Positions 1 to 64,000 of a stretch of 64,000 nucleotides of DNA are shown here, piece after piece. The notes beneath the pieces are model-generated. The model saw only the letters and a program-made list of their open reading frames with translations. It searched no databases and was not told the DNA's origin. The number at the start of each line of letters is the position of its first letter. Within the stretch, counting starts at the first letter, position 1. The translations under genes and the position numbers were made by a program. Source of the DNA: Clostridia bacterium (GTDB taxonomy: Bacteria; Bacillota; Clostridia; Peptostreptococcales; Anaerovoracaceae); NCBI GenBank assembly GCA_024693105.1, contig JAILLO010000046.1, forward strand, positions 479 through 64,478, written 5' to 3'.

Positions 1-126
1 AAGCATCTTTTCTTTGGTATTAAACAGCATTCTGAACATACCGTCTTTGTAATTACGATTAACCTTCTCCTCTTTGATTTCCCTTATTTCTTCTAATTTC
101 CTGTTCCCTTTTGCCTTTTTTGACAT
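1..126 (-). CDS. N-terminal fragment (42 codons) of a gene that runs off the left edge; possibly an Rpn/PD-(D/E)XK 'putative transposase'-like protein
   Basis: Manual minus-strand translation from ATG 126-124 gives MSKKAKGNRKLEEIREIKEEKVNRNYKDGMFRMLFNTKEKML. AGGAG lies about 8 nt upstream. The family call (YKD..FR.LF N-terminus) is from memory only. Confidence 0.35.
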   Translation of the reverse strand, partial: MSKKAKGNRKLEEIREIKEEKVNRNYKDGMFRMLFNTKEKML

Positions 127-485
127 TTATTATTTCTCCTGTTCTCAAGTCATAACTGCTTTAAAAATATAACTGCCCATCTTTAGAAATACATATATTT
201 CCAACTAAGTAATTAAATTGTACATCGCAGTCATTTCGGTGTCAAGAGAAATTTTACATAAGCTTCCATTCATTCAAGTAAAAGGATTTTTCCGCTACAA
301 GGGATACGCGAGATAAGGGCTGAAATTCCCTGCAAGGAATACCGCTCTTCGAAGGTTGCCTCTGCCCTACCCCAATAAAAAACCAAAGGCCTTGGATTTT
401 TGATATGTACCCTCCTTACTGGACTTCACTTTGTCCAGGATTCTGGGTACATATCATTTTTTCCAAAACCTCTGCGTTTTCTTTT

Positions 486-776
486 TTATTTCAAATTGCC
501 GTCTGAATCCATGCTCTTTGAGTATGGATTTTTGTTTTGCGGCACGGACTTTTGCGGACTGTTTCCGAGTCTGAGTGCAAAACTCAGCATCGCAGTCACG
601 ATAAACGCCTGCAGAAACCAAATTGCAAGCGGAACAAGCGGCAACCACCATGGCCAGTCCAGAAAGAAATGTGCTGCAGCAAGTGCTGCGGCTGCAATCA
701 CCCATTCAAACCTGAATGCCATATTTATGAGCATTGATATGAGAAAGCCCTTGTCAGGCGAGGCCTTCCTTCGCAT
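486..776 (-). CDS. Small hypothetical membrane protein (96 aa, 2-3 predicted TM helices), 35 nt downstream of lexA on the same strand
   Basis: ORF 486..782. GGAGG at 788-784 sits 7 nt before the third-codon ATG (776). Hydrophobic stretches WVIAAAALAAAHFFLDWPWWLPLVPLAIWFLQAFIVTAMLSFAL. Confidence 0.5.
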   Translation of the reverse strand: MRRKASPDKGFLISMLINMAFRFEWVIAAAALAAAHFFLDWPWWLPLVPLAIWFLQAFIVTAMLSFALRLGNSPQKSVPQNKNPYSKSMDSDGNLK

Positions 777-811
777 AAACATTCCTCCAAATACAAATTC
801 AGCATTTTCAG

Positions 812-1474
812 TTAGTTGAAATATCTGAACACGCCTTTGACTTTTCCGAGGATCTTGACATCCTTGACTATAATAGGACTCATAGTCGGATTTTCAGGTT
901 GCAGTCTGATATGGTCTGCTTCGCGATAGAAAGTCTTCACGGTTGCCTCAGATTCAAAACCGTCTATCATTGCAACGACAATATCACCGTTGTTTGCCGT
1001 ATTCTGCTGCTCGACAAGAATATAATCACCGTCAAAAATACCAGCCTCAATCATGCTTTCACCGTGAACCGTAAGCATAAAATTCGTCCCGCGTCCCATG
1101 AACCTTGCAGGCAGCGGAAATGAATCCTCAATATTTTGTTCTGCGAGAATCGGTGTTCCTGCGGCTATACGTCCAATAACAGGGACATCAACAATATCAT
1201 CGCGTTCTGCCGGCTGAACCGTACCGGTTTCGCTTTCTGCTTCGGCCGGAATTTCATCCTTGTTTTCAAGAAGCATAAGTGCTCTTGGCTTGGACGGATC
1301 TTTGATAAGACAGCCTTTTTTCATAAGCGATTCGATGTCTTTGTGAACTGTAGAAGTTGATTTGATACCAAGTGCATTGCAAATCTCACGAACTGTCGGC
1401 GGATAACCTTTCAGTCTGATCTGTTCCTTCATATAGTCGATAATCTTCTGTTCTCTTTCCTTCAGTGCAACCAT
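812..1474 (-). CDS. lexA: LexA SOS repressor (winged HTH plus S24 autopeptidase)
   Basis: N-terminal HTH (PPTVREICNALGIKSTSTVHKDIESL), cleavage region (IAAG) and S24 fold (VHGESM...GDIVVA). AAGGAG lies 5 nt before ATG 1474. Confidence 0.9.
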   Translation of the reverse strand: MVALKEREQKIIDYMKEQIRLKGYPPTVREICNALGIKSTSTVHKDIESLMKKGCLIKDPSKPRALMLLENKDEIPAEAESETGTVQPAERDDIVDVPVIGRIAAGTPILAEQNIEDSFPLPARFMGRGTNFMLTVHGESMIEAGIFDGDYILVEQQNTANNGDIVVAMIDGFESEATVKTFYREADHIRLQPENPTMSPIIVKDVKILGKVKGVFRYFN

Positions 1475-1542
1475 AACGGCTCCTTTCCGAAACATTCATT
1501 CTTTAAAATTACTTGTATTTTAACATACTGCGAACAAAAAGT

Positions 1543-1605
1543 AAACATTTGTTCATGGTTTTTCCTGCTTTCGATTTGAAATCGCGAATTGCTGCACATG
1601 TGTTC
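1543..1605 (-). promoter_or_regulatory. Two candidate Gram-positive LexA (Cheo-type GAAC-N4-GTTC) operators upstream of lexA
   Basis: AAACATTTGTTC at 1543-1554 and GCACATGTGTTC at 1594-1605. Each has one mismatch to GAAC-N4-GTTC. Confidence 0.4.
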
Positions 1606-1696
1606 TAAAAAACATCATAAAAAAAGAACAGGAGCAGCATGTACCACTCCCGTCCTTATAAAAATTGTTTCTAAATCGTATTAAATTACAAGTCTC

Positions 1697-3022
1697 TTAT
1701 TTAATCATGTTGTCTACGGAATCAAGAACCTTGTCCATGATAGCCATTTCATCTCTCAGTTCCTGCTCAGTGATGATAAGAGGAGGAGCTACGATGATCA
1801 TGTTTTCATGTGAATATGTCCAGAAACCTTCTGCCTTCAGCATTCCGAGAATCTTGTTCATTGTTCCTTCAGGATCCTTGCCAAACGGAACGATTGGTTC
1901 CTTTGTAGCCTTATCCTTAACCAGTTCGATAGCTGAGAACAGACCGATATGTCTAACCTGTCCAACGCATGCATGCTTGTCTACATAGCTGTCGAGGATT
2001 TCTGCAAGAACCTTTCCTGTCTTTGCAACCTTTCCTTCGATGTCCTGCTTCTTGTATTCCTTAAGAGTTGCAACTGCAGCTGCACAACCCATTGGATGAG
2101 CGGAGTAAGTAAGACCGCAGCCGAGTGAATTGTCTTCAAAGTATTTTGCAATCTTTTCAGTTACGATAACGCCGCCGAGAGGAACATAACCGCAAGTTAC
2201 GCCCTTTGCAAATGTTACGAGGTCAGGTTCATAACCAAAGTTCTGGAATGCGAAGCACTTTCCTGTTCTGTACCAGCCTGCCATAACTTCGTCAACAACC
2301 ATAAGAATATCATACTTCTTTGTTAATTCTCTTACGCCCTTGTACCACTTTACAGGTGGAATAAGGATACCGTTTGAACCAACAACTGATTCGAGCCAGA
2401 TTGCTGCGATGCTTTCAGGTCCTTCATAAAGAATCTGGTTTTCCAGTAATTCAAGATAGAAATCAGCAACTTCGTCATCGTTTGCAAACTTGCAAGCCTT
2501 TGGTGCTCTGTAAGCATAAGGTCCGTCATACTTAACATAGCCAGGACCACCCGGTTCGTTGAAGAAGTGTCTTGGTTCTCCTGTCAGCATGCCTGCACCT
2601 GCGGATGAACCGTGATAGCATCTGTACATTGAGAAAATCTTCTGCTTCTTTGTATACTGTCTTGCAATCTTGATTGCGTTTTCATTGGATTCTGCACCTG
2701 CATTAGTGAAGAATACCTTTGCATTCTTAAGTCCGGAAGCATTAACTACAGCTTCAGCTGCATCAGCTCTGCATTCAAGAGCAAAAGCAGGTCCGATGAA
2801 AGGAACCTTTTCTGCCTGAGCCTTAATAGCATCGATGATTGCCTGGTTGTGATGCCCGAGATTTGAGTTAACAAGCTGTGAAGACATATCAGTAAACTGC
2901 TTTCCGTCTTCATCCCAGAAGTGAATTCCTTCAGCCTTGGTTACAACGATTGGGCTGATCTTAGCCTGTGCGCTCCATGAATGGAGGTTGTATTTTCTAT
3001 CTTTATCTTTAATAGCTGACAT
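1697..3022 (-). CDS. Class-III PLP-dependent aminotransferase (omega-amino acid:pyruvate / taurine:pyruvate-type)
   Basis: 441 aa. Class-III hallmarks: HGSSAG, DEVMAGWYRTGK, FAKGVT (the Schiff-base Lys context). AAGGAG lies 7 nt before ATG 3022. Confidence 0.8.
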   Translation of the reverse strand: MSAIKDKDRKYNLHSWSAQAKISPIVVTKAEGIHFWDEDGKQFTDMSSQLVNSNLGHHNQAIIDAIKAQAEKVPFIGPAFALECRADAAEAVVNASGLKNAKVFFTNAGAESNENAIKIARQYTKKQKIFSMYRCYHGSSAGAGMLTGEPRHFFNEPGGPGYVKYDGPYAYRAPKACKFANDDEVADFYLELLENQILYEGPESIAAIWLESVVGSNGILIPPVKWYKGVRELTKKYDILMVVDEVMAGWYRTGKCFAFQNFGYEPDLVTFAKGVTCGYVPLGGVIVTEKIAKYFEDNSLGCGLTYSAHPMGCAAAVATLKEYKKQDIEGKVAKTGKVLAEILDSYVDKHACVGQVRHIGLFSAIELVKDKATKEPIVPFGKDPEGTMNKILGMLKAEGFWTYSHENMIIVAPPLIITEQELRDEMAIMDKVLDSVDNMIK

Positions 3023-3066
3023 TTTTAATCTCCTTTTCGTTTTTAATAATAATAAAAACATAATGA

Positions 3067-3087
3067 GGGGGCAGGGCTGCTGCCCCC
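3067..3087 (-). terminator. GC-rich 8-bp hairpin between the aldehyde dehydrogenase and the aminotransferase (intra-operon attenuator or stabiliser)
   Basis: GGGGGCAG-ggctg-CTGCCCCC, with T-rich sequence after it on both strands. Confidence 0.35.
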
Positions 3088-3151
3088 GAAATTTTTTTGC
3101 CGTAAGCGAAATGATATTTCCGAATCATCCGCCGATTAAATCAATTGCCAA

Positions 3152-4576
3152 TTAAGCGTTAACCTTTGCAACAACCTTAGCGTCAAAGAGGTCTTCATCC
3201 TTAGGCTGGAATGAAGGAATTGGTCTTGAAACATATGTGAAGTTGAGAAGATCCTTCCAAGTAGCGTTGTGGGAAATTGAGTTGTGTCCCCAAGTTCCGC
3301 AACCAAGAGTCATGGAGATAGGGAATCCGCAAGTCCATGAACCGGAGTTTGTAAGTGACTGTGGCTGGTTTACGCAAACCTTTGTTACAGGAATTCTTTC
3401 GCCAAGAGCAGTTACTCTTTCCTTAATGGAAGTGTGGATACCGCAGCTGTGGCCCTTACCCTGGTAGTTAAGGATGTTCATCATCTTCTGAACGCCGTCT
3501 TCAAAGTCCTTGCACTTTCTTACGCCGGAGATAGGTGAAAGCTTTTCGCCTGTGAATGGGAATTCGTTGCCGTATCCTCCGTTTTCTTCTACCATGATCA
3601 TCTTTGTGCCTTCAGGAACCTTAACGCCTGCCTGTTCTGCAATGTAAGCAGCCGGCTGAGCTACGATAGCTCTGTTGAGGTCATGGTTTGCAGGTGATGC
3701 AGGCCACAGAGTCTTGAGCATCTTAGCCTTATCTTCTGTGTTTTCCTTGATAAGGTATCCGCCGGCCTTAGCCATAGCTTCCATGAACTTGTCATAGCAG
3801 TCTTCAAATACGATAATGTTGTTTTCAGTTGAGCAGGAAGTTGCGTTATCAAATGTCTTTGATCTAACGATCATTTCAGCAACCTTGTCAAGATCGGTTG
3901 TTCCGTCGATCATGGATACAACGTTACCTGTTCCAACGCCGATAGCAGGGTTTCCGGAGGAGTATGCCTGTCTAACCATTGGAGTTCCGCCTGTAGCCAG
4001 GATGAAATCTACCTGCTTCATAAGAGCCTGTGAAGTTTCTACAGATACATATTCAGGTTCAATTGCCTGTACCAGATCTGCAGGAGCGTCGAACTTAACC
4101 AGTACTTCTCTGATTGCGTTTGTTATTTCAAGGTTAACCTTTCTTGCCTTTGGATGTGGTGCAAGGATGATAGCGTTTCTTGTCTTAAGAGCCATAATGG
4201 ACTTAACAACAGGAGTAGCTTCGCCGTTAGTTACAGGGATAATAGCGCCGATAACGCCAATGGACTTAGCATACTTTTCCATTCCCATCTTTTCGTCTAC
4301 GTCACAAAGACCAACGGACTTGCCGTTCTTCATCTGGAAGTAAGCGCCCTTAATCTTTCCGTACATCTTAGCCTGCTTGTCTTTTGCAACACCCATGTGG
4401 GATTCAGCAACAAGCATTTCACCAAACTTAAGAGCTACTTCCGGCTTTGTCAGCGCGTATGCAACTGCACAAGTCAGTTCATCAACCTTTTCCTGAGTAA
4501 AGCCTTCTGCGATTTCCTGGGCAGCCTTTGCCTTTTTTACTAAGCTTGCTACATATTCTTCACTATTCATTGCCAT
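3152..4576 (-). CDS. CoA-acylating aldehyde dehydrogenase (SucD/EutE/SauS-like)
   Basis: 474 aa. ALDH fold with a catalytic Cys context (TSCSTENN) and no C-terminal ADH domain. AAGGAGG lies 7 nt before ATG 4576. Confidence 0.8.
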   Translation of the reverse strand: MAMNSEEYVASLVKKAKAAQEIAEGFTQEKVDELTCAVAYALTKPEVALKFGEMLVAESHMGVAKDKQAKMYGKIKGAYFQMKNGKSVGLCDVDEKMGMEKYAKSIGVIGAIIPVTNGEATPVVKSIMALKTRNAIILAPHPKARKVNLEITNAIREVLVKFDAPADLVQAIEPEYVSVETSQALMKQVDFILATGGTPMVRQAYSSGNPAIGVGTGNVVSMIDGTTDLDKVAEMIVRSKTFDNATSCSTENNIIVFEDCYDKFMEAMAKAGGYLIKENTEDKAKMLKTLWPASPANHDLNRAIVAQPAAYIAEQAGVKVPEGTKMIMVEENGGYGNEFPFTGEKLSPISGVRKCKDFEDGVQKMMNILNYQGKGHSCGIHTSIKERVTALGERIPVTKVCVNQPQSLTNSGSWTCGFPISMTLGCGTWGHNSISHNATWKDLLNFTYVSRPIPSFQPKDEDLFDAKVVAKVNA

Positions 4577-4652
4577 TTTTTAATCCTCCTTAGATTTAAT
4601 TAGAAACAATTATTTGTCTTTCGTTGTGATTTTCTCACACAACAATATAAAA

Positions 4653-4668
4653 TGCAATACCCGTGCCA
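4653..4668 (-). promoter_or_regulatory. Sigma-54 (-24/-12) promoter
   Basis: The minus strand reads TGGCACGGGTATTGCA, a perfect TGGCAC-N5-TTGCA. It lies about 75 nt upstream of the ALDH ATG, with the EBP gene directly upstream. Confidence 0.85.
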
Positions 4669-4825
4669 ACTTTTTTGTTTTGTTTGTTTTTTTTATTAAT
4701 TTCCTTATTTTTTCATTTGGTAATCTTAGGAAACTTGGATTTTCAACGTCTGTACTAGTTACATGTAATTAAATGTAAATTTTTGTTTCTTTTTGGTCGG
4801 GCGATGGTAGTTTTTTTAACAATAA

Positions 4826-4851
4826 AAAGCGATACATCTTTGTATCGCTTT
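4826..4851 (-). terminator. Hairpin plus T-run separating the activator transcript from the sigma-54 promoter
   Basis: AAAGCGATACA-tctt-TGTATCGCTTT, followed on the minus strand by TTTTTATT. Confidence 0.45.
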
Positions 4852-5260
4852 CTTTGTGAAAGGCTTGACACCCTCTATTTGCATTGATTTTACAACATTT
4901 TTTATTTCTGATGCATTTTTGTATCGGTGATTCATTTTCGCATCATTTTTTCTTTTTTTTAGATTGTACCTATTTGCATACAATATCCTCGTATATTTTT
5001 TGGCATTCCTTTTTTCGGTTTTGTTCTTATTTGTGAACATTGTGCAAATTAGTACGGAGTTAGCGCAAGCTTATTCGTTTTTTATGCCCGGAATTATAAA
5101 AGTTTCTTAAAATATGTATTCACAATTTTTTCAATAATTCAAACAAAATGCACATTTTCCTGATTTGGCGATTTTATTCTGACTATAAATTTCACAAACG
5201 GATTTTAAGCAAAACCGCTGCTTTTCACTGCGTCGTCCGTACGCCGTTATCCGGTTTGAT

Positions 5261-5360
5261 CTGACGGCCTCATCCGCCTTTTCCTTCTTCCGGTCGGAGG
5301 CTGACTTGAGCTGACGGCCTCATCCGCCTATTTCGTCTTCCGATCGGAGGCTGATTTGTT
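5261..5360. repeat. Tandem direct repeat, 2 x 50 bp (about 86% identical)
   Basis: CTGACGGCCTCATCCGCC...GGAGGCTGA occurs at 5261-5310 and again at 5311-5360. The repeat ends 21 nt from the activator stop codon. Confidence 0.85.
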
Positions 5361-5381
5361 AAGCCTGAAAGGACCTCCTGT

Positions 5382-6758
5382 TTACCTGTCACCGCTTTTA
5401 AGTCCGTATCTTTGCAGTTTTCTTACAACAGTCGGCTGGCTGACTTCCAGCATCTTCGCCATCGCACGCGTGGAGCTGCATTTTTTCAGCGCCTTCTCGA
5501 GAAATTCCCTTTCGGATTTTTCAAGGAATTCACTGAGTGTCATATCCTCGGTTGTTTTTTTCTGCTCCCTGCTGACGTCATGAATATATGAAGGAAGATT
5601 CTCCGATGTTATATCTTCGCCGCGTGTCGTAATTACAAGACGCTCTATGATATTCTGAAGCTCCCGGATGTTGCCCGGCCAGTTATATTTCAGCAGCACG
5701 GCCATCGCTGTCGGATCAATTCTTTTATGATCGTTGAGCTTTGCATTGTAACGTTCAAGTGAAAGCTGTATAAGCGGAACTATATCCTCTGCCCTCTCCC
5801 GCAGCGGCGGTACGTTAATCGGCACAACGTTCAGTCTGTAATAAAGGTCTTCTCTGAACTTACCCTCCTGTACAAGATTGTGAAGCTCCTTGTTAGTCGC
5901 GGAAATTATGCGGACATTAATCGGAATACTTTTAACGCCGCCTACTCTTTTAATTTCTCTCTCCTGAATAACCTGAAGAAGTGTAACCTGCAGATTGAGC
6001 GGTAATTCCGATATTTCATCAAGAAAAATAGTTCCGTTCTGCGCTTCTTCAAAAAGGCCCTTCTTGCCTTCAGCCCTTGAACCCGTAAACGCTCCGCTCT
6101 CATAACCAAACAGTTCGGATTCTATCAAACTTTCGGGTATCGCACCGCAGTTAACCTTGATGAACGGAAAATCTTTCCTGTTACCGTTCTCATGCAGCAG
6201 TTCAGCTATAACTCCCTTTCCGACGCCTGATTCACCGGTAATAAGAACCGTTGAATCAAGGTTTGCTAGCCTTTTTGTAAGCTGCATGACATTGAACATC
6301 TGCTGACTGTTTGCAACAATCCCCTTGTAAGAAAATTTTTCCGCGTCCTTCAGATCCTTAAGAGCACTTTCAACCGCCTCAAATCTGTTCTGAAGAGTCG
6401 AAAGTTCTGTAATATCTCTTGAAGTAGTAACCACCTTGCTGATTTGCCCGTTATCGTCAAGGATAGGGGTACCTGTCGAAAGGATCCTTTTTCCGTCCTT
6501 GTTTTCATGTACAATGGTAACTTCCTTCTTTTGCTCAAAAACCATCGAAGCTACCGACGGTGCGAAAATCCCCTTCTTCTCAAGTTCTGAAATATGATGT
6601 CCGCTTATATCGTTAAGAGAGATTTTAAAAAGCTCTTCGCATGCCTTGTTGCACCATAGTGAAATACCGTCTTTGTCGTCTATAAAAACAGCATCACTTA
6701 TGCTGTCGAGAATATGTATAAGTTCTTCTGCAGTTACAGAACGAAGTATCTTTTTCAT
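5382..6758 (-). CDS. Sigma-54-dependent transcriptional activator (PAS sensor, AAA+ module, Fis-type HTH)
   Basis: Walker A GESGVGKG, GAFTGS (the GAFTGA variant), and a C-terminal HTH (STRAMAKMLEVSQPTVVRKL). The start is set at MKKILRS, the 31st codon of the ORF. Confidence 0.9.
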   Translation of the reverse strand: MKKILRSVTAEELIHILDSISDAVFIDDKDGISLWCNKACEELFKISLNDISGHHISELEKKGIFAPSVASMVFEQKKEVTIVHENKDGKRILSTGTPILDDNGQISKVVTTSRDITELSTLQNRFEAVESALKDLKDAEKFSYKGIVANSQQMFNVMQLTKRLANLDSTVLITGESGVGKGVIAELLHENGNRKDFPFIKVNCGAIPESLIESELFGYESGAFTGSRAEGKKGLFEEAQNGTIFLDEISELPLNLQVTLLQVIQEREIKRVGGVKSIPINVRIISATNKELHNLVQEGKFREDLYYRLNVVPINVPPLRERAEDIVPLIQLSLERYNAKLNDHKRIDPTAMAVLLKYNWPGNIRELQNIIERLVITTRGEDITSENLPSYIHDVSREQKKTTEDMTLSEFLEKSEREFLEKALKKCSSTRAMAKMLEVSQPTVVRKLQRYGLKSGDR

Positions 6759-6874
6759 AAACAAAATCCTTTCGGCAGTCACAGGCGTAAACCCGGCATC
6801 CCCCGGCAATGAGTGCTGCCTTGTAATTTCCGGGCACCGCCATGGCAATAAAATCCTAACATCTCATTTTAACA

Positions 6875-6903
6875 CGAAAGAGCCCCTTTGCGGAGCTCTT
6901 TCG
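6875..6903 (-). terminator. 9-bp hairpin downstream of the surface-protein gene
   Basis: CGAAAGAGC-N11-GCTCTTTCG. The T-run is weak. Confidence 0.4.
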
Positions 6904-6936
6904 TTTAATAGAAGTAATTAATTACCTTTTGTTATT

Positions 6937-9900
6937 CTACAGGCTGAGTGCCTTCACTGTACGTTCAAGTAAAAGTCCGAACTGGCCTCTTGTGAGTTCA
7001 CCTGTCGGATTGAGAGTGCCGTCATCCATTCCCTGGATGATGCCCTTCTCAATTGCCCAGCAGAATGTATCCACATATTCTTCAGGAATGCTTGCAGCGT
7101 CTTTGAACTTCGCAAGAACCTCGCGGTTTGGCTTTACTGCAGCTTCACCCTTGTTAGCTTTGTATGCATCATGGAGCATTGAAAGTGTGGTCATGCGGTC
7201 GCACTTTTCCTTTGTCCCAAACTTTGCAACTGCATTATTCCAGCTTTCAGCCTTGTCTGCGCCGCCCAGTCTATCTATAACAGCCTGAACCTGAGCCTTG
7301 CCAAGAGTCATATTCTGACCGAAGTTGCCGTTGCCCACGCCTTCCATTAGGCCTCTTGATCCTGCAAAGTCTGCGCCTTCTTTGTACCATGCGCCGTCCT
7401 TGACATCGTTAAATGTAACCTTGTTGTCCACTGCAACGTAGTTTCCTGCCTCAAGGTTTGCAACAAGACCTTTGCCGTCCTCAGAAACAACGCTGGTCGG
7501 AACCGGTGTCATGGTGCCGTCTTCGTTTACCTTCATCAGGACTGTTGTATCTGTTGCTGCAGTTACAGGAACAGAAACTTCCGCCTTTTTGGTGCCTTCA
7601 GGGAAGGATACCTTGATGGCAGTAGCCTTGGTAGCGTCTTTCTCAGGCTTTACCTCAGGAACAGGAAGCGCAATCGGCTTGTTTTCAGCTGCGGCCTGCT
7701 TTGCAGCATCCTCTGAAATCTTTACATCTGCTGCCTGCTTGCCGTTTGAATCTGTAGTGATAACAGCAGTGTTACCTGCTGCGTCCTTCTTTTCTTCAGT
7801 CTTTACTATTTCTGCAGATTTATCGGTCGGAACTGCATTTGCCGGTATATCCGAAACTGCTCCACCGCCACCGCCGCCGGAGTGTCCGCCTCCGGAGTGT
7901 CCGCTACCGCCGCCTGAGCTGCTTTGAACCTGAAAGACCGCTGTCCCGCTATTGCATAAGCCAATATATTTTTGACCCTTTTTGCCACCGGCCTCGCCAG
8001 AAGCATCATAATAATCTAAAAAGGAGATATTTTTGCCCGCATAAGAGCTTAACTGCTTGTAAAGACCAGCACTGAATGGTTCTCCAAATACGCGGAAATT
8101 CATGTCCGGTGACATTACAGCAAGGGTAGCTACCTGGGGAAGAGTCTTTAAGTCTGCATAAAGTTTTGAACTGTCTTTAATTTCAAGCTTAAGATCACTG
8201 CTATCGGAACCAAGATTCATTGGCCCGTTAAAGTGTACAGAGCTTCCGGTTGCCAAAGTCAGGGATTTCAAATGGCCTTGATCACCGGTAACACAGTCAA
8301 TAGCACCGCTGACATTCTCAAATACCACATTATCAGCAATTATACTCTTTAAATCAATGGTGCCGTTTTTTATAACCAGTGTAGCCTCACCGTTTACCCA
8401 GATATCTTTAGTGCTGCCCAGCCTGTGCCCATTTAAATCAAGGATTACTTGACCGGACTGCGGGGATTCTATTTTTGTATTTTTTCCATAATAGATATCT
8501 TCACTGAGAGAAAGGACTTTGTTTCCTTCAGTATCCGAAGTAATATCATCATTTATACTTTTCAACTGAATTTCTTCAAGTGAAGCAGGGGTGCTACCGG
8601 TTTCACCTTCAAAGAATTTTCCGCATTTTGTGCAAATCCTGTAAGTGCCGTCATTAGTTGCAAGCTTTTTCGCGTCATGCTCTTCTTTCACAATCGGAAT
8701 AAAAGCACAGTCATCGCAGATAGGAAGATCTTCATTATTCCATTTAAACTTGAAGTTGCCGTCTAGCTCATAACCAAATCTGGCAGCTGAGACTGCCGGC
8801 ATAAAATACACTTTCCCGGAATCGCTTAATGAATAATCTCCTTCGCCATCAATTGCTGTACTTGTTAAAGTACTCCAGGCAATTGCATTGCCATTTTTCT
8901 GCGCCGTATAGTATGTATAAATGCCGTCCTCTACTCCATTTGAAAGCAGGACGAGGCTTCCTTCATCATTTATCCGGCAACTACCGGAATATCGAGTGCA
9001 AAGTTCTTTATAGTTTTCACCTTCGCAGGCAACTACCGGCTTTACTTCCATGGAGCCGGTTACCTTTTTCATAGGAAGATAGCCATAAAGAGTGATATCT
9101 TCCGTTATCTCCGTATCCATGTTGAATGCTTTTTTGTGAGCCTCATCTTCATACCATATAACACCAGGGAACACGGCTTGGAGATATTCAGCATCGATTT
9201 TCTCTCCCAGAGGGCAATATGTTCTCAACGGTCCCTGATGAAAGCCTACATTACAGTTTAATGTAATTGTTTTGTAAGTAGCAGCTTCTGTTTCAATATC
9301 TATGGCAGCAGATGTAGCACCGTCAGGAAGATCTCCTACGCATACAATAAATTCCTGGGAGACACCGCTACCTTCGCTATCTTCGACATCGAAAAAGTAT
9401 TGCTTACCGAAATTTGAAAGTTCCCTGTCACCTATCTTAACCGATTTAATCTGTTTCCCGGGCTTTACGACTGCATTAATTTTAACAAGATTAAAATCTC
9501 CTGCCGGAAAGCCTGTGTTAATTGCTACATCAGTGCTTCCTGCCGAATGATTATAGCTATGAGCAGATATAAATTTAATGTCCTTAATATCATCCTCATT
9601 AAAATGATTCAGCTTTAACGTAACACCGCTTTTAAAAATATAGTCTTTGTCATTTGGCAGTTTTTGGTAATCATAACCCTCACCATCAAGAGACATAATA
9701 AAGGCTGTTACGCCATAAAATCCACCGTCATGCCCTTCATCATCAGCTGCAAAATTGGAAACCACACCGCTTGATGTAGTGGCATTTACATGTACAATAT
9801 CGCGGGTTGAATAATAAAGATCTTTAACCTTCGATACGTCTGTTCCGGCCGCTATCTTAAGTTCTCCGCCTTTAAGTTCAACCTTTTTTGCTTCCAGGGA

Positions 9901-10641
9901 GCCTGATATAACAGCTTTTCCTCCGAAAAGCTGTACTGTTCCGTCCGGAACGCTGACTTGTCCAAGATTTACAGTCCCTGCGGAAAGCTTAAGACCGATA
10001 TCTTGAGAATCGGATTTGATTTTTTCGATATTGAAGCTCATATGCCCCATATCCCCAGAATTCATATCAAACTCCACTTTTCCCCCAGCCGAAACCTCTT
10101 TGCAGTTTAGCGTGGATTTCACGTTATAATCGCTGGATAGGGTAATATTCCCGGTTGCAGAAATAGAATCTGCATTTACTGTTATATTGTTGTTAGTGAA
10201 GCATAAACGAACCGCATTATTTACCTTTTTTACATTTAAAACACAGTCATCATTATCGGTTTTTGTTAAATAAATGTTCCCAATGCACCCTTCGTCAATT
10301 TCAATTGCACCGATTGTGCAGCTGCTCCCCAACCAGATAGTAATGTGCTTTTTCTCAGCCGACGGGACAGCTACCTTAAATACTAAATTAGAATCGTCTA
10401 TATTCTTTAAATTGAGAACATAGTTGCCGTTATCATGATGTTCGAAAGAAGCCTGATCCGTGGTTAAACCCGCGCCGGTAATATTACCGTTTGATGCAGT
10501 AACATCATCACTTAAAACTATCTCATTTACATCTTCCTGGGCATAAGCTGCATCCGCGAGTCCCGGCATATAAGCAAACAGGACCGCAAAGATCATAATA
10601 AAGCTTATGAACCTGCTTTTGCTTTCTAAAAAGCCTGTCAT
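6937..10641 (-). CDS. Large secreted cell-surface protein with a Gly-rich linker and C-terminal SLH-like domains
   Basis: Signal peptide (FISFIMIFAVLFAYMPGLADAAYA), a GGGSGHSGGGHSGGGGGG linker and SLH-like segments (FNDVKDGAWYKEGADFAGSRGLMEG; GMDDGTLNPTGELTRGQ). GGAGG lies 8 nt before ATG 10641. Confidence 0.75.
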   Translation of the reverse strand: MTGFLESKSRFISFIMIFAVLFAYMPGLADAAYAQEDVNEIVLSDDVTASNGNITGAGLTTDQASFEHHDNGNYVLNLKNIDDSNLVFKVAVPSAEKKHITIWLGSSCTIGAIEIDEGCIGNIYLTKTDNDDCVLNVKKVNNAVRLCFTNNNITVNADSISATGNITLSSDYNVKSTLNCKEVSAGGKVEFDMNSGDMGHMSFNIEKIKSDSQDIGLKLSAGTVNLGQVSVPDGTVQLFGGKAVISGSLEAKKVELKGGELKIAAGTDVSKVKDLYYSTRDIVHVNATTSSGVVSNFAADDEGHDGGFYGVTAFIMSLDGEGYDYQKLPNDKDYIFKSGVTLKLNHFNEDDIKDIKFISAHSYNHSAGSTDVAINTGFPAGDFNLVKINAVVKPGKQIKSVKIGDRELSNFGKQYFFDVEDSEGSGVSQEFIVCVGDLPDGATSAAIDIETEAATYKTITLNCNVGFHQGPLRTYCPLGEKIDAEYLQAVFPGVIWYEDEAHKKAFNMDTEITEDITLYGYLPMKKVTGSMEVKPVVACEGENYKELCTRYSGSCRINDEGSLVLLSNGVEDGIYTYYTAQKNGNAIAWSTLTSTAIDGEGDYSLSDSGKVYFMPAVSAARFGYELDGNFKFKWNNEDLPICDDCAFIPIVKEEHDAKKLATNDGTYRICTKCGKFFEGETGSTPASLEEIQLKSINDDITSDTEGNKVLSLSEDIYYGKNTKIESPQSGQVILDLNGHRLGSTKDIWVNGEATLVIKNGTIDLKSIIADNVVFENVSGAIDCVTGDQGHLKSLTLATGSSVHFNGPMNLGSDSSDLKLEIKDSSKLYADLKTLPQVATLAVMSPDMNFRVFGEPFSAGLYKQLSSYAGKNISFLDYYDASGEAGGKKGQKYIGLCNSGTAVFQVQSSSGGGSGHSGGGHSGGGGGGAVSDIPANAVPTDKSAEIVKTEEKKDAAGNTAVITTDSNGKQAADVKISEDAAKQAAAENKPIALPVPEVKPEKDATKATAIKVSFPEGTKKAEVSVPVTAATDTTVLMKVNEDGTMTPVPTSVVSEDGKGLVANLEAGNYVAVDNKVTFNDVKDGAWYKEGADFAGSRGLMEGVGNGNFGQNMTLGKAQVQAVIDRLGGADKAESWNNAVAKFGTKEKCDRMTTLSMLHDAYKANKGEAAVKPNREVLAKFKDAASIPEEYVDTFCWAIEKGIIQGMDDGTLNPTGELTRGQFGLLLERTVKALSL

Positions 10642-10858
10642 TTTTTGTACCTCCACTTTTATTATAATTATTTCTCAGACACTGTATAAACGCCACGGCT
10701 GCATCTTCTAAACACACGTGGTTTACATAAGTCTCATTTTGAATGATACCGTTGTTTATTTTAAAACTTTTGTGAATATTAAGCAATACTTCTGTGCCAA
10801 ATGGACAGTTTCTGGGACAAGTGGCAAAGAATGTGCAAAGGCTGTACCATATATTCCC

Positions 10859-10888
10859 AAAAAAAAGGTTCCTCAAACCGAGGAACCT
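10859..10888 (-). terminator. Rho-independent terminator after rplT
   Basis: AGGTTCCTC-N5-GAGGAACCT followed by T8 on the minus strand. Confidence 0.75.
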
Positions 10889-10910
10889 AAATTGGTTATT
10901 TTCAATATCA

Positions 10911-11270
10911 CTATTTTTCCAAAGCTTTCTTTGCAGTGTCACAAAGAGTTGTGAAACCTGCCGCATCATAAATTGCCATTTCAGAAAGCATCTTTCTGTT
11001 TATTTCAATTCCTGACTTGTTCAGACCGTTGATAAGTCTTGAATAAGACATTCCGTTCATTCTTGCTGCAGCATTGATTCTGGCAATCCAGAGTCTTCTG
11101 TAATCTCTCTTCTTTGCTTTTCTTCCTGCATATGCAGAACGAAGCGATCTCATAACTGCAGGGTTAGCTGCCTTAAAGATCTTGCTCTTTGAACCATAGA
11201 AGCCTTTTGCCAGCTTCAGGATTTTCTTATGTCTCTTATGTGCATTTACACCTTTTTTTACTCTTGCCAT
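10911..11270 (-). CDS. rplT: 50S ribosomal protein L20
   Basis: [26 protein letters not shown]... is a canonical L20 sequence. Confidence 0.95.
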
Positions 11271-11287
11271 TTTCTATACCTCCTATA

Positions 11288-11488
11288 CTATTTGCTCATC
11301 GATCTAAGCATTCTCTTCAGATCTGCACTTGTAAGCGTAGTAGCCTTTCTCAGGCCTCTCTTTCTCTTTGTGCTCTTCTTAGTCAGGATATGGCTCTTAT
11401 ATGCCTTATTTCTCTTAACTTTTCCGGAACCGGTTAACTTAAATCTTTTGCATGCGCCTCTGTGAGACTTCATCTTATTTTTTGCCAT
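11288..11488 (-). CDS. rpmI: 50S ribosomal protein L35
   Basis: [26 protein letters not shown]... is a canonical L35 sequence. Confidence 0.95.
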
Positions 11489-11562
11489 GATAACATCCTC
11501 CTATGTTAATTTGTTTTATGACATGCATTGAGCCGGCCGATGCCCCGACCGCTCCACACTTT

Positions 11563-12084
11563 TTATTTGTCTTTGTCAAGCTTCGGTGCAACAACCATAA
11601 TCAGACTTCTGCCTTCAAACTCGGGTTTCTTTTCCACCGTACCGACTTCTGCCACAACCTGTGCAAAGGTTTTCATAACATCAAGTCCTTTGTTTGCATA
11701 ATCACGTTCTCTTCCCCTGAAACGCAGACTGACCTTAACCTTGTCGCCTTCCTTCAGGAACTTGATGGCAGTATTTGCTTTGACTGTTATATCATGTTCC
11801 TCAATAAAAGTACTTAGCCTTATTTCCTTGACTTGCATGGTCTTCTGCTTTTTCTTTGCTTCCTTTTCACGCTTTTGAAGCTCATAACGATACTTTCCGT
11901 AATCAAGAATCTTGCAAACCGGCGGCTTCGCATTTGGAGCGATATTTACCAAATCAAGTTTTTTCTCATTTGCCAGTTCAAGAGCAGCCTCAAGACTCAT
12001 AATTCCAAGCTGTGTTCCGTCGCTGTCAATAACTCTGAGTTCCTTGTCGCGAATTTCCTCGTTGATCAGATTTTCTTTGCTAAT
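11563..12084 (-). CDS. infC: Translation initiation factor IF-3, with an ATT start codon
   Basis: IF-3 N and C domains are present. AAGGAGG lies 8 nt upstream of ATT (12084-12082). The upstream ATG-initiated extension (to 12195) is hydrophobic nonsense. Confidence 0.9.
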   Translation of the reverse strand: MSKENLINEEIRDKELRVIDSDGTQLGIMSLEAALELANEKKLDLVNIAPNAKPPVCKILDYGKYRYELQKREKEAKKKQKTMQVKEIRLSTFIEEHDITVKANTAIKFLKEGDKVKVSLRFRGRERDYANKGLDVMKTFAQVVAEVGTVEKKPEFEGRSLIMVVAPKLDKDK

Positions 12085-12100
12085 TGCCCTGCACCTCCTT

Positions 12101-12226
12101 AAAAAAAATAAGCGGATAAGAAATATCCGCTCTAAACACAATTCAAAAGCAATTGTGAAAATTACCATATCAACCCGCCGAAACATATCGGACAAGGTGA
12201 GAAGCGGATAACTTCTTCTTCAACAC
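12101..12226 (-). promoter_or_regulatory. L20-leader-type transcription attenuator upstream of infC
   Basis: Terminator AGCGGATA-N5-TATCCGCT plus T8 lies at 12101-12131. A second TATCCGCT copy in the RNA (12210-12203) can pair with the same AGCGGATA arm, giving an alternative structure. Confidence 0.55.
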
Positions 12227-12232
12227 TAGATG

Positions 12233-12261
12233 ATGATACCATTGTGCCGTGCAATTGTCAA
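12233..12261 (-). promoter_or_regulatory. SigmaA-type promoter of infC-rpmI-rplT
   Basis: TTGACA (12261-12256), 17-nt spacer, TATCAT (12238-12233). Confidence 0.55.
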
Positions 12262-12265
12262 GCAG

Positions 12266-12385
12266 TTTCTTAATTACCCCCGGCTGAATTTCTTCATTAT
12301 CCGGGGCCGGATTTTCTTAATTACACCGTGCAGCATTTTCCGGTCTCCACAAGCAGGATTTTCTAATATCGGCATCGCGGGTTAC
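12266..12385. repeat. Degenerate tandem repeat with a 23-24 bp period, about 5 units
   Basis: TTTCTTAATTAC-like AT-rich cores occur at 12266, 12289, 12313, 12337 and 12360, alternating with GC-rich 12-mers. Confidence 0.5.
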
Positions 12386-12464
12386 AATTACAATATGATA
12401 TAATAATGTAGAATTTTGCGGAAGCACGCCGATGTACCTTCACGGCTTTGGGAAAGGAAAAAAT

Positions 12465-13802
12465 ATGAACACTACTGCATATAAAATAGCATCACTTGTT
12501 TCAGCCGCCGGCGGCAGAGTATATTTTGTCGGCGGTTATGTGCGTGACATACTGCTTGGAATTGAAAACAAAGATATTGATATAGAGGTCCACGGAATCG
12601 CACCGGAAGTTCTTCCCGAAATCCTGAAGGAAGTCGGAAAGCCCGTTTCCATAGGAAAAAGCTTTGGCATATACTCTCTTGAAGGTACCGGAATCGACAT
12701 TGCAATGCCGAGAAAAGAAAAAAACACCGGCAGGGGGCATAAAGCCTTTGAAATATTTATCAACCCCTTTATAGGAACCCTTGAAGCCGCCCGCCGGAGA
12801 GATTTCACGATTAATTCCATGATGCAGGACGTACTTACCGGAGAAATAATCGACCATTTCAACGGCCACTCAGATCTCGAAAAGGGGATTATCAGACATG
12901 TCGATGATTCATCATTTTGTGAGGATCCACTGCGCGTTCTGCGTGCCGCACAATTTGCTTCAAGATTTAAATTCGAAATAGCCGAAGACACAAAAGAACT
13001 TTGCCGTCTTATAGATCTTTCGGAGCTGTCAAAGGAGCGCGTCGAAGGTGAGCTGAAAAAAGCCCTTCTAAAAGGGAAAAAGCCTTCTCTTTTCTTTGAT
13101 ATACTTAGAAATACAAATCAGCTTGCCGATTGGTTTCCCGAAGTCAGGCAGCTTGCCGGCATTGAACAGAATCCCCTCTTTCACCCGGAAGGAGACGTGT
13201 ACATGCATACGATGCAGGTTCTTGACCGGGCTTGCGGATTCCGCAGCAACGTAAAAGTACCTTACTCTTTCATGCTGTTTGCACTCACCCACGACTTCGG
13301 CAAAATTACAACGACGGAAGTGATTAACGGGGCTATTCATGCTTACTCACACGAGACAGCCGGTGTTTCAATTGCCGAAAAATTTCTCAAAAGAATCACC
13401 TGCGAAAAAGCGGTGCTCGCTTACGTCAGAAATATGATACCTCTTCATATGCGGCCAAACATGATAGCATTTTCAAAATCACCGGTAAAAAAAAGCAACC
13501 ATATGTTTGACCTGGCCTGTGCTCCGGCGGATCTTGTCTACTTTTCAATGTGCGACAGACCGGTTTTTGCAGGCGATACAAAGTTTGAAGGTGACAGCGA
13601 ATTTCTGTTCGAACGGCTTCGTATTTTTGAAGAAACCATGTCACGCCCATTTGTAAGCGGTTCAGACCTTATAGCCGCCGGCCTTAACCCCGGCCCGCTT
13701 TTTTCGAAAGCGCTTGCATATTCTCATAAGCTGCGCCTTGCGGGCATCGAAAAAGAAGATGCACTGAAGCAGACACTCGCTTTTGCCCGAAAAATCAAAT
13801 AA
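12465..13802 (+). CDS. cca: CCA-adding tRNA nucleotidyltransferase with an HD domain
   Basis: GGYVRD...DIDIEV polymerase-beta motif and HD motif (HPEGDVYMHT...THDFGK). Confidence 0.85.
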   Translation: MNTTAYKIASLVSAAGGRVYFVGGYVRDILLGIENKDIDIEVHGIAPEVLPEILKEVGKPVSIGKSFGIYSLEGTGIDIAMPRKEKNTGRGHKAFEIFINPFIGTLEAARRRDFTINSMMQDVLTGEIIDHFNGHSDLEKGIIRHVDDSSFCEDPLRVLRAAQFASRFKFEIAEDTKELCRLIDLSELSKERVEGELKKALLKGKKPSLFFDILRNTNQLADWFPEVRQLAGIEQNPLFHPEGDVYMHTMQVLDRACGFRSNVKVPYSFMLFALTHDFGKITTTEVINGAIHAYSHETAGVSIAEKFLKRITCEKAVLAYVRNMIPLHMRPNMIAFSKSPVKKSNHMFDLACAPADLVYFSMCDRPVFAGDTKFEGDSEFLFERLRIFEETMSRPFVSGSDLIAAGLNPGPLFSKALAYSHKLRLAGIEKEDALKQTLAFARKIK

Positions 13803-13912
13803 AAATCCGGCAAATGCACCTCGGTATATGTACTTGCCTTAGCGTTCTATCCGCTAAAATCAGCACAGCATTACGTTCGGTAATTTGCCGGTCTTTTTTC
13901 TGTATTCGTTTT

Positions 13913-14461
13913 TTATTGCCTGTCTGAGCCTGCATTCATATATACAGAAGTTGCAGTCGCAGCAAGTTTGCCTGTTTCTTCTATAACGGCTTCACAGAAG
14001 AACTGTGAAATTCTGCGTCCGCAGGCAGTTGCTCTTGTCTTTACAAGAAGATGCTGCCCTTCTTTTGCGGGACGTATGAACTTGACTTCAATTCCGACAG
14101 TCGGCGTAAAATTGCTCTGTGCCGCAAATCTTGCAATAACTGCCATCGCCAGATCAAAAGCAGTACAGTACATGCCCCCGTGAAGCACGCCCACACGATT
14201 TACCTGCCACGGAAGAACAGGAAAACGCATTACCGTCGACATTTCTTCATAATTACAGCTGACATATTCACACTGCATCATTCCGTTTATAATATTCTTC
14301 TGGTCGACATTTAATTCCCTCATGGTCACTTCCATGTGCTCTTCCATTCGCTTTTGACCTTCAGAAGCAGTCCCCGCGGCTTTCTCTGTAATGCCCTCAG
14401 GCGTTCTCACATCCTGCTTTTCCTCCTGCCGTGTCATATCCTTTGATTCATCGTTGCGCAT
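13913..14461 (-). CDS. PaaI-family hotdog-fold thioesterase with a charged N-terminal extension
   Basis: GVLHGGMYCTAFDLAM motif. The start is uncertain; ATG 14461 overlaps the upstream stop codon by 14 nt. Confidence 0.65.
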   Translation of the reverse strand: MRNDESKDMTRQEEKQDVRTPEGITEKAAGTASEGQKRMEEHMEVTMRELNVDQKNIINGMMQCEYVSCNYEEMSTVMRFPVLPWQVNRVGVLHGGMYCTAFDLAMAVIARFAAQSNFTPTVGIEVKFIRPAKEGQHLLVKTRATACGRRISQFFCEAVIEETGKLAATATSVYMNAGSDRQ

Positions 14462-17400
14462 TAAAAATGTTCCTCTCTTCGCCTTGTGTTTTCGTTTCGG
14501 ACGCCATATATTCAGATTCTCTTTCAAGTTTTTCAAGAATGGCATCCCTGTTTCTGACTGCCTGCAGCATTTCGTCAATAATCTTCGGATTTATCTGCTG
14601 ACCTTCGAATTCAGGTCTTGCAATATAATATCCCTGGAGGAAATCAACGCCCAATGCAACTACAGCTTCAAGCTCGGCCTTTGTCTCGACACCCTCTGCA
14701 AGAACATATATATTCCTTTCCTTTGCATATGCCATTATAGCCTGTATAAGTCTGCGTTTGTTAAAATCTTTATCAACGCCGCGCACAAACGAAATGTCAA
14801 GCTTTATAATGTCCGGAATTATGAAAGTCATTGCCGACTCTCTGTTGTAGCCTGTCCCGTAATCATCAAGTGCGAGCATGCTTCCCCATCTTCTGACAAT
14901 TTCAAGCTTCTTGTTGAGAACTTCCTCCTTGTTGCGCTCATCCTCCGTAAGTTCAAGAACCATCTTAGGAAGCAGGTCCTTGTATTCACTTTCAAGCTTG
15001 CTTAAAAGCATAGGACTTACAATCTGATTTCCTATGGAATTGATAAAAATACGCTCATTATCATGAACAGACCCTGCGGCAAGAAGCGACTTGAATGTCG
15101 AAAATGCGCCCTGCACCGTCATCTCTTCTATTACATGAAGCTTTGCCTGTACCGCCGCGATTCTCAACACCTCAGAAGGCGAATTAAATTCCGAAATCAT
15201 CGGCCTCATAAGCATCTCATATCCGAAAATACTTCCGTCCTTTGTCGAAATAATCGGCTGCAGAGCATAACGGACCTGATTCTGTTCAATCAGTCTGTTC
15301 AATGCCTCATAACCGTTGAGAAGTATCGCGTTATTCTCGTATTTTTCAAGACTGAATTCGCCGATATTTCCCTTTACCGTATGCTTGATATTGTACATCG
15401 CAAAATCCGCATACTGAACAAGCTGTTCAAAATCCTCCGAATCGTCAGGGTACCATGCAATTCCGGCAGAAGCACGAAGCTTGTATTCTTCCCCGTTTGG
15501 AAGAAGAATATATTCCTGATTGATGGTTTTCCAAATCTTCGAAATGATTCTTCTGATTTCTTCACGTGTTTCATAGCCGTAAATCAGCGCATAAAATTCG
15601 TCTCCCGAACGCCTGCCTACCAGTGCTCTGTAGCTTAACAGCTGTCTGAGGCAATTGGCTATCGCCTGAATATACTTGTCTCCGCAATCATGCCCATATC
15701 TGTCGTTTACATATTTAAGGTTGTCAAGATCGAGCATAATAACTGCGGCACACTTAATCTCGTGCAGCTGTTTCCTTGCTATCTCCTTCATTGCCCTGCT
15801 GAAAGCAAATCGGTTGTAAAGATTTGTGAGAACGTCGTAATCACGCTGGTACTCTATCTTGATTTTTTCGTTTATTTCATTTGTAACATCAAGAATGGCG
15901 CCGAGTGTTCTGTCGCCTTCCTGGAGGCTCTTGATACGAACCCACCGCATTTCGTTTCCGATTCCGTTAACCTGATATACGCCCTGTTCAACGGAGTGAA
16001 CATTTTTCAGTACCTTGCGGAAACGTTCCCTGAACTCCTTCATCCCGATATAAGGAGAATCCGGATTCCATCCTTCCCAGCCCAGAACATCAAAAAGACT
16101 TTCGCTGCAAAATACCTGCTGCTCTGTATTTTTGAATTCATATACTCCGAGAGGAATCTCTGTCATCGTAATGATTTTTGATATTCTCGAGGCAGACTCT
16201 TCCACAGAATGGCTCAGACTTTCGATAGACTCGCTGAGCTGATCGATTTCTTCCATATTGACACGCCTGAGATTGATAGGTTTGTGCGGATCGCTGTTTC
16301 TCAGCTCTTTCAGCAGATTTTCGATAGGTCTTGTAATACCGAGCGCCACAAAAAGAGCTACAATAATGCTGACTACAAGCAACATAACCGTAATAATAAG
16401 CAGAATCGCCTGAATATTGTACAACGGTGAAAGAAGAGTCTTTTGAGGCACTATACCGATGACTGCCCATCTGTCACCGGCGAAATGGGAATCCCTGCCA
16501 TACAGATTCAAAAGCTGTACACTTGCAAGGATATTGCTGTTTGCCTGATTTTGCATAAATACAAGTCTGTTGTCGTAATTTTTTTCCACACTGATAGTTT
16601 CATCTATGCCAAAATATTTTTCAAAATCAGGTCCCTGTGAGGCAATAACCTTGTAATGCTTTTCCTTACCGTCGGTAAGCGCAAGAGCATAGCAGCCTTT
16701 CATGCCTTTTGCAAGTTCTTCAAAATGCAGATATCTTTTAATATAGTCAACAGTAACATCTATACCAAGCACTCCAAAAGGCGTACCGTATTCATCAATC
16801 AGCGGAACCGAATAAGTTATGCTCCTGATTCCGTCCTTTGAATTCAAAAGAAAGTTGTGGCTCCAGTAACCGTAATCAGCGGAATCATTTCCTTGCTTTT
16901 TCATGTTTTTCGCAAGGTTGAACGGCTTGAAAAAATAGTCGGAGCTGCTGTCGAGTTTGAAAGTCGCAGCCCAGTTGGAATCAAAAGAAAGCCCGAGTTC
17001 GCGCGAAATGTCGGGAAGACCTCTTTCCAGATAAACATCTCCGTTATCACCGGCATAATTCGACGGCTCCATATCGCGGAGAAATACGCCTGCATATGTC
17101 GAATCATCACCGCTTATGCCATCACCGTTCAAAATCATAAATACGCCTGTTGTACCGTTCTTCCTGAGGATGTTGAGCAGATGCGAAGACGCTGCCGAAA
17201 GAATCTCGGCATTGAGATCGGCATCTTTGGAAATATCCGAAATCGAACGGCCTTTCTGATTCAGTACAGTTTTCACAGCATCAAGAATAACCGGATATGC
17301 TTCTCTGAAATTTGACCACATACCGGTCATATCCGTCTCAAGGTATTTCATTCTTCCCTCGGATTTTTCGCAGAAAACTTCTATCGAGTCAGAACTGATA

Positions 17401-17531
17401 TCAGAGAAAACACCTCCGAAGCCAAAGCCTGCAACATACAGTATCGGCTGAAGCACTATGACAATAAAAACCGGAATCAGAATTCGCATCATTATCGTTT
17501 TTCTTTTAAATAAATTTGCTAAGATTTTCAA
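14448..17531 (-). CDS. Membrane sensor diguanylate cyclase/phosphodiesterase (extracytoplasmic Cache-like domain, TM, PAS, GGDEF, EAL)
   Basis: GGDEF variant RRSGDEF. EAL-domain motifs EMLMRP, ELTE, DDYGTGY, KLD, AEGVE and QGY. TTG start with GGGGAG 5 nt upstream. Confidence 0.85.
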   Translation of the reverse strand: MKILANLFKRKTIMMRILIPVFIVIVLQPILYVAGFGFGGVFSDISSDSIEVFCEKSEGRMKYLETDMTGMWSNFREAYPVILDAVKTVLNQKGRSISDISKDADLNAEILSAASSHLLNILRKNGTTGVFMILNGDGISGDDSTYAGVFLRDMEPSNYAGDNGDVYLERGLPDISRELGLSFDSNWAATFKLDSSSDYFFKPFNLAKNMKKQGNDSADYGYWSHNFLLNSKDGIRSITYSVPLIDEYGTPFGVLGIDVTVDYIKRYLHFEELAKGMKGCYALALTDGKEKHYKVIASQGPDFEKYFGIDETISVEKNYDNRLVFMQNQANSNILASVQLLNLYGRDSHFAGDRWAVIGIVPQKTLLSPLYNIQAILLIITVMLLVVSIIVALFVALGITRPIENLLKELRNSDPHKPINLRRVNMEEIDQLSESIESLSHSVEESASRISKIITMTEIPLGVYEFKNTEQQVFCSESLFDVLGWEGWNPDSPYIGMKEFRERFRKVLKNVHSVEQGVYQVNGIGNEMRWVRIKSLQEGDRTLGAILDVTNEINEKIKIEYQRDYDVLTNLYNRFAFSRAMKEIARKQLHEIKCAAVIMLDLDNLKYVNDRYGHDCGDKYIQAIANCLRQLLSYRALVGRRSGDEFYALIYGYETREEIRRIISKIWKTINQEYILLPNGEEYKLRASAGIAWYPDDSEDFEQLVQYADFAMYNIKHTVKGNIGEFSLEKYENNAILLNGYEALNRLIEQNQVRYALQPIISTKDGSIFGYEMLMRPMISEFNSPSEVLRIAAVQAKLHVIEEMTVQGAFSTFKSLLAAGSVHDNERIFINSIGNQIVSPMLLSKLESEYKDLLPKMVLELTEDERNKEEVLNKKLEIVRRWGSMLALDDYGTGYNRESAMTFIIPDIIKLDISFVRGVDKDFNKRRLIQAIMAYAKERNIYVLAEGVETKAELEAVVALGVDFLQGYYIARPEFEGQQINPKIIDEMLQAVRNRDAILEKLERESEYMASETKTQGEERNIFNAQR

Positions 17532-17681
17532 TACTGCTCCCCTGTCCGTCCGTCGCTGCGGTCAGACAAATAATAAAACATAAAACACTAAATGCAATTT
17601 AAAACGGTAAAATCGGGTGTATAGGTCCCGGCACTGCCTGCCTTTAAATCCCCAAAGCAGTAGCAGATTAGCGTCAGATAT

Positions 17682-19157
17682 TTATTTTAAATCGGTTTTG
17701 ATTCCCAGGCCGGCAAAAGCCGAAAGAAATTCCTTCACCCAGCTTTCAAAATTCTCGTTTGTCTCATATGCCTTTGCGACAACACTTCTGTCCGACCCTG
17801 CCGAAGCGCTTCTGATGCTCTCCGCATCGGCACGGGCTTTGTTGATAAGCGAAGCATCAAGAATTTTTCTTGCCGCACTTCCTTCTTCAAAAGGCTTGCT
17901 TACAAAATAGTCATACGAACCAAGCATACGAAGCCCCACATCAACAGCTTTGACTTCTGCTTCACTTGCAGGATCTTCCATAGCTTTCCTCTGCTGATTT
18001 GCCACTCTTTTGAGGAAGTCCTCGTCTGAAGCTTCCTTTGTAACAGGCATATAACCTGAATATGCCGTGAATTTTATGTTCTGCTCAGGTGAAGTAAACC
18101 ACTTTATAAATGCAATAGAAGCCAGCTGCTGCTTCCTGCTTTTTCCCTGCTTTGAAACGGCAAGCCCTGCACCCTGCTGCACCGCAAGATTTGATTTGCC
18201 TTCAAAATTAGGAACAGGAAGAACTTCGGCCTTTATTTTTACCAATGTGCCGTCGGAATTTGTAACACTTTCCGGGAAATAACTTGCAGCGGATGATGAA
18301 CCCACAAAAGCGATAATATCACCCGTCATCAAATCATCACTTCTGAATTTTCCGTACTGACCATACCAGCCTTCGACCATCGGTACATAAAAACAATCCC
18401 ATAGTTTTCTGAGAGCGGCTTTATCCGCATGAATCTCCGGAACACCGTTATTCACTTCGAAAAAATCACCGCACAGCTGACTGTAACCAACCAGCAGATA
18501 ATTTGAATGTGAATCCCTTCCGAAAAACGACTTCCCATCGCCCGGCTGAGACGTCTTTGAGTCTGTCCATTCGTAATACCGCTTTGCGGTTTCAACAATA
18601 CCTTCCCACGTATCGAGCTTTTTAATGTCGGCACCTGTGGCCTGTGAAAACTCATCCCATGCCGTCTTGTTTATGAAAAGTTCTTCCGTTGATTTTGCGA
18701 CCGGAATAAGCATCAACTCATCACTGCCGTTGAAAAATCCTTCCTTCAGATATGCCGGAACAAATTCATCAAGCTCCGAACTGCTGAAAAAGTCACGATA
18801 ATTTACAATAACATCATCTTTGTACAGCTTATATGCAGCTTCAGGATATGCTGCAAAGATTTCCGGAAGATCTTCGGCTCCCGGATTAGCTGAAGCAGCT
18901 GCAAATACCTTTTCGGAAAGCTCTGAAATTGTTCCCTTGCACTTTGCTTCAACAATAATGCCCTTTTTTGCGCCTTCTGTTGCATTAAAATCATTTACCA
19001 GCTGATTGAAGTACAGCTGCTGAGCCCCGCTGTAATAATGCCATATTGTAATCTTGACAGGGTCCGCCTTGCTCAGGCTTTCTTCCGAACATCCGCAAAA
19101 CAACAACATGCAAAAAACAAGCACAAAAAATAATGCTCCCAATCCTTTTCTTTTCAT
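17682..19157 (-). CDS. Extracellular solute-binding lipoprotein (ABC-type SBP fold), with no adjacent permease or ATPase genes
   Basis: Lipobox LLFCGC-S. Length and composition are typical of family-1 SBPs. Confidence 0.75.
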   Translation of the reverse strand: MKRKGLGALFFVLVFCMLLFCGCSEESLSKADPVKITIWHYYSGAQQLYFNQLVNDFNATEGAKKGIIVEAKCKGTISELSEKVFAAASANPGAEDLPEIFAAYPEAAYKLYKDDVIVNYRDFFSSSELDEFVPAYLKEGFFNGSDELMLIPVAKSTEELFINKTAWDEFSQATGADIKKLDTWEGIVETAKRYYEWTDSKTSQPGDGKSFFGRDSHSNYLLVGYSQLCGDFFEVNNGVPEIHADKAALRKLWDCFYVPMVEGWYGQYGKFRSDDLMTGDIIAFVGSSSAASYFPESVTNSDGTLVKIKAEVLPVPNFEGKSNLAVQQGAGLAVSKQGKSRKQQLASIAFIKWFTSPEQNIKFTAYSGYMPVTKEASDEDFLKRVANQQRKAMEDPASEAEVKAVDVGLRMLGSYDYFVSKPFEEGSAARKILDASLINKARADAESIRSASAGSDRSVVAKAYETNENFESWVKEFLSAFAGLGIKTDLK

Positions 19158-19241
19158 TTAATAATACCCCTTAATGTCTACTCATTTATAAACATACTTG
19201 TTTAATTTTATCATAATTACATAGCTATTTCAATATTGCTC

Positions 19242-19333
19242 TTTCCCTGCCGCCGCCCATTCCGTTTCCCTTCAGCCGCCCATTCCGTTTCCCTTCAGCC
19301 GCCCATTTTGTTTCCCTGCCGCCGCCCATTTCA
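19242..19333. repeat. Tandem repeat, 4 x 23 bp
   Basis: TTTCCCTGCCGCCGCCCATTCCG / TTTCCCTTCAGCCGCCCATTCCG / ...TTTG / ...TTCA, contiguous units. Confidence 0.9.
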
Positions 19334-19388
19334 AAGAGCTTCAGCCTTTTCGTCCTGAGTTCTCCCTTCCGGAGCGCAGCCGCAAAAC

Positions 19389-19429
19389 GAAAAAACCTTT
19401 CACGACGGCTTTTCACCACGTGAAAGGTT
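19389..19429 (-). terminator. Rho-independent terminator after the small ORF
   Basis: AACCTTTCACG-N14-CGTGAAAGGTT followed by T6 on the minus strand. Confidence 0.75.
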
Positions 19430-19520
19430 AACGGATTTACTATCTTCTAAATAACATCGAGTTGCTCATCCCCCGACCGGCAGCTCTTTCAGCTTTTATC
19501 CCCCGATTCAAGCTGTGTTA

Positions 19521-19712
19521 TCAGGATACCAGCATAAGTCCCTTGTTGTATTCGTCCATGACTGCCTCTGCATCCAATGCCTCATCATTCTCTCTGATGT
19601 AAAGAATGATATCCTTTGCAAGTTGTTCTTCTGTTTTTCCTTCCGCTTTTCCCTGTGCAATAAAAGCTGCTTTGATTTCAGCATACAGCATCAATAATGT
19701 TCTTGTCATCAT
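19521..19712 (-). CDS. Small hypothetical protein (63 aa, helical and acidic)
   Basis: Strong SD (AAAGGAGGT) 7 nt before ATGATG at 19712. It has its own terminator. Confidence 0.55.
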   Translation of the reverse strand: MMTRTLLMLYAEIKAAFIAQGKAEGKTEEQLAKDIILYIRENDEALDAEAVMDEYNKGLMLVS

Positions 19713-19934
19713 TTTCTTTACCTCCTTTTCCAAATTGTTTACCCTTTTGAAATATAACATCCTTTCACGGATTTCCTTTGGCGACATGTCTGCCCGCTCC
19801 CTGAAACCCTCTTCTTTGGATTTTTCTAATTATAGCACAGGTAAAGCGAAAGTTTTTTTAGATTTTATTAAAGAAAATTGCAGTTCGATGCCAAAAAATC
19901 GGTTTTTTTCTCCAATTTTCCCAAATTTTATGGC

Positions 19935-19981
19935 AAAAAGAGACGAAATCCGCGGCTTCGATTTTCGAATCCGCGGATTTC
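19935..19981 (-). terminator. Rho-independent terminator after nfnB
   Basis: GAAATCCGCGG-N15-CCGCGGATTTC followed by a T-rich tail on the minus strand. Confidence 0.7.
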
Positions 19982-20009
19982 ATTAAGACAAATAATCTAA
20001 TTGTTTTTA

Positions 20010-21395
20010 TTATTTGCTGAGATATTCATGCATGCTTGCAGCGGCAGTCTTGCCTGCTCCCATTGCCAGAATAACTGTAGCAGCTCCTGTTACAGCATCT
20101 CCGCCTGCAAATACGCCGGCACGGTTTGTTGCACCGTGTTCATCAGTGCCGATTCCGCCCTTCTTGTTTGCTTCGAGATTTTCTGTAGTATCCAGGATCA
20201 GCTTGTTCAGCTTTGTACCGATGGACATGATAACCGCATCAACAGGAAGAACGAATTCTGAACCCTTGATTTCAACAGGTTTTCTTCTTCCGGAAGCATC
20301 AGCTTCACCAAGTTCCATCTTGATACACTTGATACCTGTTACACGAGCATTTTCGTCTCCTTCAATGGCGATAGGATTGTTGAGCAGCATGAACTCAATA
20401 CCTTCTTCCATTGCGTGATGGATTTCTTCTCTACGAGCAGGGATTTCTTCCATGGAACGACGATAAATGATGTAAACATTTTCTGCTCCCATACGCTTAG
20501 CACAACGAGCAGCGTCCATAGCAACGTTTCCGCCGCCCACTACTGCTATGTTCTTTGCATATCCTACAGGAGTATCATATTCGTCCTTGTAAGCCTTCAT
20601 GAGGTTAATTCTTGTAAGGTATTCGTTTGCGGAATATACGCCAAGCAGATTTTCGCCAGGGATATTCATGAATGAAGGAAGTCCTGCACCTGTTCCTACG
20701 AATACAGCTTCATAACCTTCCTTGAGAAGTTCGTCTGTAGTGATGGAACGTCCAACAACTACGTTTGTGATGAACTTAACGCCCTTAGCCTTGAGCTTGG
20801 AAACTTCTGCAGCAACGATATCCTTTGGAAGTCTGAATTCAGGAATACCATAAGCAAGTACTCCGCCTTCCTTGTGAAGACTTTCAAATACAGTTACATC
20901 GTATCCGAGACCGATCAGGTCGCCTGCGCATGCAAGACCTGCAGGGCCTGAACCAACAACTGCAACTTTGTGTCCGTTTGGAGCAACGTCAACAGTTTCT
21001 TCTTCAGTGCTGTGAGCTCTGTGATAGTCAGCAACGAATCTTTCGAGTCTTCCGATACCTACAGATTCACCCTTCTTTGCGTGAACGCACTTGCCTTCAC
21101 ACTGATTTTCCTGAGGGCAAACTCTTCCGCAGATAGCAGGCAGTGAGCTTGTTTCACTGATAATCTGGTAAGCTTCTTCGAATTTTCCTTCTGCAACCTT
21201 TGCAATAAAGTCAGGAATCTTTACCATAACAGGGCATCCTGTTGTGCATGGCTTTTTGCGGCACTGCAGGCAACGCATTGCTTCGTTTATAGCCATCTCC
21301 TCAGTGTATCCTGTACAAACTTCCTTGAAGTTCTTGTTACGTACGTCCGGTGCCTGTTCCGGCATAGGATTCTTTTTTCTGATCAGATTAATCAT
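20010..21395 (-). CDS. nfnB: NADH-dependent reduced ferredoxin:NADP+ oxidoreductase subunit B (GltD-like)
   Basis: N-terminal 2x[4Fe-4S] Cys motifs plus FAD/NAD(P) Rossmann motifs (VAVVGSGPAGLACA, VVGGGNVAMD). It overlaps nfnA by 8 nt. Confidence 0.85.
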   Translation of the reverse strand: MINLIRKKNPMPEQAPDVRNKNFKEVCTGYTEEMAINEAMRCLQCRKKPCTTGCPVMVKIPDFIAKVAEGKFEEAYQIISETSSLPAICGRVCPQENQCEGKCVHAKKGESVGIGRLERFVADYHRAHSTEEETVDVAPNGHKVAVVGSGPAGLACAGDLIGLGYDVTVFESLHKEGGVLAYGIPEFRLPKDIVAAEVSKLKAKGVKFITNVVVGRSITTDELLKEGYEAVFVGTGAGLPSFMNIPGENLLGVYSANEYLTRINLMKAYKDEYDTPVGYAKNIAVVGGGNVAMDAARCAKRMGAENVYIIYRRSMEEIPARREEIHHAMEEGIEFMLLNNPIAIEGDENARVTGIKCIKMELGEADASGRRKPVEIKGSEFVLPVDAVIMSIGTKLNKLILDTTENLEANKKGGIGTDEHGATNRAGVFAGGDAVTGAATVILAMGAGKTAAASMHEYLSK

Positions 21396-22242
21396 TGTAA
21401 CGTACACCTCCTGTCAGGCGGCAAACGTGAGCCGCGTCATGAGCTTCCTGTTCTTTGTAGAAGCCATTTCTCTTAATGATTTCATCCCAGTCAACAAGCT
21501 GTCCGTCGAATTCAGGTCCATCAACGCATACGAACTTGTTTTCACCGCCGACGATTACACGGCAACCACCGCACATTCCTGTTCCGTCAACCATGTAAGC
21601 TGTGAGGGAAACAACTGTAGGAATGTCATATTTCTTTGTAATCTGGCAGCAGAACTTCATCATGATTGGAGGTCCTACAACGATGATTTCATCATAGTAG
21701 TCCTTGCCGTTCTTTTCAATAAGTTCTTCCATCTTTACTGTAGTGAACATTTTTTCACCGTAAGAACCATCGTCTGTCAGCATGTAAACGTTCTTTGAGA
21801 TAGCTTTGAACTCATCTTCCAAAATAACGAGGTCCTTGTTTTTGAAGCCGGCAACCATGTCAACTTCAATGCCGTTTGCGTGAAGTCCCTTAACAAGACC
21901 GTAAGCCAGGGCATTACCTGTACCACCGCCGACAACGCAGACTCTCTTGAGGCCTTCCATATGGGTCGGCTTTCCGAGAGGTCCTACAACGTCAACAAGG
22001 GAATCCCCTTCTTCAAGCTGGTTCAGCAGCATTGTAGTTCTTCCGATAGCCTGGAAGATAATTGTAACAGTGCCCGCTTCTCTGTTGTAGCCTGCCATTG
22101 TAAGAGGAATTCTTTCACCGTATTCATCAGTACGAAGAATGATGAACTGACCCGGCTTTGCACTTCTTGCAACATAAGGTGCTTCGATTTCCATCCAGGT
22201 CATGTCTTTGTTTAATGCACGTTTATTTACAATCTTATACAT
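21388..22242 (-). CDS. nfnA: NfnA (PyrK-like FAD/[2Fe-2S] subunit)
   Basis: Close recalled similarity to Thermotoga NfnA (ERIPLT, GPLGKP, DGTGMCGGCRV, CVDGPEFD). Confidence 0.85.
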   Translation of the reverse strand: MYKIVNKRALNKDMTWMEIEAPYVARSAKPGQFIILRTDEYGERIPLTMAGYNREAGTVTIIFQAIGRTTMLLNQLEEGDSLVDVVGPLGKPTHMEGLKRVCVVGGGTGNALAYGLVKGLHANGIEVDMVAGFKNKDLVILEDEFKAISKNVYMLTDDGSYGEKMFTTVKMEELIEKNGKDYYDEIIVVGPPIMMKFCCQITKKYDIPTVVSLTAYMVDGTGMCGGCRVIVGGENKFVCVDGPEFDGQLVDWDEIIKRNGFYKEQEAHDAAHVCRLTGGVRYND

Positions 22243-22243
22243 G

Positions 22244-25200
22244 TTACTGTTCGCTCCTTTCCTTCTTAGGTTCCAGACTTGCCTGCTGGTGTACTAAAGC
22301 TTCATATCTGTCAGTAGCAAATGTTTCAGCTCTGTCAAACAGCTCCTTAGCTCTTTCAGGGAACTTAAGTGTCAATGAATTGTAACGAACTTCGCCCATG
22401 ATGAAGTCATTGTAATCTTCAGTTGGAGCTGCGCTGTCAACAGTAAGAGGATTCTTACCTTCCTTAACTGCGTCAGGATTGTATCTGAAGAGGTTCCAGT
22501 AACCTGAACGTACTGCCTTCTTCATTTCGAGCATTGCCTTGTTCATGCCGGCCTTAACTCCGTGGTTGATACAAGGTGCATATGCGATAATGAGGGAAGG
22601 TCCATCATAAGCTTCTGCTTCACGGATTGCAGCCAGAGTCTGTTCAGGGTTTGCACCCATTGCAACCTGTGCTACATAAACGTATCCGTAAGTAATTGCA
22701 ATCTGAGCCAGGTTCTTCTTTGTAACGGCCTTGCCGGCAGCTGCAAACTGTGCTACAGCACCAACAGGTGTTGACTTGGAAGCCTGTCCGCCTGTATTGG
22801 AGTAAACTTCTGTATCGAATACCAGGATGTTTACATTTTCGCCGGAAGCGATAACGTGGTCTAATCCACCGTAACCGATGTCATATGCCCATCCGTCACC
22901 ACCGAAGATCCACATGGATGGCTTTGGTAACATATCCTTGTTGTCGATAACATATTTTGCATCTTCATCCTTGCTTCCTTCACAAGCTGCAACGAGAGCC
23001 TTTGTAGCTGCTTCTGCACCTTCAACATCATTCATGTTGTCGAGCCAAGCCTTTGCTGCGTCTGCATACTTGGAATTCTTTGCAAGTCTTTCAACTACAT
23101 GCTGCATTGATTCACGACGAGCCTTAACGCATGCGTGCATACCGAATCCAAATTCAGCATTGTCTTCAAAGAGGGAGTTAGCCCATGCAGGACCTCTTCC
23201 GTCCTTGTTTACTGTGTAAGGTGTGCTTGGTGCACTGCATCCCCAAATTGACGAGCAGCCTGTAGCATTTGCATGATACATTCTGTGTCCGAAGAGCTGT
23301 GTAACCATCTTTGCATATGGGGATTCTCCGCATCCAGGGCAAGCTCCCGAGAATTCGAGAAGCGGCTTCTTGAACTGTGAACCCTTAACTGTGTTTTCCT
23401 TGAACGGAATAGGCTTTTCATCAACGTTTGCAACGCAGTAATCAAATACCTTCTGTTCTTCTTCAGTAACTTCAGGAGCAGGAACCATATCCAGAGCCTT
23501 AATTCTTGCAGGGCAAACATTTACGCAGGAACCGCAGCCTGTGCAGTCGAGTGCGGAAATAGCGATTCCGAAGCGGTAATCAGGTGCACCCTTCATCTTC
23601 AGAGTTGCTCCGCCGCAAGCTTCAGCTTCTTCATCTGTCATAACAAACGGTCTGATAGCTCCGTGTGGGCAAACAGCCGAACACCAGTTACACTGCATAC
23701 ACTTTGTGGAATCCCACTTTGGAACATCTGAAGCGATTCCGCGCTTTTCGAATGAAGAAGTTCCCGATGGAATGATTCCGTCTACAGTTTCGAGATACTT
23801 GGAAACAGGAATTTCGTCTCCTCTCATTCCGTTTGTAGGAATAAGGATATCCTTTACGTATCTTTCTGTTTCTTCGTCTCTTGCATTGATCTTTGTTTCT
23901 ACTGCTTCATCAACAGCATTCTTCCATGCAGCAGGTACATCAACCTTAACTACGTTCTTAACGCCGGCATCAATTGCCTGGAGGTTCATGTTTACGATCT
24001 TTTCACCCTTTGCGCCGTAAGTCTTCTTAATAGCGTCCTTCATGTATTCAACGGCCTTGTCAATAGGAATGATGTCAGCCAGTTTGAAGAATGCTGCCTG
24101 AAGTACGGAGTTGGTTCTTCCGCCGAGTCCCAGATCCTTTGCAATGTGAACTGCGTCGCATGTGTAGAACTGGATGTTGTTTTCAGCAATATATTTCTTT
24201 ACTGCTGCAGGCAGGTTTTTGTCTAATTCGTCGCCTGTCCAGTCACAGTTCAGAAGGAAGAATCCGCCCGGCTTAACGTCCTGAACGATATCATACTTCT
24301 TCATGTATGCTGAATTGTGGCAAGCTACGAAATCAGCCTGCTTAACATAGTATGTTGACTTAATAAGTGAATCTCCGAAACGCAGGTGGGAAATTGTAAT
24401 ACCACCGGATTTCTTGGAGTCATACTGGAAGTAAGCCTGTACTTTCTTGTCAGTATGGTCACCGATAATCTTGACACTGTTCTTGTTTGCACCGACAGTA
24501 CCGTCAGCACCAAGACCCCAGAACTTACAGGATTTTGTGCCTGCGATTGTTGTGTCAGGATATTCGCTCGGAGTAAGTGAAAGGTGTGTAACGTCGTCGT
24601 TGATGGAAATTGTGAATTCCTTCTTTGGTTCTGCTGCCCAGAGGTTTTCATATACAGCGAGGATGTCTCCAGGCTGAGTATCCTTGGAAGCAAGACCGTA
24701 ACGTCCGCCTACTACCATAACGTTTTCAAATTCAGTTCCCTTAAGACCTGCAACTACATCCAGGAATAAAGGTTCTCCGATTGAACCCGGTTCCTTTGTT
24801 CTGTCAAGAACAGCAATTCTCTTAACTGTCTTTGGCAGTTCGGAAATCATGTATTTAGGAGCAAACGGTCTGTAAAGACGAACTTTGAGGAGACCAACCT
24901 TCTTGCCCTTCTTTGTCAGATAATCAACAACTTCTTCTGCTGCATCACAAACCGAACCCATTGCTACGATAACTTCTGTAGCGTCTGCTGCTCCGTAATA
25001 ATTGAAGAGCTTGTAATCTGTTCCCAGTTCCTTGTTGACCATGTTCATGTACTTTTCAACAAGTGCAGGAGTGTCATTGTATGCAGTGTTACAAGCTTCT
25101 CTGTGCTGGAAGTAAACTTCCGGCTGTTCTGCCGAACCTACATGATGCGGATGGTTAGGGTTGTTTGCGTGCTTTCTGAATCTTGAAACAGCATCCCAGT

Positions 25201-25783
25201 CAACCATCTTCTTAAGTACATCATAGTCCCAGATTTCAATCTTCTGCTGTTCGTGGCTTGTTCTGAAACCATCGAAGAAGTGAAGCATAGGAACCTTGCC
25301 TGCGATTGTTGCAAGGTGAGCAACAGCACCCAGGTCCATAACTTCCTGAGGGTTGTTTGAGCACATCATTGCAAAACCTGTCTGACGGCATCCCATAACG
25401 TCGGAGTGATCTCCGAAAATTGACAGTGCGTGAGCAGAGATACATCTTGCAGCTACATGCAGAACTGCAGGAACCTGTTCACCGGCCATCTTGTACATGT
25501 TTGGAATCATCAGGAGCAGACCCTGTGAAGCTGTAAATGTGCTTGTATATGCACCCGCAGTAACAGCGCCGTGTACAGCACCTGCTGCACCGCCTTCTGA
25601 CTGCATTTCGATAACCTTAACCTGTTCTCCGAATATATTTTCTCTTCCTTCGGAAGCCCATTCATCAATATTTTCTGCCATTACTGAGGAAGGGGTGATA
25701 GGGTAAATAGCAGCTACTTCAGAAAATGCATATGCAACATGTGCAGCAGCTGTATTTCCGTCCATTGTCTTAAACTTTCTCAT
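22244..25783 (-). CDS. nifJ: Pyruvate:ferredoxin (flavodoxin) oxidoreductase, single-chain PFOR
   Basis: 1179 aa. N-terminus MDGNTAAAHVAYAFSEVAAIYPITPSS, internal 2x[4Fe-4S] ferredoxin domain, TPP-binding GGDGW. Confidence 0.95.
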   Translation of the reverse strand: MRKFKTMDGNTAAAHVAYAFSEVAAIYPITPSSVMAENIDEWASEGRENIFGEQVKVIEMQSEGGAAGAVHGAVTAGAYTSTFTASQGLLLMIPNMYKMAGEQVPAVLHVAARCISAHALSIFGDHSDVMGCRQTGFAMMCSNNPQEVMDLGAVAHLATIAGKVPMLHFFDGFRTSHEQQKIEIWDYDVLKKMVDWDAVSRFRKHANNPNHPHHVGSAEQPEVYFQHREACNTAYNDTPALVEKYMNMVNKELGTDYKLFNYYGAADATEVIVAMGSVCDAAEEVVDYLTKKGKKVGLLKVRLYRPFAPKYMISELPKTVKRIAVLDRTKEPGSIGEPLFLDVVAGLKGTEFENVMVVGGRYGLASKDTQPGDILAVYENLWAAEPKKEFTISINDDVTHLSLTPSEYPDTTIAGTKSCKFWGLGADGTVGANKNSVKIIGDHTDKKVQAYFQYDSKKSGGITISHLRFGDSLIKSTYYVKQADFVACHNSAYMKKYDIVQDVKPGGFFLLNCDWTGDELDKNLPAAVKKYIAENNIQFYTCDAVHIAKDLGLGGRTNSVLQAAFFKLADIIPIDKAVEYMKDAIKKTYGAKGEKIVNMNLQAIDAGVKNVVKVDVPAAWKNAVDEAVETKINARDEETERYVKDILIPTNGMRGDEIPVSKYLETVDGIIPSGTSSFEKRGIASDVPKWDSTKCMQCNWCSAVCPHGAIRPFVMTDEEAEACGGATLKMKGAPDYRFGIAISALDCTGCGSCVNVCPARIKALDMVPAPEVTEEEQKVFDYCVANVDEKPIPFKENTVKGSQFKKPLLEFSGACPGCGESPYAKMVTQLFGHRMYHANATGCSSIWGCSAPSTPYTVNKDGRGPAWANSLFEDNAEFGFGMHACVKARRESMQHVVERLAKNSKYADAAKAWLDNMNDVEGAEAATKALVAACEGSKDEDAKYVIDNKDMLPKPSMWIFGGDGWAYDIGYGGLDHVIASGENVNILVFDTEVYSNTGGQASKSTPVGAVAQFAAAGKAVTKKNLAQIAITYGYVYVAQVAMGANPEQTLAAIREAEAYDGPSLIIAYAPCINHGVKAGMNKAMLEMKKAVRSGYWNLFRYNPDAVKEGKNPLTVDSAAPTEDYNDFIMGEVRYNSLTLKFPERAKELFDRAETFATDRYEALVHQQASLEPKKERSEQ

Positions 25784-25802
25784 ATCATGTCACTTCCTTT
25801 CA

Positions 25803-27047
25803 TTAAATATTCAGTGCTATTCTCTGGAGGTAATTTTCTTCAGGAACTACCTGCTCTGAAAGCACTTCTCTAGTGCACACGTATGAGCAAATGTTGCAGT
25901 TTTCGCAAAGATCTTCGTCAACTACAGCATGACCTCTTTCAACTTTAATTGCTCCGTTAGGGCAGTTGCGTTCACAGTCTCCGCAACCGATACATCCTGT
26001 CAGGCATACTTCTGCTCTGGCTGCAGGAGTCAGAGTGGAAGAACATGCAACATGCTTAGCTCCCTTGTAAAGAACTTCCTGAATTACGTTGTTTGGACAT
26101 GCATGTACGCAGTCGAGACATCCGACGCATTTGTCAGGGTCAACCTTGGCACATCCGTCTACTACCTTGATTGCATCATAACGACAGACTTTTTCGCAGC
26201 TTCCGAATCCGCAGCATCCTTCTGTACAGATACCAAGATCCTTTGTTCTTGCCTTTGCAGCTTCTTCACAAGTTGTAATGCCCATGCTTTCAAGCTTGTG
26301 ATGTGTTCTCTGACCACCGTTGCAGGCTACAAACGCTACATGATCCTTAACCTTTGTCAGGTCATGGAGTGTGTCGATAATAATCTTCTTTTCGCACTTA
26401 ACTGTGCAGGCAACGCATCCAACGCACTTGTCATAATCAATAACAGCCACGTTGTTAACTACCTTAACTGCTTCCTGAGGACATGCCTTTTCGCATTCGC
26501 CGCAGCCGATACATCCGCTTCCGCAGATTGCTCTTGTTGTATCTTCGTCTTCCTGATTTGCACAAGGGATGAAGTTTGTAGCTTCTCTAGGAACCATTGT
26601 GATAATCTTCTGTACGCATGCGCCTACACATGCCATACATCCGTTACACTTTTCCTTGTCGATCTTAACCACACCGTCTTCAAGCTTCATGGCATCAAAC
26701 TTACACATTGTTACGCAAGTTCCGCCGCCGATACATCCATAACGACATGTTCCCTCTTCAAAACCCTGCTTAACGACGTCATCGCATTTCATTCCTTCCG
26801 GAACTTCCTTCTTGGCTGCTTTTCCGTTACATCTAACGAATGCTACGTTATCTGCTACGGCAACAGTTTCAACGCCCATCAGTTCAGCAATTTTGTCTAC
26901 ATCCTTCTGGAATAAAGCAGGACATAGTGCGATGGATTCTCCGTCTGCTATCGCTTGTGCACATTCCTGGCAAGTTGCATATCCGCAGCCTCCGCAATCT
27001 ACACCCGGCAGAATCTTGACAATCCCTTGAATCTTACCGTCAACCAT
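25803..27047 (-). CDS. Polyferredoxin with an RnfB-type N-terminal Fe-S domain and about 8 [4Fe-4S] motifs
   Basis: N-terminal CGGCGYATCQEC, then repeated CxxCxxCxxxC(P) motifs. It ends 19 nt upstream of PFOR. Confidence 0.8.
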   Translation of the reverse strand: MVDGKIQGIVKILPGVDCGGCGYATCQECAQAIADGESIALCPALFQKDVDKIAELMGVETVAVADNVAFVRCNGKAAKKEVPEGMKCDDVVKQGFEEGTCRYGCIGGGTCVTMCKFDAMKLEDGVVKIDKEKCNGCMACVGACVQKIITMVPREATNFIPCANQEDEDTTRAICGSGCIGCGECEKACPQEAVKVVNNVAVIDYDKCVGCVACTVKCEKKIIIDTLHDLTKVKDHVAFVACNGGQRTHHKLESMGITTCEEAAKARTKDLGICTEGCCGFGSCEKVCRYDAIKVVDGCAKVDPDKCVGCLDCVHACPNNVIQEVLYKGAKHVACSSTLTPAARAEVCLTGCIGCGDCERNCPNGAIKVERGHAVVDEDLCENCNICSYVCTREVLSEQVVPEENYLQRIALNI

Positions 27048-27526
27048 TTACTTTTCCTCCTACCATAAATTTTGACCGAAGCCAGACTCAGTCGTGTCTT
27101 CAATCATGATAATAAATAAGTAATAATAAGTGATACTAGTAATAACGAACAAAAATATGAATACAGACACAAAAATGCCAGGCATTCCTGACTGACTGTA
27201 TTTTGTATACAAATTTTTTTCGAAAACATAATGCACCCCTAACATAATGCGGCTTTTTGCAGCCTGCATTGACCGGTGCAAATACGCACACTTCTACACT
27301 TATCTTGTATACAATATTATAGTACCATTTTTGAGGTAAAATTCAATAGAAAAAATCAAAATTATCGTTGTAATTTTTCGCATTTTTCTCTCGCGAAAAA
27401 CGTTGAAATTTCAACGCTAATCAGCATCATTTCCCGACTTCGCGCGCACTGTAAAATTTTGCTTTCTTAGTTGCTTTATGCTAACCAATATCATTTGTTT
27501 GCTATTTAAACAATTAACTACCGTAC

Positions 27527-27558
27527 AAAAAAGCTCCCGAAAAAACGGGAGCCTTTTT
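27527..27558. terminator. Bidirectional rho-independent terminator (downstream of hisS)
   Basis: A6-GCTCCCG-aaaaaa-CGGGAGC-cT5. Confidence 0.8.
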
Positions 27559-27591
27559 ATAAAAATATATACCTGTATCACTCTTACTTTT

Positions 27592-28863
27592 CTACTTTCT
27601 GTCTTCCGCAAAAAGCCTGAGTTCTCCATTATTGTAAAATCCTGCAAAGCCTTGTTTTTCCAACCTATTGATAAGCTTTCCGAGCTTGTTTGCAGTCGGT
27701 ACAAGCGCTACATCATATTTGTCATTTAGAGAATCGGAAACTCTTATCGCCTCTGCCGCGGAAAGTCCGCCTTCGGTGTTTTCACCCTTTGTAGCGGCCT
27801 CGCTGTAAAGAACGGCCACCTTTTCCTTCGATCCCGGTGCCTTATAGTTCTTTGCCGCAAGAATGCTGAAAATACGTTCAAAACCGATCGAAAAGCCTAC
27901 TGCCGGAATATCTTCGCCGAGGAATTTCCCTACAAGATTGTCGTACCTTCCGCCACCGCCGACAGAACTGCCGAATTCCATGCTCTCAATTTCAAAAACA
28001 GTGCCGGTATAATAGCCCTGGCCGCGTACAAGCGACATATCAAAGACAGTTTCGTATTTTCCCCGTGCAAGTTCATTTGAAGCCTCTATAATTTTCGCGA
28101 GATTCTCGGCATATGTTTTGTCTTCGCAAAATTCCTTTGCCCTTTCAAGTGTAATTTCGCCTTTCTCGATAAGAGACTTAAACCTTGCCACAGCCGATGC
28201 GTCAAAGCCTTTTTCGGTAAGCTCGGTAATTACGCCGTCAACGCCTATTTTGTCCTGCTTGTCGAAAGTTATGCACACGCTTGTAAGGTCTTCCTTCTTA
28301 AATCCCGCCGAAAGCAAAAGCGCATTCAGAACCCTTCTGTCATTTATCTTGATGCGGAAATTGTTTATGTCGATATTGAGCAGTGCCTTTGCAGTCACAT
28401 AAATAAGTTCGATTTCGGAAGAGATGTCATCGCTGCCGATAATATCAATATCACACTGTACGAACTGTCTGAGTCTTCCCTTCTGAGGCTGCTCTGCCCT
28501 GAATACTTCTCCCGACTGGATAACCTTGAAAGGCTTCCCCAGTTTGTCCCTGTTTGCGGCATAATATCTTGTAAGAGGAAGCGTCAGATCGTAACGCAGG
28601 CCCATATCCGCGATGCCTTTCGGATCGGAGCTTTCGAGAGCCTTCTGAAGCTTTTCGCCCCTCTTCATAATCTTGAATATAAGGTTCAGATTGTCTCCGC
28701 CATCGCTCTTGTCAAGGTTTTCTATGTCTTCGATAATCGGCGTTGTAATACGTTCAAAACCGTAAGTTCTGTAGGTTCTGATAATCTCGTTTTGCAGGTA
28801 ATCCCTTATACGAACCTCCTCAGGCAGATAATCATTCATGCCTTTAACAGGTAAAATTCTCAT
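27592..28863 (-). CDS. hisS: Histidine--tRNA ligase
   Basis: MRILPVKGMNDYLPEE, RYDLTLPLTRY, class-II motifs and a C-terminal anticodon-binding domain. AGGAGG lies before ATG 28863. Confidence 0.85.
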   Translation of the reverse strand: MRILPVKGMNDYLPEEVRIRDYLQNEIIRTYRTYGFERITTPIIEDIENLDKSDGGDNLNLIFKIMKRGEKLQKALESSDPKGIADMGLRYDLTLPLTRYYAANRDKLGKPFKVIQSGEVFRAEQPQKGRLRQFVQCDIDIIGSDDISSEIELIYVTAKALLNIDINNFRIKINDRRVLNALLLSAGFKKEDLTSVCITFDKQDKIGVDGVITELTEKGFDASAVARFKSLIEKGEITLERAKEFCEDKTYAENLAKIIEASNELARGKYETVFDMSLVRGQGYYTGTVFEIESMEFGSSVGGGGRYDNLVGKFLGEDIPAVGFSIGFERIFSILAAKNYKAPGSKEKVAVLYSEAATKGENTEGGLSAAEAIRVSDSLNDKYDVALVPTANKLGKLINRLEKQGFAGFYNNGELRLFAEDRK

Positions 28864-28906
28864 AAAATATTTCCTCCTTTTAGGTAATTTCCGTAATAGA
28901 CAACTC

Positions 28907-28935
28907 ATTTTAGCACAAAAAATGTGCTTTGCCAA
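28907..28935 (-). promoter_or_regulatory. hisS promoter (extended -10)
   Basis: TTGGCA, 17-nt spacer, (TGc)TAAAAT. It leaves only about 40 nt of leader, so there is no room for a T-box. Confidence 0.5.
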
Positions 28936-28990
28936 TACTATTCTGCGTTAATGTATTAAAGTGTCGCAAATCGTGACCGGTTCGGAAAAA

Positions 28991-29090
28991 TTGCGGCAGA
29001 CCGGAGGAAATCGCGACGGATTGTAACGGATTGTAACGGATTGCGAAGGATTGCGGCGGCTTGCGGCGGCTTGTAACGGATTGCGACGGA
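28991..29090. repeat. Helically phased tandem repeat, about 10 x 10 bp (TTGYRRCGGM)
   Basis: TTGCGGCAGA, (CCGGAGGAAA), TCGCGACGGA, TTGTAACGGA x2, TTGCGAAGGA, TTGCGGCGGC x2, TTGTAACGGA, TTGCGACGGA. Confidence 0.85.
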
Positions 29091-29300
29091 TTTTACCCCG
29101 CTTCCCCTCTTTTTTCATATATATCTACCGTAAATTCCCGTGTTCATTCCCTGCTTTCTTCTTTCCGACTTTGGCAAAGTACACATTTGTTGCAAATTTG
29201 ATACAATTTTAATACATTTTTTTGTGTCACAGAGTATAATAAGGATGGGGAAGTTTAAAATTTCCGCCAAACACTTAAAAGTCCGTATGAGGAGGTAAAG

Positions 29301-30584
29301 ATGCCTGTATTACAGCAACTCAACATCGCACTCAATGCTGTTACGCTTCTGGTGCTGCTTTTTATACTTATCACCTGGTTCTATGAGAGACGCTGGGACA
29401 GACGTTCGATTCTGTTTCTTCTCATGCTTCTGGCCGCAATGCCGCTCACTCTTTCGGATCTTATATGCTGGGTATTTGACGGAGCTGCCGGTTCCACCGC
29501 TTCCGTAATCAGATGGATTGCAAATACCGCGATGTATATTTTTTCGTACTGGAGTGCAATCATATACACGCATTATCTGCAGGAGGTAGTCGGCAGAGAT
29601 CTTCGAAAGCTGGCCATATATGTGAAAATAGTCGATATTTCATTTATTGTTGCTGTCGCCGCCCTTGCTTTTTCATTCACGGGAGACTACTATTTTTACT
29701 TTGAGAACAACTGCTATGTCAGAGGACCTTATACATTTGTTTCTCAGATTTACACTGCCGTTATAGTTTTGTGCGACACAGGCATTGCCCTCTTTGTCAG
29801 CGGAATTACAACACGCGAAAGAGTATCGCTTTTTTCATACTCAAGTCTGCCGCTTCTGGCAATGATTGTTCAGATTTTCTTTTTCGGTTTTTCCGCCATT
29901 ACCTATGCCGCAACAATGCTCGGACTGCTACTAATTTTTATGAATATACATATTCAGAGAAACAAATATCTCATAGAAAAGGAATCCGAGGCGCAGCAGG
30001 CGGAATTAAGCCTTGTTCTGAGCAAAATACAGCCGCATTTTATGTTTAATTCGCTCAATGTCATTGCCGCGCTGTGCAGTAAGGATCCACTTCAGGCCCG
30101 CGATGCCGTTGAAGATTTTGCCGGTTATCTGCGCGGAAATCTTGATTCGCTGGCAGAAAACATTCCGGTTCCTTTTTCGCGTGAGCTGCAGCATACGAAG
30201 CATTATCTCGGACTTGAGCTCCGCCGCTTTCCGGATCTGCACGTAATATATGACATTCAGACCGAGGACTTTCTGATTCCGACTCTTGCGCTTCAGCCGA
30301 TGGTTGAAAACGCCGTCAAACACGGTCTTCGCGCAAAGGAAGGCGAAGGAACCCTCAAAATCCGTACTTACGAAGACGAGCACAATGTCTATGTAAGTAT
30401 TGAAGATGACGGCGTCGGCTTTGATGTAAACCAGAAGAAAAACGACGGACGCTCACATATCGGCGTGGACGGAGTGCGTCTGCGCGTTGAATCCCTTTCA
30501 AAAGGACACCTTGATATAACAAGTACAATAGGAAAGGGAACGACTTCACTTATCACTCTGCCAAAATCGCAAAATTCTTGCTAA
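29301..30584 (+). CDS. LytS/YehU-type sensor histidine kinase, paralog 1 (about 6 TM sensor, His_kinase, HATPase_c)
   Basis: LSKIQPHFMFNSLNVI H-box, ENAVKHG N-box, EDDGVGF G-box. GAGGAGG SD. Confidence 0.85.
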   Translation: MPVLQQLNIALNAVTLLVLLFILITWFYERRWDRRSILFLLMLLAAMPLTLSDLICWVFDGAAGSTASVIRWIANTAMYIFSYWSAIIYTHYLQEVVGRDLRKLAIYVKIVDISFIVAVAALAFSFTGDYYFYFENNCYVRGPYTFVSQIYTAVIVLCDTGIALFVSGITTRERVSLFSYSSLPLLAMIVQIFFFGFSAITYAATMLGLLLIFMNIHIQRNKYLIEKESEAQQAELSLVLSKIQPHFMFNSLNVIAALCSKDPLQARDAVEDFAGYLRGNLDSLAENIPVPFSRELQHTKHYLGLELRRFPDLHVIYDIQTEDFLIPTLALQPMVENAVKHGLRAKEGEGTLKIRTYEDEHNVYVSIEDDGVGFDVNQKKNDGRSHIGVDGVRLRVESLSKGHLDITSTIGKGTTSLITLPKSQNSC

Positions 30585-30596
30585 AGGGAAATTATA

Positions 30597-31901
30597 ATGG
30601 CTATATCTCAGATAAATATCACTTTGGACATTTTTAATATTCTCGTGCTTTCGGCAATCCTGATAAGCTTTTTTTCCGAAAGAGACCGGGAAGGTAAAAA
30701 ATCACATCTTTATCTTCTCGTCCTTTTGAATGCCGCACTTCTGACATTGTTTGACATGCTCTCATGGATTTTTGAGGGAACCGAAAACACAGTTTTTTAT
30801 TATGTTGTGAATATTACCATATATGTTCTTTCGGACTCGATAATTACGCTGTACACGCATTTTATGAAGGCGTGCCTCAGTGATTACGGGAGAAAGCTTA
30901 ATATTTTCCGGCTTGCTGTAGATATTCTGTTTTTTATTTCTCTCGCATGCACGATACTCGGCACTGTCTACGGATTTATATTCAGGATTGAAGACGGTAT
31001 ATATGTACGCGGTTCGTACTACTGGCTTGCGCATGCTTTTGCAATCATAGTCATTCTTGCAAATTCCATTGTAATTCTGACCTCGTCAAAAGCACCTGCA
31101 AGAACGCGCTTTTCGCTGCTGTCATACACACTGCTGCCGCTGATATCGCTCTTCTTCCAGATGGTTCTTTACGGTGTTTCGGCAATCACATACACCGGCC
31201 TTACTCTTGGCATGCTGATTATTTTTCTTAACGTTCATATACGGCTGGGCAAAGAGCTTACACAAAAGGAAAAGGCCGCCGAGCAGGCACACATTTCCCT
31301 GCTTCTCAGCCAGATTCAGCCCCATTTCATTTTCAATGTTCTCAACATTATTTCGGCGCTTTGCTTAAAGGATGCCGATACGGCCCGCGAAACCGTTGAG
31401 GATTTTGCCGCTTATCTCAGGGGGAATCTTGATTCGCTGAACGAAAATGTACCTGTTACGTTTGAACGTGAGCTTAAGCATGTCAAACACTATATAGGGC
31501 TCGAGCAAAAACGTTTTCCCGACCTCAATGTGGAATACAACATAACCATTTCCGATTTTAAAATTCCTACACTTGCACTTCAGCCGCTGTGCGAAAATGC
31601 AATAAAGCACGGACTGCGTCCGAAGGAAAGTCCCGGAAACCTATATATTTCCACATATGAAGATCATGAGAATTACTACGTAAAGGTCGAAGATGACGGT
31701 GTCGGATTCAATCCCGAAGAGAAAAAGAATGACGGCCGCTCACATGTAGGTGTCTCAAATGTACGCCTGAGAGTCGAAAATCTTTCTGGTGGGAAGCTTC
31801 AGATTAACAGTATAAAGGGTGAAGGGACAAGCGCTGTAATTATTCTGCCGCGCTCAAAGCAGCGAAAGCTTACCGCCGGAACCGCAACGTCCGCCTGCTA
31901 A
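30597..31901 (+). CDS. LytS/YehU-type sensor histidine kinase, paralog 2
   Basis: Same architecture as paralog 1 (LSQIQPHFIFNVLNII, ENAIKHG, EDDGVGF). It starts 12 nt after paralog 1. Confidence 0.85.
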   Translation: MAISQINITLDIFNILVLSAILISFFSERDREGKKSHLYLLVLLNAALLTLFDMLSWIFEGTENTVFYYVVNITIYVLSDSIITLYTHFMKACLSDYGRKLNIFRLAVDILFFISLACTILGTVYGFIFRIEDGIYVRGSYYWLAHAFAIIVILANSIVILTSSKAPARTRFSLLSYTLLPLISLFFQMVLYGVSAITYTGLTLGMLIIFLNVHIRLGKELTQKEKAAEQAHISLLLSQIQPHFIFNVLNIISALCLKDADTARETVEDFAAYLRGNLDSLNENVPVTFERELKHVKHYIGLEQKRFPDLNVEYNITISDFKIPTLALQPLCENAIKHGLRPKESPGNLYISTYEDHENYYVKVEDDGVGFNPEEKKNDGRSHVGVSNVRLRVENLSGGKLQINSIKGEGTSAVIILPRSKQRKLTAGTATSAC

Positions 31902-32020
31902 AGACAAACCAAAACGCAACGCCCGCCCCTTGCGGACAAGGCGATAAAACCATGCCGCCTGCCCCCTGCGGACGGCCGCTGAAACCAACTTTGATAATTA
32001 CACAGGAAAGAGAATTTACC

Positions 32021-33310
32021 ATGGCTGTTATTGAACTCAACATTACACTTGATGCTATCAGTATTCTGGTTCTTATTGCCCTGCTGACAACTTTTTTTTC
32101 AGAGAAAAAACGCCGCGAAAAAAGTTCGCTTACTTTTTTCCTTCTGATTTCTTTCGCTATTCTTCTTTCATTGTCAGACCTGTTCTGCTGGTTTTTTGAA
32201 GGAAAAGAAGAATACAGCTTTTTAGTATGGCTGAGCAACTTCGGAACCTTTGTTTTTTCATACCTTGTTTCAGTAATTTTTACACACTATCTTGCCGGAT
32301 TTCTGAACCCCTCAAGGGAAGTTATCAGGCTTACGCTTCTTGGACTTGACGTCTCCTGCGCCCTGATGATACTTGCGCTTATCGTCACTGCGCCTTTTGA
32401 ACTCTTTTTTGCCATTAAAGACGGTTGTTATGTACGGGGACCTTTGACAGCCCTTACACATCTGTACGATGCCACAATTATCATTATAAACACTATTGTC
32501 ATAACGAAAACAAAGCAGGTTGAAAAAAGATACAAGCCTGTTCTTCTTTCATATTCGTTTGCACCTCTTGCCGCTCTTATACTGCAATCGTATTTTTATC
32601 AGTTGTCTGCGTTGACCTTCACCTCGGTTATGCTCAGCATCCTTTTGATTTTCCTGAATATACATATCAACAGAGGCCGTCTTCTTCTTCAGAAGGAAAA
32701 CGAGGTGCATCAGGCTCATACTTCACTTATGCTCAGTCAGATTCAGCCGCATTTCATGTTCAATTCGCTAAGCATAATTTCTTCATTATGCACAAAAGAT
32801 GCGGAAGAAGCCCGGATTGCGGTGGAAGATTTTGCGGCATATCTGCGCGGTAATCTCGATACTCTTGCGGTCAACACGCCGGTACCGTTTTCACAGGAGC
32901 TGAAACATGTACAGCACTATCTTAGCCTTGAAAAAAGGAGATTTCCGGACATCATTATCAAATATGACATAAAAACGGAAGATTTCCGCATACCTACGCT
33001 TGCACTGCAGCCGCTTTGCGAAAATGCCATAAGGCACGGTCTTTGCAAAATGGAGCACGGCGGCGAACTTGTCATTATGAGCTATGAGGACCCTACCTTC
33101 TTCAATGTCGTCATAAAAGACAACGGTGTCGGATTTGATTTCGACAAAAAAGCTGCCGGTTCGCCGCTCCATGTGGGGCTTGACAGTATCAGACTCAGAA
33201 TTGAAAAGCTGTCAGGCGGAAAGCTGCTCGTTGAAAGCATTCCGGGAACAGGCACAAAAATTACAATCAAAATTCCGAAGTCAAGCCCCGCATTGCAGCA
33301 GTTACAGTAA
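32021..33310 (+). CDS. LytS/YehU-type sensor histidine kinase, paralog 3
   Basis: Same architecture (LSQIQPHFMFNSLSII, ENAIRHG, KDNGVGF). The start is set at MAVIELNITLD by alignment with paralogs 1 and 2. Confidence 0.8.
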   Translation: MAVIELNITLDAISILVLIALLTTFFSEKKRREKSSLTFFLLISFAILLSLSDLFCWFFEGKEEYSFLVWLSNFGTFVFSYLVSVIFTHYLAGFLNPSREVIRLTLLGLDVSCALMILALIVTAPFELFFAIKDGCYVRGPLTALTHLYDATIIIINTIVITKTKQVEKRYKPVLLSYSFAPLAALILQSYFYQLSALTFTSVMLSILLIFLNIHINRGRLLLQKENEVHQAHTSLMLSQIQPHFMFNSLSIISSLCTKDAEEARIAVEDFAAYLRGNLDTLAVNTPVPFSQELKHVQHYLSLEKRRFPDIIIKYDIKTEDFRIPTLALQPLCENAIRHGLCKMEHGGELVIMSYEDPTFFNVVIKDNGVGFDFDKKAAGSPLHVGLDSIRLRIEKLSGGKLLVESIPGTGTKITIKIPKSSPALQQLQ

Positions 33311-33463
33311 CTGCTGCGTGCTCCTCTGCGCGTCCTGCTGCGTGCTCCTCTGCGCGCCCTGCTGCGCGCTCTGCTGCGCGTCCTGCTGCGTGCTCCTCTG
33401 CGCGCCCTGCTGCGTGCTCCTCTGCGCGTCCTGCTGCGTGCTCCGCTGCGCGCCCTGCTGCGC
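33311..33463. repeat. A-free (plus-strand) 12/24-bp tandem repeat, 153 nt, starting at the first base after the HK3 stop codon
   Basis: CTGCTGCGTGCTCCTCTGCGCG(T/C)C units. There is not a single A between 33311 and 33463. Confidence 0.95.
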
Positions 33464-33503
33464 AACAAAGCTGCAATTTTCACTGATATCCTCATTCAGA
33501 GAT

Positions 33504-33533
33504 CAAAAAAGAGGCTGTATATAAACAGCCTCT
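33504..33533 (-). terminator. Hairpin plus T6 on the minus strand
   Basis: AGAGGCTGT-N6-ACAGCCTCT, with A6 on the plus-strand 5' side. Confidence 0.55.
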
Positions 33534-33587
33534 GAAAAAGCAAATTGACCCCTCTGCTTGAAATCTATGCCTTAACGGCAGTTCCTT

Positions 33588-33621
33588 CGCCCCTGAAGTC
33601 ATATTTTGGGGCGTCTTTTTT
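33588..33621 (+). terminator. Candidate terminator of the kinase operon
   Basis: CGCCCC-N14-GGGGCG followed by TCTTTTTT. Confidence 0.45.
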
Positions 33622-33727
33622 GATTCGGCCCTTTCTTGACCTCCTGCTATATGACCTGGGATCATTATTCTTTTGTATAAAGTCATAACTCAAACCGTTC
33701 CGAAGACAAATTATCTGTTTCCGACTC

Positions 33728-33777
33728 AAAATCTATGCCTTGAAAGATATATTTTCTTTGCGCAAGGCATAGATTTT
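33728..33777 (-). terminator. 14-bp-stem hairpin 17 nt downstream of the SLH-protein stop codon
   Basis: AAAATCTATGCCTT-N22-AAGGCATAGATTTT. Confidence 0.5.
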
Positions 33778-33793
33778 AAACATTTTCCCTTTT

Positions 33794-35365
33794 CTAATCC
33801 TTCTTGCCGTTCTTCAAAAGTTCCGCCATATAAATGTCGTAAACCACATCTGCCCTCGGGCAGCCTGCATTCAGATTGTATGAAGCATCTCCGGCGCTGT
33901 GAATTATGCTTTGCGAATCTGCCCATGCCGCAGCGTCCGTATACCACTTATCCGGATTTGCGGCAGCTATAACACTTGCTTCTGTCGTTGCCGGTTCACC
34001 TGCATATCTCCATATAAATTTAAGTATGTGAGCATTTGTGCAAGTCATTTCAGGCGAGAAAACATTTTCGGAAGTTCCGTTTGTGATTCCCTTTTCAACC
34101 GCCCACAAAACCGCTTTTTCATAGTATGAGCCTTCTGCCACATCACCGAACGGATTTACCTGCGATGAAGGTTCGGGGCATCCCGCATATCTCCACAGGA
34201 ATGTAACAACCTGTGCACGCGTGCAGATTCCCGAAGGTGCAAATGACTCCTTTGTAACACCTGTAGTAATATTCTTCGCTGTGGCCCATTCAACAGCTTT
34301 CGCATAATAATCCTCTGCAAAAACATCCTCAAAGCCCGCTACAGTCCCGTCTTTGTCTTTGTCTTTGTCTTTTTCGTCCTCGCCGTCGCTTGCGGCCGGA
34401 GTATATTTTACGGTTCCGTCTTCCTGCACCTTCGCAATTACACTTCCGTCACTTCCGAGTACTTCATCTCCGGATATGCTGCCGACTACAAGAACATTTC
34501 CCTGCTCATCCACAATACCGAGGATTTTTCCATTTTTGTCGGTAATTGCGTCTCCATTGACCTTTTCAACCTGTGTCAGCGTTCCGTCAACTCCCTTTAC
34601 CGCTGTAATTTCACCGTTCTTTCTCACAACAGTACCGGATTTTTCCGGTGTGGATGTCTGCGAATCATCACCGACAGAAAGACTTCCCGATGTCTGACCG
34701 TCCGGATATTTATTTAGATAGGAAACAGTATATCCCCCGTTCCCGCTCCTTGATTCGGAAACAATATTTCCGTTATCGTCATAGCCGTATGTTATCGTAA
34801 ATTTTCCGGACTTCGTGAAAACCAGGTTGCGGTCGGCTGCGTCTTTATAATATACAGCTTTCTTCAGACGTCCGTTCTCCCATGTTTCGCTGCAATAGCT
34901 GACATCGTCACTGCTGCTGTAAACATCACAGTAGGCTTTGCCGCTGCTCGTAAAAGTCCTTTTTTCCGAATAGATTTTTCTGCCTTTCTTGTCGTATTCC
35001 GCAAAATATGTAATTTTTCCGGAAGAATCAAATTTAAACTCTTTCTTTCCTACTATAAAGTTGTACTTGTTGTATCTTGTAACAGTAAGATCCGTGCCGG
35101 AATATTCGTAAACATCAAAACGCGAATATCCGAATTCTTCTTCGGTGTCGACATCCCCGGGGAAATAGAAAACAGCGCCTATAGGCTTTCCCAATTCAAA
35201 TTTGAATATTTCCCTGTATGTTTCAACCGTTCCCGATTTTGTGCTCCTGACTTCTCTTTCGCTGAGCGAAGCGCCGGGCAGCTGCGAATCCGCATAAGCC
35301 GCCGAAACGGAAACTGCCAGCATTGCCGTAAACGCCAGTAAAAATATCAATATTCTTTTGCTCAT
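33794..35365 (-). CDS. Secreted surface protein: YD/RHS-like repeat region plus C-terminal SLH-like domains
   Basis: Signal peptide MSKRILIFLLAFTAMLAVSVSAAYA. YD-like repeats (TITYGYDDNGNIVSE). SLH-like FEDVFAEDYYAKAVEWA and FGDVAEGSYYEKAVLWA. Confidence 0.7.
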   Translation of the reverse strand: MSKRILIFLLAFTAMLAVSVSAAYADSQLPGASLSEREVRSTKSGTVETYREIFKFELGKPIGAVFYFPGDVDTEEEFGYSRFDVYEYSGTDLTVTRYNKYNFIVGKKEFKFDSSGKITYFAEYDKKGRKIYSEKRTFTSSGKAYCDVYSSSDDVSYCSETWENGRLKKAVYYKDAADRNLVFTKSGKFTITYGYDDNGNIVSESRSGNGGYTVSYLNKYPDGQTSGSLSVGDDSQTSTPEKSGTVVRKNGEITAVKGVDGTLTQVEKVNGDAITDKNGKILGIVDEQGNVLVVGSISGDEVLGSDGSVIAKVQEDGTVKYTPAASDGEDEKDKDKDKDGTVAGFEDVFAEDYYAKAVEWATAKNITTGVTKESFAPSGICTRAQVVTFLWRYAGCPEPSSQVNPFGDVAEGSYYEKAVLWAVEKGITNGTSENVFSPEMTCTNAHILKFIWRYAGEPATTEASVIAAANPDKWYTDAAAWADSQSIIHSAGDASYNLNAGCPRADVVYDIYMAELLKNGKKD

Positions 35366-35382
35366 ATCCGTTCCCCCAAAAA

Positions 35383-38121
35383 TCATAATTTGCTCAAAAT
35401 ATCACGAATCGCTTCTTCTACAGACTTCACCTCGGCAAGAAAGGCCTTTGAATCGATTTTCAGCGCGCCGTGGCCGAAAATAATCATCTGCTCAAGATTG
35501 TCCGATGTTGCGACTCTGATGCGCCGTTTACCCGCCATGCGGTGCGTCACCTTTTCTATGTACATATCCGCCGTTTCCGCCTCGCGCGTGTAAACAACAG
35601 AAATTCCATGCGTTTTTTCCACCCGGCCGGCATTGTGTCTCACCTTGTATGCGTCAAACACAAGAATGAGCTCGCACTGTGTATACCCCTGGTAATTACA
35701 CATAATATCAATGAGGCGATCCCTTGCGCTGTCTATGTTTGCCTTTGCAAGTTCCCTGAGTTCCTCCCATGCAAAGATGATATTGTAACCGTCAACCAGA
35801 AGGAATTCCGGCCCGTCAAAGGTTGCCTTTGGTGTCTTGCCTTTGTAATTACCGTACGCATCGCCTGCCGGGGAGTTTGCTTCCGCTTTCGCGGCATATG
35901 CTTTCTTGCCGGGATTGAAGGTGCTTTCCGTTGCTTCGCGGCTGACCTTCTTTTTCTGCGGAAGGTTCTGTCTGAGCGGACCGTAGGTCTTTTCAAAAAT
36001 AGCCATCAGCTCGCTGTCGGTTGCCGCGCGGCGCGTGAAAGAAGCTCTCCTTACAAGCTCAGTCTCTCCCTCATCCGAAACGCGTCTTGAAAAAATTGAC
36101 GGCAGATGCATATACTCGGGAACAAGATTCCACTTCACCGCAGTTCCGCTTCCGTGAGTGCAAAATACGGAATCCGCCGTGTTTTCGATGTCCCTGTCGC
36201 AGTCGTATCCGCACGACTGTGCGACCTCCTGCATATTGTGGCAGAGTTCGTAGCCCTTCAGCGTACAGAAAAGCTTCCCGCTGCCGTGAGTATAATTGCT
36301 TACTTCAAGCTGATAATCCTGCATGCATGCAACAGGCGCGCTGCCTGAAATCTCAGACATGCCGCCGTTTGCTTTTGGAGGTTCAAATTCTGCATTCATC
36401 CTCTGCAGATCCGACATTGCCTTCCCGACATTTTCTGTAGGAAGCGACAGCCTGAATGCGTACCACGGTTCAAGAAGCTGAACCTTTCCCTCTTCAAGCG
36501 CAGTTCTGAGCCCCTGCCTGAGTGCTCTGTATGTTGCCTGGCGGAAATCTCCGCCTTCTGTATGCTTTTCATGTGCCCGCCCCGCTACGAGCGTAATTTT
36601 CATATCACATAACGGCGAACCTGTCATAACGCCGATATGTTCCTTCTCTTCAAGGTGAGTAAGAATCAGTCTCTGCCAGTTTCTGTCAAGTTCATCCTCG
36701 CTGCAGTCACTGTCAAAAATGATTCCGCCGCCACGCGGAAGCGGCTCAAGCAGAAGATGGACCTCCGCGTAATGTCTGAGCGGCTCAAAATGCCCTACGC
36801 CCTCAAAAGCCTCCGAAATCGTCTCGCGGTAAAGTATGCTGCCGCGTTCAAATTCGACGTCCATTCCAAAGCGTTCCATGAGAAGAACCTTCAGAATTTC
36901 GGTCTGAACCTCACCCATCAGCTGCACATAAATTTTTGAAAGAGTCTCATTCCATACTACGTGAAGCTCGGGCTCCTCTTCCTCGAGAATCCTGAGGTTT
37001 GTCAGGGCCTTATGCACATCGTATCCCGGCTGCAGTCTTACCTCATAATTGAGAACCGGAGTGAGCACCGGAAATTCCGAATCCTTTTCCTCTCCGAGTC
37101 CCTGACCCGGCCTTGTATACTGCGGTCCCGTAACTGCGCAGATCATTCCCGGAAGCACCTCGTCCACAGGCTGGAATTTTTCGCCCGAATATATTCTGAT
37201 CTGATTGATTTTTTCTGTAATAACGCTGTCATTCGCTGAAGGCATAGCGGCAGAATGGGCCGGAGGTTTGCAGTTAATCGTGCTTCTCACCTTCAGAAAG
37301 CCGCCTGTTATCTTCATATGTGTAAGTCTGTTTCCGGCGCTGTCTCTTGTAATCTTGAACACCTTTGCACCGAACTTGGCAGAATAATGCGGTTCCTCCG
37401 TCAAAAGGTCAAGTGCTGCGGCAATACCGTCCGTTCCCGTCATTTTCAATGCGGATCCGCTGAAACACGGGAATAATTTGCCGGAGCTGACTGCCGAAAT
37501 AATATCGCGGTCTTTGAGCGGCGCTCCCTCAAAAAAGCTTTCAAGAAGCTTTTCATCACATTCCGCCGCCTCTTCTTCGCTAAAATCGAAGCACGAAAGC
37601 ATACTCTCCTCTTTGGAAGAGCCCGAGGCCTTTTGTGAGGCCTTGTTATTATACCGGAACTCTACGCAGCCATCCCCGAGTTTTTCCCTGATTTCAGCCA
37701 TAAGCTCATCACGCGGAATGCCTGCAAGATCCGTTTTGTTGATGAAAATAAATGTGGGAATACCGTGCATGCGCAGCAGCTGCCAGAGTGTCTGAGTATG
37801 ACTCTGCACACCGTCTGCGGCACTTATAAGAAGAACTGCACAGTCAAGAACCTGCAGTGTTCGCTCCATTTCCGGGCCAAAATCAACATGCCCCGGAGTA
37901 TCAAGAAGCGTAACAGAAGTTTTTCCCAGCTGCAGATTTGCCTGCTTGGAAAAAATCGTAATGCCACGCTCACGTTCAAGTCTGTAATTATCAAGAAAAG
38001 CGTCCCCATGGTCGACACGACCGGGTTTTCTGAGCGTACCGGAAAGGTACAAAAGTGCTTCCGACAAAGTTGTTTTGCCCGAATCCACATGCGCAAGGAC
38101 GCCGGTTACAATCCGCTTCAT
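35383..38121 (-). CDS. Fusion protein: EF-G/Tet(M)-family translational GTPase (about aa 1-690), K/A-rich linker, C-terminal Rae1/YacP NYN endoribonuclease domain (last about 142 aa, nt 35386-35811)
   Basis: G1 AHVDSGKT, G3 DTPGH, G4 NKTD, with EF-G-like domains II-V following. The C-terminus reads FLLVDGYNIIFAWEEL..VFDAY..EAETADMYIEK..VATSDNLEQMIIFGHGAL, which lines up motif by motif with B. subtilis YacP/Rae1 as I recall it. SD plus ATG at 38121. There is no stop or frameshift between the two parts. Confidence 0.85.
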   Translation of the reverse strand: MKRIVTGVLAHVDSGKTTLSEALLYLSGTLRKPGRVDHGDAFLDNYRLERERGITIFSKQANLQLGKTSVTLLDTPGHVDFGPEMERTLQVLDCAVLLISAADGVQSHTQTLWQLLRMHGIPTFIFINKTDLAGIPRDELMAEIREKLGDGCVEFRYNNKASQKASGSSKEESMLSCFDFSEEEAAECDEKLLESFFEGAPLKDRDIISAVSSGKLFPCFSGSALKMTGTDGIAAALDLLTEEPHYSAKFGAKVFKITRDSAGNRLTHMKITGGFLKVRSTINCKPPAHSAAMPSANDSVITEKINQIRIYSGEKFQPVDEVLPGMICAVTGPQYTRPGQGLGEEKDSEFPVLTPVLNYEVRLQPGYDVHKALTNLRILEEEEPELHVVWNETLSKIYVQLMGEVQTEILKVLLMERFGMDVEFERGSILYRETISEAFEGVGHFEPLRHYAEVHLLLEPLPRGGGIIFDSDCSEDELDRNWQRLILTHLEEKEHIGVMTGSPLCDMKITLVAGRAHEKHTEGGDFRQATYRALRQGLRTALEEGKVQLLEPWYAFRLSLPTENVGKAMSDLQRMNAEFEPPKANGGMSEISGSAPVACMQDYQLEVSNYTHGSGKLFCTLKGYELCHNMQEVAQSCGYDCDRDIENTADSVFCTHGSGTAVKWNLVPEYMHLPSIFSRRVSDEGETELVRRASFTRRAATDSELMAIFEKTYGPLRQNLPQKKKVSREATESTFNPGKKAYAAKAEANSPAGDAYGNYKGKTPKATFDGPEFLLVDGYNIIFAWEELRELAKANIDSARDRLIDIMCNYQGYTQCELILVFDAYKVRHNAGRVEKTHGISVVYTREAETADMYIEKVTHRMAGKRRIRVATSDNLEQMIIFGHGALKIDSKAFLAEVKSVEEAIRDILSKL

Positions 38122-38156
38122 AATACTACCTTCTCCCAAAACTCTATGTCGTTTCT

Positions 38157-38669
38157 TTAATCTATGGAGCGAACCGCATTGAATTCACCGTAAGGATTTC
38201 CCGAAAGCGTTACGCTCATATGACAGTAAATGTTTCCGTCCTGCGCCTTTGCAAAGGTAACCGTCATATTCATTGAGGCTTCAAAAACTGCCGAGGATGT
38301 TTCCTGATTGTAGTCCGCAAAAATATCATCGCTGCACTGCGGATCGAAGCAGTGCAGACGGCCTGTTCCGTCATCGTCGTAATTGTAGGTACCCATATCG
38401 TAATTGTGCTTGTTCATATAAATATTTTCGCCTATGAAATGATATGTACCTCTGATTTCCGCCAGTGTAAGATTGCCCTGAACGGCACTTTTGAAGGCTT
38501 CATCAAGTGCAACGGTTTCTTCGTTCGGCTCGTTGGGCGGTTGCTGTGTAACCGTTGAAGGAACGGCAGATGTTTCTTTTTCCGGTTCCTGTTTCTCCTC
38601 GGAGGCACAGCCTGTAAAGCAGCATAAAATAAGAACAAATATCAGTATATGCGCAAAAATCTTTTTCAT
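38157..38669 (-). CDS. Hypothetical lipoprotein (170 aa)
   Basis: Lipobox FTGC-A. AAGGAGG SD. It ends 35 nt upstream of the GTPase-NYN gene. Confidence 0.7.
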   Translation of the reverse strand: MKKIFAHILIFVLILCCFTGCASEEKQEPEKETSAVPSTVTQQPPNEPNEETVALDEAFKSAVQGNLTLAEIRGTYHFIGENIYMNKHNYDMGTYNYDDDGTGRLHCFDPQCSDDIFADYNQETSSAVFEASMNMTVTFAKAQDGNIYCHMSVTLSGNPYGEFNAVRSID

Positions 38670-38716
38670 CGGTTGTTCCTCCTTTTGTCTAAATCAGCAA
38701 ATAACTATACAGATAT

Positions 38717-38745
38717 ATTTTACCATATTCGCCCCACATAGGCAA
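38717..38745 (-). promoter_or_regulatory. SigmaA-type promoter for the lipoprotein gene and the downstream GTPase-NYN gene
   Basis: TTGCCT, 17-nt spacer, (TGg)TAAAAT, about 45 nt upstream of ATG 38669. Confidence 0.5.
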
Positions 38746-38753
38746 CAAACGGG

Positions 38754-38803
38754 AAGGACTTCAGTATGCGATAACGGCAAGGACTTCAGTATGCGATAAC
38801 GGC
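38754..38803. repeat. Perfect tandem direct repeat, 2 x 25 bp
   Basis: AAGGACTTCAGTATGCGATAACGGC at 38754-38778 and again at 38779-38803. It starts 9 nt beyond the predicted -35 element. Confidence 0.95.
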
Positions 38804-38813
38804 CGGATTCTTT

Positions 38814-38850
38814 AACGCCCCTCGCAGTACATATGCGAAGGGCGTTTTTA
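38814..38850 (+). terminator. Plus-strand intrinsic-terminator-like hairpin with no upstream plus-strand CDS
   Basis: AACGCCCcTCGC-N9-GCGAaGGGCGTT followed by TTTTA. Confidence 0.4.
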
Positions 38851-38943
38851 TTATACTTTGTCGGGAACAAAATAATGTACAGCACAGATTAAATCAAGAG
38901 TCGGCTCCCGGTTTAATCGATGCATAAGCGTTATACCGAGATA

Positions 38944-38972
38944 CTAAAAAAACAGTAGCCGAAACTACTGTT
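38944..38972 (-). terminator. Rho-independent terminator of the tRNA operon
   Basis: AACAGTAG-N6-CTACTGTT followed by T7 on the minus strand. Confidence 0.75.
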
Positions 38973-38982
38973 TTCAATTCAT

Positions 38983-39058
<76 letters not shown>

Positions 39059-39090
39059 ATATCAGGTTGACCGGTAATCGGCTTAAATGT

Positions 39091-39179
39091 TGGTGCCGGA
39101 AACCGGGGTCGAACCGGTACGATCGGTAAGGATCGCAGGATTTTAAGTCCTGTGCGTCTGCCAATTCCGCCATTCCGGC
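39091..39179 (-). tRNA. tRNA-Leu (TAA), class II with a long variable arm
   Basis: GCCGGAA/TTCCGGC acceptor stem, anticodon loop CTTAAAA, 89 nt, encoded CCA. Confidence 0.85.
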
Positions 39180-39232
39180 ACAAGTTCAGACATCAAAAGA
39201 GGGTTTTTCACCCTCTGCAATGTCTAAAAAAA

Positions 39233-39307
39233 TGGCTGCGAAGGAGGGGCTCGAACCCTCGACCTTGCGGTTAACAGCCGCCTGCTCCACCATTGAGCTA
39301 CTTCGCA
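39233..39307 (-). tRNA. tRNA-Asn (GTT)
   Basis: TGCGAAG/CTTCGCA acceptor stem, anticodon loop CTGTTAA, T-loop GGTTCGAGCCC, encoded CCA. Confidence 0.8.
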
Positions 39308-39338
39308 ACAACATCATCACTTCTCAGCGACAAGAATT

Positions 39339-39367
39339 ATTATACATAAGGGTGACACTCTTGTCAA
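39339..39367 (-). promoter_or_regulatory. Consensus sigmaA promoter of the tRNA operon
   Basis: TTGACA, 17-nt spacer, TATAAT, with an A/T-rich UP-like region upstream. It lies about 30 nt before the tRNA-Asn 5' end. Confidence 0.75.
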
Positions 39368-39702
39368 CCAAAAAAATAAGTTTTTTCACAAAATACTTGT
39401 GCAATTTTGCATTATTTTTTTGTAACCTTTTATAAGCGCCGTTTTTATGTATCTGTCTCGAAACAGATTGAATTTTCAGGCATTTCGCCATGTCAGCTCC
39501 ACAGATGTCCGCTTTGTTTTCACCTTGTCACCCGCTCCGTCTTCACCGACGCCACCGGTCAGCAGAACCTCCCTCATTACACCGAAAAAGCCGCCGCATA
39601 TTCTCCCAACATTCTTATTGTTACGCAAACCCTCGTTTGTTATAATAGTTCTACGGACATTTATAAAGTCATCAGAGTTATTTTAAATAAAAAGGAGAAA
39701 TT

Positions 39703-40860
39703 ATGGGAAACGATATTTTTAATGGAGCAAAAAAACTCGGCTTCGGGCTGATGAGACTTCCGCTTCTCGACAAATCGGATGAAGGAAGTATCGATATTGA
39801 ACAGATGAAGACAATGGTTGATGAATATCTGGCAAACGGCTTCACATATTTTGATACGGCATGGATGTATTGCGGTTTCAAAAGCGAGCCTGCCACAAAA
39901 ACAGCACTTGTCGACCGTTACCCAAGAGACAGCTTCACACTTGCAACAAAAATGCATGTTGGTTTCATCAAAACTGCAGAAGAATGCGAAACTTATTTCA
40001 ACGCGCAGCTTGAAAAAACGGGTGCCGGATATTTCGATTATTACCTGCTGCATGACATCAATACACGCTCACTGAAAAAATTCAACAGCCTCGGTGCATT
40101 CGACTTCGTTAATGAAAAGAAAGCAAAAGGCCTTATTAAACATATCGGTTTTTCCTTCCACGACAGTGCCGCACTTCTTGAGGAATTTCTGAACGAACAT
40201 CCCGGAGAATTCGAATTTGTACAGTTGCAGTTCAACTACCTTGATTACAACAACCCGGGCATTCAGTCAAAAGCCTGTTATGACGTGGCAACGGCGCACG
40301 GTGTGCCTGTAATCGTCATGGAGCCTGTCAAAGGCGGCACGCTTGTAAATCTCTCCGATGAGGCAAAGGCGAAATTCACTTCCTTCAACCCGGGCGCAAG
40401 CATCGCATCGTGGGCTGTCCGTTTTGCGGCATCATTTGACAATGTAAAGATGGTTCTTTCCGGCATGAGCAGCATTGAACAGATGAAAGACAATATCAGC
40501 TACATGAAGGACTTCCGGCCGATTACGCCTGAAGAACAGAAGGTTATCGATGAAGTTGTGGAAGTTATCAACGGAGAAAATTCCATTCCATGTACAGGCT
40601 GTGCATACTGCACTTCCGGCTGTCCTCAGAACATTGCAATTCCACAGTTCTTTGCTCTTTACAATGCAGAGAGAAAAGAAAATCCGAACCGCGACCATGC
40701 ATGGACTTCGCAGGAATCATATTATGTAATGTATTCGAGGAATTTTGCGAAAGCAAGCGCGTGCATCGAATGCGGTCAGTGTGAGGAAATCTGTCCTCAG
40801 CACCTGCCGGTCATCGAGCATCTGAAAACTGTTGCCGATTACTTCGAACCAAAGAAATAA
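39703..40860 (+). CDS. Aldo/keto reductase with a C-terminal 2x[4Fe-4S] ferredoxin-like domain
   Basis: AKR N-terminus (LGFGLMRLP...FDTAWMY) and C-terminal CTGCAYCTSGCP / CIECGQCEEICP. Confidence 0.85.
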   Translation: MGNDIFNGAKKLGFGLMRLPLLDKSDEGSIDIEQMKTMVDEYLANGFTYFDTAWMYCGFKSEPATKTALVDRYPRDSFTLATKMHVGFIKTAEECETYFNAQLEKTGAGYFDYYLLHDINTRSLKKFNSLGAFDFVNEKKAKGLIKHIGFSFHDSAALLEEFLNEHPGEFEFVQLQFNYLDYNNPGIQSKACYDVATAHGVPVIVMEPVKGGTLVNLSDEAKAKFTSFNPGASIASWAVRFAASFDNVKMVLSGMSSIEQMKDNISYMKDFRPITPEEQKVIDEVVEVINGENSIPCTGCAYCTSGCPQNIAIPQFFALYNAERKENPNRDHAWTSQESYYVMYSRNFAKASACIECGQCEEICPQHLPVIEHLKTVADYFEPKK

Positions 40861-40877
40861 ACTCCGAACATATTCAA

Positions 40878-40907
40878 AGCGGGATGCAAAATGCATCCCG
40901 CTTTTTT
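40878..40907 (+). terminator. Rho-independent terminator
   Basis: AGCGGGATGCA-N3-TGCATCCCGCT followed by T6. Confidence 0.85.
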
Positions 40908-40979
40908 CGTTTGCGCCCGGGTGAATTCATGAGCTTCAGTGCTCAATTTCCGGCATGTTCAGCGGTCTTATGTTTATGC

Positions 40980-41030
40980 TTGAAATCCTGCAGCTATATA
41001 TGTATAATGTATATACAGTTATACATATAT
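40980..41030 (+). promoter_or_regulatory. mazEF promoter with an overlapping 12-bp inverted-repeat operator
   Basis: TTGAAA, 17-nt spacer, TATAAT (41003-41008). Inverted repeat ATATATGTATAA (40996-41007) / TTATACATATAT (41019-41030). Confidence 0.6.
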
Positions 41031-41055
41031 ACATGCCGATGGACGGAGGTGCTAT

Positions 41056-41298
41056 ATGAGGCAGGTTGCATTGAAAGCTTGGGGAAACAGCCAGGCAATA
41101 AGAATTCCAAAGGAAATAATTGAACTTATGCATTTAAAAACGTCGGATGTTCTGGATATAAGTATTGAAAACGATGCGATTGTGCTCAGAAAGCACTTTG
41201 TCCATAAAACATTCGAGGAAAGAATGGCAGCATATGGGGGAACAATTTCTGTTTGCGATTTTGACTGGGGCGATCCAAAAGGAAAGGAAATATTATGA
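41056..41298 (+). CDS. mazE: AbrB/MazE-family antitoxin
   Basis: KAWGNSQAIRIPKEI SpoVT-AbrB motif. 80 aa. ATGA overlap with the toxin gene. Confidence 0.8.
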   Translation: MRQVALKAWGNSQAIRIPKEIIELMHLKTSDVLDISIENDAIVLRKHFVHKTFEERMAAYGGTISVCDFDWGDPKGKEIL

Positions 41299-41606
41299 CC
41301 GGATTTTCTCAGGGTGATATCATTAAAATCAGCGGATTCAAAAGACGCTTATTCGTTATAGTCAGCAAAAATGCTTTTATCAGAGCTACAGGGATTTTTC
41401 ACGTCTGCCCGTTTATACCGGGGATTCCCGAAGGTCCGATTCATATTACCGCAGCAGGCCGAAACGGTGCACAGGGTACGGTTATTTGCGAACAGATGAA
41501 GGCAATTGACCCGAATGCCAGAAGCTGTTCCAAAACCGACATTTTAGAGTATAGCGATATTATGAACATATCCGATGTCATTCAAGGCATATTTGAATAT
41601 GATTGA
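41295..41606 (+). CDS. mazF: MazF/PemK-family endoribonuclease toxin
   Basis: 103 aa. GDIIKI...VCPFIP...GTVICEQMKAIDPNAR matches the MazF fold pattern. Confidence 0.75.
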   Translation: MTGFSQGDIIKISGFKRRLFVIVSKNAFIRATGIFHVCPFIPGIPEGPIHITAAGRNGAQGTVICEQMKAIDPNARSCSKTDILEYSDIMNISDVIQGIFEYD

Positions 41607-41771
41607 TATTTGGTGCTATCTTGGTTTCTCCTTATCCCGTCATTTCTCACCTTCTGAATCTGCATGCCTGCATACGGCCATACAGCAAATCTGCATTCCG
41701 GCCGCATAAGCTCTTTCGATATTTCGCATTTTGTGGTACAGTATAAAGGTATTACAGAAAGGAGCAAAGCA

Positions 41772-42518
41772 GTGGCTACAGACAATAAACTGATATTTTC
41801 AAAGGAAAGAAGTATAGATTCTGCATATATGGATTCGGAAGTAAAGCTTGGCGTTGCTCAGGCACTTCTCATGCTGCAGGACAATTTTACCGACTATTTT
41901 TATACATTGAAATGTGACGGTGTACGTCTTCGTGAAATAGGCTATTTCTGGGTATTTACGAAGATGAAGGTAAAATTCTTCAAACGCCCGAACTGGCATG
42001 AGGTCATTGATACGGCTACGTTTACAGTCAAAAATACACGCTTGAAAACAAGCGTAAACAGCATATTCAAGGACAAAACAACAGGCGAGCCGCTTCTGAT
42101 TGCAAATCAGGAAGCCTGCATTCTCGACCTCAAAAAACATCATCCCGTTGCGCTTGCAAAAGTCCCTTATCCGAACGAAGGCTTCCCCGAAGCAATTTTT
42201 GATGAACCGTTCGGAAAGTTCGGCTCTGATGACACGGGCTACGAAGAAATATACGATCACAAAATCAGATATTCTCAGATTGACATGTCTCATCATCTCA
42301 ACAATATTGAGTATATCAGACTTGCAGTCAATGTCTTTTCGGAAGAATTTATGCTTACGCATGAAGTTGACAGCCTCGAGGTTCATTACACAGGCGAAAG
42401 CAAAGAAGGACAAACGCTCAGAATTTACAAAGCCGAAAAGGAAGACGGCACATATATCAGAATCAAGGAAAGCGAACGCTGTGTTTTCGATATGAGAATC
42501 AGCTTTCGCGACAAATAA
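41772..42518 (+). CDS. Acyl-ACP thioesterase (double hotdog)
   Basis: DMSHHLNNIEY (the D-x-N-x-H-V-N-N-x-x-Y-type motif). GTG start 6 nt after GGAGCA. 248 aa. Confidence 0.7.
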   Translation: MATDNKLIFSKERSIDSAYMDSEVKLGVAQALLMLQDNFTDYFYTLKCDGVRLREIGYFWVFTKMKVKFFKRPNWHEVIDTATFTVKNTRLKTSVNSIFKDKTTGEPLLIANQEACILDLKKHHPVALAKVPYPNEGFPEAIFDEPFGKFGSDDTGYEEIYDHKIRYSQIDMSHHLNNIEYIRLAVNVFSEEFMLTHEVDSLEVHYTGESKEGQTLRIYKAEKEDGTYIRIKESERCVFDMRISFRDK

Positions 42519-42585
42519 TTATCCCCATCGGAATGATGGAAGAACGTTGCAAAAGATTAGTTCTCCATCTACAGGCAAAGTAAAA

Positions 42586-42627
42586 CAGAGGTCTTGGATT
42601 TTAAGTCAAAAACCTCTGCTTTTTTTG
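42586..42627 (+). terminator. Rho-independent terminator
   Basis: CAGAGGT-N19-ACCTCTG followed by CT7. Confidence 0.7.
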
Positions 42628-42648
42628 TTGATATTATCGGTAATCACC

Positions 42649-42720
42649 CCACCAAACCGTCCGCAAAAACGTTTGGATAATTTTAAATTGTCCACCAAAC
42701 CGTTCTGCTAAAACGTTTGA
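42649..42720. repeat. Two copies of a 29-bp hairpin-containing element, 43 bp apart
   Basis: CCACCAAACCGTCCGCAAAAACGTTTGGA and CCACCAAACCGTTCTGCTAAAACGTTTGA. Confidence 0.6.
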
Positions 42721-42733
42721 TTTTCCGTTGTCT

Positions 42734-44080
42734 TTAGCCGATTCCTCCAAGGAAAGCACCTGCGATAAGTGCGATAAGCGCCATCGGAACGAATACAAAT
42801 TTTCCGAGTCCTATGAAATACTTTCCTATGTAAGGATATTCCTTTCCTGCGCCGAGTTTAACGGCATCGATTGCGGTTTTGCGGTCAAGAATCCAGAAGA
42901 ACATGATGCCGGCAAGCATTGCGCCAAGCGGGCATACATAGATTGAAACGGCATCCATCCATCCCGAAACGATACCCTGAATCGAAAGCGCCACGCCTCC
43001 TCCGATTACAAATACAACAATCGCTGCTGCTTTTCTTCCAAGTCCGAATACTTCCTGAAGCGCCGCAACCGGAACCTCGTACAGATTGATAAGTGAAGTA
43101 AGTCCCGCAAAAAGAACGCATATATAGAATATGCAGCATACAAGATGTCCTGCAGGCATTCCGTTAAATACATTAAGAAGTGAAATAAACATAAGTCCCG
43201 GGCCGCCTGAGGAAAGCTCTGCGCCGCCGACTGCCATCGTCGGTACAATTACAAGTGTTGCAATAAATGAAGCCAATGTGTCAAAAATAGCAATATGCTT
43301 TGCCGAAAGCACCAGATCCTCGTCTTTTCCAAGATACGAGCCATATATAACCGTGCCGTTTCCCGCTATCGAAAGTGAGAAAAAGGCCTGACCGAAAGCA
43401 AATATCCAGAGTCTCGGATCTTTAAAGCCTTCAGGATTAATTGTGAAAACAAATTTGTAGCCGTCTGCCGCTCCCGGAAGAGTTGCCACATAAATACCGA
43501 GTCCAACCATCAGAACAAACAGCGCAGGCATAAGGATTTTGTTAATTCTCTCGATACCTGCCGAAACTCCGAGGATTGCAATTATTGCAGTAAGAATAAC
43601 GGCTGTTACGAGCCATCCGTTATTACCCCATGCAGATGCCGTTCCTCCGAAATAACCTCCGATTTCATCCATATTCTGTCCCATCGAAGAAAGCTCGCCT
43701 CCGATTGCCGAAACAGCATACTTAAAAATCCAGCCTACAACTACCGTATATCCGATTGCAAGGCCAAGCGCGCCGATAACCGGAATGTAGCCTATATATC
43801 TGCCCGAAGCGTTCCCGAAACGCCTTTCGGTACAACCTTTAAACGCGCCTATAGGTCCCGCATGCATATAGCGTCCCAATGCGATTTCCTCAACAACTCC
43901 GGTGCTTCCGATGAGAATTACAAAAATAATATACGGCAGAAGAAACGTCAGTCCGCCCCAGTCGGCAACCATATACGGGAATCTCCAGATGTTTCCCATG
44001 CCGACCGCAGAACCTACACATGCAAGCGTAAAACCCCATCTGCTCTTGAATCCATCTCTGTTATTTTGTAAAGAATCCAT
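42734..44080 (-). CDS. Neurotransmitter:sodium symporter (NSS/SNF) family transporter
   Basis: FKSRWGFTLACVGSAVGMGNIWRFPY signature. Multi-TM protein. Confidence 0.85.
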   Translation of the reverse strand: MDSLQNNRDGFKSRWGFTLACVGSAVGMGNIWRFPYMVADWGGLTFLLPYIIFVILIGSTGVVEEIALGRYMHAGPIGAFKGCTERRFGNASGRYIGYIPVIGALGLAIGYTVVVGWIFKYAVSAIGGELSSMGQNMDEIGGYFGGTASAWGNNGWLVTAVILTAIIAILGVSAGIERINKILMPALFVLMVGLGIYVATLPGAADGYKFVFTINPEGFKDPRLWIFAFGQAFFSLSIAGNGTVIYGSYLGKDEDLVLSAKHIAIFDTLASFIATLVIVPTMAVGGAELSSGGPGLMFISLLNVFNGMPAGHLVCCIFYICVLFAGLTSLINLYEVPVAALQEVFGLGRKAAAIVVFVIGGGVALSIQGIVSGWMDAVSIYVCPLGAMLAGIMFFWILDRKTAIDAVKLGAGKEYPYIGKYFIGLGKFVFVPMALIALIAGAFLGGIG

Positions 44081-44217
44081 TATTCTATATCCTTTCATTA
44101 AAAAATTTGGCAGATGCCACAAACAACATTTTACTGCAAAAGAGTATGTATATCAAATTGTTTTTCTGGTAAAATAAGGTTAAGTTCAAAATCAAACCTT
44201 TTTAAGGAGAATCATAA

Positions 44218-44454
44218 ATGGAACAGTTAAATTTTCCCGCAATGTTTTTCAGAATATATGACAAAAAAATCCTTTCCGGCGAAATCACCTTCAGCCGCAT
44301 AGGCATAAGCAAAGCCGCATTCACAGCGCTTTGCCGCAACGAAAAAATCAGTCTGACGGATGAGGAGCTTTTCGCGATTCTTGAAAGGATGAATCTGAAC
44401 AAAGAAGAAATTGACGGACTTCTTGAAGCTTATAAAAAATGGAAAGATGACTGA
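44218..44454 (+). CDS. Small hypothetical protein (78 aa), possibly HTH-like
   Basis: AAGGAG SD. The segment ITFSRIGISKAAFTALCRNE looks HTH-like. Confidence 0.45.
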   Translation: MEQLNFPAMFFRIYDKKILSGEITFSRIGISKAAFTALCRNEKISLTDEELFAILERMNLNKEEIDGLLEAYKKWKDD

Positions 44455-44591
44455 TGCAAACGGCCGGCACGCCAAAACAATTGACTTTTGTCCGTTTTGC
44501 TAATACTATTGTAGTGATGGGTATTTAGTTTTCTGTATGTTGCGTTATTCCGGAACATGCATACAGACTTTTCATAAGGAGATTATTCAAT

Positions 44592-45638
44592 ATGTACAAA
44601 CGATATATTTCACTGTTTTGCGTATTTCTGCTTATACTTTCATCATTTTGCGCATGCTCAAAGCAGGAAGACACTGACGAAACAGACACCGCACAAAAGG
44701 CGAGCAACATACTGACAGAGTCAAAATTATTTATAAATGGCTTCGAGCAGGATTCTTCCTCCGATGTCCCTGTTGAAGTTGCAGGCTTTGATTCACCTAA
44801 AGCCGCACTTGAATATTTTAAAAAGGATGACCACATTCCGTCCTGGGATGTACTGTGGCTTGTAGTCGGAGGCATCGATGCGGACGCAGCCGATGCAGCG
44901 GGAAATCCGATTCACCGCACTCTTTCACTTTCGGAAAACGAAAAGAATTATTTGCTGAACGATATGCCGTTCATATTCGCAGATACGGTGAACAAAATGA
45001 CAAACGGCGAACTGGTTCTTGAAGTTCATCCGAAGCTTTATGATAACCCCGTTACATTCCTCGACGAAAAAAATTCGGTTTCAGTCAGAAGTTTTGATGC
45101 CGAAACGCGTGAATCTTTCAGAGAATACGATTCTGTTATTGTCACCTTCCGTCCGGATATCGACAATGAAGAGCAGCCTGTTGCCGTGGAACTTCCCGGA
45201 ACGGCTTACGGCATTCAGGATTATAAATACGGCTTTTGCACAATTCCTGTCGCTTCTTCGCTGATGTATCAGAAAAGTGCGGAAAACCCTAACCCTGAGA
45301 TCAGGTGGATTTACGAATGGATCAAGACTCTGATGCCGCTTACAAAGGCATTTGGTTCGGAGATCCCTTCGCCTGATTCGGCTGCCGATTACGGTTATAC
45401 GGAAGAAGCGCTCCGGGCCCGTGCAGAGACACCGGCCGAGGTTTCCGATACTCAGGAAAACGCAGCTCAGCAAAGCGCGCCGGCTCCTGTACCTGCGGAA
45501 ACTCCGACTTTTGCATTCTGCCGTGATATTCTCAGCGCCAACGTAACTTACACTTCGCAGGACGGTCCCGCAAAGCTCGGAATTACGCCTGCATTGTGGA
45601 AGACCATAGCTTACACGCTTGACACAGTGAAATTATAA
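44592..45638 (+). CDS. Hypothetical lipoprotein (348 aa)
   Basis: Lipobox SFCAC-S. AAGGAG SD. Confidence 0.65.
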   Translation: MYKRYISLFCVFLLILSSFCACSKQEDTDETDTAQKASNILTESKLFINGFEQDSSSDVPVEVAGFDSPKAALEYFKKDDHIPSWDVLWLVVGGIDADAADAAGNPIHRTLSLSENEKNYLLNDMPFIFADTVNKMTNGELVLEVHPKLYDNPVTFLDEKNSVSVRSFDAETRESFREYDSVIVTFRPDIDNEEQPVAVELPGTAYGIQDYKYGFCTIPVASSLMYQKSAENPNPEIRWIYEWIKTLMPLTKAFGSEIPSPDSAADYGYTEEALRARAETPAEVSDTQENAAQQSAPAPVPAETPTFAFCRDILSANVTYTSQDGPAKLGITPALWKTIAYTLDTVKL

Positions 45639-45639
45639 A

Positions 45640-45747
45640 TTCGGACTTCCGGACTTTCGGGTTTCGGGTTTTCGAACTTTCGGGTTTCGGATTTTCGAAC
45701 TTCCGGGTTTCGGATTTTCAGACTTTCGGGCTTTGGATTTTACAAAC
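45640..45747. repeat. Tandem repeat, about 4.5 x 23 bp, starting 2 nt after the stop codon
   Basis: TTTCGGGTTTCGG(G/A)TTTTCGAAC units at 45655, 45678, 45701 and 45724, plus a partial unit at 45640. Confidence 0.9.
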
Positions 45748-46132
45748 CGGCCGCATTCGCGCATGCAGCTATTCATATTTATCATACTTTTAACAGATTT
45801 TACCTTTTTCCGGTGAATTTGAGTTATCTCATTTTCTCCGGAAAATTTTTTTGCAAAAATTTTTTTCAGCATCTCCTGCTACTTAGCTTTCTCGCTCCCC
45901 TTGAAATTTCAACGATTCTTCATGTCGCGCCCGCTGTTTTAAAAATACTTTGGTGAAAAAATAGTTTGATGACAAAAGTTTTTTTCAAAAAACTATAGCA
46001 TTTTGCTTTTCGTTGTGATAGAATGTGCCAAAATGAAGAAATAACCTGTGGTGATTACAGGAAACCACAGACACAAGGCACAAGGATGCCGACTGCCGAA
46101 TAAGTTAACTGAAAACGAAAAGGAGAAACAAA

Positions 46133-47638
46133 ATGGAAACACTGGTCGGAAGTATATACAAGAATAATTACAAAGAAAACAAAGTTGCAATTTCATTCAA
46201 AGGTGAAAACATCACCTACGGGCAGCTTGACAAAGCAGTATGCGGATATGCTGCATTTTTCCGCAGCAAAGGTCTCAAACCTCATGACAAGACAGTGCTG
46301 CTTTGCACAAACTCTCCGGAATTTGTATACTGCTATCTGGGAATAGTTAAAAACGGAGGAATCATCATTCCGGCAAACCTTATGCTCACAATCGAAGAGC
46401 TGACTCATATTGTTAAGGATTCAGAAGCTTCAAGAATGCTTATACATCCGACAGTCCTGAAAAAAACAGGACGCACCACAGAAGAAATCTCTGCCGCACT
46501 TGGCGTTGATGTCTTTGTAATTGATGAAAAAATGAAGAAAGAGGCTCTTGCAATGGCTTCCGGAGATGCTGCAGAGTTTAAAGAGCCTGAAGACGAAAAT
46601 GAAGTATGCACCCTTCTTTATACTTCCGGCACTACCGGCAAGCAAAAGGCTGCAATGCTGACACACAAAAACCTCGTTATAAATTCATCGCAGTGCCACC
46701 ACGGACTCGCAATCGTATCCGAAGATGATGTCTATATGTGTGTACTTCCAATGTTCCATGTATTTGCATTTACTGCCTGCATTCTTATGCCGCTTTGGGA
46801 GGGTGCGACAACCGTTATTCTTGAAGAATTCCAGCCAAAAGAAGTTATTGCTTCTCTTGTACGCGACGATATCACAGTTTTCATGGGTGTTCCGGCAATG
46901 TATATAGTTCTGCTTGAGGCAGGAAAGAAGAACATCAAATTCCCTAAGCTTCGCATGGCTATTTCCGGCGGCGCTTCGCTGCCTGTCGAAATTTACCGTC
47001 AGTGCAAAGAAATTCTCAGGCTCCCTATCGTTGAGGGCTACGGACTTACAGAAGCAGCTCCGGGAGCAGCTTTCAATCCGGTTGACAAACAGAAAGAGGG
47101 ATCTATCGGACTTCCTCTTCCTACAATAGATGCCAAGATTTTTGATGACAACGATTGTGAAGTAGGCTGCAATGTTGTCGGAGAACTTGTTCTTCGCGGT
47201 GAAAACGTTATGAAGGGCTACTATAACCAGCCTGAAGAAACCGCAAAAGCACTGAAAAACGGCTGGCTGCATACAGGAGACCTCGCGCGCATGGACGAAG
47301 ACGGCTATATCTTCATAGTCGACAGAAAAAAAGACATGGTTGTTGTCTCAGGCATGAATGTTTATCCGCGTGAAATCGAAGAAGTAATTTTCAAGCATCC
47401 GAAGGTTAAGGAAACAGCAGTTATAGGAGTGCATGACAGGCTAAGAGGCGAAAAAGTCAAGGCTTTTGTCGTACTTAAGGAAGGCGAAGAATGCACCTCT
47501 TCGGAAATTTCCGCATTCCTGAAGGAGCGCCTTGCAGCTTTCAAGCTTCCAAAGAATATTGAATTTGTAGACTCACTTCCAAAGAACGGAAGCGGCAAAA
47601 TTCTCAAGAAGCTGCTGAAAGAACAGCACAGCGCATAA
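46133..47638 (+). CDS. AMP-dependent acyl-CoA ligase (long-chain-fatty-acid--CoA ligase-like)
   Basis: AMP-binding motif LLYTSGTTGKQKA, GYGLTE, and C-terminal SGKILKK. Confidence 0.85.
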   Translation: METLVGSIYKNNYKENKVAISFKGENITYGQLDKAVCGYAAFFRSKGLKPHDKTVLLCTNSPEFVYCYLGIVKNGGIIIPANLMLTIEELTHIVKDSEASRMLIHPTVLKKTGRTTEEISAALGVDVFVIDEKMKKEALAMASGDAAEFKEPEDENEVCTLLYTSGTTGKQKAAMLTHKNLVINSSQCHHGLAIVSEDDVYMCVLPMFHVFAFTACILMPLWEGATTVILEEFQPKEVIASLVRDDITVFMGVPAMYIVLLEAGKKNIKFPKLRMAISGGASLPVEIYRQCKEILRLPIVEGYGLTEAAPGAAFNPVDKQKEGSIGLPLPTIDAKIFDDNDCEVGCNVVGELVLRGENVMKGYYNQPEETAKALKNGWLHTGDLARMDEDGYIFIVDRKKDMVVVSGMNVYPREIEEVIFKHPKVKETAVIGVHDRLRGEKVKAFVVLKEGEECTSSEISAFLKERLAAFKLPKNIEFVDSLPKNGSGKILKKLLKEQHSA

Positions 47639-47726
47639 TTTACACAGCAATGACGTCCGACTACCATCTATTTTTCTTTCGGACTGTACTATTTTCGATG
47701 TACCGGAAAGCATCGAAACTATAAGC

Positions 47727-47760
47727 ACAAAGAGCTGCCAACCGGCAGCTCTTTGTATTT
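47727..47760. terminator. 13-bp-stem bidirectional terminator between convergent genes
   Basis: ACAAAGAGCTGCC-N4-GGCAGCTCTTTGT. Confidence 0.75.
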
Positions 47761-47820
47761 AAAATAAAAAATATATTTTCTTTCTGTGTCTTTACTGTTT
47801 CTGTGTATTGTCTCTCTGTA

Positions 47821-49263
47821 CTATTTCTTTATACGCTTGCGTGCGACTTTTCTGAAGCCCTTGTGCTTTTCCCTGTCCTTTTCGGGAGATTCAACCTCAA
47901 CATTTCCTGCTGTCAGGGAATCCTTAACCGCCGAAACCGACGCCTCCGCTTCAGCCGCAGAGCTGTAGTCTTCCTCAAACTTCATATCGGCTTCAAGATC
48001 GGACTCGATACCTGCTTCTGTGCCAAAATCTTCGCCGCCGTCAGCGCCCGAATCTTCGCCGCCGTCGTTTGCGTCGTAGTTTTCTTCGGCTTCGATGTGT
48101 TCAGGTTCAAAGCTCTCCGGAGTATCAAGCTCCTCGGGAACTCCCGATGCTTCCTTTTCAGCCTCAATATCCTCTCTGTCCTTCTTCATGTTTTTCTCAA
48201 CAAGGTCTGCCTTTGAGGAATATTTTTTGTAATTTTCCTTGTCTCCGCTGTTCTTATAAATTGAAGCCAGTTCGCGAAGCGTTTCAAGATGCGTTGCATT
48301 CATCGTAAGAACCCGCTTAAATGCATTTACGGCATCTGCCTTTTTTCCGAGGCGTTCATAAGCAACGCCCAGATAATACGACATCGGCCACCAGGATTTG
48401 AAATTCGTCTTCATAAAAGGCTCAAGCTTTTCTATACCTTCGTGGTATCTGCCCGCAAGAACAGCATTGTATCCCTTTTCTATTTCTACAGGATCTCTCA
48501 ACTGCTCAATACGCTTGCGGATTTCCCTCTTGTCTTTGGAATTCTTCGAAAATCTCAGGAATTCCATCCATGTAAGCTGTGCCTTAACATAAAGTCCTAT
48601 ATTGAGATATGCATATCCGAGATAATAATATCCGTTTGCAAATCTCGGATGAGTCTCGGTCAGAAGTTCGAAAAACTCAAGAGCCTCCGCCTTGAATCTG
48701 CCGATATACTCTTCGTTTTTGCTTGCAAGATACATTGCGCGGCAGCACCTTGCATAACTGTACATCGAGTGAAGATAATCAGGCTTCATGCACAAAGACG
48801 CCCTGAAATGTATGCAGGCAGCATCAAGGTCTCCCTCTTCCGCCATATCGCGTCCTTCCTTCATCATACCTTCGTATATTTTGTAATTGAACAGTTTGTT
48901 CAGAAAATCAATGTAATTCTGTGCATATCTGAACTTTGGATCGCATCCCATAATCCATGCCATGTTTTCGGCAATATGAAGTGTTCTAAGGCCGTTTCCG
49001 CCGGCAAATTCCTTTACATCCTGCTTTCTGAGAGGAACCGGTACACCTTTCATTATTTCCGTCACACCGTGTTTTTCCATAAATTCGTTGGAAAATTCGG
49101 CAAAAACGAACTTGTTAAGATACTTCTTGAAATACCTCCCGATACGGTCCTCGCGGACTCTCAAATCTGCCTCCTCCGGCGGTCTTACAACAGTTCTTGT
49201 AATTCCAAGAGCCTGGAGAAAAGTCTTTTTCTCAGGAGTTGTTTCTGTTTTTTTCCTCAGCAT
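47821..49263 (-). CDS. TPR-repeat protein with an acidic, low-complexity C-terminal tail
   Basis: TPR-like helices (ANGYYYLGYAYLNIGLY, MSYYLGVAYERLGK). The start is set at the second ATG (AGGTGA SD). Confidence 0.65.
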   Translation of the reverse strand: MLRKKTETTPEKKTFLQALGITRTVVRPPEEADLRVREDRIGRYFKKYLNKFVFAEFSNEFMEKHGVTEIMKGVPVPLRKQDVKEFAGGNGLRTLHIAENMAWIMGCDPKFRYAQNYIDFLNKLFNYKIYEGMMKEGRDMAEEGDLDAACIHFRASLCMKPDYLHSMYSYARCCRAMYLASKNEEYIGRFKAEALEFFELLTETHPRFANGYYYLGYAYLNIGLYVKAQLTWMEFLRFSKNSKDKREIRKRIEQLRDPVEIEKGYNAVLAGRYHEGIEKLEPFMKTNFKSWWPMSYYLGVAYERLGKKADAVNAFKRVLTMNATHLETLRELASIYKNSGDKENYKKYSSKADLVEKNMKKDREDIEAEKEASGVPEELDTPESFEPEHIEAEENYDANDGGEDSGADGGEDFGTEAGIESDLEADMKFEEDYSSAAEAEASVSAVKDSLTAGNVEVESPEKDREKHKGFRKVARKRIKK

Positions 49264-49271
49264 AAAATCAC

Positions 49272-50846
49272 CTACAGGATGTTCCATCCCTTTCTTTTAA
49301 ATTTTTTAATTGCGTCAAAATTCAAGGTCTTTTCCATATCGGCTTCAAGCGTCTGCAGTGCCCTTTCCTCAAGCCCCGTCAGGGTTTCGGATTTCCACAG
49401 AACATATTTGTAAAGCATCCGGTATGCGTCTTCCTTGCTGTGTGACCTGTGCTGCCATCCCTGCAGGCAGTAATATGATGTCAAATCCCGGAAGAATTCA
49501 AACGGTGTCAATTCTGTTTCTTCAAGAAGAAGATCCGTTGTAGCCGAAAACCCTTTTCGATTATAGTACAAATCAAAAACATTTTCAATGCGCCGAAGCT
49601 GCGCCAGTTCCTTTGAGGAGATGAAGCGGTTTGAAATTACTTCATACGGCGGCATATCGCGAAATACATAATCATATTTATCTTTTTCTTCGCGAATCTG
49701 CGTTCCCTTTAAAAGCTTAAGAAAGCCAAGCTGCAATGCATCCGGCCTCAATGCGAAAACAGCATCAAAGGAGCGTGCAAAGCTCTCGAAATCCTCATAC
49801 GGAAGACCTGCTATCAAATCAAGATGAACATGTATGTTCTGCATTTCCATAAGAGCCCTGACATTGCGTGTCAGCCTGTCAAAATCGGCATTTCTGTGAA
49901 CTGCTGCCAGCGTCTGCGGATTCATGGACTGAACGCCTATTTCAAACTGAAAAAGGCCTTTTCTTGCATCCTTCAGAATGAATAACGCCTCATCGTCAAG
50001 AAGCTCCGCACATATTTCAAAGTGGAAATTTGTAACTTCGTTGTCAGATGCAATTAGATATTTCCATATTTCCTTTGCACGTGCCGAATCATAATTGAAA
50101 GTGCGGTCAAGAAACTTAACCTGCTTTACCTTCCTTGTCAGAAAATATCTGAGTTCGGTTCTGACGCGGTCAACAGGAAGAGCCCGAATGCCCTTTTCTA
50201 TTGATGACATGCAGTAGCTGCATGAATAAGGGCATCCTCTTGCCGACTCGTAATAAATGACCTTGTCTTCCTCGCACGGGAAATAGTTGTAAGGAAATTC
50301 CACCGCCTGAAAATCCGTATTTTCTCTGAGAGGATTAACAAATATCCTCCCCTCCTGCCTGTAAATAAGACCTCTGATTTTCGTAAGCGCAATTGCATAT
50401 GTACCAAAATCAAACGCATTTTGTTCTTCCGGCGAAATTGCAAGCTGCGCATTGTGCCGCTTTGTCAGCACCCCAGTAAGTTCGGCAAAGGTCTGTTCGC
50501 CTTCCCCCTGAATGATGAAATCAAGATATCTGTGAGAACTCATCATCTCAATCGCATCATAGCTGACCTCAGGTCCTCCCAGAAGGATTATCATTTCCGG
50601 ATTTGCCTTTTTAAGGTTTGCGCACAGCTCAAGAATCATTTCTATGTTCCAGACATAGCATGAAAAGCAGACCATATCCGCGTCGCTTAAAACTATTTCG
50701 CTGTAAATATATGCTTTGTCATTATTGATTGTAAATTCCCTGATACTTACATCCGCGCCGCTTTCCTGTGAAGCCATATACAGGCACTTCAGAGCCGGAT
50801 TTGAATGTGCGTATTTTGAATTTAATGTTGTAAGCAGAATTTTCAT
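49272..50846 (-). CDS. B12-binding-domain radical SAM protein (DUF4080-type C-terminus)
   Basis: MKILLTTLNSKYAHSNPALKCL N-terminus. CPYSCSYC radical-SAM cluster motif. Confidence 0.8.
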   Translation of the reverse strand: MKILLTTLNSKYAHSNPALKCLYMASQESGADVSIREFTINNDKAYIYSEIVLSDADMVCFSCYVWNIEMILELCANLKKANPEMIILLGGPEVSYDAIEMMSSHRYLDFIIQGEGEQTFAELTGVLTKRHNAQLAISPEEQNAFDFGTYAIALTKIRGLIYRQEGRIFVNPLRENTDFQAVEFPYNYFPCEEDKVIYYESARGCPYSCSYCMSSIEKGIRALPVDRVRTELRYFLTRKVKQVKFLDRTFNYDSARAKEIWKYLIASDNEVTNFHFEICAELLDDEALFILKDARKGLFQFEIGVQSMNPQTLAAVHRNADFDRLTRNVRALMEMQNIHVHLDLIAGLPYEDFESFARSFDAVFALRPDALQLGFLKLLKGTQIREEKDKYDYVFRDMPPYEVISNRFISSKELAQLRRIENVFDLYYNRKGFSATTDLLLEETELTPFEFFRDLTSYYCLQGWQHRSHSKEDAYRMLYKYVLWKSETLTGLEERALQTLEADMEKTLNFDAIKKFKRKGWNIL

Positions 50847-50891
50847 ATTCTATCTGTCCTCCCGGACCCGAACCGACCGGGTCCAAGCTGT

Positions 50892-51770
50892 CTAAAACAT
50901 TCTGAGTCTTTCGTCCTTCAGAAGTCCCGTATCAGCCGCAGCCCTTTCAAGTGTCTGTATCAGCTTGTCCTTGTCCTGCGGGAGCGTACCTCTGAGCGAA
51001 ACATAGTTCGAAGCGTGATTGCTTCTGAACACACAGGTCTTTCCCGGAGCGATATTAATATTTTTCATCATGAGCATCGCTTCCTTAATAACCTCTTCAG
51101 CAGTCAGAATATGGAATTTTCCGCTCTGAATATCTTCGTACATCGGAGCTCTTTTGTTCACCATAAGCGTAAGAAGGCCGACATATGAAGGCGACATTTC
51201 GCTGATCATGCTTGCCGTCTCAAGCGCATGCTCCTCGAAATCGTCAAGTCCGCCAAGACCTGAAATAAACGTAACAGAAGCCTTGATATCTGCATCCTCT
51301 ATCATTCTTACAGCCTTAATAAGCTGCTCTCTTGTAGCCCCCTTGCACATATCCTTAAGAACCTTGTCGCTTCCTGATTCCGCTCCGATATAGATAATGG
51401 TAACTCCGTGTCTTCTGAGTTCTTCGAGATCCTCGGGAGTCTTGTGAAGCACATCCTTTGCGTTTCCGTAAATAGTAACTCTTTCGCATTCCGGGAAAAG
51501 CTCCTCGATTCTTTCAAGAATCGGAACGAGCTTCCTGTTTGTCAGCGCAAGAGCATCACCGTCACAAAGAAATACTCTTCCGACACTGCTGTAATGCTCA
51601 CGTGCCCAGTCGAGATCCTCAAAAACCTCATTAATATCCCTTACACGGAATTTCTTTTCTTTGAACATGCTGCAAAACCTGCATTTGTTGTGTGTGCAGC
51701 CGATTGTTACCTGTACGAGCAGGCTGTATGCTTCACTTGGCGGTCTGTAGATATCTCCTTCGTATCTCAT
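50892..51770 (-). CDS. Radical SAM protein, function unknown
   Basis: CTHNKCRFC CxxxCxxC motif near the N-terminus. 292 aa. Confidence 0.75.
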   Translation of the reverse strand: MRYEGDIYRPPSEAYSLLVQVTIGCTHNKCRFCSMFKEKKFRVRDINEVFEDLDWAREHYSSVGRVFLCDGDALALTNRKLVPILERIEELFPECERVTIYGNAKDVLHKTPEDLEELRRHGVTIIYIGAESGSDKVLKDMCKGATREQLIKAVRMIEDADIKASVTFISGLGGLDDFEEHALETASMISEMSPSYVGLLTLMVNKRAPMYEDIQSGKFHILTAEEVIKEAMLMMKNINIAPGKTCVFRSNHASNYVSLRGTLPQDKDKLIQTLERAAADTGLLKDERLRMF

Positions 51771-51771
51771 G

Positions 51772-53487
51772 TTACATCCTTTCCGGGGCTTTTATTCCAA
51801 GCAGCCCAAGTCCATTTTTAATAGTATTCTTTGCCGCAATTACAAGTGCCAGTTTTGCGACCTTTTCTTCTTCGTCATCAACCAGAATATGTTCTTCATG
51901 GTAGAACTTATTGAATGCCTGCGCAACATCGACAATATGCCTTGTCACTACAGACGGTTCGTATTTTTCGCTTGCTTCCACGATAACTTCAGGGAATCTG
52001 TAAAGAAGCTTTGCAAGTTCAATGCAGCTGTCTGTGCATATCTTTGAAAAATCGACCTTTGCCGACGCAGCCTTTGCAACCGCAGCTTCACCCGCATTTC
52101 TGAGGACGCTTGCCGCTCTTGCATGTGTGTACTGAACATACGGTCCCGTTTCTCCTTCAAAGTTAAGAACCTTGCTCCAGGAGAATACATAATCCTTGAT
52201 TCTGCTGTTTGAAAGTTCATTGAACATAACTGCGCCGATGCCGACCATCTTTGCAGTCTCGTCGATGTTTTCGGTATTTACACCCTTCTCGATAATTACC
52301 TGCTTTGTCTGCTCAACCGCTCTGTTAAGAACATCCTCCAGGAAAACGACTCTTCCGTGTCTTGTCGACATTGTTCCTTCCTCAAGGCTTACAAGACCGA
52401 ACGGAATGTGAACACAGTCTTTGGCCCAGTCATAGCCCATCAGCTCAATAATCTTGATCCACTGCTGGAAATGCAGATTCTGCTGAGAAGCTACGATGTA
52501 AAGATTCTTGTGGAAATTATAGGTGTTCTTTCTGTAAAGAGCAGCCGCAATATCTCTTGTAATGTACAAGGTCGAGCCGTCCGACTTTGTAATAAGGGCA
52601 GGTGAAAGATCGTATTCGGAAAGATCGACAATCTGCGCACCCTGCGATTCCTGTAAAAGATTCTTGTCCTTAAGTTCCTGAACGACTGCAGGCATTTTGT
52701 CGGAATAGAAGCTCTCTCCGTTGTATGAATCAAAGGTAATTCCGAGCATATCGTATACTCTGTTGAATTCCTTGAGGCTTTCTTCCCTGAACCACTTCCA
52801 GAGTGCAACCTCTTCCTCCGAACCCTGCTCGAGCTTTGCAAATACAGCTCTTGCTTCATCATCAAGCGAAGGATCGTTTTCTACCTCAACGTGGAATTTT
52901 GTATAATAACTAAGAAGTGTTTTGATCGGTGAATCAATAACATCCTGCTTGTTTCCCCATTTTCTGTATGCTACAATCATCTTTCCGAACTGTGTGCCGT
53001 AATCGCCCAGATGATTGATACGGAATGTATCATAGCCCAGAAAATCATAAATCTTATATATGGAATTGCCGATAACAGTACTTCTGATATGTCCTATATG
53101 GAACGGCTTTGCAATGTTAGGCGAAGAATATTCAACGATGACCTTTTTGCCTGCGCCGATATCGCTTCTTCCGAAATCGTCACCTTTTTCAACAGCCTCC
53201 GTAACTGCTGTTGAAACAAACTCTTTTCTTGAAAGAAACATATTCACATATGCATTTACATTTTCAACCTTTTCAAAAATCGCGTCTCCTCTGATTTTTT
53301 CCTCAATATCCTTTGCAATCATAGGCGGCGCCTTGCGAAGAAGTTTTGCAAGTCTGAAGCACGGAAACGCATAATCACCCATTTTGCTGTCGGAAGGGAT
53401 TTCCACCATGCTTTCAATTTCTTCCGTCGTAAGACCTTCAACAGCCCCCGAAAGAAGCTGTGCAATCTTTTTCCTGTAATCTACCAT
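51772..53487 (-). CDS. argS: Arginine--tRNA ligase
   Basis: HIGH motif (PFHIGHIRS), the MSTR KMSKS-variant, and a DALR anticodon-binding C-terminus. Confidence 0.95.
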   Translation of the reverse strand: MVDYRKKIAQLLSGAVEGLTTEEIESMVEIPSDSKMGDYAFPCFRLAKLLRKAPPMIAKDIEEKIRGDAIFEKVENVNAYVNMFLSRKEFVSTAVTEAVEKGDDFGRSDIGAGKKVIVEYSSPNIAKPFHIGHIRSTVIGNSIYKIYDFLGYDTFRINHLGDYGTQFGKMIVAYRKWGNKQDVIDSPIKTLLSYYTKFHVEVENDPSLDDEARAVFAKLEQGSEEEVALWKWFREESLKEFNRVYDMLGITFDSYNGESFYSDKMPAVVQELKDKNLLQESQGAQIVDLSEYDLSPALITKSDGSTLYITRDIAAALYRKNTYNFHKNLYIVASQQNLHFQQWIKIIELMGYDWAKDCVHIPFGLVSLEEGTMSTRHGRVVFLEDVLNRAVEQTKQVIIEKGVNTENIDETAKMVGIGAVMFNELSNSRIKDYVFSWSKVLNFEGETGPYVQYTHARAASVLRNAGEAAVAKAASAKVDFSKICTDSCIELAKLLYRFPEVIVEASEKYEPSVVTRHIVDVAQAFNKFYHEEHILVDDEEEKVAKLALVIAAKNTIKNGLGLLGIKAPERM

Positions 53488-53921
53488 TTAATTTCATCCT
53501 CCTCAGTAATTACCAAAATATCATTTTTCTTCAAATATCGTGTAAACATCCCGTCGCCCGCTGTTTTCACATGCGAAAATGTACCGTCGTATATTGTGCC
53601 GCATCCGCATGTCGGGCTGTTTGCCTTCAGTATGGCTCCGTCTATGCTTTCTCCGCGCTTTGAAGCCTCCGCGCATGCCTTTTCAAAGCACAGCCTGCGG
53701 CCCTTTTCAAAGGCCTCGGTGTGGTCCTCTCCCTTTTGGTTCACGGCTCTTCCGTTTACTATCTCAATCGGGTCCCTCGGTACGGGAAGTCCTCCCTCAA
53801 CCTCCGGGCATACCGCGAAAACGCTGTGATTCTTTGCGAACTCGCAAACCCTTTCGTTTTCGTTATTGCCACCGCTGTATTTGCAGTTTTCTCCCAGAAG
53901 ACAGGCACTAATAATATACAT
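53481..53921 (-). CDS. DUF523 (TudS/YbbK-like) Fe-S protein
   Basis: MYIISACLLGENCKYSGG and CPEVEGGLPVPR motifs typical of DUF523. Confidence 0.75.
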   Translation of the reverse strand: MYIISACLLGENCKYSGGNNENERVCEFAKNHSVFAVCPEVEGGLPVPRDPIEIVNGRAVNQKGEDHTEAFEKGRRLCFEKACAEASKRGESIDGAILKANSPTCGCGTIYDGTFSHVKTAGDGMFTRYLKKNDILVITEEDEIKW

Positions 53922-53925
53922 TTCA

Positions 53926-56304
53926 TCAACCTTCTTTCAACTGTACTATTGTCACTCCGTCACCGCCCTCGTTCATGCGGCCGTTTCTGAAGCTTTTGAC
54001 ATGCTTATGGCTCTTGAGCATATGCTGTATGCCGCTTCTGAGTATTCCTTCGCCTCTTCCGTGAATAACGGTAACTGTTGTAAGGCCTGCCATAAATGCA
54101 TCATCAAGGTATTTGTCAACATCCATAACGGCATCGTCAAGATATCTGCCCTGAACATTTATGCTCGGACTTATCTCTGCCGACTTTTGCCTGTACATGC
54201 TTCCGTAACCGGAATTCTTTGCCTTCTTCTTTGCCGGAGCATTGTTTTCTATGGACATGAGGTCCTTTATATTGACATTAATCTTCATAATGCCGACCTG
54301 AACCGTCAAATCTCCTTTGTCGTCGGGAAGCGTGATAACTTCTCCGTTTTGGTCTATCGAAAGAATTTTGACCCTGCTTCCTTCGCGAAGCTGCTCTTTT
54401 TTGACGGGATTTCTGTTTTCGGGAACCTGTATGCCGTCACGATGCTTCGATTCGGCATTTTTTATGCGTCTTCTGTTTTCATCAAAACGCTTTGTCCTCT
54501 CGCCCAGACTTTCAATCTTCGAAAGCTCTCTCAGCTCCTTTTGTATGTCTGAGGACAGTTCCTTTGTTTCTCTGATTATTTCACGTGCTTCATGCCTTGC
54601 CTGAGCCAGTATTTTTTCTTTTGCGGCATCAAGCTTTGCCCGTTCTTTGTCAAGTTCTTCCTTTTGTTTTTTGATTGCAAGCGACAGATAAATTGCCTCG
54701 TCTCTTTCTTCTTCGGCCTTTCTTCTGTCCTTTTCAAGTGCCTCTATAACACTTTCAAATTCTATATCACCTGTTTCAAGAAGAGTCTTTGCATGTTCGA
54801 TGATTTTCTCTTCAAGACCAAGCTTTCTTGATATTTCAAACGCATTTGACTTCCCCGGCGTACCTGTTGTCAGCCTGTATGTCGGGCTCAGCGTTTCAAT
54901 GTTGAATTCCATTGAGGCATTTTCAACGCCGGGCGTCGAAATTGCGTATTTTTTCAGTTCTGTATAATGTGTCGTCGCAAGCGTTTTTGCGCCGCGCCTG
55001 TAAAGATTGTCGAGTATCGCCACCGCAAGAGCAGCACCCTCTGCAGGGTCTGTTCCGGCGCCGAGCTCATCTATAAGAACCAGAGTTCCCTCATCCGCCT
55101 TTGAAACGATATCAACTATATTGTTCATATGAGATGAAAAAGTCGAAAGGCTCTGCTCTATACTCTGTTCGTCGCCTATATCGGCAAAAATATTTGCATA
55201 AACCGGCATTTTCGTACCTTCCGCCGCCGGTACATGAAGACCCGACTGCGTGAGCACCGCAAAAAGGCCGACCGTCTTGAGCGTTACCGTTTTTCCTCCG
55301 GTATTTGGTCCCGTAATAATCAGCGTGTTGTATTCACCGCCGAGTCCGACAGAAATCGGGACTACTTTTTTTGCATCGATAAGAGGGTGGCGTCCCTTTC
55401 TTATCTCGAGAATTCCCTCGTCATTGATAACAGGCTCCGTTGCGTCCCACATGCTCGAAAGCTTTCCCTTTGCAAAGATGAAATCGAGCTGCAAAAGCAG
55501 TTTCTGATTGTTGAGTATTTCATGATAATGCTCCGAGACATAACCGGAAAGTTCATACAAAATGCGCTCTATTTCGGCCTTTTCCGCAAGTTCAAGCTCA
55601 CGGAGTTCATTGTTCAGGTTCACAATTACCTGCGGCTCTACAAACAAAGTGGAACCGCTTGCCGACTGGTCATGAATAATACCCGGAAATCTGCTTCTGT
55701 GCTCCTGTTTGACAGGAATCACATAACGCCCGTCGCGCATTGTAACTATCGAATCCTGAAGCAGTGATTTGTTTTCCTGAGAATTCATTATCTGGTTCAT
55801 TCTCGCCCTGATTGATTCGTTCTGACGCACTATGCTTCTGCGTATGCTGCGAAGCTCGGGGCTTGCATTGTCTGCCATCTCATCTTCTGACAAAATGCAT
55901 CTTTCAATATCTTCCTCAAGCTTTTTCTGAACGGAAATGACCTCTGCAATACTTTTAATAATGGGAACCGGCGGCAAATCGGATTTGAGAAAGGTTACAA
56001 CATTTCTTGCAACGGCCAGGTTGTATCTGATTTCCAAAAGCTGCTTCATCGTCAGACTTCCGCCTTTTCTTGCCAGATGAAGATAATTATCGATGTCGTA
56101 AAAATTCCCCAAAGGCAATGCGCCTTTATGCACAATAACGGAAACCGCTTCCGTGGTTTCCGCTAACAAGTCCTTTATCCGCCTTGAATCACTGACAGGC
56201 TGCAGTTTTTCGATAACTTCCTTAGTCATGGCCGACGCCGCCTGTTCTTTAAGTATGTTTATTATTTTGTAGTACTCAAGTACCTTTTGCGCTTTCCGAT
56301 TCAT
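53926..56304 (-). CDS. mutS2: Endonuclease MutS2 (MutS ATPase core plus C-terminal Smr domain)
   Basis: Walker A GPNTGGKT. C-terminal Smr domain (VTVIHGRGEGILR). Confidence 0.9.
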   Translation of the reverse strand: MNRKAQKVLEYYKIINILKEQAASAMTKEVIEKLQPVSDSRRIKDLLAETTEAVSVIVHKGALPLGNFYDIDNYLHLARKGGSLTMKQLLEIRYNLAVARNVVTFLKSDLPPVPIIKSIAEVISVQKKLEEDIERCILSEDEMADNASPELRSIRRSIVRQNESIRARMNQIMNSQENKSLLQDSIVTMRDGRYVIPVKQEHRSRFPGIIHDQSASGSTLFVEPQVIVNLNNELRELELAEKAEIERILYELSGYVSEHYHEILNNQKLLLQLDFIFAKGKLSSMWDATEPVINDEGILEIRKGRHPLIDAKKVVPISVGLGGEYNTLIITGPNTGGKTVTLKTVGLFAVLTQSGLHVPAAEGTKMPVYANIFADIGDEQSIEQSLSTFSSHMNNIVDIVSKADEGTLVLIDELGAGTDPAEGAALAVAILDNLYRRGAKTLATTHYTELKKYAISTPGVENASMEFNIETLSPTYRLTTGTPGKSNAFEISRKLGLEEKIIEHAKTLLETGDIEFESVIEALEKDRRKAEEERDEAIYLSLAIKKQKEELDKERAKLDAAKEKILAQARHEAREIIRETKELSSDIQKELRELSKIESLGERTKRFDENRRRIKNAESKHRDGIQVPENRNPVKKEQLREGSRVKILSIDQNGEVITLPDDKGDLTVQVGIMKINVNIKDLMSIENNAPAKKKAKNSGYGSMYRQKSAEISPSINVQGRYLDDAVMDVDKYLDDAFMAGLTTVTVIHGRGEGILRSGIQHMLKSHKHVKSFRNGRMNEGGDGVTIVQLKEG

Positions 56305-56308
56305 CCCT

Positions 56309-56875
56309 TTACTTAAGATCCTTTTTCATTTTTTCATTTTCATTCTTGAGTCTGATGTTTTCCATCTGAATCTCGAAAAAATTATTTTCAAGATCTTTGT
56401 ATTTTTCTTCGGCCTGTGAAAGAGCTCTGTCTGAATTCTCGCCCATGCTCTTTTTCATGTCTTCAAGCTCTGCCCTCAGTTTCGCTATCTCATCCTCCTG
56501 CTCTTTGGCCTTTGTCATCAATTCTTCTTTTTGTTTTGCCGTTGAAGCCGCTTCTTCCTTGCATTGTACAAAATTTGTCTTGCATTCTTCCCACAGCATT
56601 ACATAATGGTCGGTATCCTTCGTCAGCTGCTCATTGACCTCCTGCAGGCTCTGATTTTTTTCAAGCTGCTCGAAATAATCATCGGCCGCATTCACTGCCG
56701 CAAGAATGGCTACCGTCACAGGATTCTTCTTCGTAAACGCTGCACTGATTTCGTGCATTTTCTTATCGACATATTCTGCAACATGTTCAATATGTTCCCT
56801 GGAAGTATCACCTGCTATTGTGAACTCCTGCCCGTAAATTTTTACGTTCACTTTGTTGCTGCTTCCCATATTCAT
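56309..56875 (-). CDS. zapA: Cell-division protein ZapA with an extended coiled-coil tail
   Basis: VKIYGQEFTIAGDTSREHIEHVAEYVDKKM is ZapA-like. Confidence 0.7.
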   Translation of the reverse strand: MNMGSSNKVNVKIYGQEFTIAGDTSREHIEHVAEYVDKKMHEISAAFTKKNPVTVAILAAVNAADDYFEQLEKNQSLQEVNEQLTKDTDHYVMLWEECKTNFVQCKEEAASTAKQKEELMTKAKEQEDEIAKLRAELEDMKKSMGENSDRALSQAEEKYKDLENNFFEIQMENIRLKNENEKMKKDLK

Positions 56876-56974
56876 GCTCCTTCAACAAACTTATCCGGGA
56901 CACCGCATAATATACGGCATCCCGGGTATATAACCTACAGTTCCCGGGAATAACCCGGTTTTCACGGAAAGAAA

Positions 56975-59404
56975 CTACATTTCTCTCAGAGTTGCCTTTG
57001 TCTTTTCTTCGAGCTGCTTAAGCACCTTTGCATGAACCCCGGAAACCTCCTCATCGGTAAGAGTTCTGTCCGAAGCTCTGTAAGTAAGCGTAAATGCGAC
57101 ACTCTTCTTTCCTTCGGCAACCTGCTTGCCTCTGTATACGTCAAACAGTTTGACATTTTCAAGGATGTCTCCGCCGTTTTCAGCGATGATCTTTTCGATT
57201 GTGCCGACCTGCACGTCTTCATCGACAAGCAGGGCAATATCTCTTGATGTTGCAGGGAATTTAGGAAGAGGCTTGTACGCCTTTTCGACATTTGCATTTC
57301 TTACTACCGCTTCAAAGAGGATCTCACAGCAGTAGCAGCGTGTGCCTATACCGTACTTATCCGCAACGTCCGGGTGAATTTCGCCCATGATTCCGAGTTC
57401 CTCACCGTTATAGCTGATTCTTGCGCAGCGTCCCGGATGATAAACACCATATTCGCTCTCTGCCGTAAATTCGAGGTCGCGGATTCCGAGATTGTTGAGG
57501 AGTTCAACAACGATACCCTTAAGAGTATAGAAGGTTTCGCCCTCACCGTATGCCGCAACGCAAAGTGCATCCTGCTCGCTTGGCAGCTCTTCCGGGTCGG
57601 TCAGATTTGCCATAAATGTATTTCCGATTTCAAAAGCTCTTGCCGCAGGAAGATTCCTTGAGTAGTTTCTTCCCAGCACTTCAAGCATATTCGGAGTCAG
57701 AACGGTTCTCATAACCGAATTTTCTTCTCCCAGAGGATTTATGATGCGTACAAAGGCTCTTTCCCATGAATCCTCGGCAATGCGGATATTGTCCACTCCC
57801 TTTGGACTTACAAAGGAATAAGTCTGGATTTCGTTTGCTCCCAGTCCGCAAAGAATTTCTCTTGCCATGTCTCTGAGAGTTCTTACCTTTGGCTCTGTTA
57901 CCTGAACATTTCCGGCAGGAATTGTCACAGGCATCTTATCATATCCGTAAAGTCTTGCAACTTCTTCGATGTAATCAACTTCGGTCTCGAGGTCCTGACG
58001 AATTGTCGGAGGCGTAACCTTCATGATGTTTCCTTCACCTTCAACCTTCATTTCAAGGCTCTCGAAATAACCTGTCATCTGCTCTCTTGAAATATTAATT
58101 CCGAGAACGCTGTTGACTCTGTCAACACGAACATCCACAGGCTTATGCACAGCAGGTGCCGGATAAACGTCAACAGAGCCCTTGCATACCTTTCCTGCTC
58201 CGAGCATTTCAATAAGTCTGCACACTCTGTCCGCAGCAGCCTCGCAGAGGTTAGGGTCGATACCCTTTTCGTATCTTGAAGAAGCTTCCGTACGAAGAGT
58301 CAGTTTCTTTGAAGTCGCTCTGATATTGTCTCCGTTGAAGTTTGCGGATTCAATCAGAACAGTATTTGTATCTGATTCGATTTCCGAATTCAGACCTCCC
58401 ATGATGCCTGCAAGAGCAACACCTTTTTTGGCGTCCTTGATAAGGAGCATGCTGTCGTTGAGAGTTCTTTCGGTGCCGTCAAGTGTCGTGAATTTTTCTC
58501 CCTTTTCAGCAGTATCCACCACAATCTTTGCTCCTTCAACCATGCGGATGTCAAAAGCGTGAAGAGGCTGTCCGTATTCGAGCATTACGAAATTTGTTAT
58601 ATCGACTATATTGTTGATAGGTCTCATGCCCGCAAAGATAAGTCTCTTCTGAAGCCACCATGGTGACTGTGCAATCTTAACATCTGTTACAACTCTTGCA
58701 ACATACCTTCTGCAAAGGTCAGGTCTTTTTATTTCAACCTGAATATGGTCTTTTGCGTTTCCTTCTTCCTTTTCGCACTTTGTATCCGGATATCTGAGCT
58801 TTTCTCCGAATGTTGCTGCCGATTCTCTTGCCATTCCTATCATAGCAAGGCAGTCAGGTCTGTTCGGGGTTATTTCAAAATCAACAACGGCGCTTTTGAG
58901 TCCCGTTGCTTCAACAAAGTCCATGCCCGGCGTATATTCGCCTTCCATAATCCATATACCGTCTCTGTGCGCAATCGGAACCACTTTGTCATCAAGTCCG
59001 AGCTCTCCGGCAGAACAAAGCATGCCAAACGATTCAACTCCTCTGAGCTTTCCTTTTTTGATCTTGACTCCGCCTTCAGTCTTAGGCTGACCGTGAAGCG
59101 GGCCCGGAATATGGCTGCCGTGAAGCGCAACCGGAACGTATGCTCCCTCAAAAACATTTGTTGCGCCGGTTACAATCTGAACAGGCTCTTCCTGTCCGAC
59201 ATTCACACTGCATACAACAAGCTTGTCGGCATCGGGATGCTTTTCGATCTTTTCGATTTTTCCTACGACAACACCCTCAATACCTTCTCCGAAATATTCA
59301 ACAGTCTCAAGATTTGAGCCTGACATAATCATTCTGTCACAGAATTCATTAACACTTACCTTTACATCGGTATAATCTTTCAGCCATTCAACAGGTACTA
59401 ACAT
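56975..59404 (-). CDS. pheT: Phenylalanine--tRNA ligase beta subunit
   Basis: 809 aa. N-terminal tRNA-binding domain, B3/4, B5 and FDX-ACB domains. Confidence 0.95.
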   Translation of the reverse strand: MLVPVEWLKDYTDVKVSVNEFCDRMIMSGSNLETVEYFGEGIEGVVVGKIEKIEKHPDADKLVVCSVNVGQEEPVQIVTGATNVFEGAYVPVALHGSHIPGPLHGQPKTEGGVKIKKGKLRGVESFGMLCSAGELGLDDKVVPIAHRDGIWIMEGEYTPGMDFVEATGLKSAVVDFEITPNRPDCLAMIGMARESAATFGEKLRYPDTKCEKEEGNAKDHIQVEIKRPDLCRRYVARVVTDVKIAQSPWWLQKRLIFAGMRPINNIVDITNFVMLEYGQPLHAFDIRMVEGAKIVVDTAEKGEKFTTLDGTERTLNDSMLLIKDAKKGVALAGIMGGLNSEIESDTNTVLIESANFNGDNIRATSKKLTLRTEASSRYEKGIDPNLCEAAADRVCRLIEMLGAGKVCKGSVDVYPAPAVHKPVDVRVDRVNSVLGINISREQMTGYFESLEMKVEGEGNIMKVTPPTIRQDLETEVDYIEEVARLYGYDKMPVTIPAGNVQVTEPKVRTLRDMAREILCGLGANEIQTYSFVSPKGVDNIRIAEDSWERAFVRIINPLGEENSVMRTVLTPNMLEVLGRNYSRNLPAARAFEIGNTFMANLTDPEELPSEQDALCVAAYGEGETFYTLKGIVVELLNNLGIRDLEFTAESEYGVYHPGRCARISYNGEELGIMGEIHPDVADKYGIGTRCYCCEILFEAVVRNANVEKAYKPLPKFPATSRDIALLVDEDVQVGTIEKIIAENGGDILENVKLFDVYRGKQVAEGKKSVAFTLTYRASDRTLTDEEVSGVHAKVLKQLEEKTKATLREM

Positions 59405-59416
59405 CTATGACACCTC

Positions 59417-60439
59417 CTACTTAAACTGGTTGATGAAACGCATATCGTTGTCATAGAACAACCTGATATCATCAACACCGTACTTCAACATAGCGATTCT
59501 TTCAACACCCATACCGAACGCAAAGCCCGTATACTTTTCGGTATCAAGCTTTCCGACATCAAGAACGTTCGGATGAACCATGCCGCAGCCGAGGATTTCA
59601 ATCCAGCCGCTGCCCTTGCATACTCTGCAGCCTTTTCCGCCGCATTTGAAGCAGGAAACGTCCATTTCGGCACTCGGTTCGGTAAACGGGAAGTGATGCG
59701 GTCTGAACTTTGTTCTTACCTCAGAACCAAACATCTGCTTTGCAAAAGTATCAAGTGTTCCCTTAAGATCTGCCATTGTAATTCCTTCATCAACAACAAG
59801 TCCCTCTACCTGATGGAACATAGGTGAGTGAGTTGCATCGGGAGTATCGCATCTGAAGCAGCGTCCCGGTGAAATAATCTTGATAGGAGGCTTCTGCGCC
59901 ATCAGCGTTCTTGCCTGAACCGGAGAAGTCTGAGTTCTCAGAAGTGTCTTTTCCGTAATGTAGAATGTATCTGTCATATCACGTGCAGGATGATTAGGTC
60001 CCGCATTGAGTGCGTCAAAGTTAAAAAATACCGTCTCAACTTCAGGGCCTTCTGCGATGGAGAATCCCATCGACTTGAAAACTCTTGAGATTTCTTCTAT
60101 GGTAATCGTCAGAGGATGCTTTGTGCCGATGTTATAAGGGACACCCGGCTCTGTCACATCAATTGTTTCAAGTTTAAACTGTGCCTTTCTTGCCGATTCC
60201 TTCACCTGCGCAAACTTCTCTTCAAGAAGTTTTTCTATCTCTGCTCTGACTGCGTTTGCAGCCTGTCCGAGTTCTTTCTTTTCTTCCGGCGAAAGCTTTC
60301 CCATTCCTCTGAGGATTTCCGTAAGCTGGCCTTTCTTTCCCAGAGCTTTGACTCTGATACTGTCTGTTTCGGCAACGGTAGCGGCCTTTGCAAGCTCGTC
60401 CTTTACCTGCTGCAAAATATTGTTAAGCTGAATTTGCAT
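59417..60439 (-). CDS. pheS: Phenylalanine--tRNA ligase alpha subunit
   Basis: Class-II motifs (HPARDMTDTFY, FRPHHFPFTEPS, GFAFGMGVERI). Confidence 0.95.
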   Translation of the reverse strand: MQIQLNNILQQVKDELAKAATVAETDSIRVKALGKKGQLTEILRGMGKLSPEEKKELGQAANAVRAEIEKLLEEKFAQVKESARKAQFKLETIDVTEPGVPYNIGTKHPLTITIEEISRVFKSMGFSIAEGPEVETVFFNFDALNAGPNHPARDMTDTFYITEKTLLRTQTSPVQARTLMAQKPPIKIISPGRCFRCDTPDATHSPMFHQVEGLVVDEGITMADLKGTLDTFAKQMFGSEVRTKFRPHHFPFTEPSAEMDVSCFKCGGKGCRVCKGSGWIEILGCGMVHPNVLDVGKLDTEKYTGFAFGMGVERIAMLKYGVDDIRLFYDNDMRFINQFK

Positions 60440-60459
60440 TTATTTACCTCTTTCTTTTC

Positions 60460-61239
60460 TTAATTTCTCATGGATTCATACATCAGAATCCCGCCCGCAA
60501 CCGATGCGTTCAGCGAATCTATACGGCCGCTCATCGGAATTTTGATTTTTAAATCCGACAGGGCAATCATTTCTTCACAGATGCCCCTTCCCTCGTTCCC
60601 TATAACGAGAGCAATATTTTTTCTGAGATCCACGTTGCTGTAATAAAGCTCCGTGTCAAAACACGTACTCACGATCTTCTTTTGATGCCTTTTAAGAACG
60701 CCTGCCGCTTCCTCCGGTGATTCCGCAAAATAAAGCGGCACACGAAAAAGCGAGCCCGCCGCAGCTCTTACAACCTTTGGGGAAAAAACATCACCGCTGC
60801 CCTTGAGCAGCATAACCCCGCCGTAGCCTGCAGCATCTGCCGTCCTTATAAGCGTTCCGAGATTTCCCGGGTCCTGAAGCCTGTCAAGTACAAGCACATT
60901 GCCGTTTCCTTCGGAACACCTCTCAAAGAATTCACTTTCTTTGTAGCTGCGCTTCTTCACAACAGCGATAACTCCCTGCGATGTGTCCGTCTGCGCTATG
61001 GCATCAAAAAGCTTCTCGTCGAATGTGCATAATTCTACTGCCGCCTTTTCCTCAAAGAGAGGTCCTTTGTAGCCTCTTCGGTATATCAAAGCATCCATTG
61101 CTTCGTTTTCCCTGAGTGCCTCCTCTATAAGATTCGGTCCTTCAATAAGATATGCCCCAAAGCTGTCTCTGTATTTTTTGCCTGAAAGCTTGCTGCAAAA
61201 TTTGAATATTCTGTTGTCCTTTGAATTGATTTCCTTCAT
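60460..61239 (-). CDS. TrmH/SpoU-family RNA 2'-O-methyltransferase
   Basis: SPOUT motifs (LDRLQDPGNLGTLIRTA, VIGNEGRG, IPMSGRIDSLNASVA). Confidence 0.8.
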   Translation of the reverse strand: MKEINSKDNRIFKFCSKLSGKKYRDSFGAYLIEGPNLIEEALRENEAMDALIYRRGYKGPLFEEKAAVELCTFDEKLFDAIAQTDTSQGVIAVVKKRSYKESEFFERCSEGNGNVLVLDRLQDPGNLGTLIRTADAAGYGGVMLLKGSGDVFSPKVVRAAAGSLFRVPLYFAESPEEAAGVLKRHQKKIVSTCFDTELYYSNVDLRKNIALVIGNEGRGICEEMIALSDLKIKIPMSGRIDSLNASVAGGILMYESMRN

Positions 61240-61263
61240 GCAACAATCCTTTTCAATATTTAG

Positions 61264-61284
61264 AAAAGCCGGCTTTCACCGGCT
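61264..61284 (-). terminator. Short terminator after ftsZ
   Basis: AGCCGG-N6-CCGGCT followed by TTTT on the minus strand. Confidence 0.55.
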
Positions 61285-61325
61285 TGTTTCCCTTTTGACA
61301 GTCAGAAAGATTTCGTTCCTTCGAT

Positions 61326-62525
61326 TTATTTCTGAAGGAATGTCGGAATGTCAAATAATCCTGCTTTCTTTGATACAGGTTCCGGCTCCGGTTCCTGTTC
61401 TCCCGATGCTTCAGGTCTTAAAGCGCTCTTTTCTGCGATTTTGCTTTCGAGAGCCTCATCGATTGCCTTTGCGTCAGCTTCATTTTTGATTTTTGCGATT
61501 CCTTCGATTTCTTCTGTTTTTCTTCTGATTGTATCATCTTCGCGAGGAACGATAATCTGCGTATCCTTTGTTCTTTCCTCAAAGCCTGTGGCAATTACGG
61601 TAATAACCATTTCATCGGACATATCCTCCCTTACGGTAGTACCGAAGATAACAATGGCATCCTTGTCTGCCGCCTCTTCAATCTGCTGTGCAGCTTCGTT
61701 GATTTCGAGCATGCCAAGATCGTATCCGCCCATGATGTTGAGAAGAACGGCCTTTGCTCCTTTGATTGAAGTTTCAAGAAGCGGACTTTCGATTGCGGAT
61801 TTGACTGCATCCGCAACGCGCTTTTCGCCCTTTCCTCTGCCGACACCCATATGTGCAAGACCGCGATCGCTCATGACAGTCTTGACATCGGCAAAGTCGA
61901 GGTTGATAAGACCGGACTCCGAAATAAGATCCGAAATGCCCTGTACGCCCTGTCTGAGAACATCATCCGCCTTCATAAGAGCTTCCATCATCGTAGTGTT
62001 CTTTTCGCATATCTGAAGGATCTTGTCATTTGGAACAACTACAAGCGAGTCAACATACTTCTTGAGGAATTTAAGACCGAGTTCTGCATGGTCTTTTCTC
62101 TTTCTTCCCTCAAACGTAAAAGGCTTTGTAACAACTCCGACAGTCAGAATGCCGAGATCCTTTGCCGTTTTGGCAATAATAGGAGCCGCACCCGTTCCTG
62201 TGCCGCCACCCATACCTGCCGTGATAAAAATCATATCGCAGCCGGTAATAAACTTTGTAAGATCTTCAAGGTTTTCTTCTGCCGCTTTCTGCCCGATTTC
62301 AGGATTTGCACCTGCTCCCAGTCCTTTTGTCAGCTTTTCGCCGATCTGCAGCTTTGTCTCTGCTTTTGAACTGTTCAGTGCCTGTCTATCGGTATTGATG
62401 GCCATAAAAGTAACACCTTTAAGACCAACTTCTATCATTCTGTTTACTGCATTGCAGCCTGCGCCGCCCACGCCGATAACTTTTATCTGCGCGTCATTGT
62501 TTTCATTTACCTCAAACTGTAACAT
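61326..62525 (-). CDS. ftsZ: Cell-division GTPase FtsZ
   Basis: [10 protein letters not shown] and the [10 protein letters not shown] tubulin signature. The start is set at MLQFEV. Confidence 0.95.
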
Positions 62526-62690
62526 CAGAAAGAGTCCTCCTGTCAATTATTTTGCACAAAAGCATATATGGCATGCGGGCGTGCCCTGTGTCAGACTTTT
62601 GTCTGAAATCTCATACACCCACAATATTTCTTGTAAAACACATCTTTTGTAATTGTATCATAATAACGAATATTTTGCCACAATAAACGC

Positions 62691-63059
62691 TTATTTTTCA
62701 TCGTTATTCTGACTTTTTTTTGCTCTTATATTGTCAATAACAATATGTCTTGCAACAGCCAGATTGTTAAACATGCGTCCGCCAAACACAAGAATGGCCG
62801 CGTAATACAGCGGAACACCCAGTTTGTCTCCCACAAAAGTCAGAAGACCTGCAAGTATTGCATTAATGACAAACCCCGACACAAAGATAAGATTGTCGTA
62901 TTTGCCTTCCATATATGCCCGGACTGCACCCACAACCGAATCTATGGCCGCAAGAAGCCCCATGGTTATATAAAACGAGTATTCCACAGAATAAGAGAAA
63001 TCAAATACGAAACCTATAAGGATTCCCACTGCAATTCCAAGAAGCATTACTACAATCAA
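62691..63059 (-). CDS. sbp: Small basic membrane protein Sbp (DUF1290)
   Basis: 122 aa, 4 TM helices, in the conserved position between the DUF881 genes and ftsZ. Confidence 0.7.
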   Translation of the reverse strand: MIVVMLLGIAVGILIGFVFDFSYSVEYSFYITMGLLAAIDSVVGAVRAYMEGKYDNLIFVSGFVINAILAGLLTFVGDKLGVPLYYAAILVFGGRMFNNLAVARHIVIDNIRAKKSQNNDEK

Positions 63060-63799
63060 TTCTTATCTTCTCCTTCCTTTTTTGTCATATACCTGAATTC
63101 AGGCTCTGCCTCATAAGCGTCGATAATAATATGGTCCGTAAGGCGTACCTGAAACTGTATTCCCCAGTCTTTAAGCGAGTTTGCCACTCCTTCCGGCGCA
63201 AGAAGACAGTCTGCCATGCGCCTTCCGTTTCCGATTGCTTTAATCATGAACGGTCTGGCATAAGTGGTTCCGTTTATGCGCACCGTATATCCCGAACAGT
63301 TAATCGATGTTGTGGGCAGAATCCTCTGACCGTTTACGGACAATGCCTCTGCGCCCGCTCTTCTGAGTTCGTTGAGAACCAGGAGAATGTCACTGTCATG
63401 CACAAGCAGATTGTTGATGCTTTCCCCGTCAAGAAGAGCTCTTGTACCGTCATCGACCGTTACGATTACGCCCGGGCCTTCAACGCGCTCCGTTCCGTTG
63501 AGAATCCTGAGCTTATCCAGTTCGCTTTCAAGGCTTTCCTTCATATCGTTTACGTCTTTTCTATTTGTCTCATCGTAAATCTGATTGTACAGGTCGAGTT
63601 TCATCATGCCTTCCTTGTACATCTCATTGATGTATCCGGCAGTCATTTTTTCGGATTCGATATTTGCTCCGTAATCACTTATAACTCCGGGAGAAACATA
63701 CAGCTTCTGGCCGTCTGTGATGCGTGCCTGAACCACAATACCAAACCCTATCAAAAGGCATATCAGGAAAACGGCTATCTGATGCTCATATTTTTTCAT
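63056..63799 (-). CDS. DUF881 (YlxW/YlxX-like) division-cluster protein
   Basis: One TM helix plus a DUF881-like body (LRILNGTERVEGPGVIVTVDD). The start is set at MKKYEHQ. Confidence 0.75.
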   Translation of the reverse strand: MKKYEHQIAVFLICLLIGFGIVVQARITDGQKLYVSPGVISDYGANIESEKMTAGYINEMYKEGMMKLDLYNQIYDETNRKDVNDMKESLESELDKLRILNGTERVEGPGVIVTVDDGTRALLDGESINNLLVHDSDILLVLNELRRAGAEALSVNGQRILPTTSINCSGYTVRINGTTYARPFMIKAIGNGRRMADCLLAPEGVANSLKDWGIQFQVRLTDHIIIDAYEAEPEFRYMTKKEGEDKN

Positions 63800-63803
63800 G
63801 GCA

Positions 63804-64000
63804 TCACCCGTCCTGTCGGCTTTCGTCTTCTGCCGGAACAGTCTTTGCATATTTGAATTCGATAACGCCGGCATATCTCGGTATCGTCATCTCATCCTTT
63901 GCCAAAAGGCCGACTGTCAGGCCGTATTTCAGTTTCATGTCCTGAATAACACCGCCCCTGATATTCAGCGCATTTTTCAGTGTTTCGGGATTGCCGATGG
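63804..64000 (-). CDS. C-terminal fragment of a second DUF881 protein (runs off the right edge)
   Basis: Manual translation gives ...IGNPETLKNALNIRGGVIQDMKLKYGLTVGLLAKDEMTIPRYAGVIEFKYAKTVPAEDESRQDG*, with the stop codon at 63806-63804. Confidence 0.6.
   Translation of the reverse strand, partial: IGNPETLKNALNIRGGVIQDMKLKYGLTVGLLAKDEMTIPRYAGVIEFKYAKTVPAEDESRQDG

Follow-up and report, generated by a model that had tools for sequence, protein, structure and literature searches.

A gene within the analysed window, a 64,000-nucleotide stretch of contig JAILLO010000046.1 from a gut Clostridia bacterium, was found to encode a translational GTPase of the EF-G fold joined by a disordered tether to a Rae1/YacP-type NYN endoribonuclease. 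We regard it as about an even chance that this gene is a chromosomal housekeeping translation-surveillance factor, whose GTPase would target the tethered mRNA endonuclease to stalled or collided ribosomes. The most economical interpretation of the fusion is still that of a ribosome-targeted mRNA nuclease.

Gene and domain architecture

The 912-aa protein is read from the window as a single ORF on the minus strand (35383-38121), with the start codon ATG at 38121 and the stop codon at 35385-35383. The features of the gene are as follows.

35383..38121, minus strand: complete CDS of the GTPase-NYN fusion, 912 aa plus stop, equal to NCBI MCR5481802.1
38129..38137, minus strand: Shine-Dalgarno-like GGGAGAAGG, 7 nt 5' of the ATG (direct sequence reading)
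37405..38112, minus strand: G domain with G' insertion, aa 4-239 (Pfam GTP_EFTU, 1e-45)
37099..37374, minus strand: domain II beta-barrel, aa 250-341 (Pfam EF-G_D2; AF2 strands; Foldseek EF-G matches)
36847..37059, minus strand: domain III, aa 355-425 (Pfam EFG_III; Foldseek)
36499..36840, minus strand: domain IV, aa 428-541 (Pfam EFG_IV, 4e-18)
36757..36795, minus strand: domain IV loop I motif GHFEPLRHYAEVH, aa 443-455 (invariant in the family)
36523..36576, minus strand: domain IV tip motif AHEKHTEGGDFRQATYRA, aa 516-533 (in place of Tet(M) loop III L505-YYSPVS)
36235..36480, minus strand: domain V, aa 548-629 (Pfam EFG_C, 6e-16)
35983..36234, minus strand: family-specific C-terminal extension, aa 630-713 (conservation; AF2; no Pfam family)
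35812..35982, minus strand: disordered basic K/P/R/A-rich tether, aa ~714-770 (pLDDT below 50)
35386..35811, minus strand: Rae1/YacP-type NYN endoribonuclease domain, aa 771-912 (Pfam NYN_YacP, 1.8e-46; 43% identity to Rae1; Foldseek)

The original prediction of one uninterrupted 912-codon ORF was borne out at exactly these coordinates, on the minus strand. The fusion is no assembly artefact, as an identical protein is present in NCBI and 75 of 80 loci from GTDB species representatives contain one intact ORF. Its N-terminus, MKRIV.G.LAHVD, fits the family consensus. The Pfam search that had been proposed as a check placed GTP_EFTU, EF-G_D2, EFG_III, EFG_IV, EFG_C and NYN_YacP, in that order, on one polypeptide.

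Fusions of this kind were reported in Clostridia as Tet-NYN_YacP and placed in the Tet subfamily by Atkinson 2015 (PMC4342817), and they were likewise reported by Matelska 2017 (PMC5499597). The window protein, a Clostridial polypeptide with a Tet-like trGTPase N-terminal to NYN_YacP, is of the same type. The earlier claim that no characterised protein has this architecture therefore stands for function, since full-text literature searches found no functional study of the fusion, but not for the architecture, which had been published in both of these papers.

The GTPase module

By its domain content, the N-terminal part is a complete EF-G-fold translational GTPase, with the five domains of EF-G/EF2-type factors in EF-G order, and Foldseek matched the AF2 model to EF-G structures at E = 3e-51. 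The motifs G1 AHVDSGKTT, G2 RGITI, G3 DTPGH (containing the catalytic His78) and G4 NKTD were invariant across 40 homologues, and by its motif content the module is predicted to be catalytically competent. It had been described as a complete GTPase occupying the first ~690 aa; completeness was confirmed, but the canonical part ends at about residue 629.

The GTPase forms a subfamily of its own, with about 45% identity among its members and about 29% to Tet(M). In domain IV, loop I (GHF/YEPLRHYAEVH) and the tip (AHxKHTEGGDFRQATYRA) were identical or nearly so in all 40 sequences of an alignment with a mean identity of only 54%. An invariant tip amid such divergence argues for a specific contact with the decoding centre. 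His517 of the tip aligns with EF-G His573 (T. thermophilus numbering). In a larger set, strict regular expressions for the motifs matched 199-256 of 257 full-length representatives, depending on the motif, and the listed failures of the NYN motifs were mostly conservative variants in which the Asp was kept.

The fusion has the G domain, domains II-V and the catalytic His in common with EF-G, but it is only 21-24% identical to it and carries additional C-terminal modules. Membership in EF-G proper, the translocase, is contradicted by a score of 229 bits against the 659-bit cut-off of the EF-G equivalog TIGR00484, and by a loop I in which EPLRH replaces the GGRGQ loop and which is 4 aa shorter.

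Relation to tetracycline-resistance proteins

The best full-length PDB match of the fusion was Tet(M)/Tet(O) (PDB 3J9Y, 4V6V; 2.7e-70), with which it has the five-domain EF-G fold in common, and the best NCBIfam match was tet_protect. This resemblance, together with the placement of the fusions in the Tet subfamily, is compatible with the suggestion of Atkinson 2015 that the protein is a genuine ribosomal protection protein for tetracycline or another A-site antibiotic, whose RNase clears mRNAs from drug-stalled ribosomes. Erythromycin also induces Rae1-dependent rescue (PMC13622287). We nevertheless consider this explanation very improbable. The fusion reached 416 bits against a cut-off of 775 for the tet_protect equivalog and 279 against 1100 for the TetM/W/O/S model, and the scores for Otr(A) (311 against 900) and Tet(Q) (258 against 1425) were likewise below their cut-offs. 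Loop III of Tet(M), L505-Y506-Y507-S508-P509-V510, which is held to displace tetracycline (PMC4750697), aligns with R-A-H-E-K-H in the fusion, where AHxKH is invariant in the family. Some loop III substitutions are tolerated in Tet(M) if the conformation of the loop is kept (PMC4750697), so the loss of the motif does not by itself exclude drug displacement by the fusion. Domain IV alone was closer to EF-G of T. thermophilus (1.8e-10) than to Tet(M)/Tet(O) (2e-6). In addition, a ribosomal protection protein of the Tet(M)/(O)/(W)/(Q) or Otr(A) kind would be expected to have about 640 aa, to end in a short C-terminal helix and to be transposon- or plasmid-borne, whereas the fusion has a different and much longer C-terminal extension followed by a nuclease, and is found in varied chromosomal contexts rather than on transposons or conjugative plasmids. 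Taken together, the fusion is unlikely to be a tetracycline-resistance protein, and the term 'Tet(M)-type' in the original prediction applies only loosely to a GTPase that fails the curated cut-offs for ribosomal protection proteins and whose domain IV tip and extension are specific to its family.

As anticipated, automatic pipelines mislabel the family. 'TetM/TetW/TetO/TetS family tetracycline resistance ribosomal protection protein', 'elongation factor G' and 'translation factor GTPase family protein' are among the names in the source records. The tetracycline-resistance label is attached to fused and non-fused members of the family in many gut-microbiome genomes, and it probably inflates resistome counts.

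The non-fused members are GTPases of Lactobacillaceae, exemplified by LSL_RS10690 of L. salivarius (644 aa), which is 46% identical to the fusion over residues 1-672. These proteins have both domain IV motifs and the hairpin SVFCxHGxG..V.W in common with the fusion, but they stop right after the hairpin, without the long helix, the tether or the NYN domain. In a neighbour-joining tree they grouped with the fused proteins and not with Tet(M), and their annotations vary between EF-G, GTP-binding protein and TetM family. Since such non-fused GTPases are common in Lactobacillaceae, the GTPase probably has some function that needs no attached nuclease.

C-terminal extension and tether

Residues 630-713 (85 aa) form a helix, a beta-hairpin (DSVFCxHGxGxxVxW), short helices and a long helix with ELMxIFE(K/R)TYGP. 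AF2 modelled residues 631-680 with a pLDDT of 67-84, and even with E values of up to 10 allowed, no Pfam family matched the extension. Non-fused Lactobacillaceae relatives share it as far as ...MH672. The linker of about 55 aa that had been predicted before the NYN domain was recovered as a disordered tether at residues ~713-770, with pLDDT below 50 at 713-767. Across 130 relatives the tether was basic and disordered and was never absent; it measured 28-88 aa (median 38), with a median net charge of +5.

The NYN nuclease module

NYN_YacP (PF05991) matched residues 774-907 with 158.6 bits against a gathering cut-off of 24.6, covering profile positions 1-136 of 166. Over an alignment of 135 aa, the domain and Rae1 of B. 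subtilis share 43% identity. Superposition of its model on the Rae1 crystal structures 5MQ8/5MQ9 gave target-normalised TM scores of 0.70-0.76 at an rmsd of 2.1-3.5 A (0.75-0.76 for 5MQ9), and the Foldseek match to 5MQ9_A had a TM of 0.76 at 2.1 A. D777, D823, D852 and D874 align with D7, D53, D81 and D104 of Rae1 and were invariant in the homologues. The expected Rae1/YacP domain with its acidic active-site residues is thus present at the C-terminus. The invariance of these residues, together with that of the GTPase motifs and catalytic His, suggests that both active sites are under selection.

Rae1 is a stand-alone protein of 170 aa encoded in cysS-mrnC-rlmB-rae1-sigH, whereas the fused NYN domain is a C-terminal module encoded elsewhere. 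In fusion-carrying Monoglobus the slot after rlmB, which holds rae1 in B. subtilis and C. difficile, is occupied by another gene. The NYN domain of the window protein ends at about Rae1 residue 136 and lacks the last ~30 residues, the C-terminal tail (Rae1 137-170), which is retained in Blautia-type fusions. Without this tail, substrate handling may differ in the window protein.

The hallmark of Rae1 is translation-dependent cleavage of mRNA upstream of stalled ribosomes. By analogy, the fused NYN domain is expected to be ribosome-dependent as well.

Distribution and genomic context

The gene is carried by at least 598 GTDB species, and the fusion family comprises more than 150 clusters at 50% identity. 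The best 120 homologues listed all had the same architecture. Judged by these relatives, the fusion is obligate and old; it is conserved across Clostridia, in a large family of which the window protein is an unexceptional representative. IMG/VR contained only 5 partial matches, none of which reached into the NYN domain, and PLSDB contained only 2 full-length matches, both in large non-mobilizable records (252 and 518 kb). These searches showed the fusion gene to be chromosomal and not associated with mobile elements.

Many toxins and defence systems contain NYN/PIN domains. The protein might therefore be a toxin or defence effector that stops translation in stress or phage attack, and an action of Rae1 against phage mRNAs has been speculated on (2026 preprint, PMC13622287); alternatively, the nuclease domain might serve as a mere RNA-binding anchor. 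These were the least probable of the explanations considered. PADLOC returned no match, and no conserved neighbour, whether partner antitoxin, immunity gene or other, was found in 80 loci, where the best flanking family occurred in 11. A widespread chromosomal gene fits neither role well, and the four catalytic Asp residues would be needless in a domain that only binds.

In one relative (L084) the gene lies directly 3' of infB-rbfA-nrnA-truB-ribF, and in Blautia the fusion gene overlaps dus and is near greA. Such contexts, as well as the mrnC/rlmB operon that contains rae1 in B. subtilis and C. difficile, are in line with a ribosome biogenesis, quality-control or turnover factor that acts on 70S-like particles to trim or cleave rRNA or tRNA. 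An analogy is the cleavage of pre-18S by Nob1 in 80S-like particles, which is stimulated by eIF5B/Fun12, and the basic tether could bind rRNA. Before 2017, YacP was indeed predicted from that operon to be an rRNA/tRNA-processing enzyme (PMC5499597). However, mRNAs on translating ribosomes are the sole experimentally established substrates of Rae1 (PMC12407103, PMC13622287), to which the fused domain is closely similar, and the neighbourhoods of the fusion are not conserved, so that a biogenesis context at single loci carries little weight. A stable-RNA substrate is therefore rather unlikely in our view.

Proposed function

In the mechanism that we favour, a GTPase-targeted mRNA nuclease, the GTPase module would dock in the ribosomal factor-binding site like EF-G and Tet(M), and on a ribosome that has stalled or collided, the conserved tip of domain IV would sense in what state the decoding centre is. 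Outside the A site, at the border of the 30S subunit, the tethered NYN domain may then reach the mRNA; this placement rests on what is generally known of the structures of 70S ribosomes and disomes. Of the mRNA, the stretch at the entry channel of the factor-bound ribosome would be the likeliest target, and GTP hydrolysis on the sarcin-ricin loop would free the factor. The GTPase would thereby give the NYN domain, covalently, the ribosome targeting that free Rae1 has only transiently. The role proposed here, in which rescue of stalled or collided ribosomes begins with a cut in their mRNA, is that of the collision-dependent mRNA endonucleases SmrB of E. coli and Cue2 of yeast, but these have SMR domains of a fold unrelated to NYN, and the nuclease is not covalently joined to a GTPase. 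Pelota-Hbs1 is a GTPase-delivered A-site probe without a nuclease, and its fold is unrelated to that of the fusion.

The original prediction had an A-site mRNA nuclease delivered through a GTPase module; on this reading the NYN domain would enter the A site and cut the A-site codon like RelE, gated by GTP hydrolysis. Domain IV of EF-G and Tet(M) is established to enter the A site, and the tether of at least 28 aa is flexible. Rae1 itself could originally be docked there, according to the 2017 model as it is summarised in PMC12407103. This model has since been withdrawn by the laboratory that proposed it, which now places Rae1 in collision rescue (September 2026 preprint, PMC13622287), and the statement that Rae1 cuts in the A site is outdated. 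Moreover, domain IV of an EF-G-fold factor, with its invariant tip, would fill the A site and leave no space for a 15-kDa NYN domain of 140 aa; entry of the nuclease only after the exit of domain IV would make the targeting module pointless. Delivery into the A site is thus decidedly unlikely. In sum, the architecture and both catalytic centres of the original interpretation were supported, while A-site cutting and the novelty of the architecture were not.

A more specific form of the GTPase-targeted mechanism, which we put forward tentatively as possible rather than probable, is that the EF-G-like module sits in the factor site of the trailing ribosome of a collision, which cannot be translocated, and the Rae1 domain is held at the disome interface, where GTP hydrolysis would license a single cleavage of the mRNA, after which both ribosomes pass to tmRNA. 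If true, the fusion would be the first translational GTPase to deliver a nuclease directly, and the site would be the same as that recognised by free Rae1 in Bacilli, cyanobacteria and chloroplasts. With the fusion one could then also obtain a stable ribosome complex, so far unattainable with Rae1, whose ribosome binding is transient and which hence has no ribosome-bound structure (PMC13622287). A form that is nuclease-dead and either GTPase-dead or GDPNP-locked may be a practical reagent, trappable on ribosomes or disomes for cryo-EM. The fusion ties a Rae1-type nuclease to a module with a well-understood docking site and so offers evolutionary evidence for its site of action, and it may help to answer how Rae1 recognises stalled or collided ribosomes.

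Architecture of the fusion protein

The uninterrupted 912-codon ORF described in the original prediction at 35383-38121 was recovered by translation of both strands and lies on the minus strand; a plus-strand reading was rejected because its translation is full of stops. The ORF starts with the ATG at 38121 (-), preceded by GGGAGAAGG. An in-frame TTG at 38139, upstream of this ATG, was listed mechanically, and the ATG was taken as the start on the basis of the family consensus N-terminus MKRLVxGILAHVD. The Pfam search found six domains on one polypeptide, comprising the GTPase set and the Rae1/YacP nuclease domain that had been predicted:

aa 4-239, GTP_EFTU
aa 250-341, EF-G_D2
aa 355-425, EFG_III
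aa 428-541, EFG_IV
aa 548-629, EFG_C
aa 774-907, NYN_YacP (1.8e-46)

The AlphaFold2 model of the whole protein (40 homologues) had a mean pLDDT of 76.9, with disorder at 713-767. In a fold search, this model matched structures of EF-G (E = 3e-51) as well as Tet(M) (3J9Y; 28% identity).

Distribution and intactness of the fusion

The fusion is correct and robust as an observation, and it is not an assembly artefact. Of the 80 best loci, 75 had the whole protein in a single ORF, and the remaining 5 were interrupted by contig ends or frameshifts. An identical protein from a Clostridia MAG has been deposited (MCR5481802.1). The architecture was identical in all of the 120 best database matches (54-88% identity), and when 1.84 billion cluster representatives were scanned exhaustively with HMMER, at least 150 matches were obtained, down to E = 1e-177; nearly all of the 150 matches listed are 830-1000 aa long, indicating more than 150 clusters at 50% identity. 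Additionally, one genome per GTDB species was scanned with two family-specific peptides, KHTEGGDF and ILVFDAYK, which showed that the fusion is widespread, with at least 599 matching stretches and at least 598 confirmed. Among the carriers are Oscillospiraceae, Ruminococcus, Faecalibacterium, Lachnospiraceae, Intestinimonas, Flavonifractor, and Peptostreptococcaceae MAGs; Intestinimonas butyriciproducens and Agathobacter rectalis are two carriers named at the species level.

The DNA of two apparent GTPase and NYN gene pairs was read, and it gave no good evidence for genuine split genes. The pair in locus L084 (P0147) was rejected owing to a frameshift in the GC-rich linker (L084 5960-6020), and that in L085-86 (P0131) owing to a scaffold gap, a run of N located exactly at the junction (L085 5962-5971). 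Most of the closest NYN-only matches (137-268 aa, several named "partial"), considered as stand-alone relatives, appear to be contig-end fragments of fusions. A separate "NYN domain-containing protein" beside a Tet-like GTPase in public gene calls can be an artefact, as in L084 and L085.

The GTPase module and its extension

The GTPase had been described as Tet(M)-type, which holds only in part. The ribosomal protection protein (RPP) model was the best NCBIfam match, but the score was 416 bits against a cut-off of 775, and domain IV differs from that of Tet(M); the protein was also far under the cut-offs of all specific Tet models and EF-G models of NCBIfam. The GTPase module forms a subfamily of its own. 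True ribosomal protection with an accessory RNase, the role to which the top NCBIfam match would point, is very unlikely given this score and domain IV.

Two segments at the domain IV tip, aa 443-455 (GHF/YEPLRHYAEVH) and aa 516-533 (AHxKHTEGGDFRQATYRA), were essentially invariant across 40 sequences with a mean identity of 54%. Loop III of Tet(M), described as its functionally most important element (PMC4750697), aligned with its residues L505-Y-Y-S-P-V onto R-A-H-E-K-H of the window protein. With domain IV as a lone query, the match to Thermus thermophilus EF-G (1.8e-10) was better than those to Tet(M)/Tet(O) (2e-6). His517, which is invariant, falls opposite His573 of EF-G in the alignment, whereas the GGRGQ loop of EF-G is replaced by a shorter EPLRH loop.

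Domain V is followed by a conserved extension (aa 630-713) consisting of a helix, a beta-hairpin with DSVFCxHGxGxxVxW, short helices, and a long helix with ELMxIFE(K/R)TYGP. No Pfam domain matched aa 630-770, even at E = 10. When aa 496-912 were folded alone (9-sequence alignment), the extension was poorly modelled (pLDDT 34-57), and it matched nothing identifiable in a fold search with this model.

Chromosomal, widespread relatives of the GTPase module with 640-660 aa (including P0391-P0510) occur in Lactobacillaceae, for example LSL_RS10690 of L. salivarius, beside rpsN (L092 4618-6552, L. salivarius pMP118). They are 46% identical to aa 1-672 of the window protein and share both domain IV motifs and the extension hairpin; however, they end right after this hairpin and have no NYN domain. 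They also fall under the RPP cut-off (374 bits), and their source names vary between EF-G, GTP-binding protein, and TetM family. In a neighbor-joining tree built from 582 columns, with Tet(M) as the single outgroup to root it, the 18 non-fused sequences sampled formed one clade (100/100 bootstraps) nested among the fused proteins. Mean identity was 45% within the fused set, 45% between fused and non-fused proteins, and about 29% to Tet(M). The nesting in this single-outgroup tree hints that the non-fused Lactobacillaceae GTPases may have lost the nuclease secondarily.

The tether and the NYN nuclease domain

The tether, measured from TYG to LLVDGYN, is 28-88 residues long (median 38) and rich in K, P, and R, with a median net charge of +5. 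The predicted active-site acids of the NYN domain were borne out by alignments, in which D777, D823, D852, and D874 correspond to D7, D53, D81, and D104 of Rae1; all four are invariant across the family. The C-terminal domain, modelled separately, superposed on the Rae1 crystal structure 5MQ9_A with a TM of 0.76 and an rmsd of 2.1 A at 43% identity. No NCBIfam model for Rae1 matched this domain. Comparison of the window protein (35386-35811, -) with P0100 and P0043 (alignment A3) distinguished two NYN forms. The short form, found in the window protein and most Oscillospiraceae-type members, stops at the equivalent of Rae1 residue ~136, and the long form of the Blautia type (918 aa) keeps the Rae1 C-terminal tail motif L-x-EE...R-x-R.

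Stand-alone rae1 genes have a canonical slot, cysS-mrnC-rlmB-rae1-sigH, in B. subtilis and C. difficile. In the fusion carrier Monoglobus pectinilyticus, a YmdB-like gene takes the place of rae1 after rlmB, and the searched records, which are mislabelled as plasmids and cover this genome only partly (hisS probe), contained no second NYN match. Vescimonas (Oscillospiraceae) likewise has no rae1 after rlmB. These observations hint that the fusion may replace stand-alone Rae1; they come from genomes that are partly represented in the searched collection, among them one usable carrier.

Genomic surroundings

The fusion gene lies downstream of a tRNA cluster and a small ORF and is followed by a gene for an SLH-domain protein:

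38983-39307 (-), tRNA-Asn/Leu/Met cluster, behind a perfect TTGACA-17-TATAAT promoter match at 39367-39339
38157-38669 (-), unassigned 170-aa ORF without a match in Pfam or PADLOC; 35 nt separate its end from the fusion ATG
33794-35386 (-), SLH-domain protein gene immediately after the fusion, its first ATG overlapping the fusion stop codon (ATGA)

Another ATG of the SLH gene, which has GGGGGA as its ribosome-binding site, lies 20 nt past the first. The SLH gene is followed by a terminator-like hairpin (33533-33510), and it is probably co-transcribed with the fusion gene. The neighbors differ elsewhere: Blautia has dus and greA, Angelakisella has sugar-utilisation genes on the upstream side and a glycosyltransferase cluster on the downstream side, and in one MAG (L084) the fusion comes after infB-rbfA-nrnA-truB-ribF. 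All-against-all ORF clustering of 80 loci revealed no conserved operon partners other than shadow ORFs inside the gene, and the most frequent flanking family was present in at most 11 of the 80 loci. A role in rRNA or tRNA processing or in ribosome quality control, with which neighbors such as rbfA and truB would be compatible, is unlikely.

The PADLOC defence search gave no match. IMG/VR yielded 5 partial matches, none of which reached the NYN domain, and PLSDB yielded 2 full-length matches, on records of 252 and 518 kb that are large, non-mobilizable, and similar in appearance to parts of a chromosome. A defence or mobile-element origin was rejected on these results, and anchor, toxin, or defence roles are highly improbable. 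The genomic profile matches that of a housekeeping gene and does not match that of a defence island or of a resistance gene carried on a transposon. Four IMG/VR contigs classed as viral (L088-L091) matched query residues 496-673 only, from domain IV to the hairpin, with 50-52% identity, and the match was near the contig end in three of the four; these contigs may represent host DNA flanking prophages, or DNA assigned to the wrong bin.

Among the other genes of the window, 29301-33310 (+) contains three paralogous genes in tandem, placed back to back and uninterrupted by any response-regulator gene, for histidine kinases of 427, 434, and 452 aa (Pfam His_kinase PF06580 and HATPase_c). The TTG listed as the start of the infC (IF3) ORF at 11566-12195 is overlapped by an Rfam L20 leader at 12098-12226 (region 11566-12226, -), and infC therefore probably begins further downstream. 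The adjoining divergent gene at 12432-13799 (+) codes for a poly(A) polymerase/CCA-adding head domain.

Possible role in the rescue of stalled or collided ribosomes

The interpretation offered in the original prediction was reasonable in spirit, with an overstated claim of novelty and a superseded premise about the cut site. The fusion had been reported twice before, in both cases with no reference to experimental Rae1 work (Atkinson, 2015; Matelska, 2017), and the window protein is a typical representative of a large, already catalogued family. In line with the original prediction, no functional characterisation was found in a full-text literature search. The Rae1 field has since moved on from A-site cutting. 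According to a September 2026 preprint, tmRNA tagging after ribosome collisions, induced there with erythromycin or ABCF(EQ2), depends on Rae1, and its transient binding is given as the reason why there is no structure of Rae1 on the ribosome; GTPase fusions are not mentioned there (PMC13622287).

Two intact, conserved catalytic modules and an obligatory flexible basic tether, together with housekeeping-type genomics, form the basis of the mechanism proposed here. By analogy, the GTPase module would dock at the factor site in the manner of EF-G and Tet(M), and domain IV, whose invariant tip faces the decoding centre, would occupy or probe the A site. The NYN domain would then have to work outside the A site; cleavage within it, as the earlier view of Rae1 implied, is improbable. 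Seen from the factor site, mRNA leaves that ribosome across the 30S subunit, on its far side, whereas the channel through which mRNA enters is much closer. In a disome, the trailing ribosome turns its entry channel towards the exit of the stalled one, so a factor on the trailing ribosome could put the nuclease exactly where free Rae1 cuts. Alternatively, the factor might resemble Tet(M) in binding a stalled ribosome whose A site is empty, and might cut mRNA downstream. Both variants would yield truncated mRNA and leave ribosomes open to tmRNA rescue. On these grounds, we give about even chances to the fusion being a GTPase-targeted, ribosome-dependent mRNA nuclease that rescues stalled or collided ribosomes, and its trailing-ribosome version is put forward more tentatively.

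The window also encodes MutS2, about 16 kb from the fusion gene:

53929-56304 (-), mutS2 (MutS_V, MSSS SH3, and Smr)
53929-56304 and 56312-62546 (-), block of ftsZ, SpoU-type rRNA methylase, pheS, pheT, zapA, and mutS2

MutS2 of B. subtilis is a known collision sensor and ribosome splitter of the RQC type. With MutS2 and the fusion encoded in the same window, the organism would have both collision routes. The fusion is of value for its implications for the Rae1 collision-rescue pathway, as a structural handle for this pathway, and for correcting a widespread "tetracycline resistance" mis-annotation.
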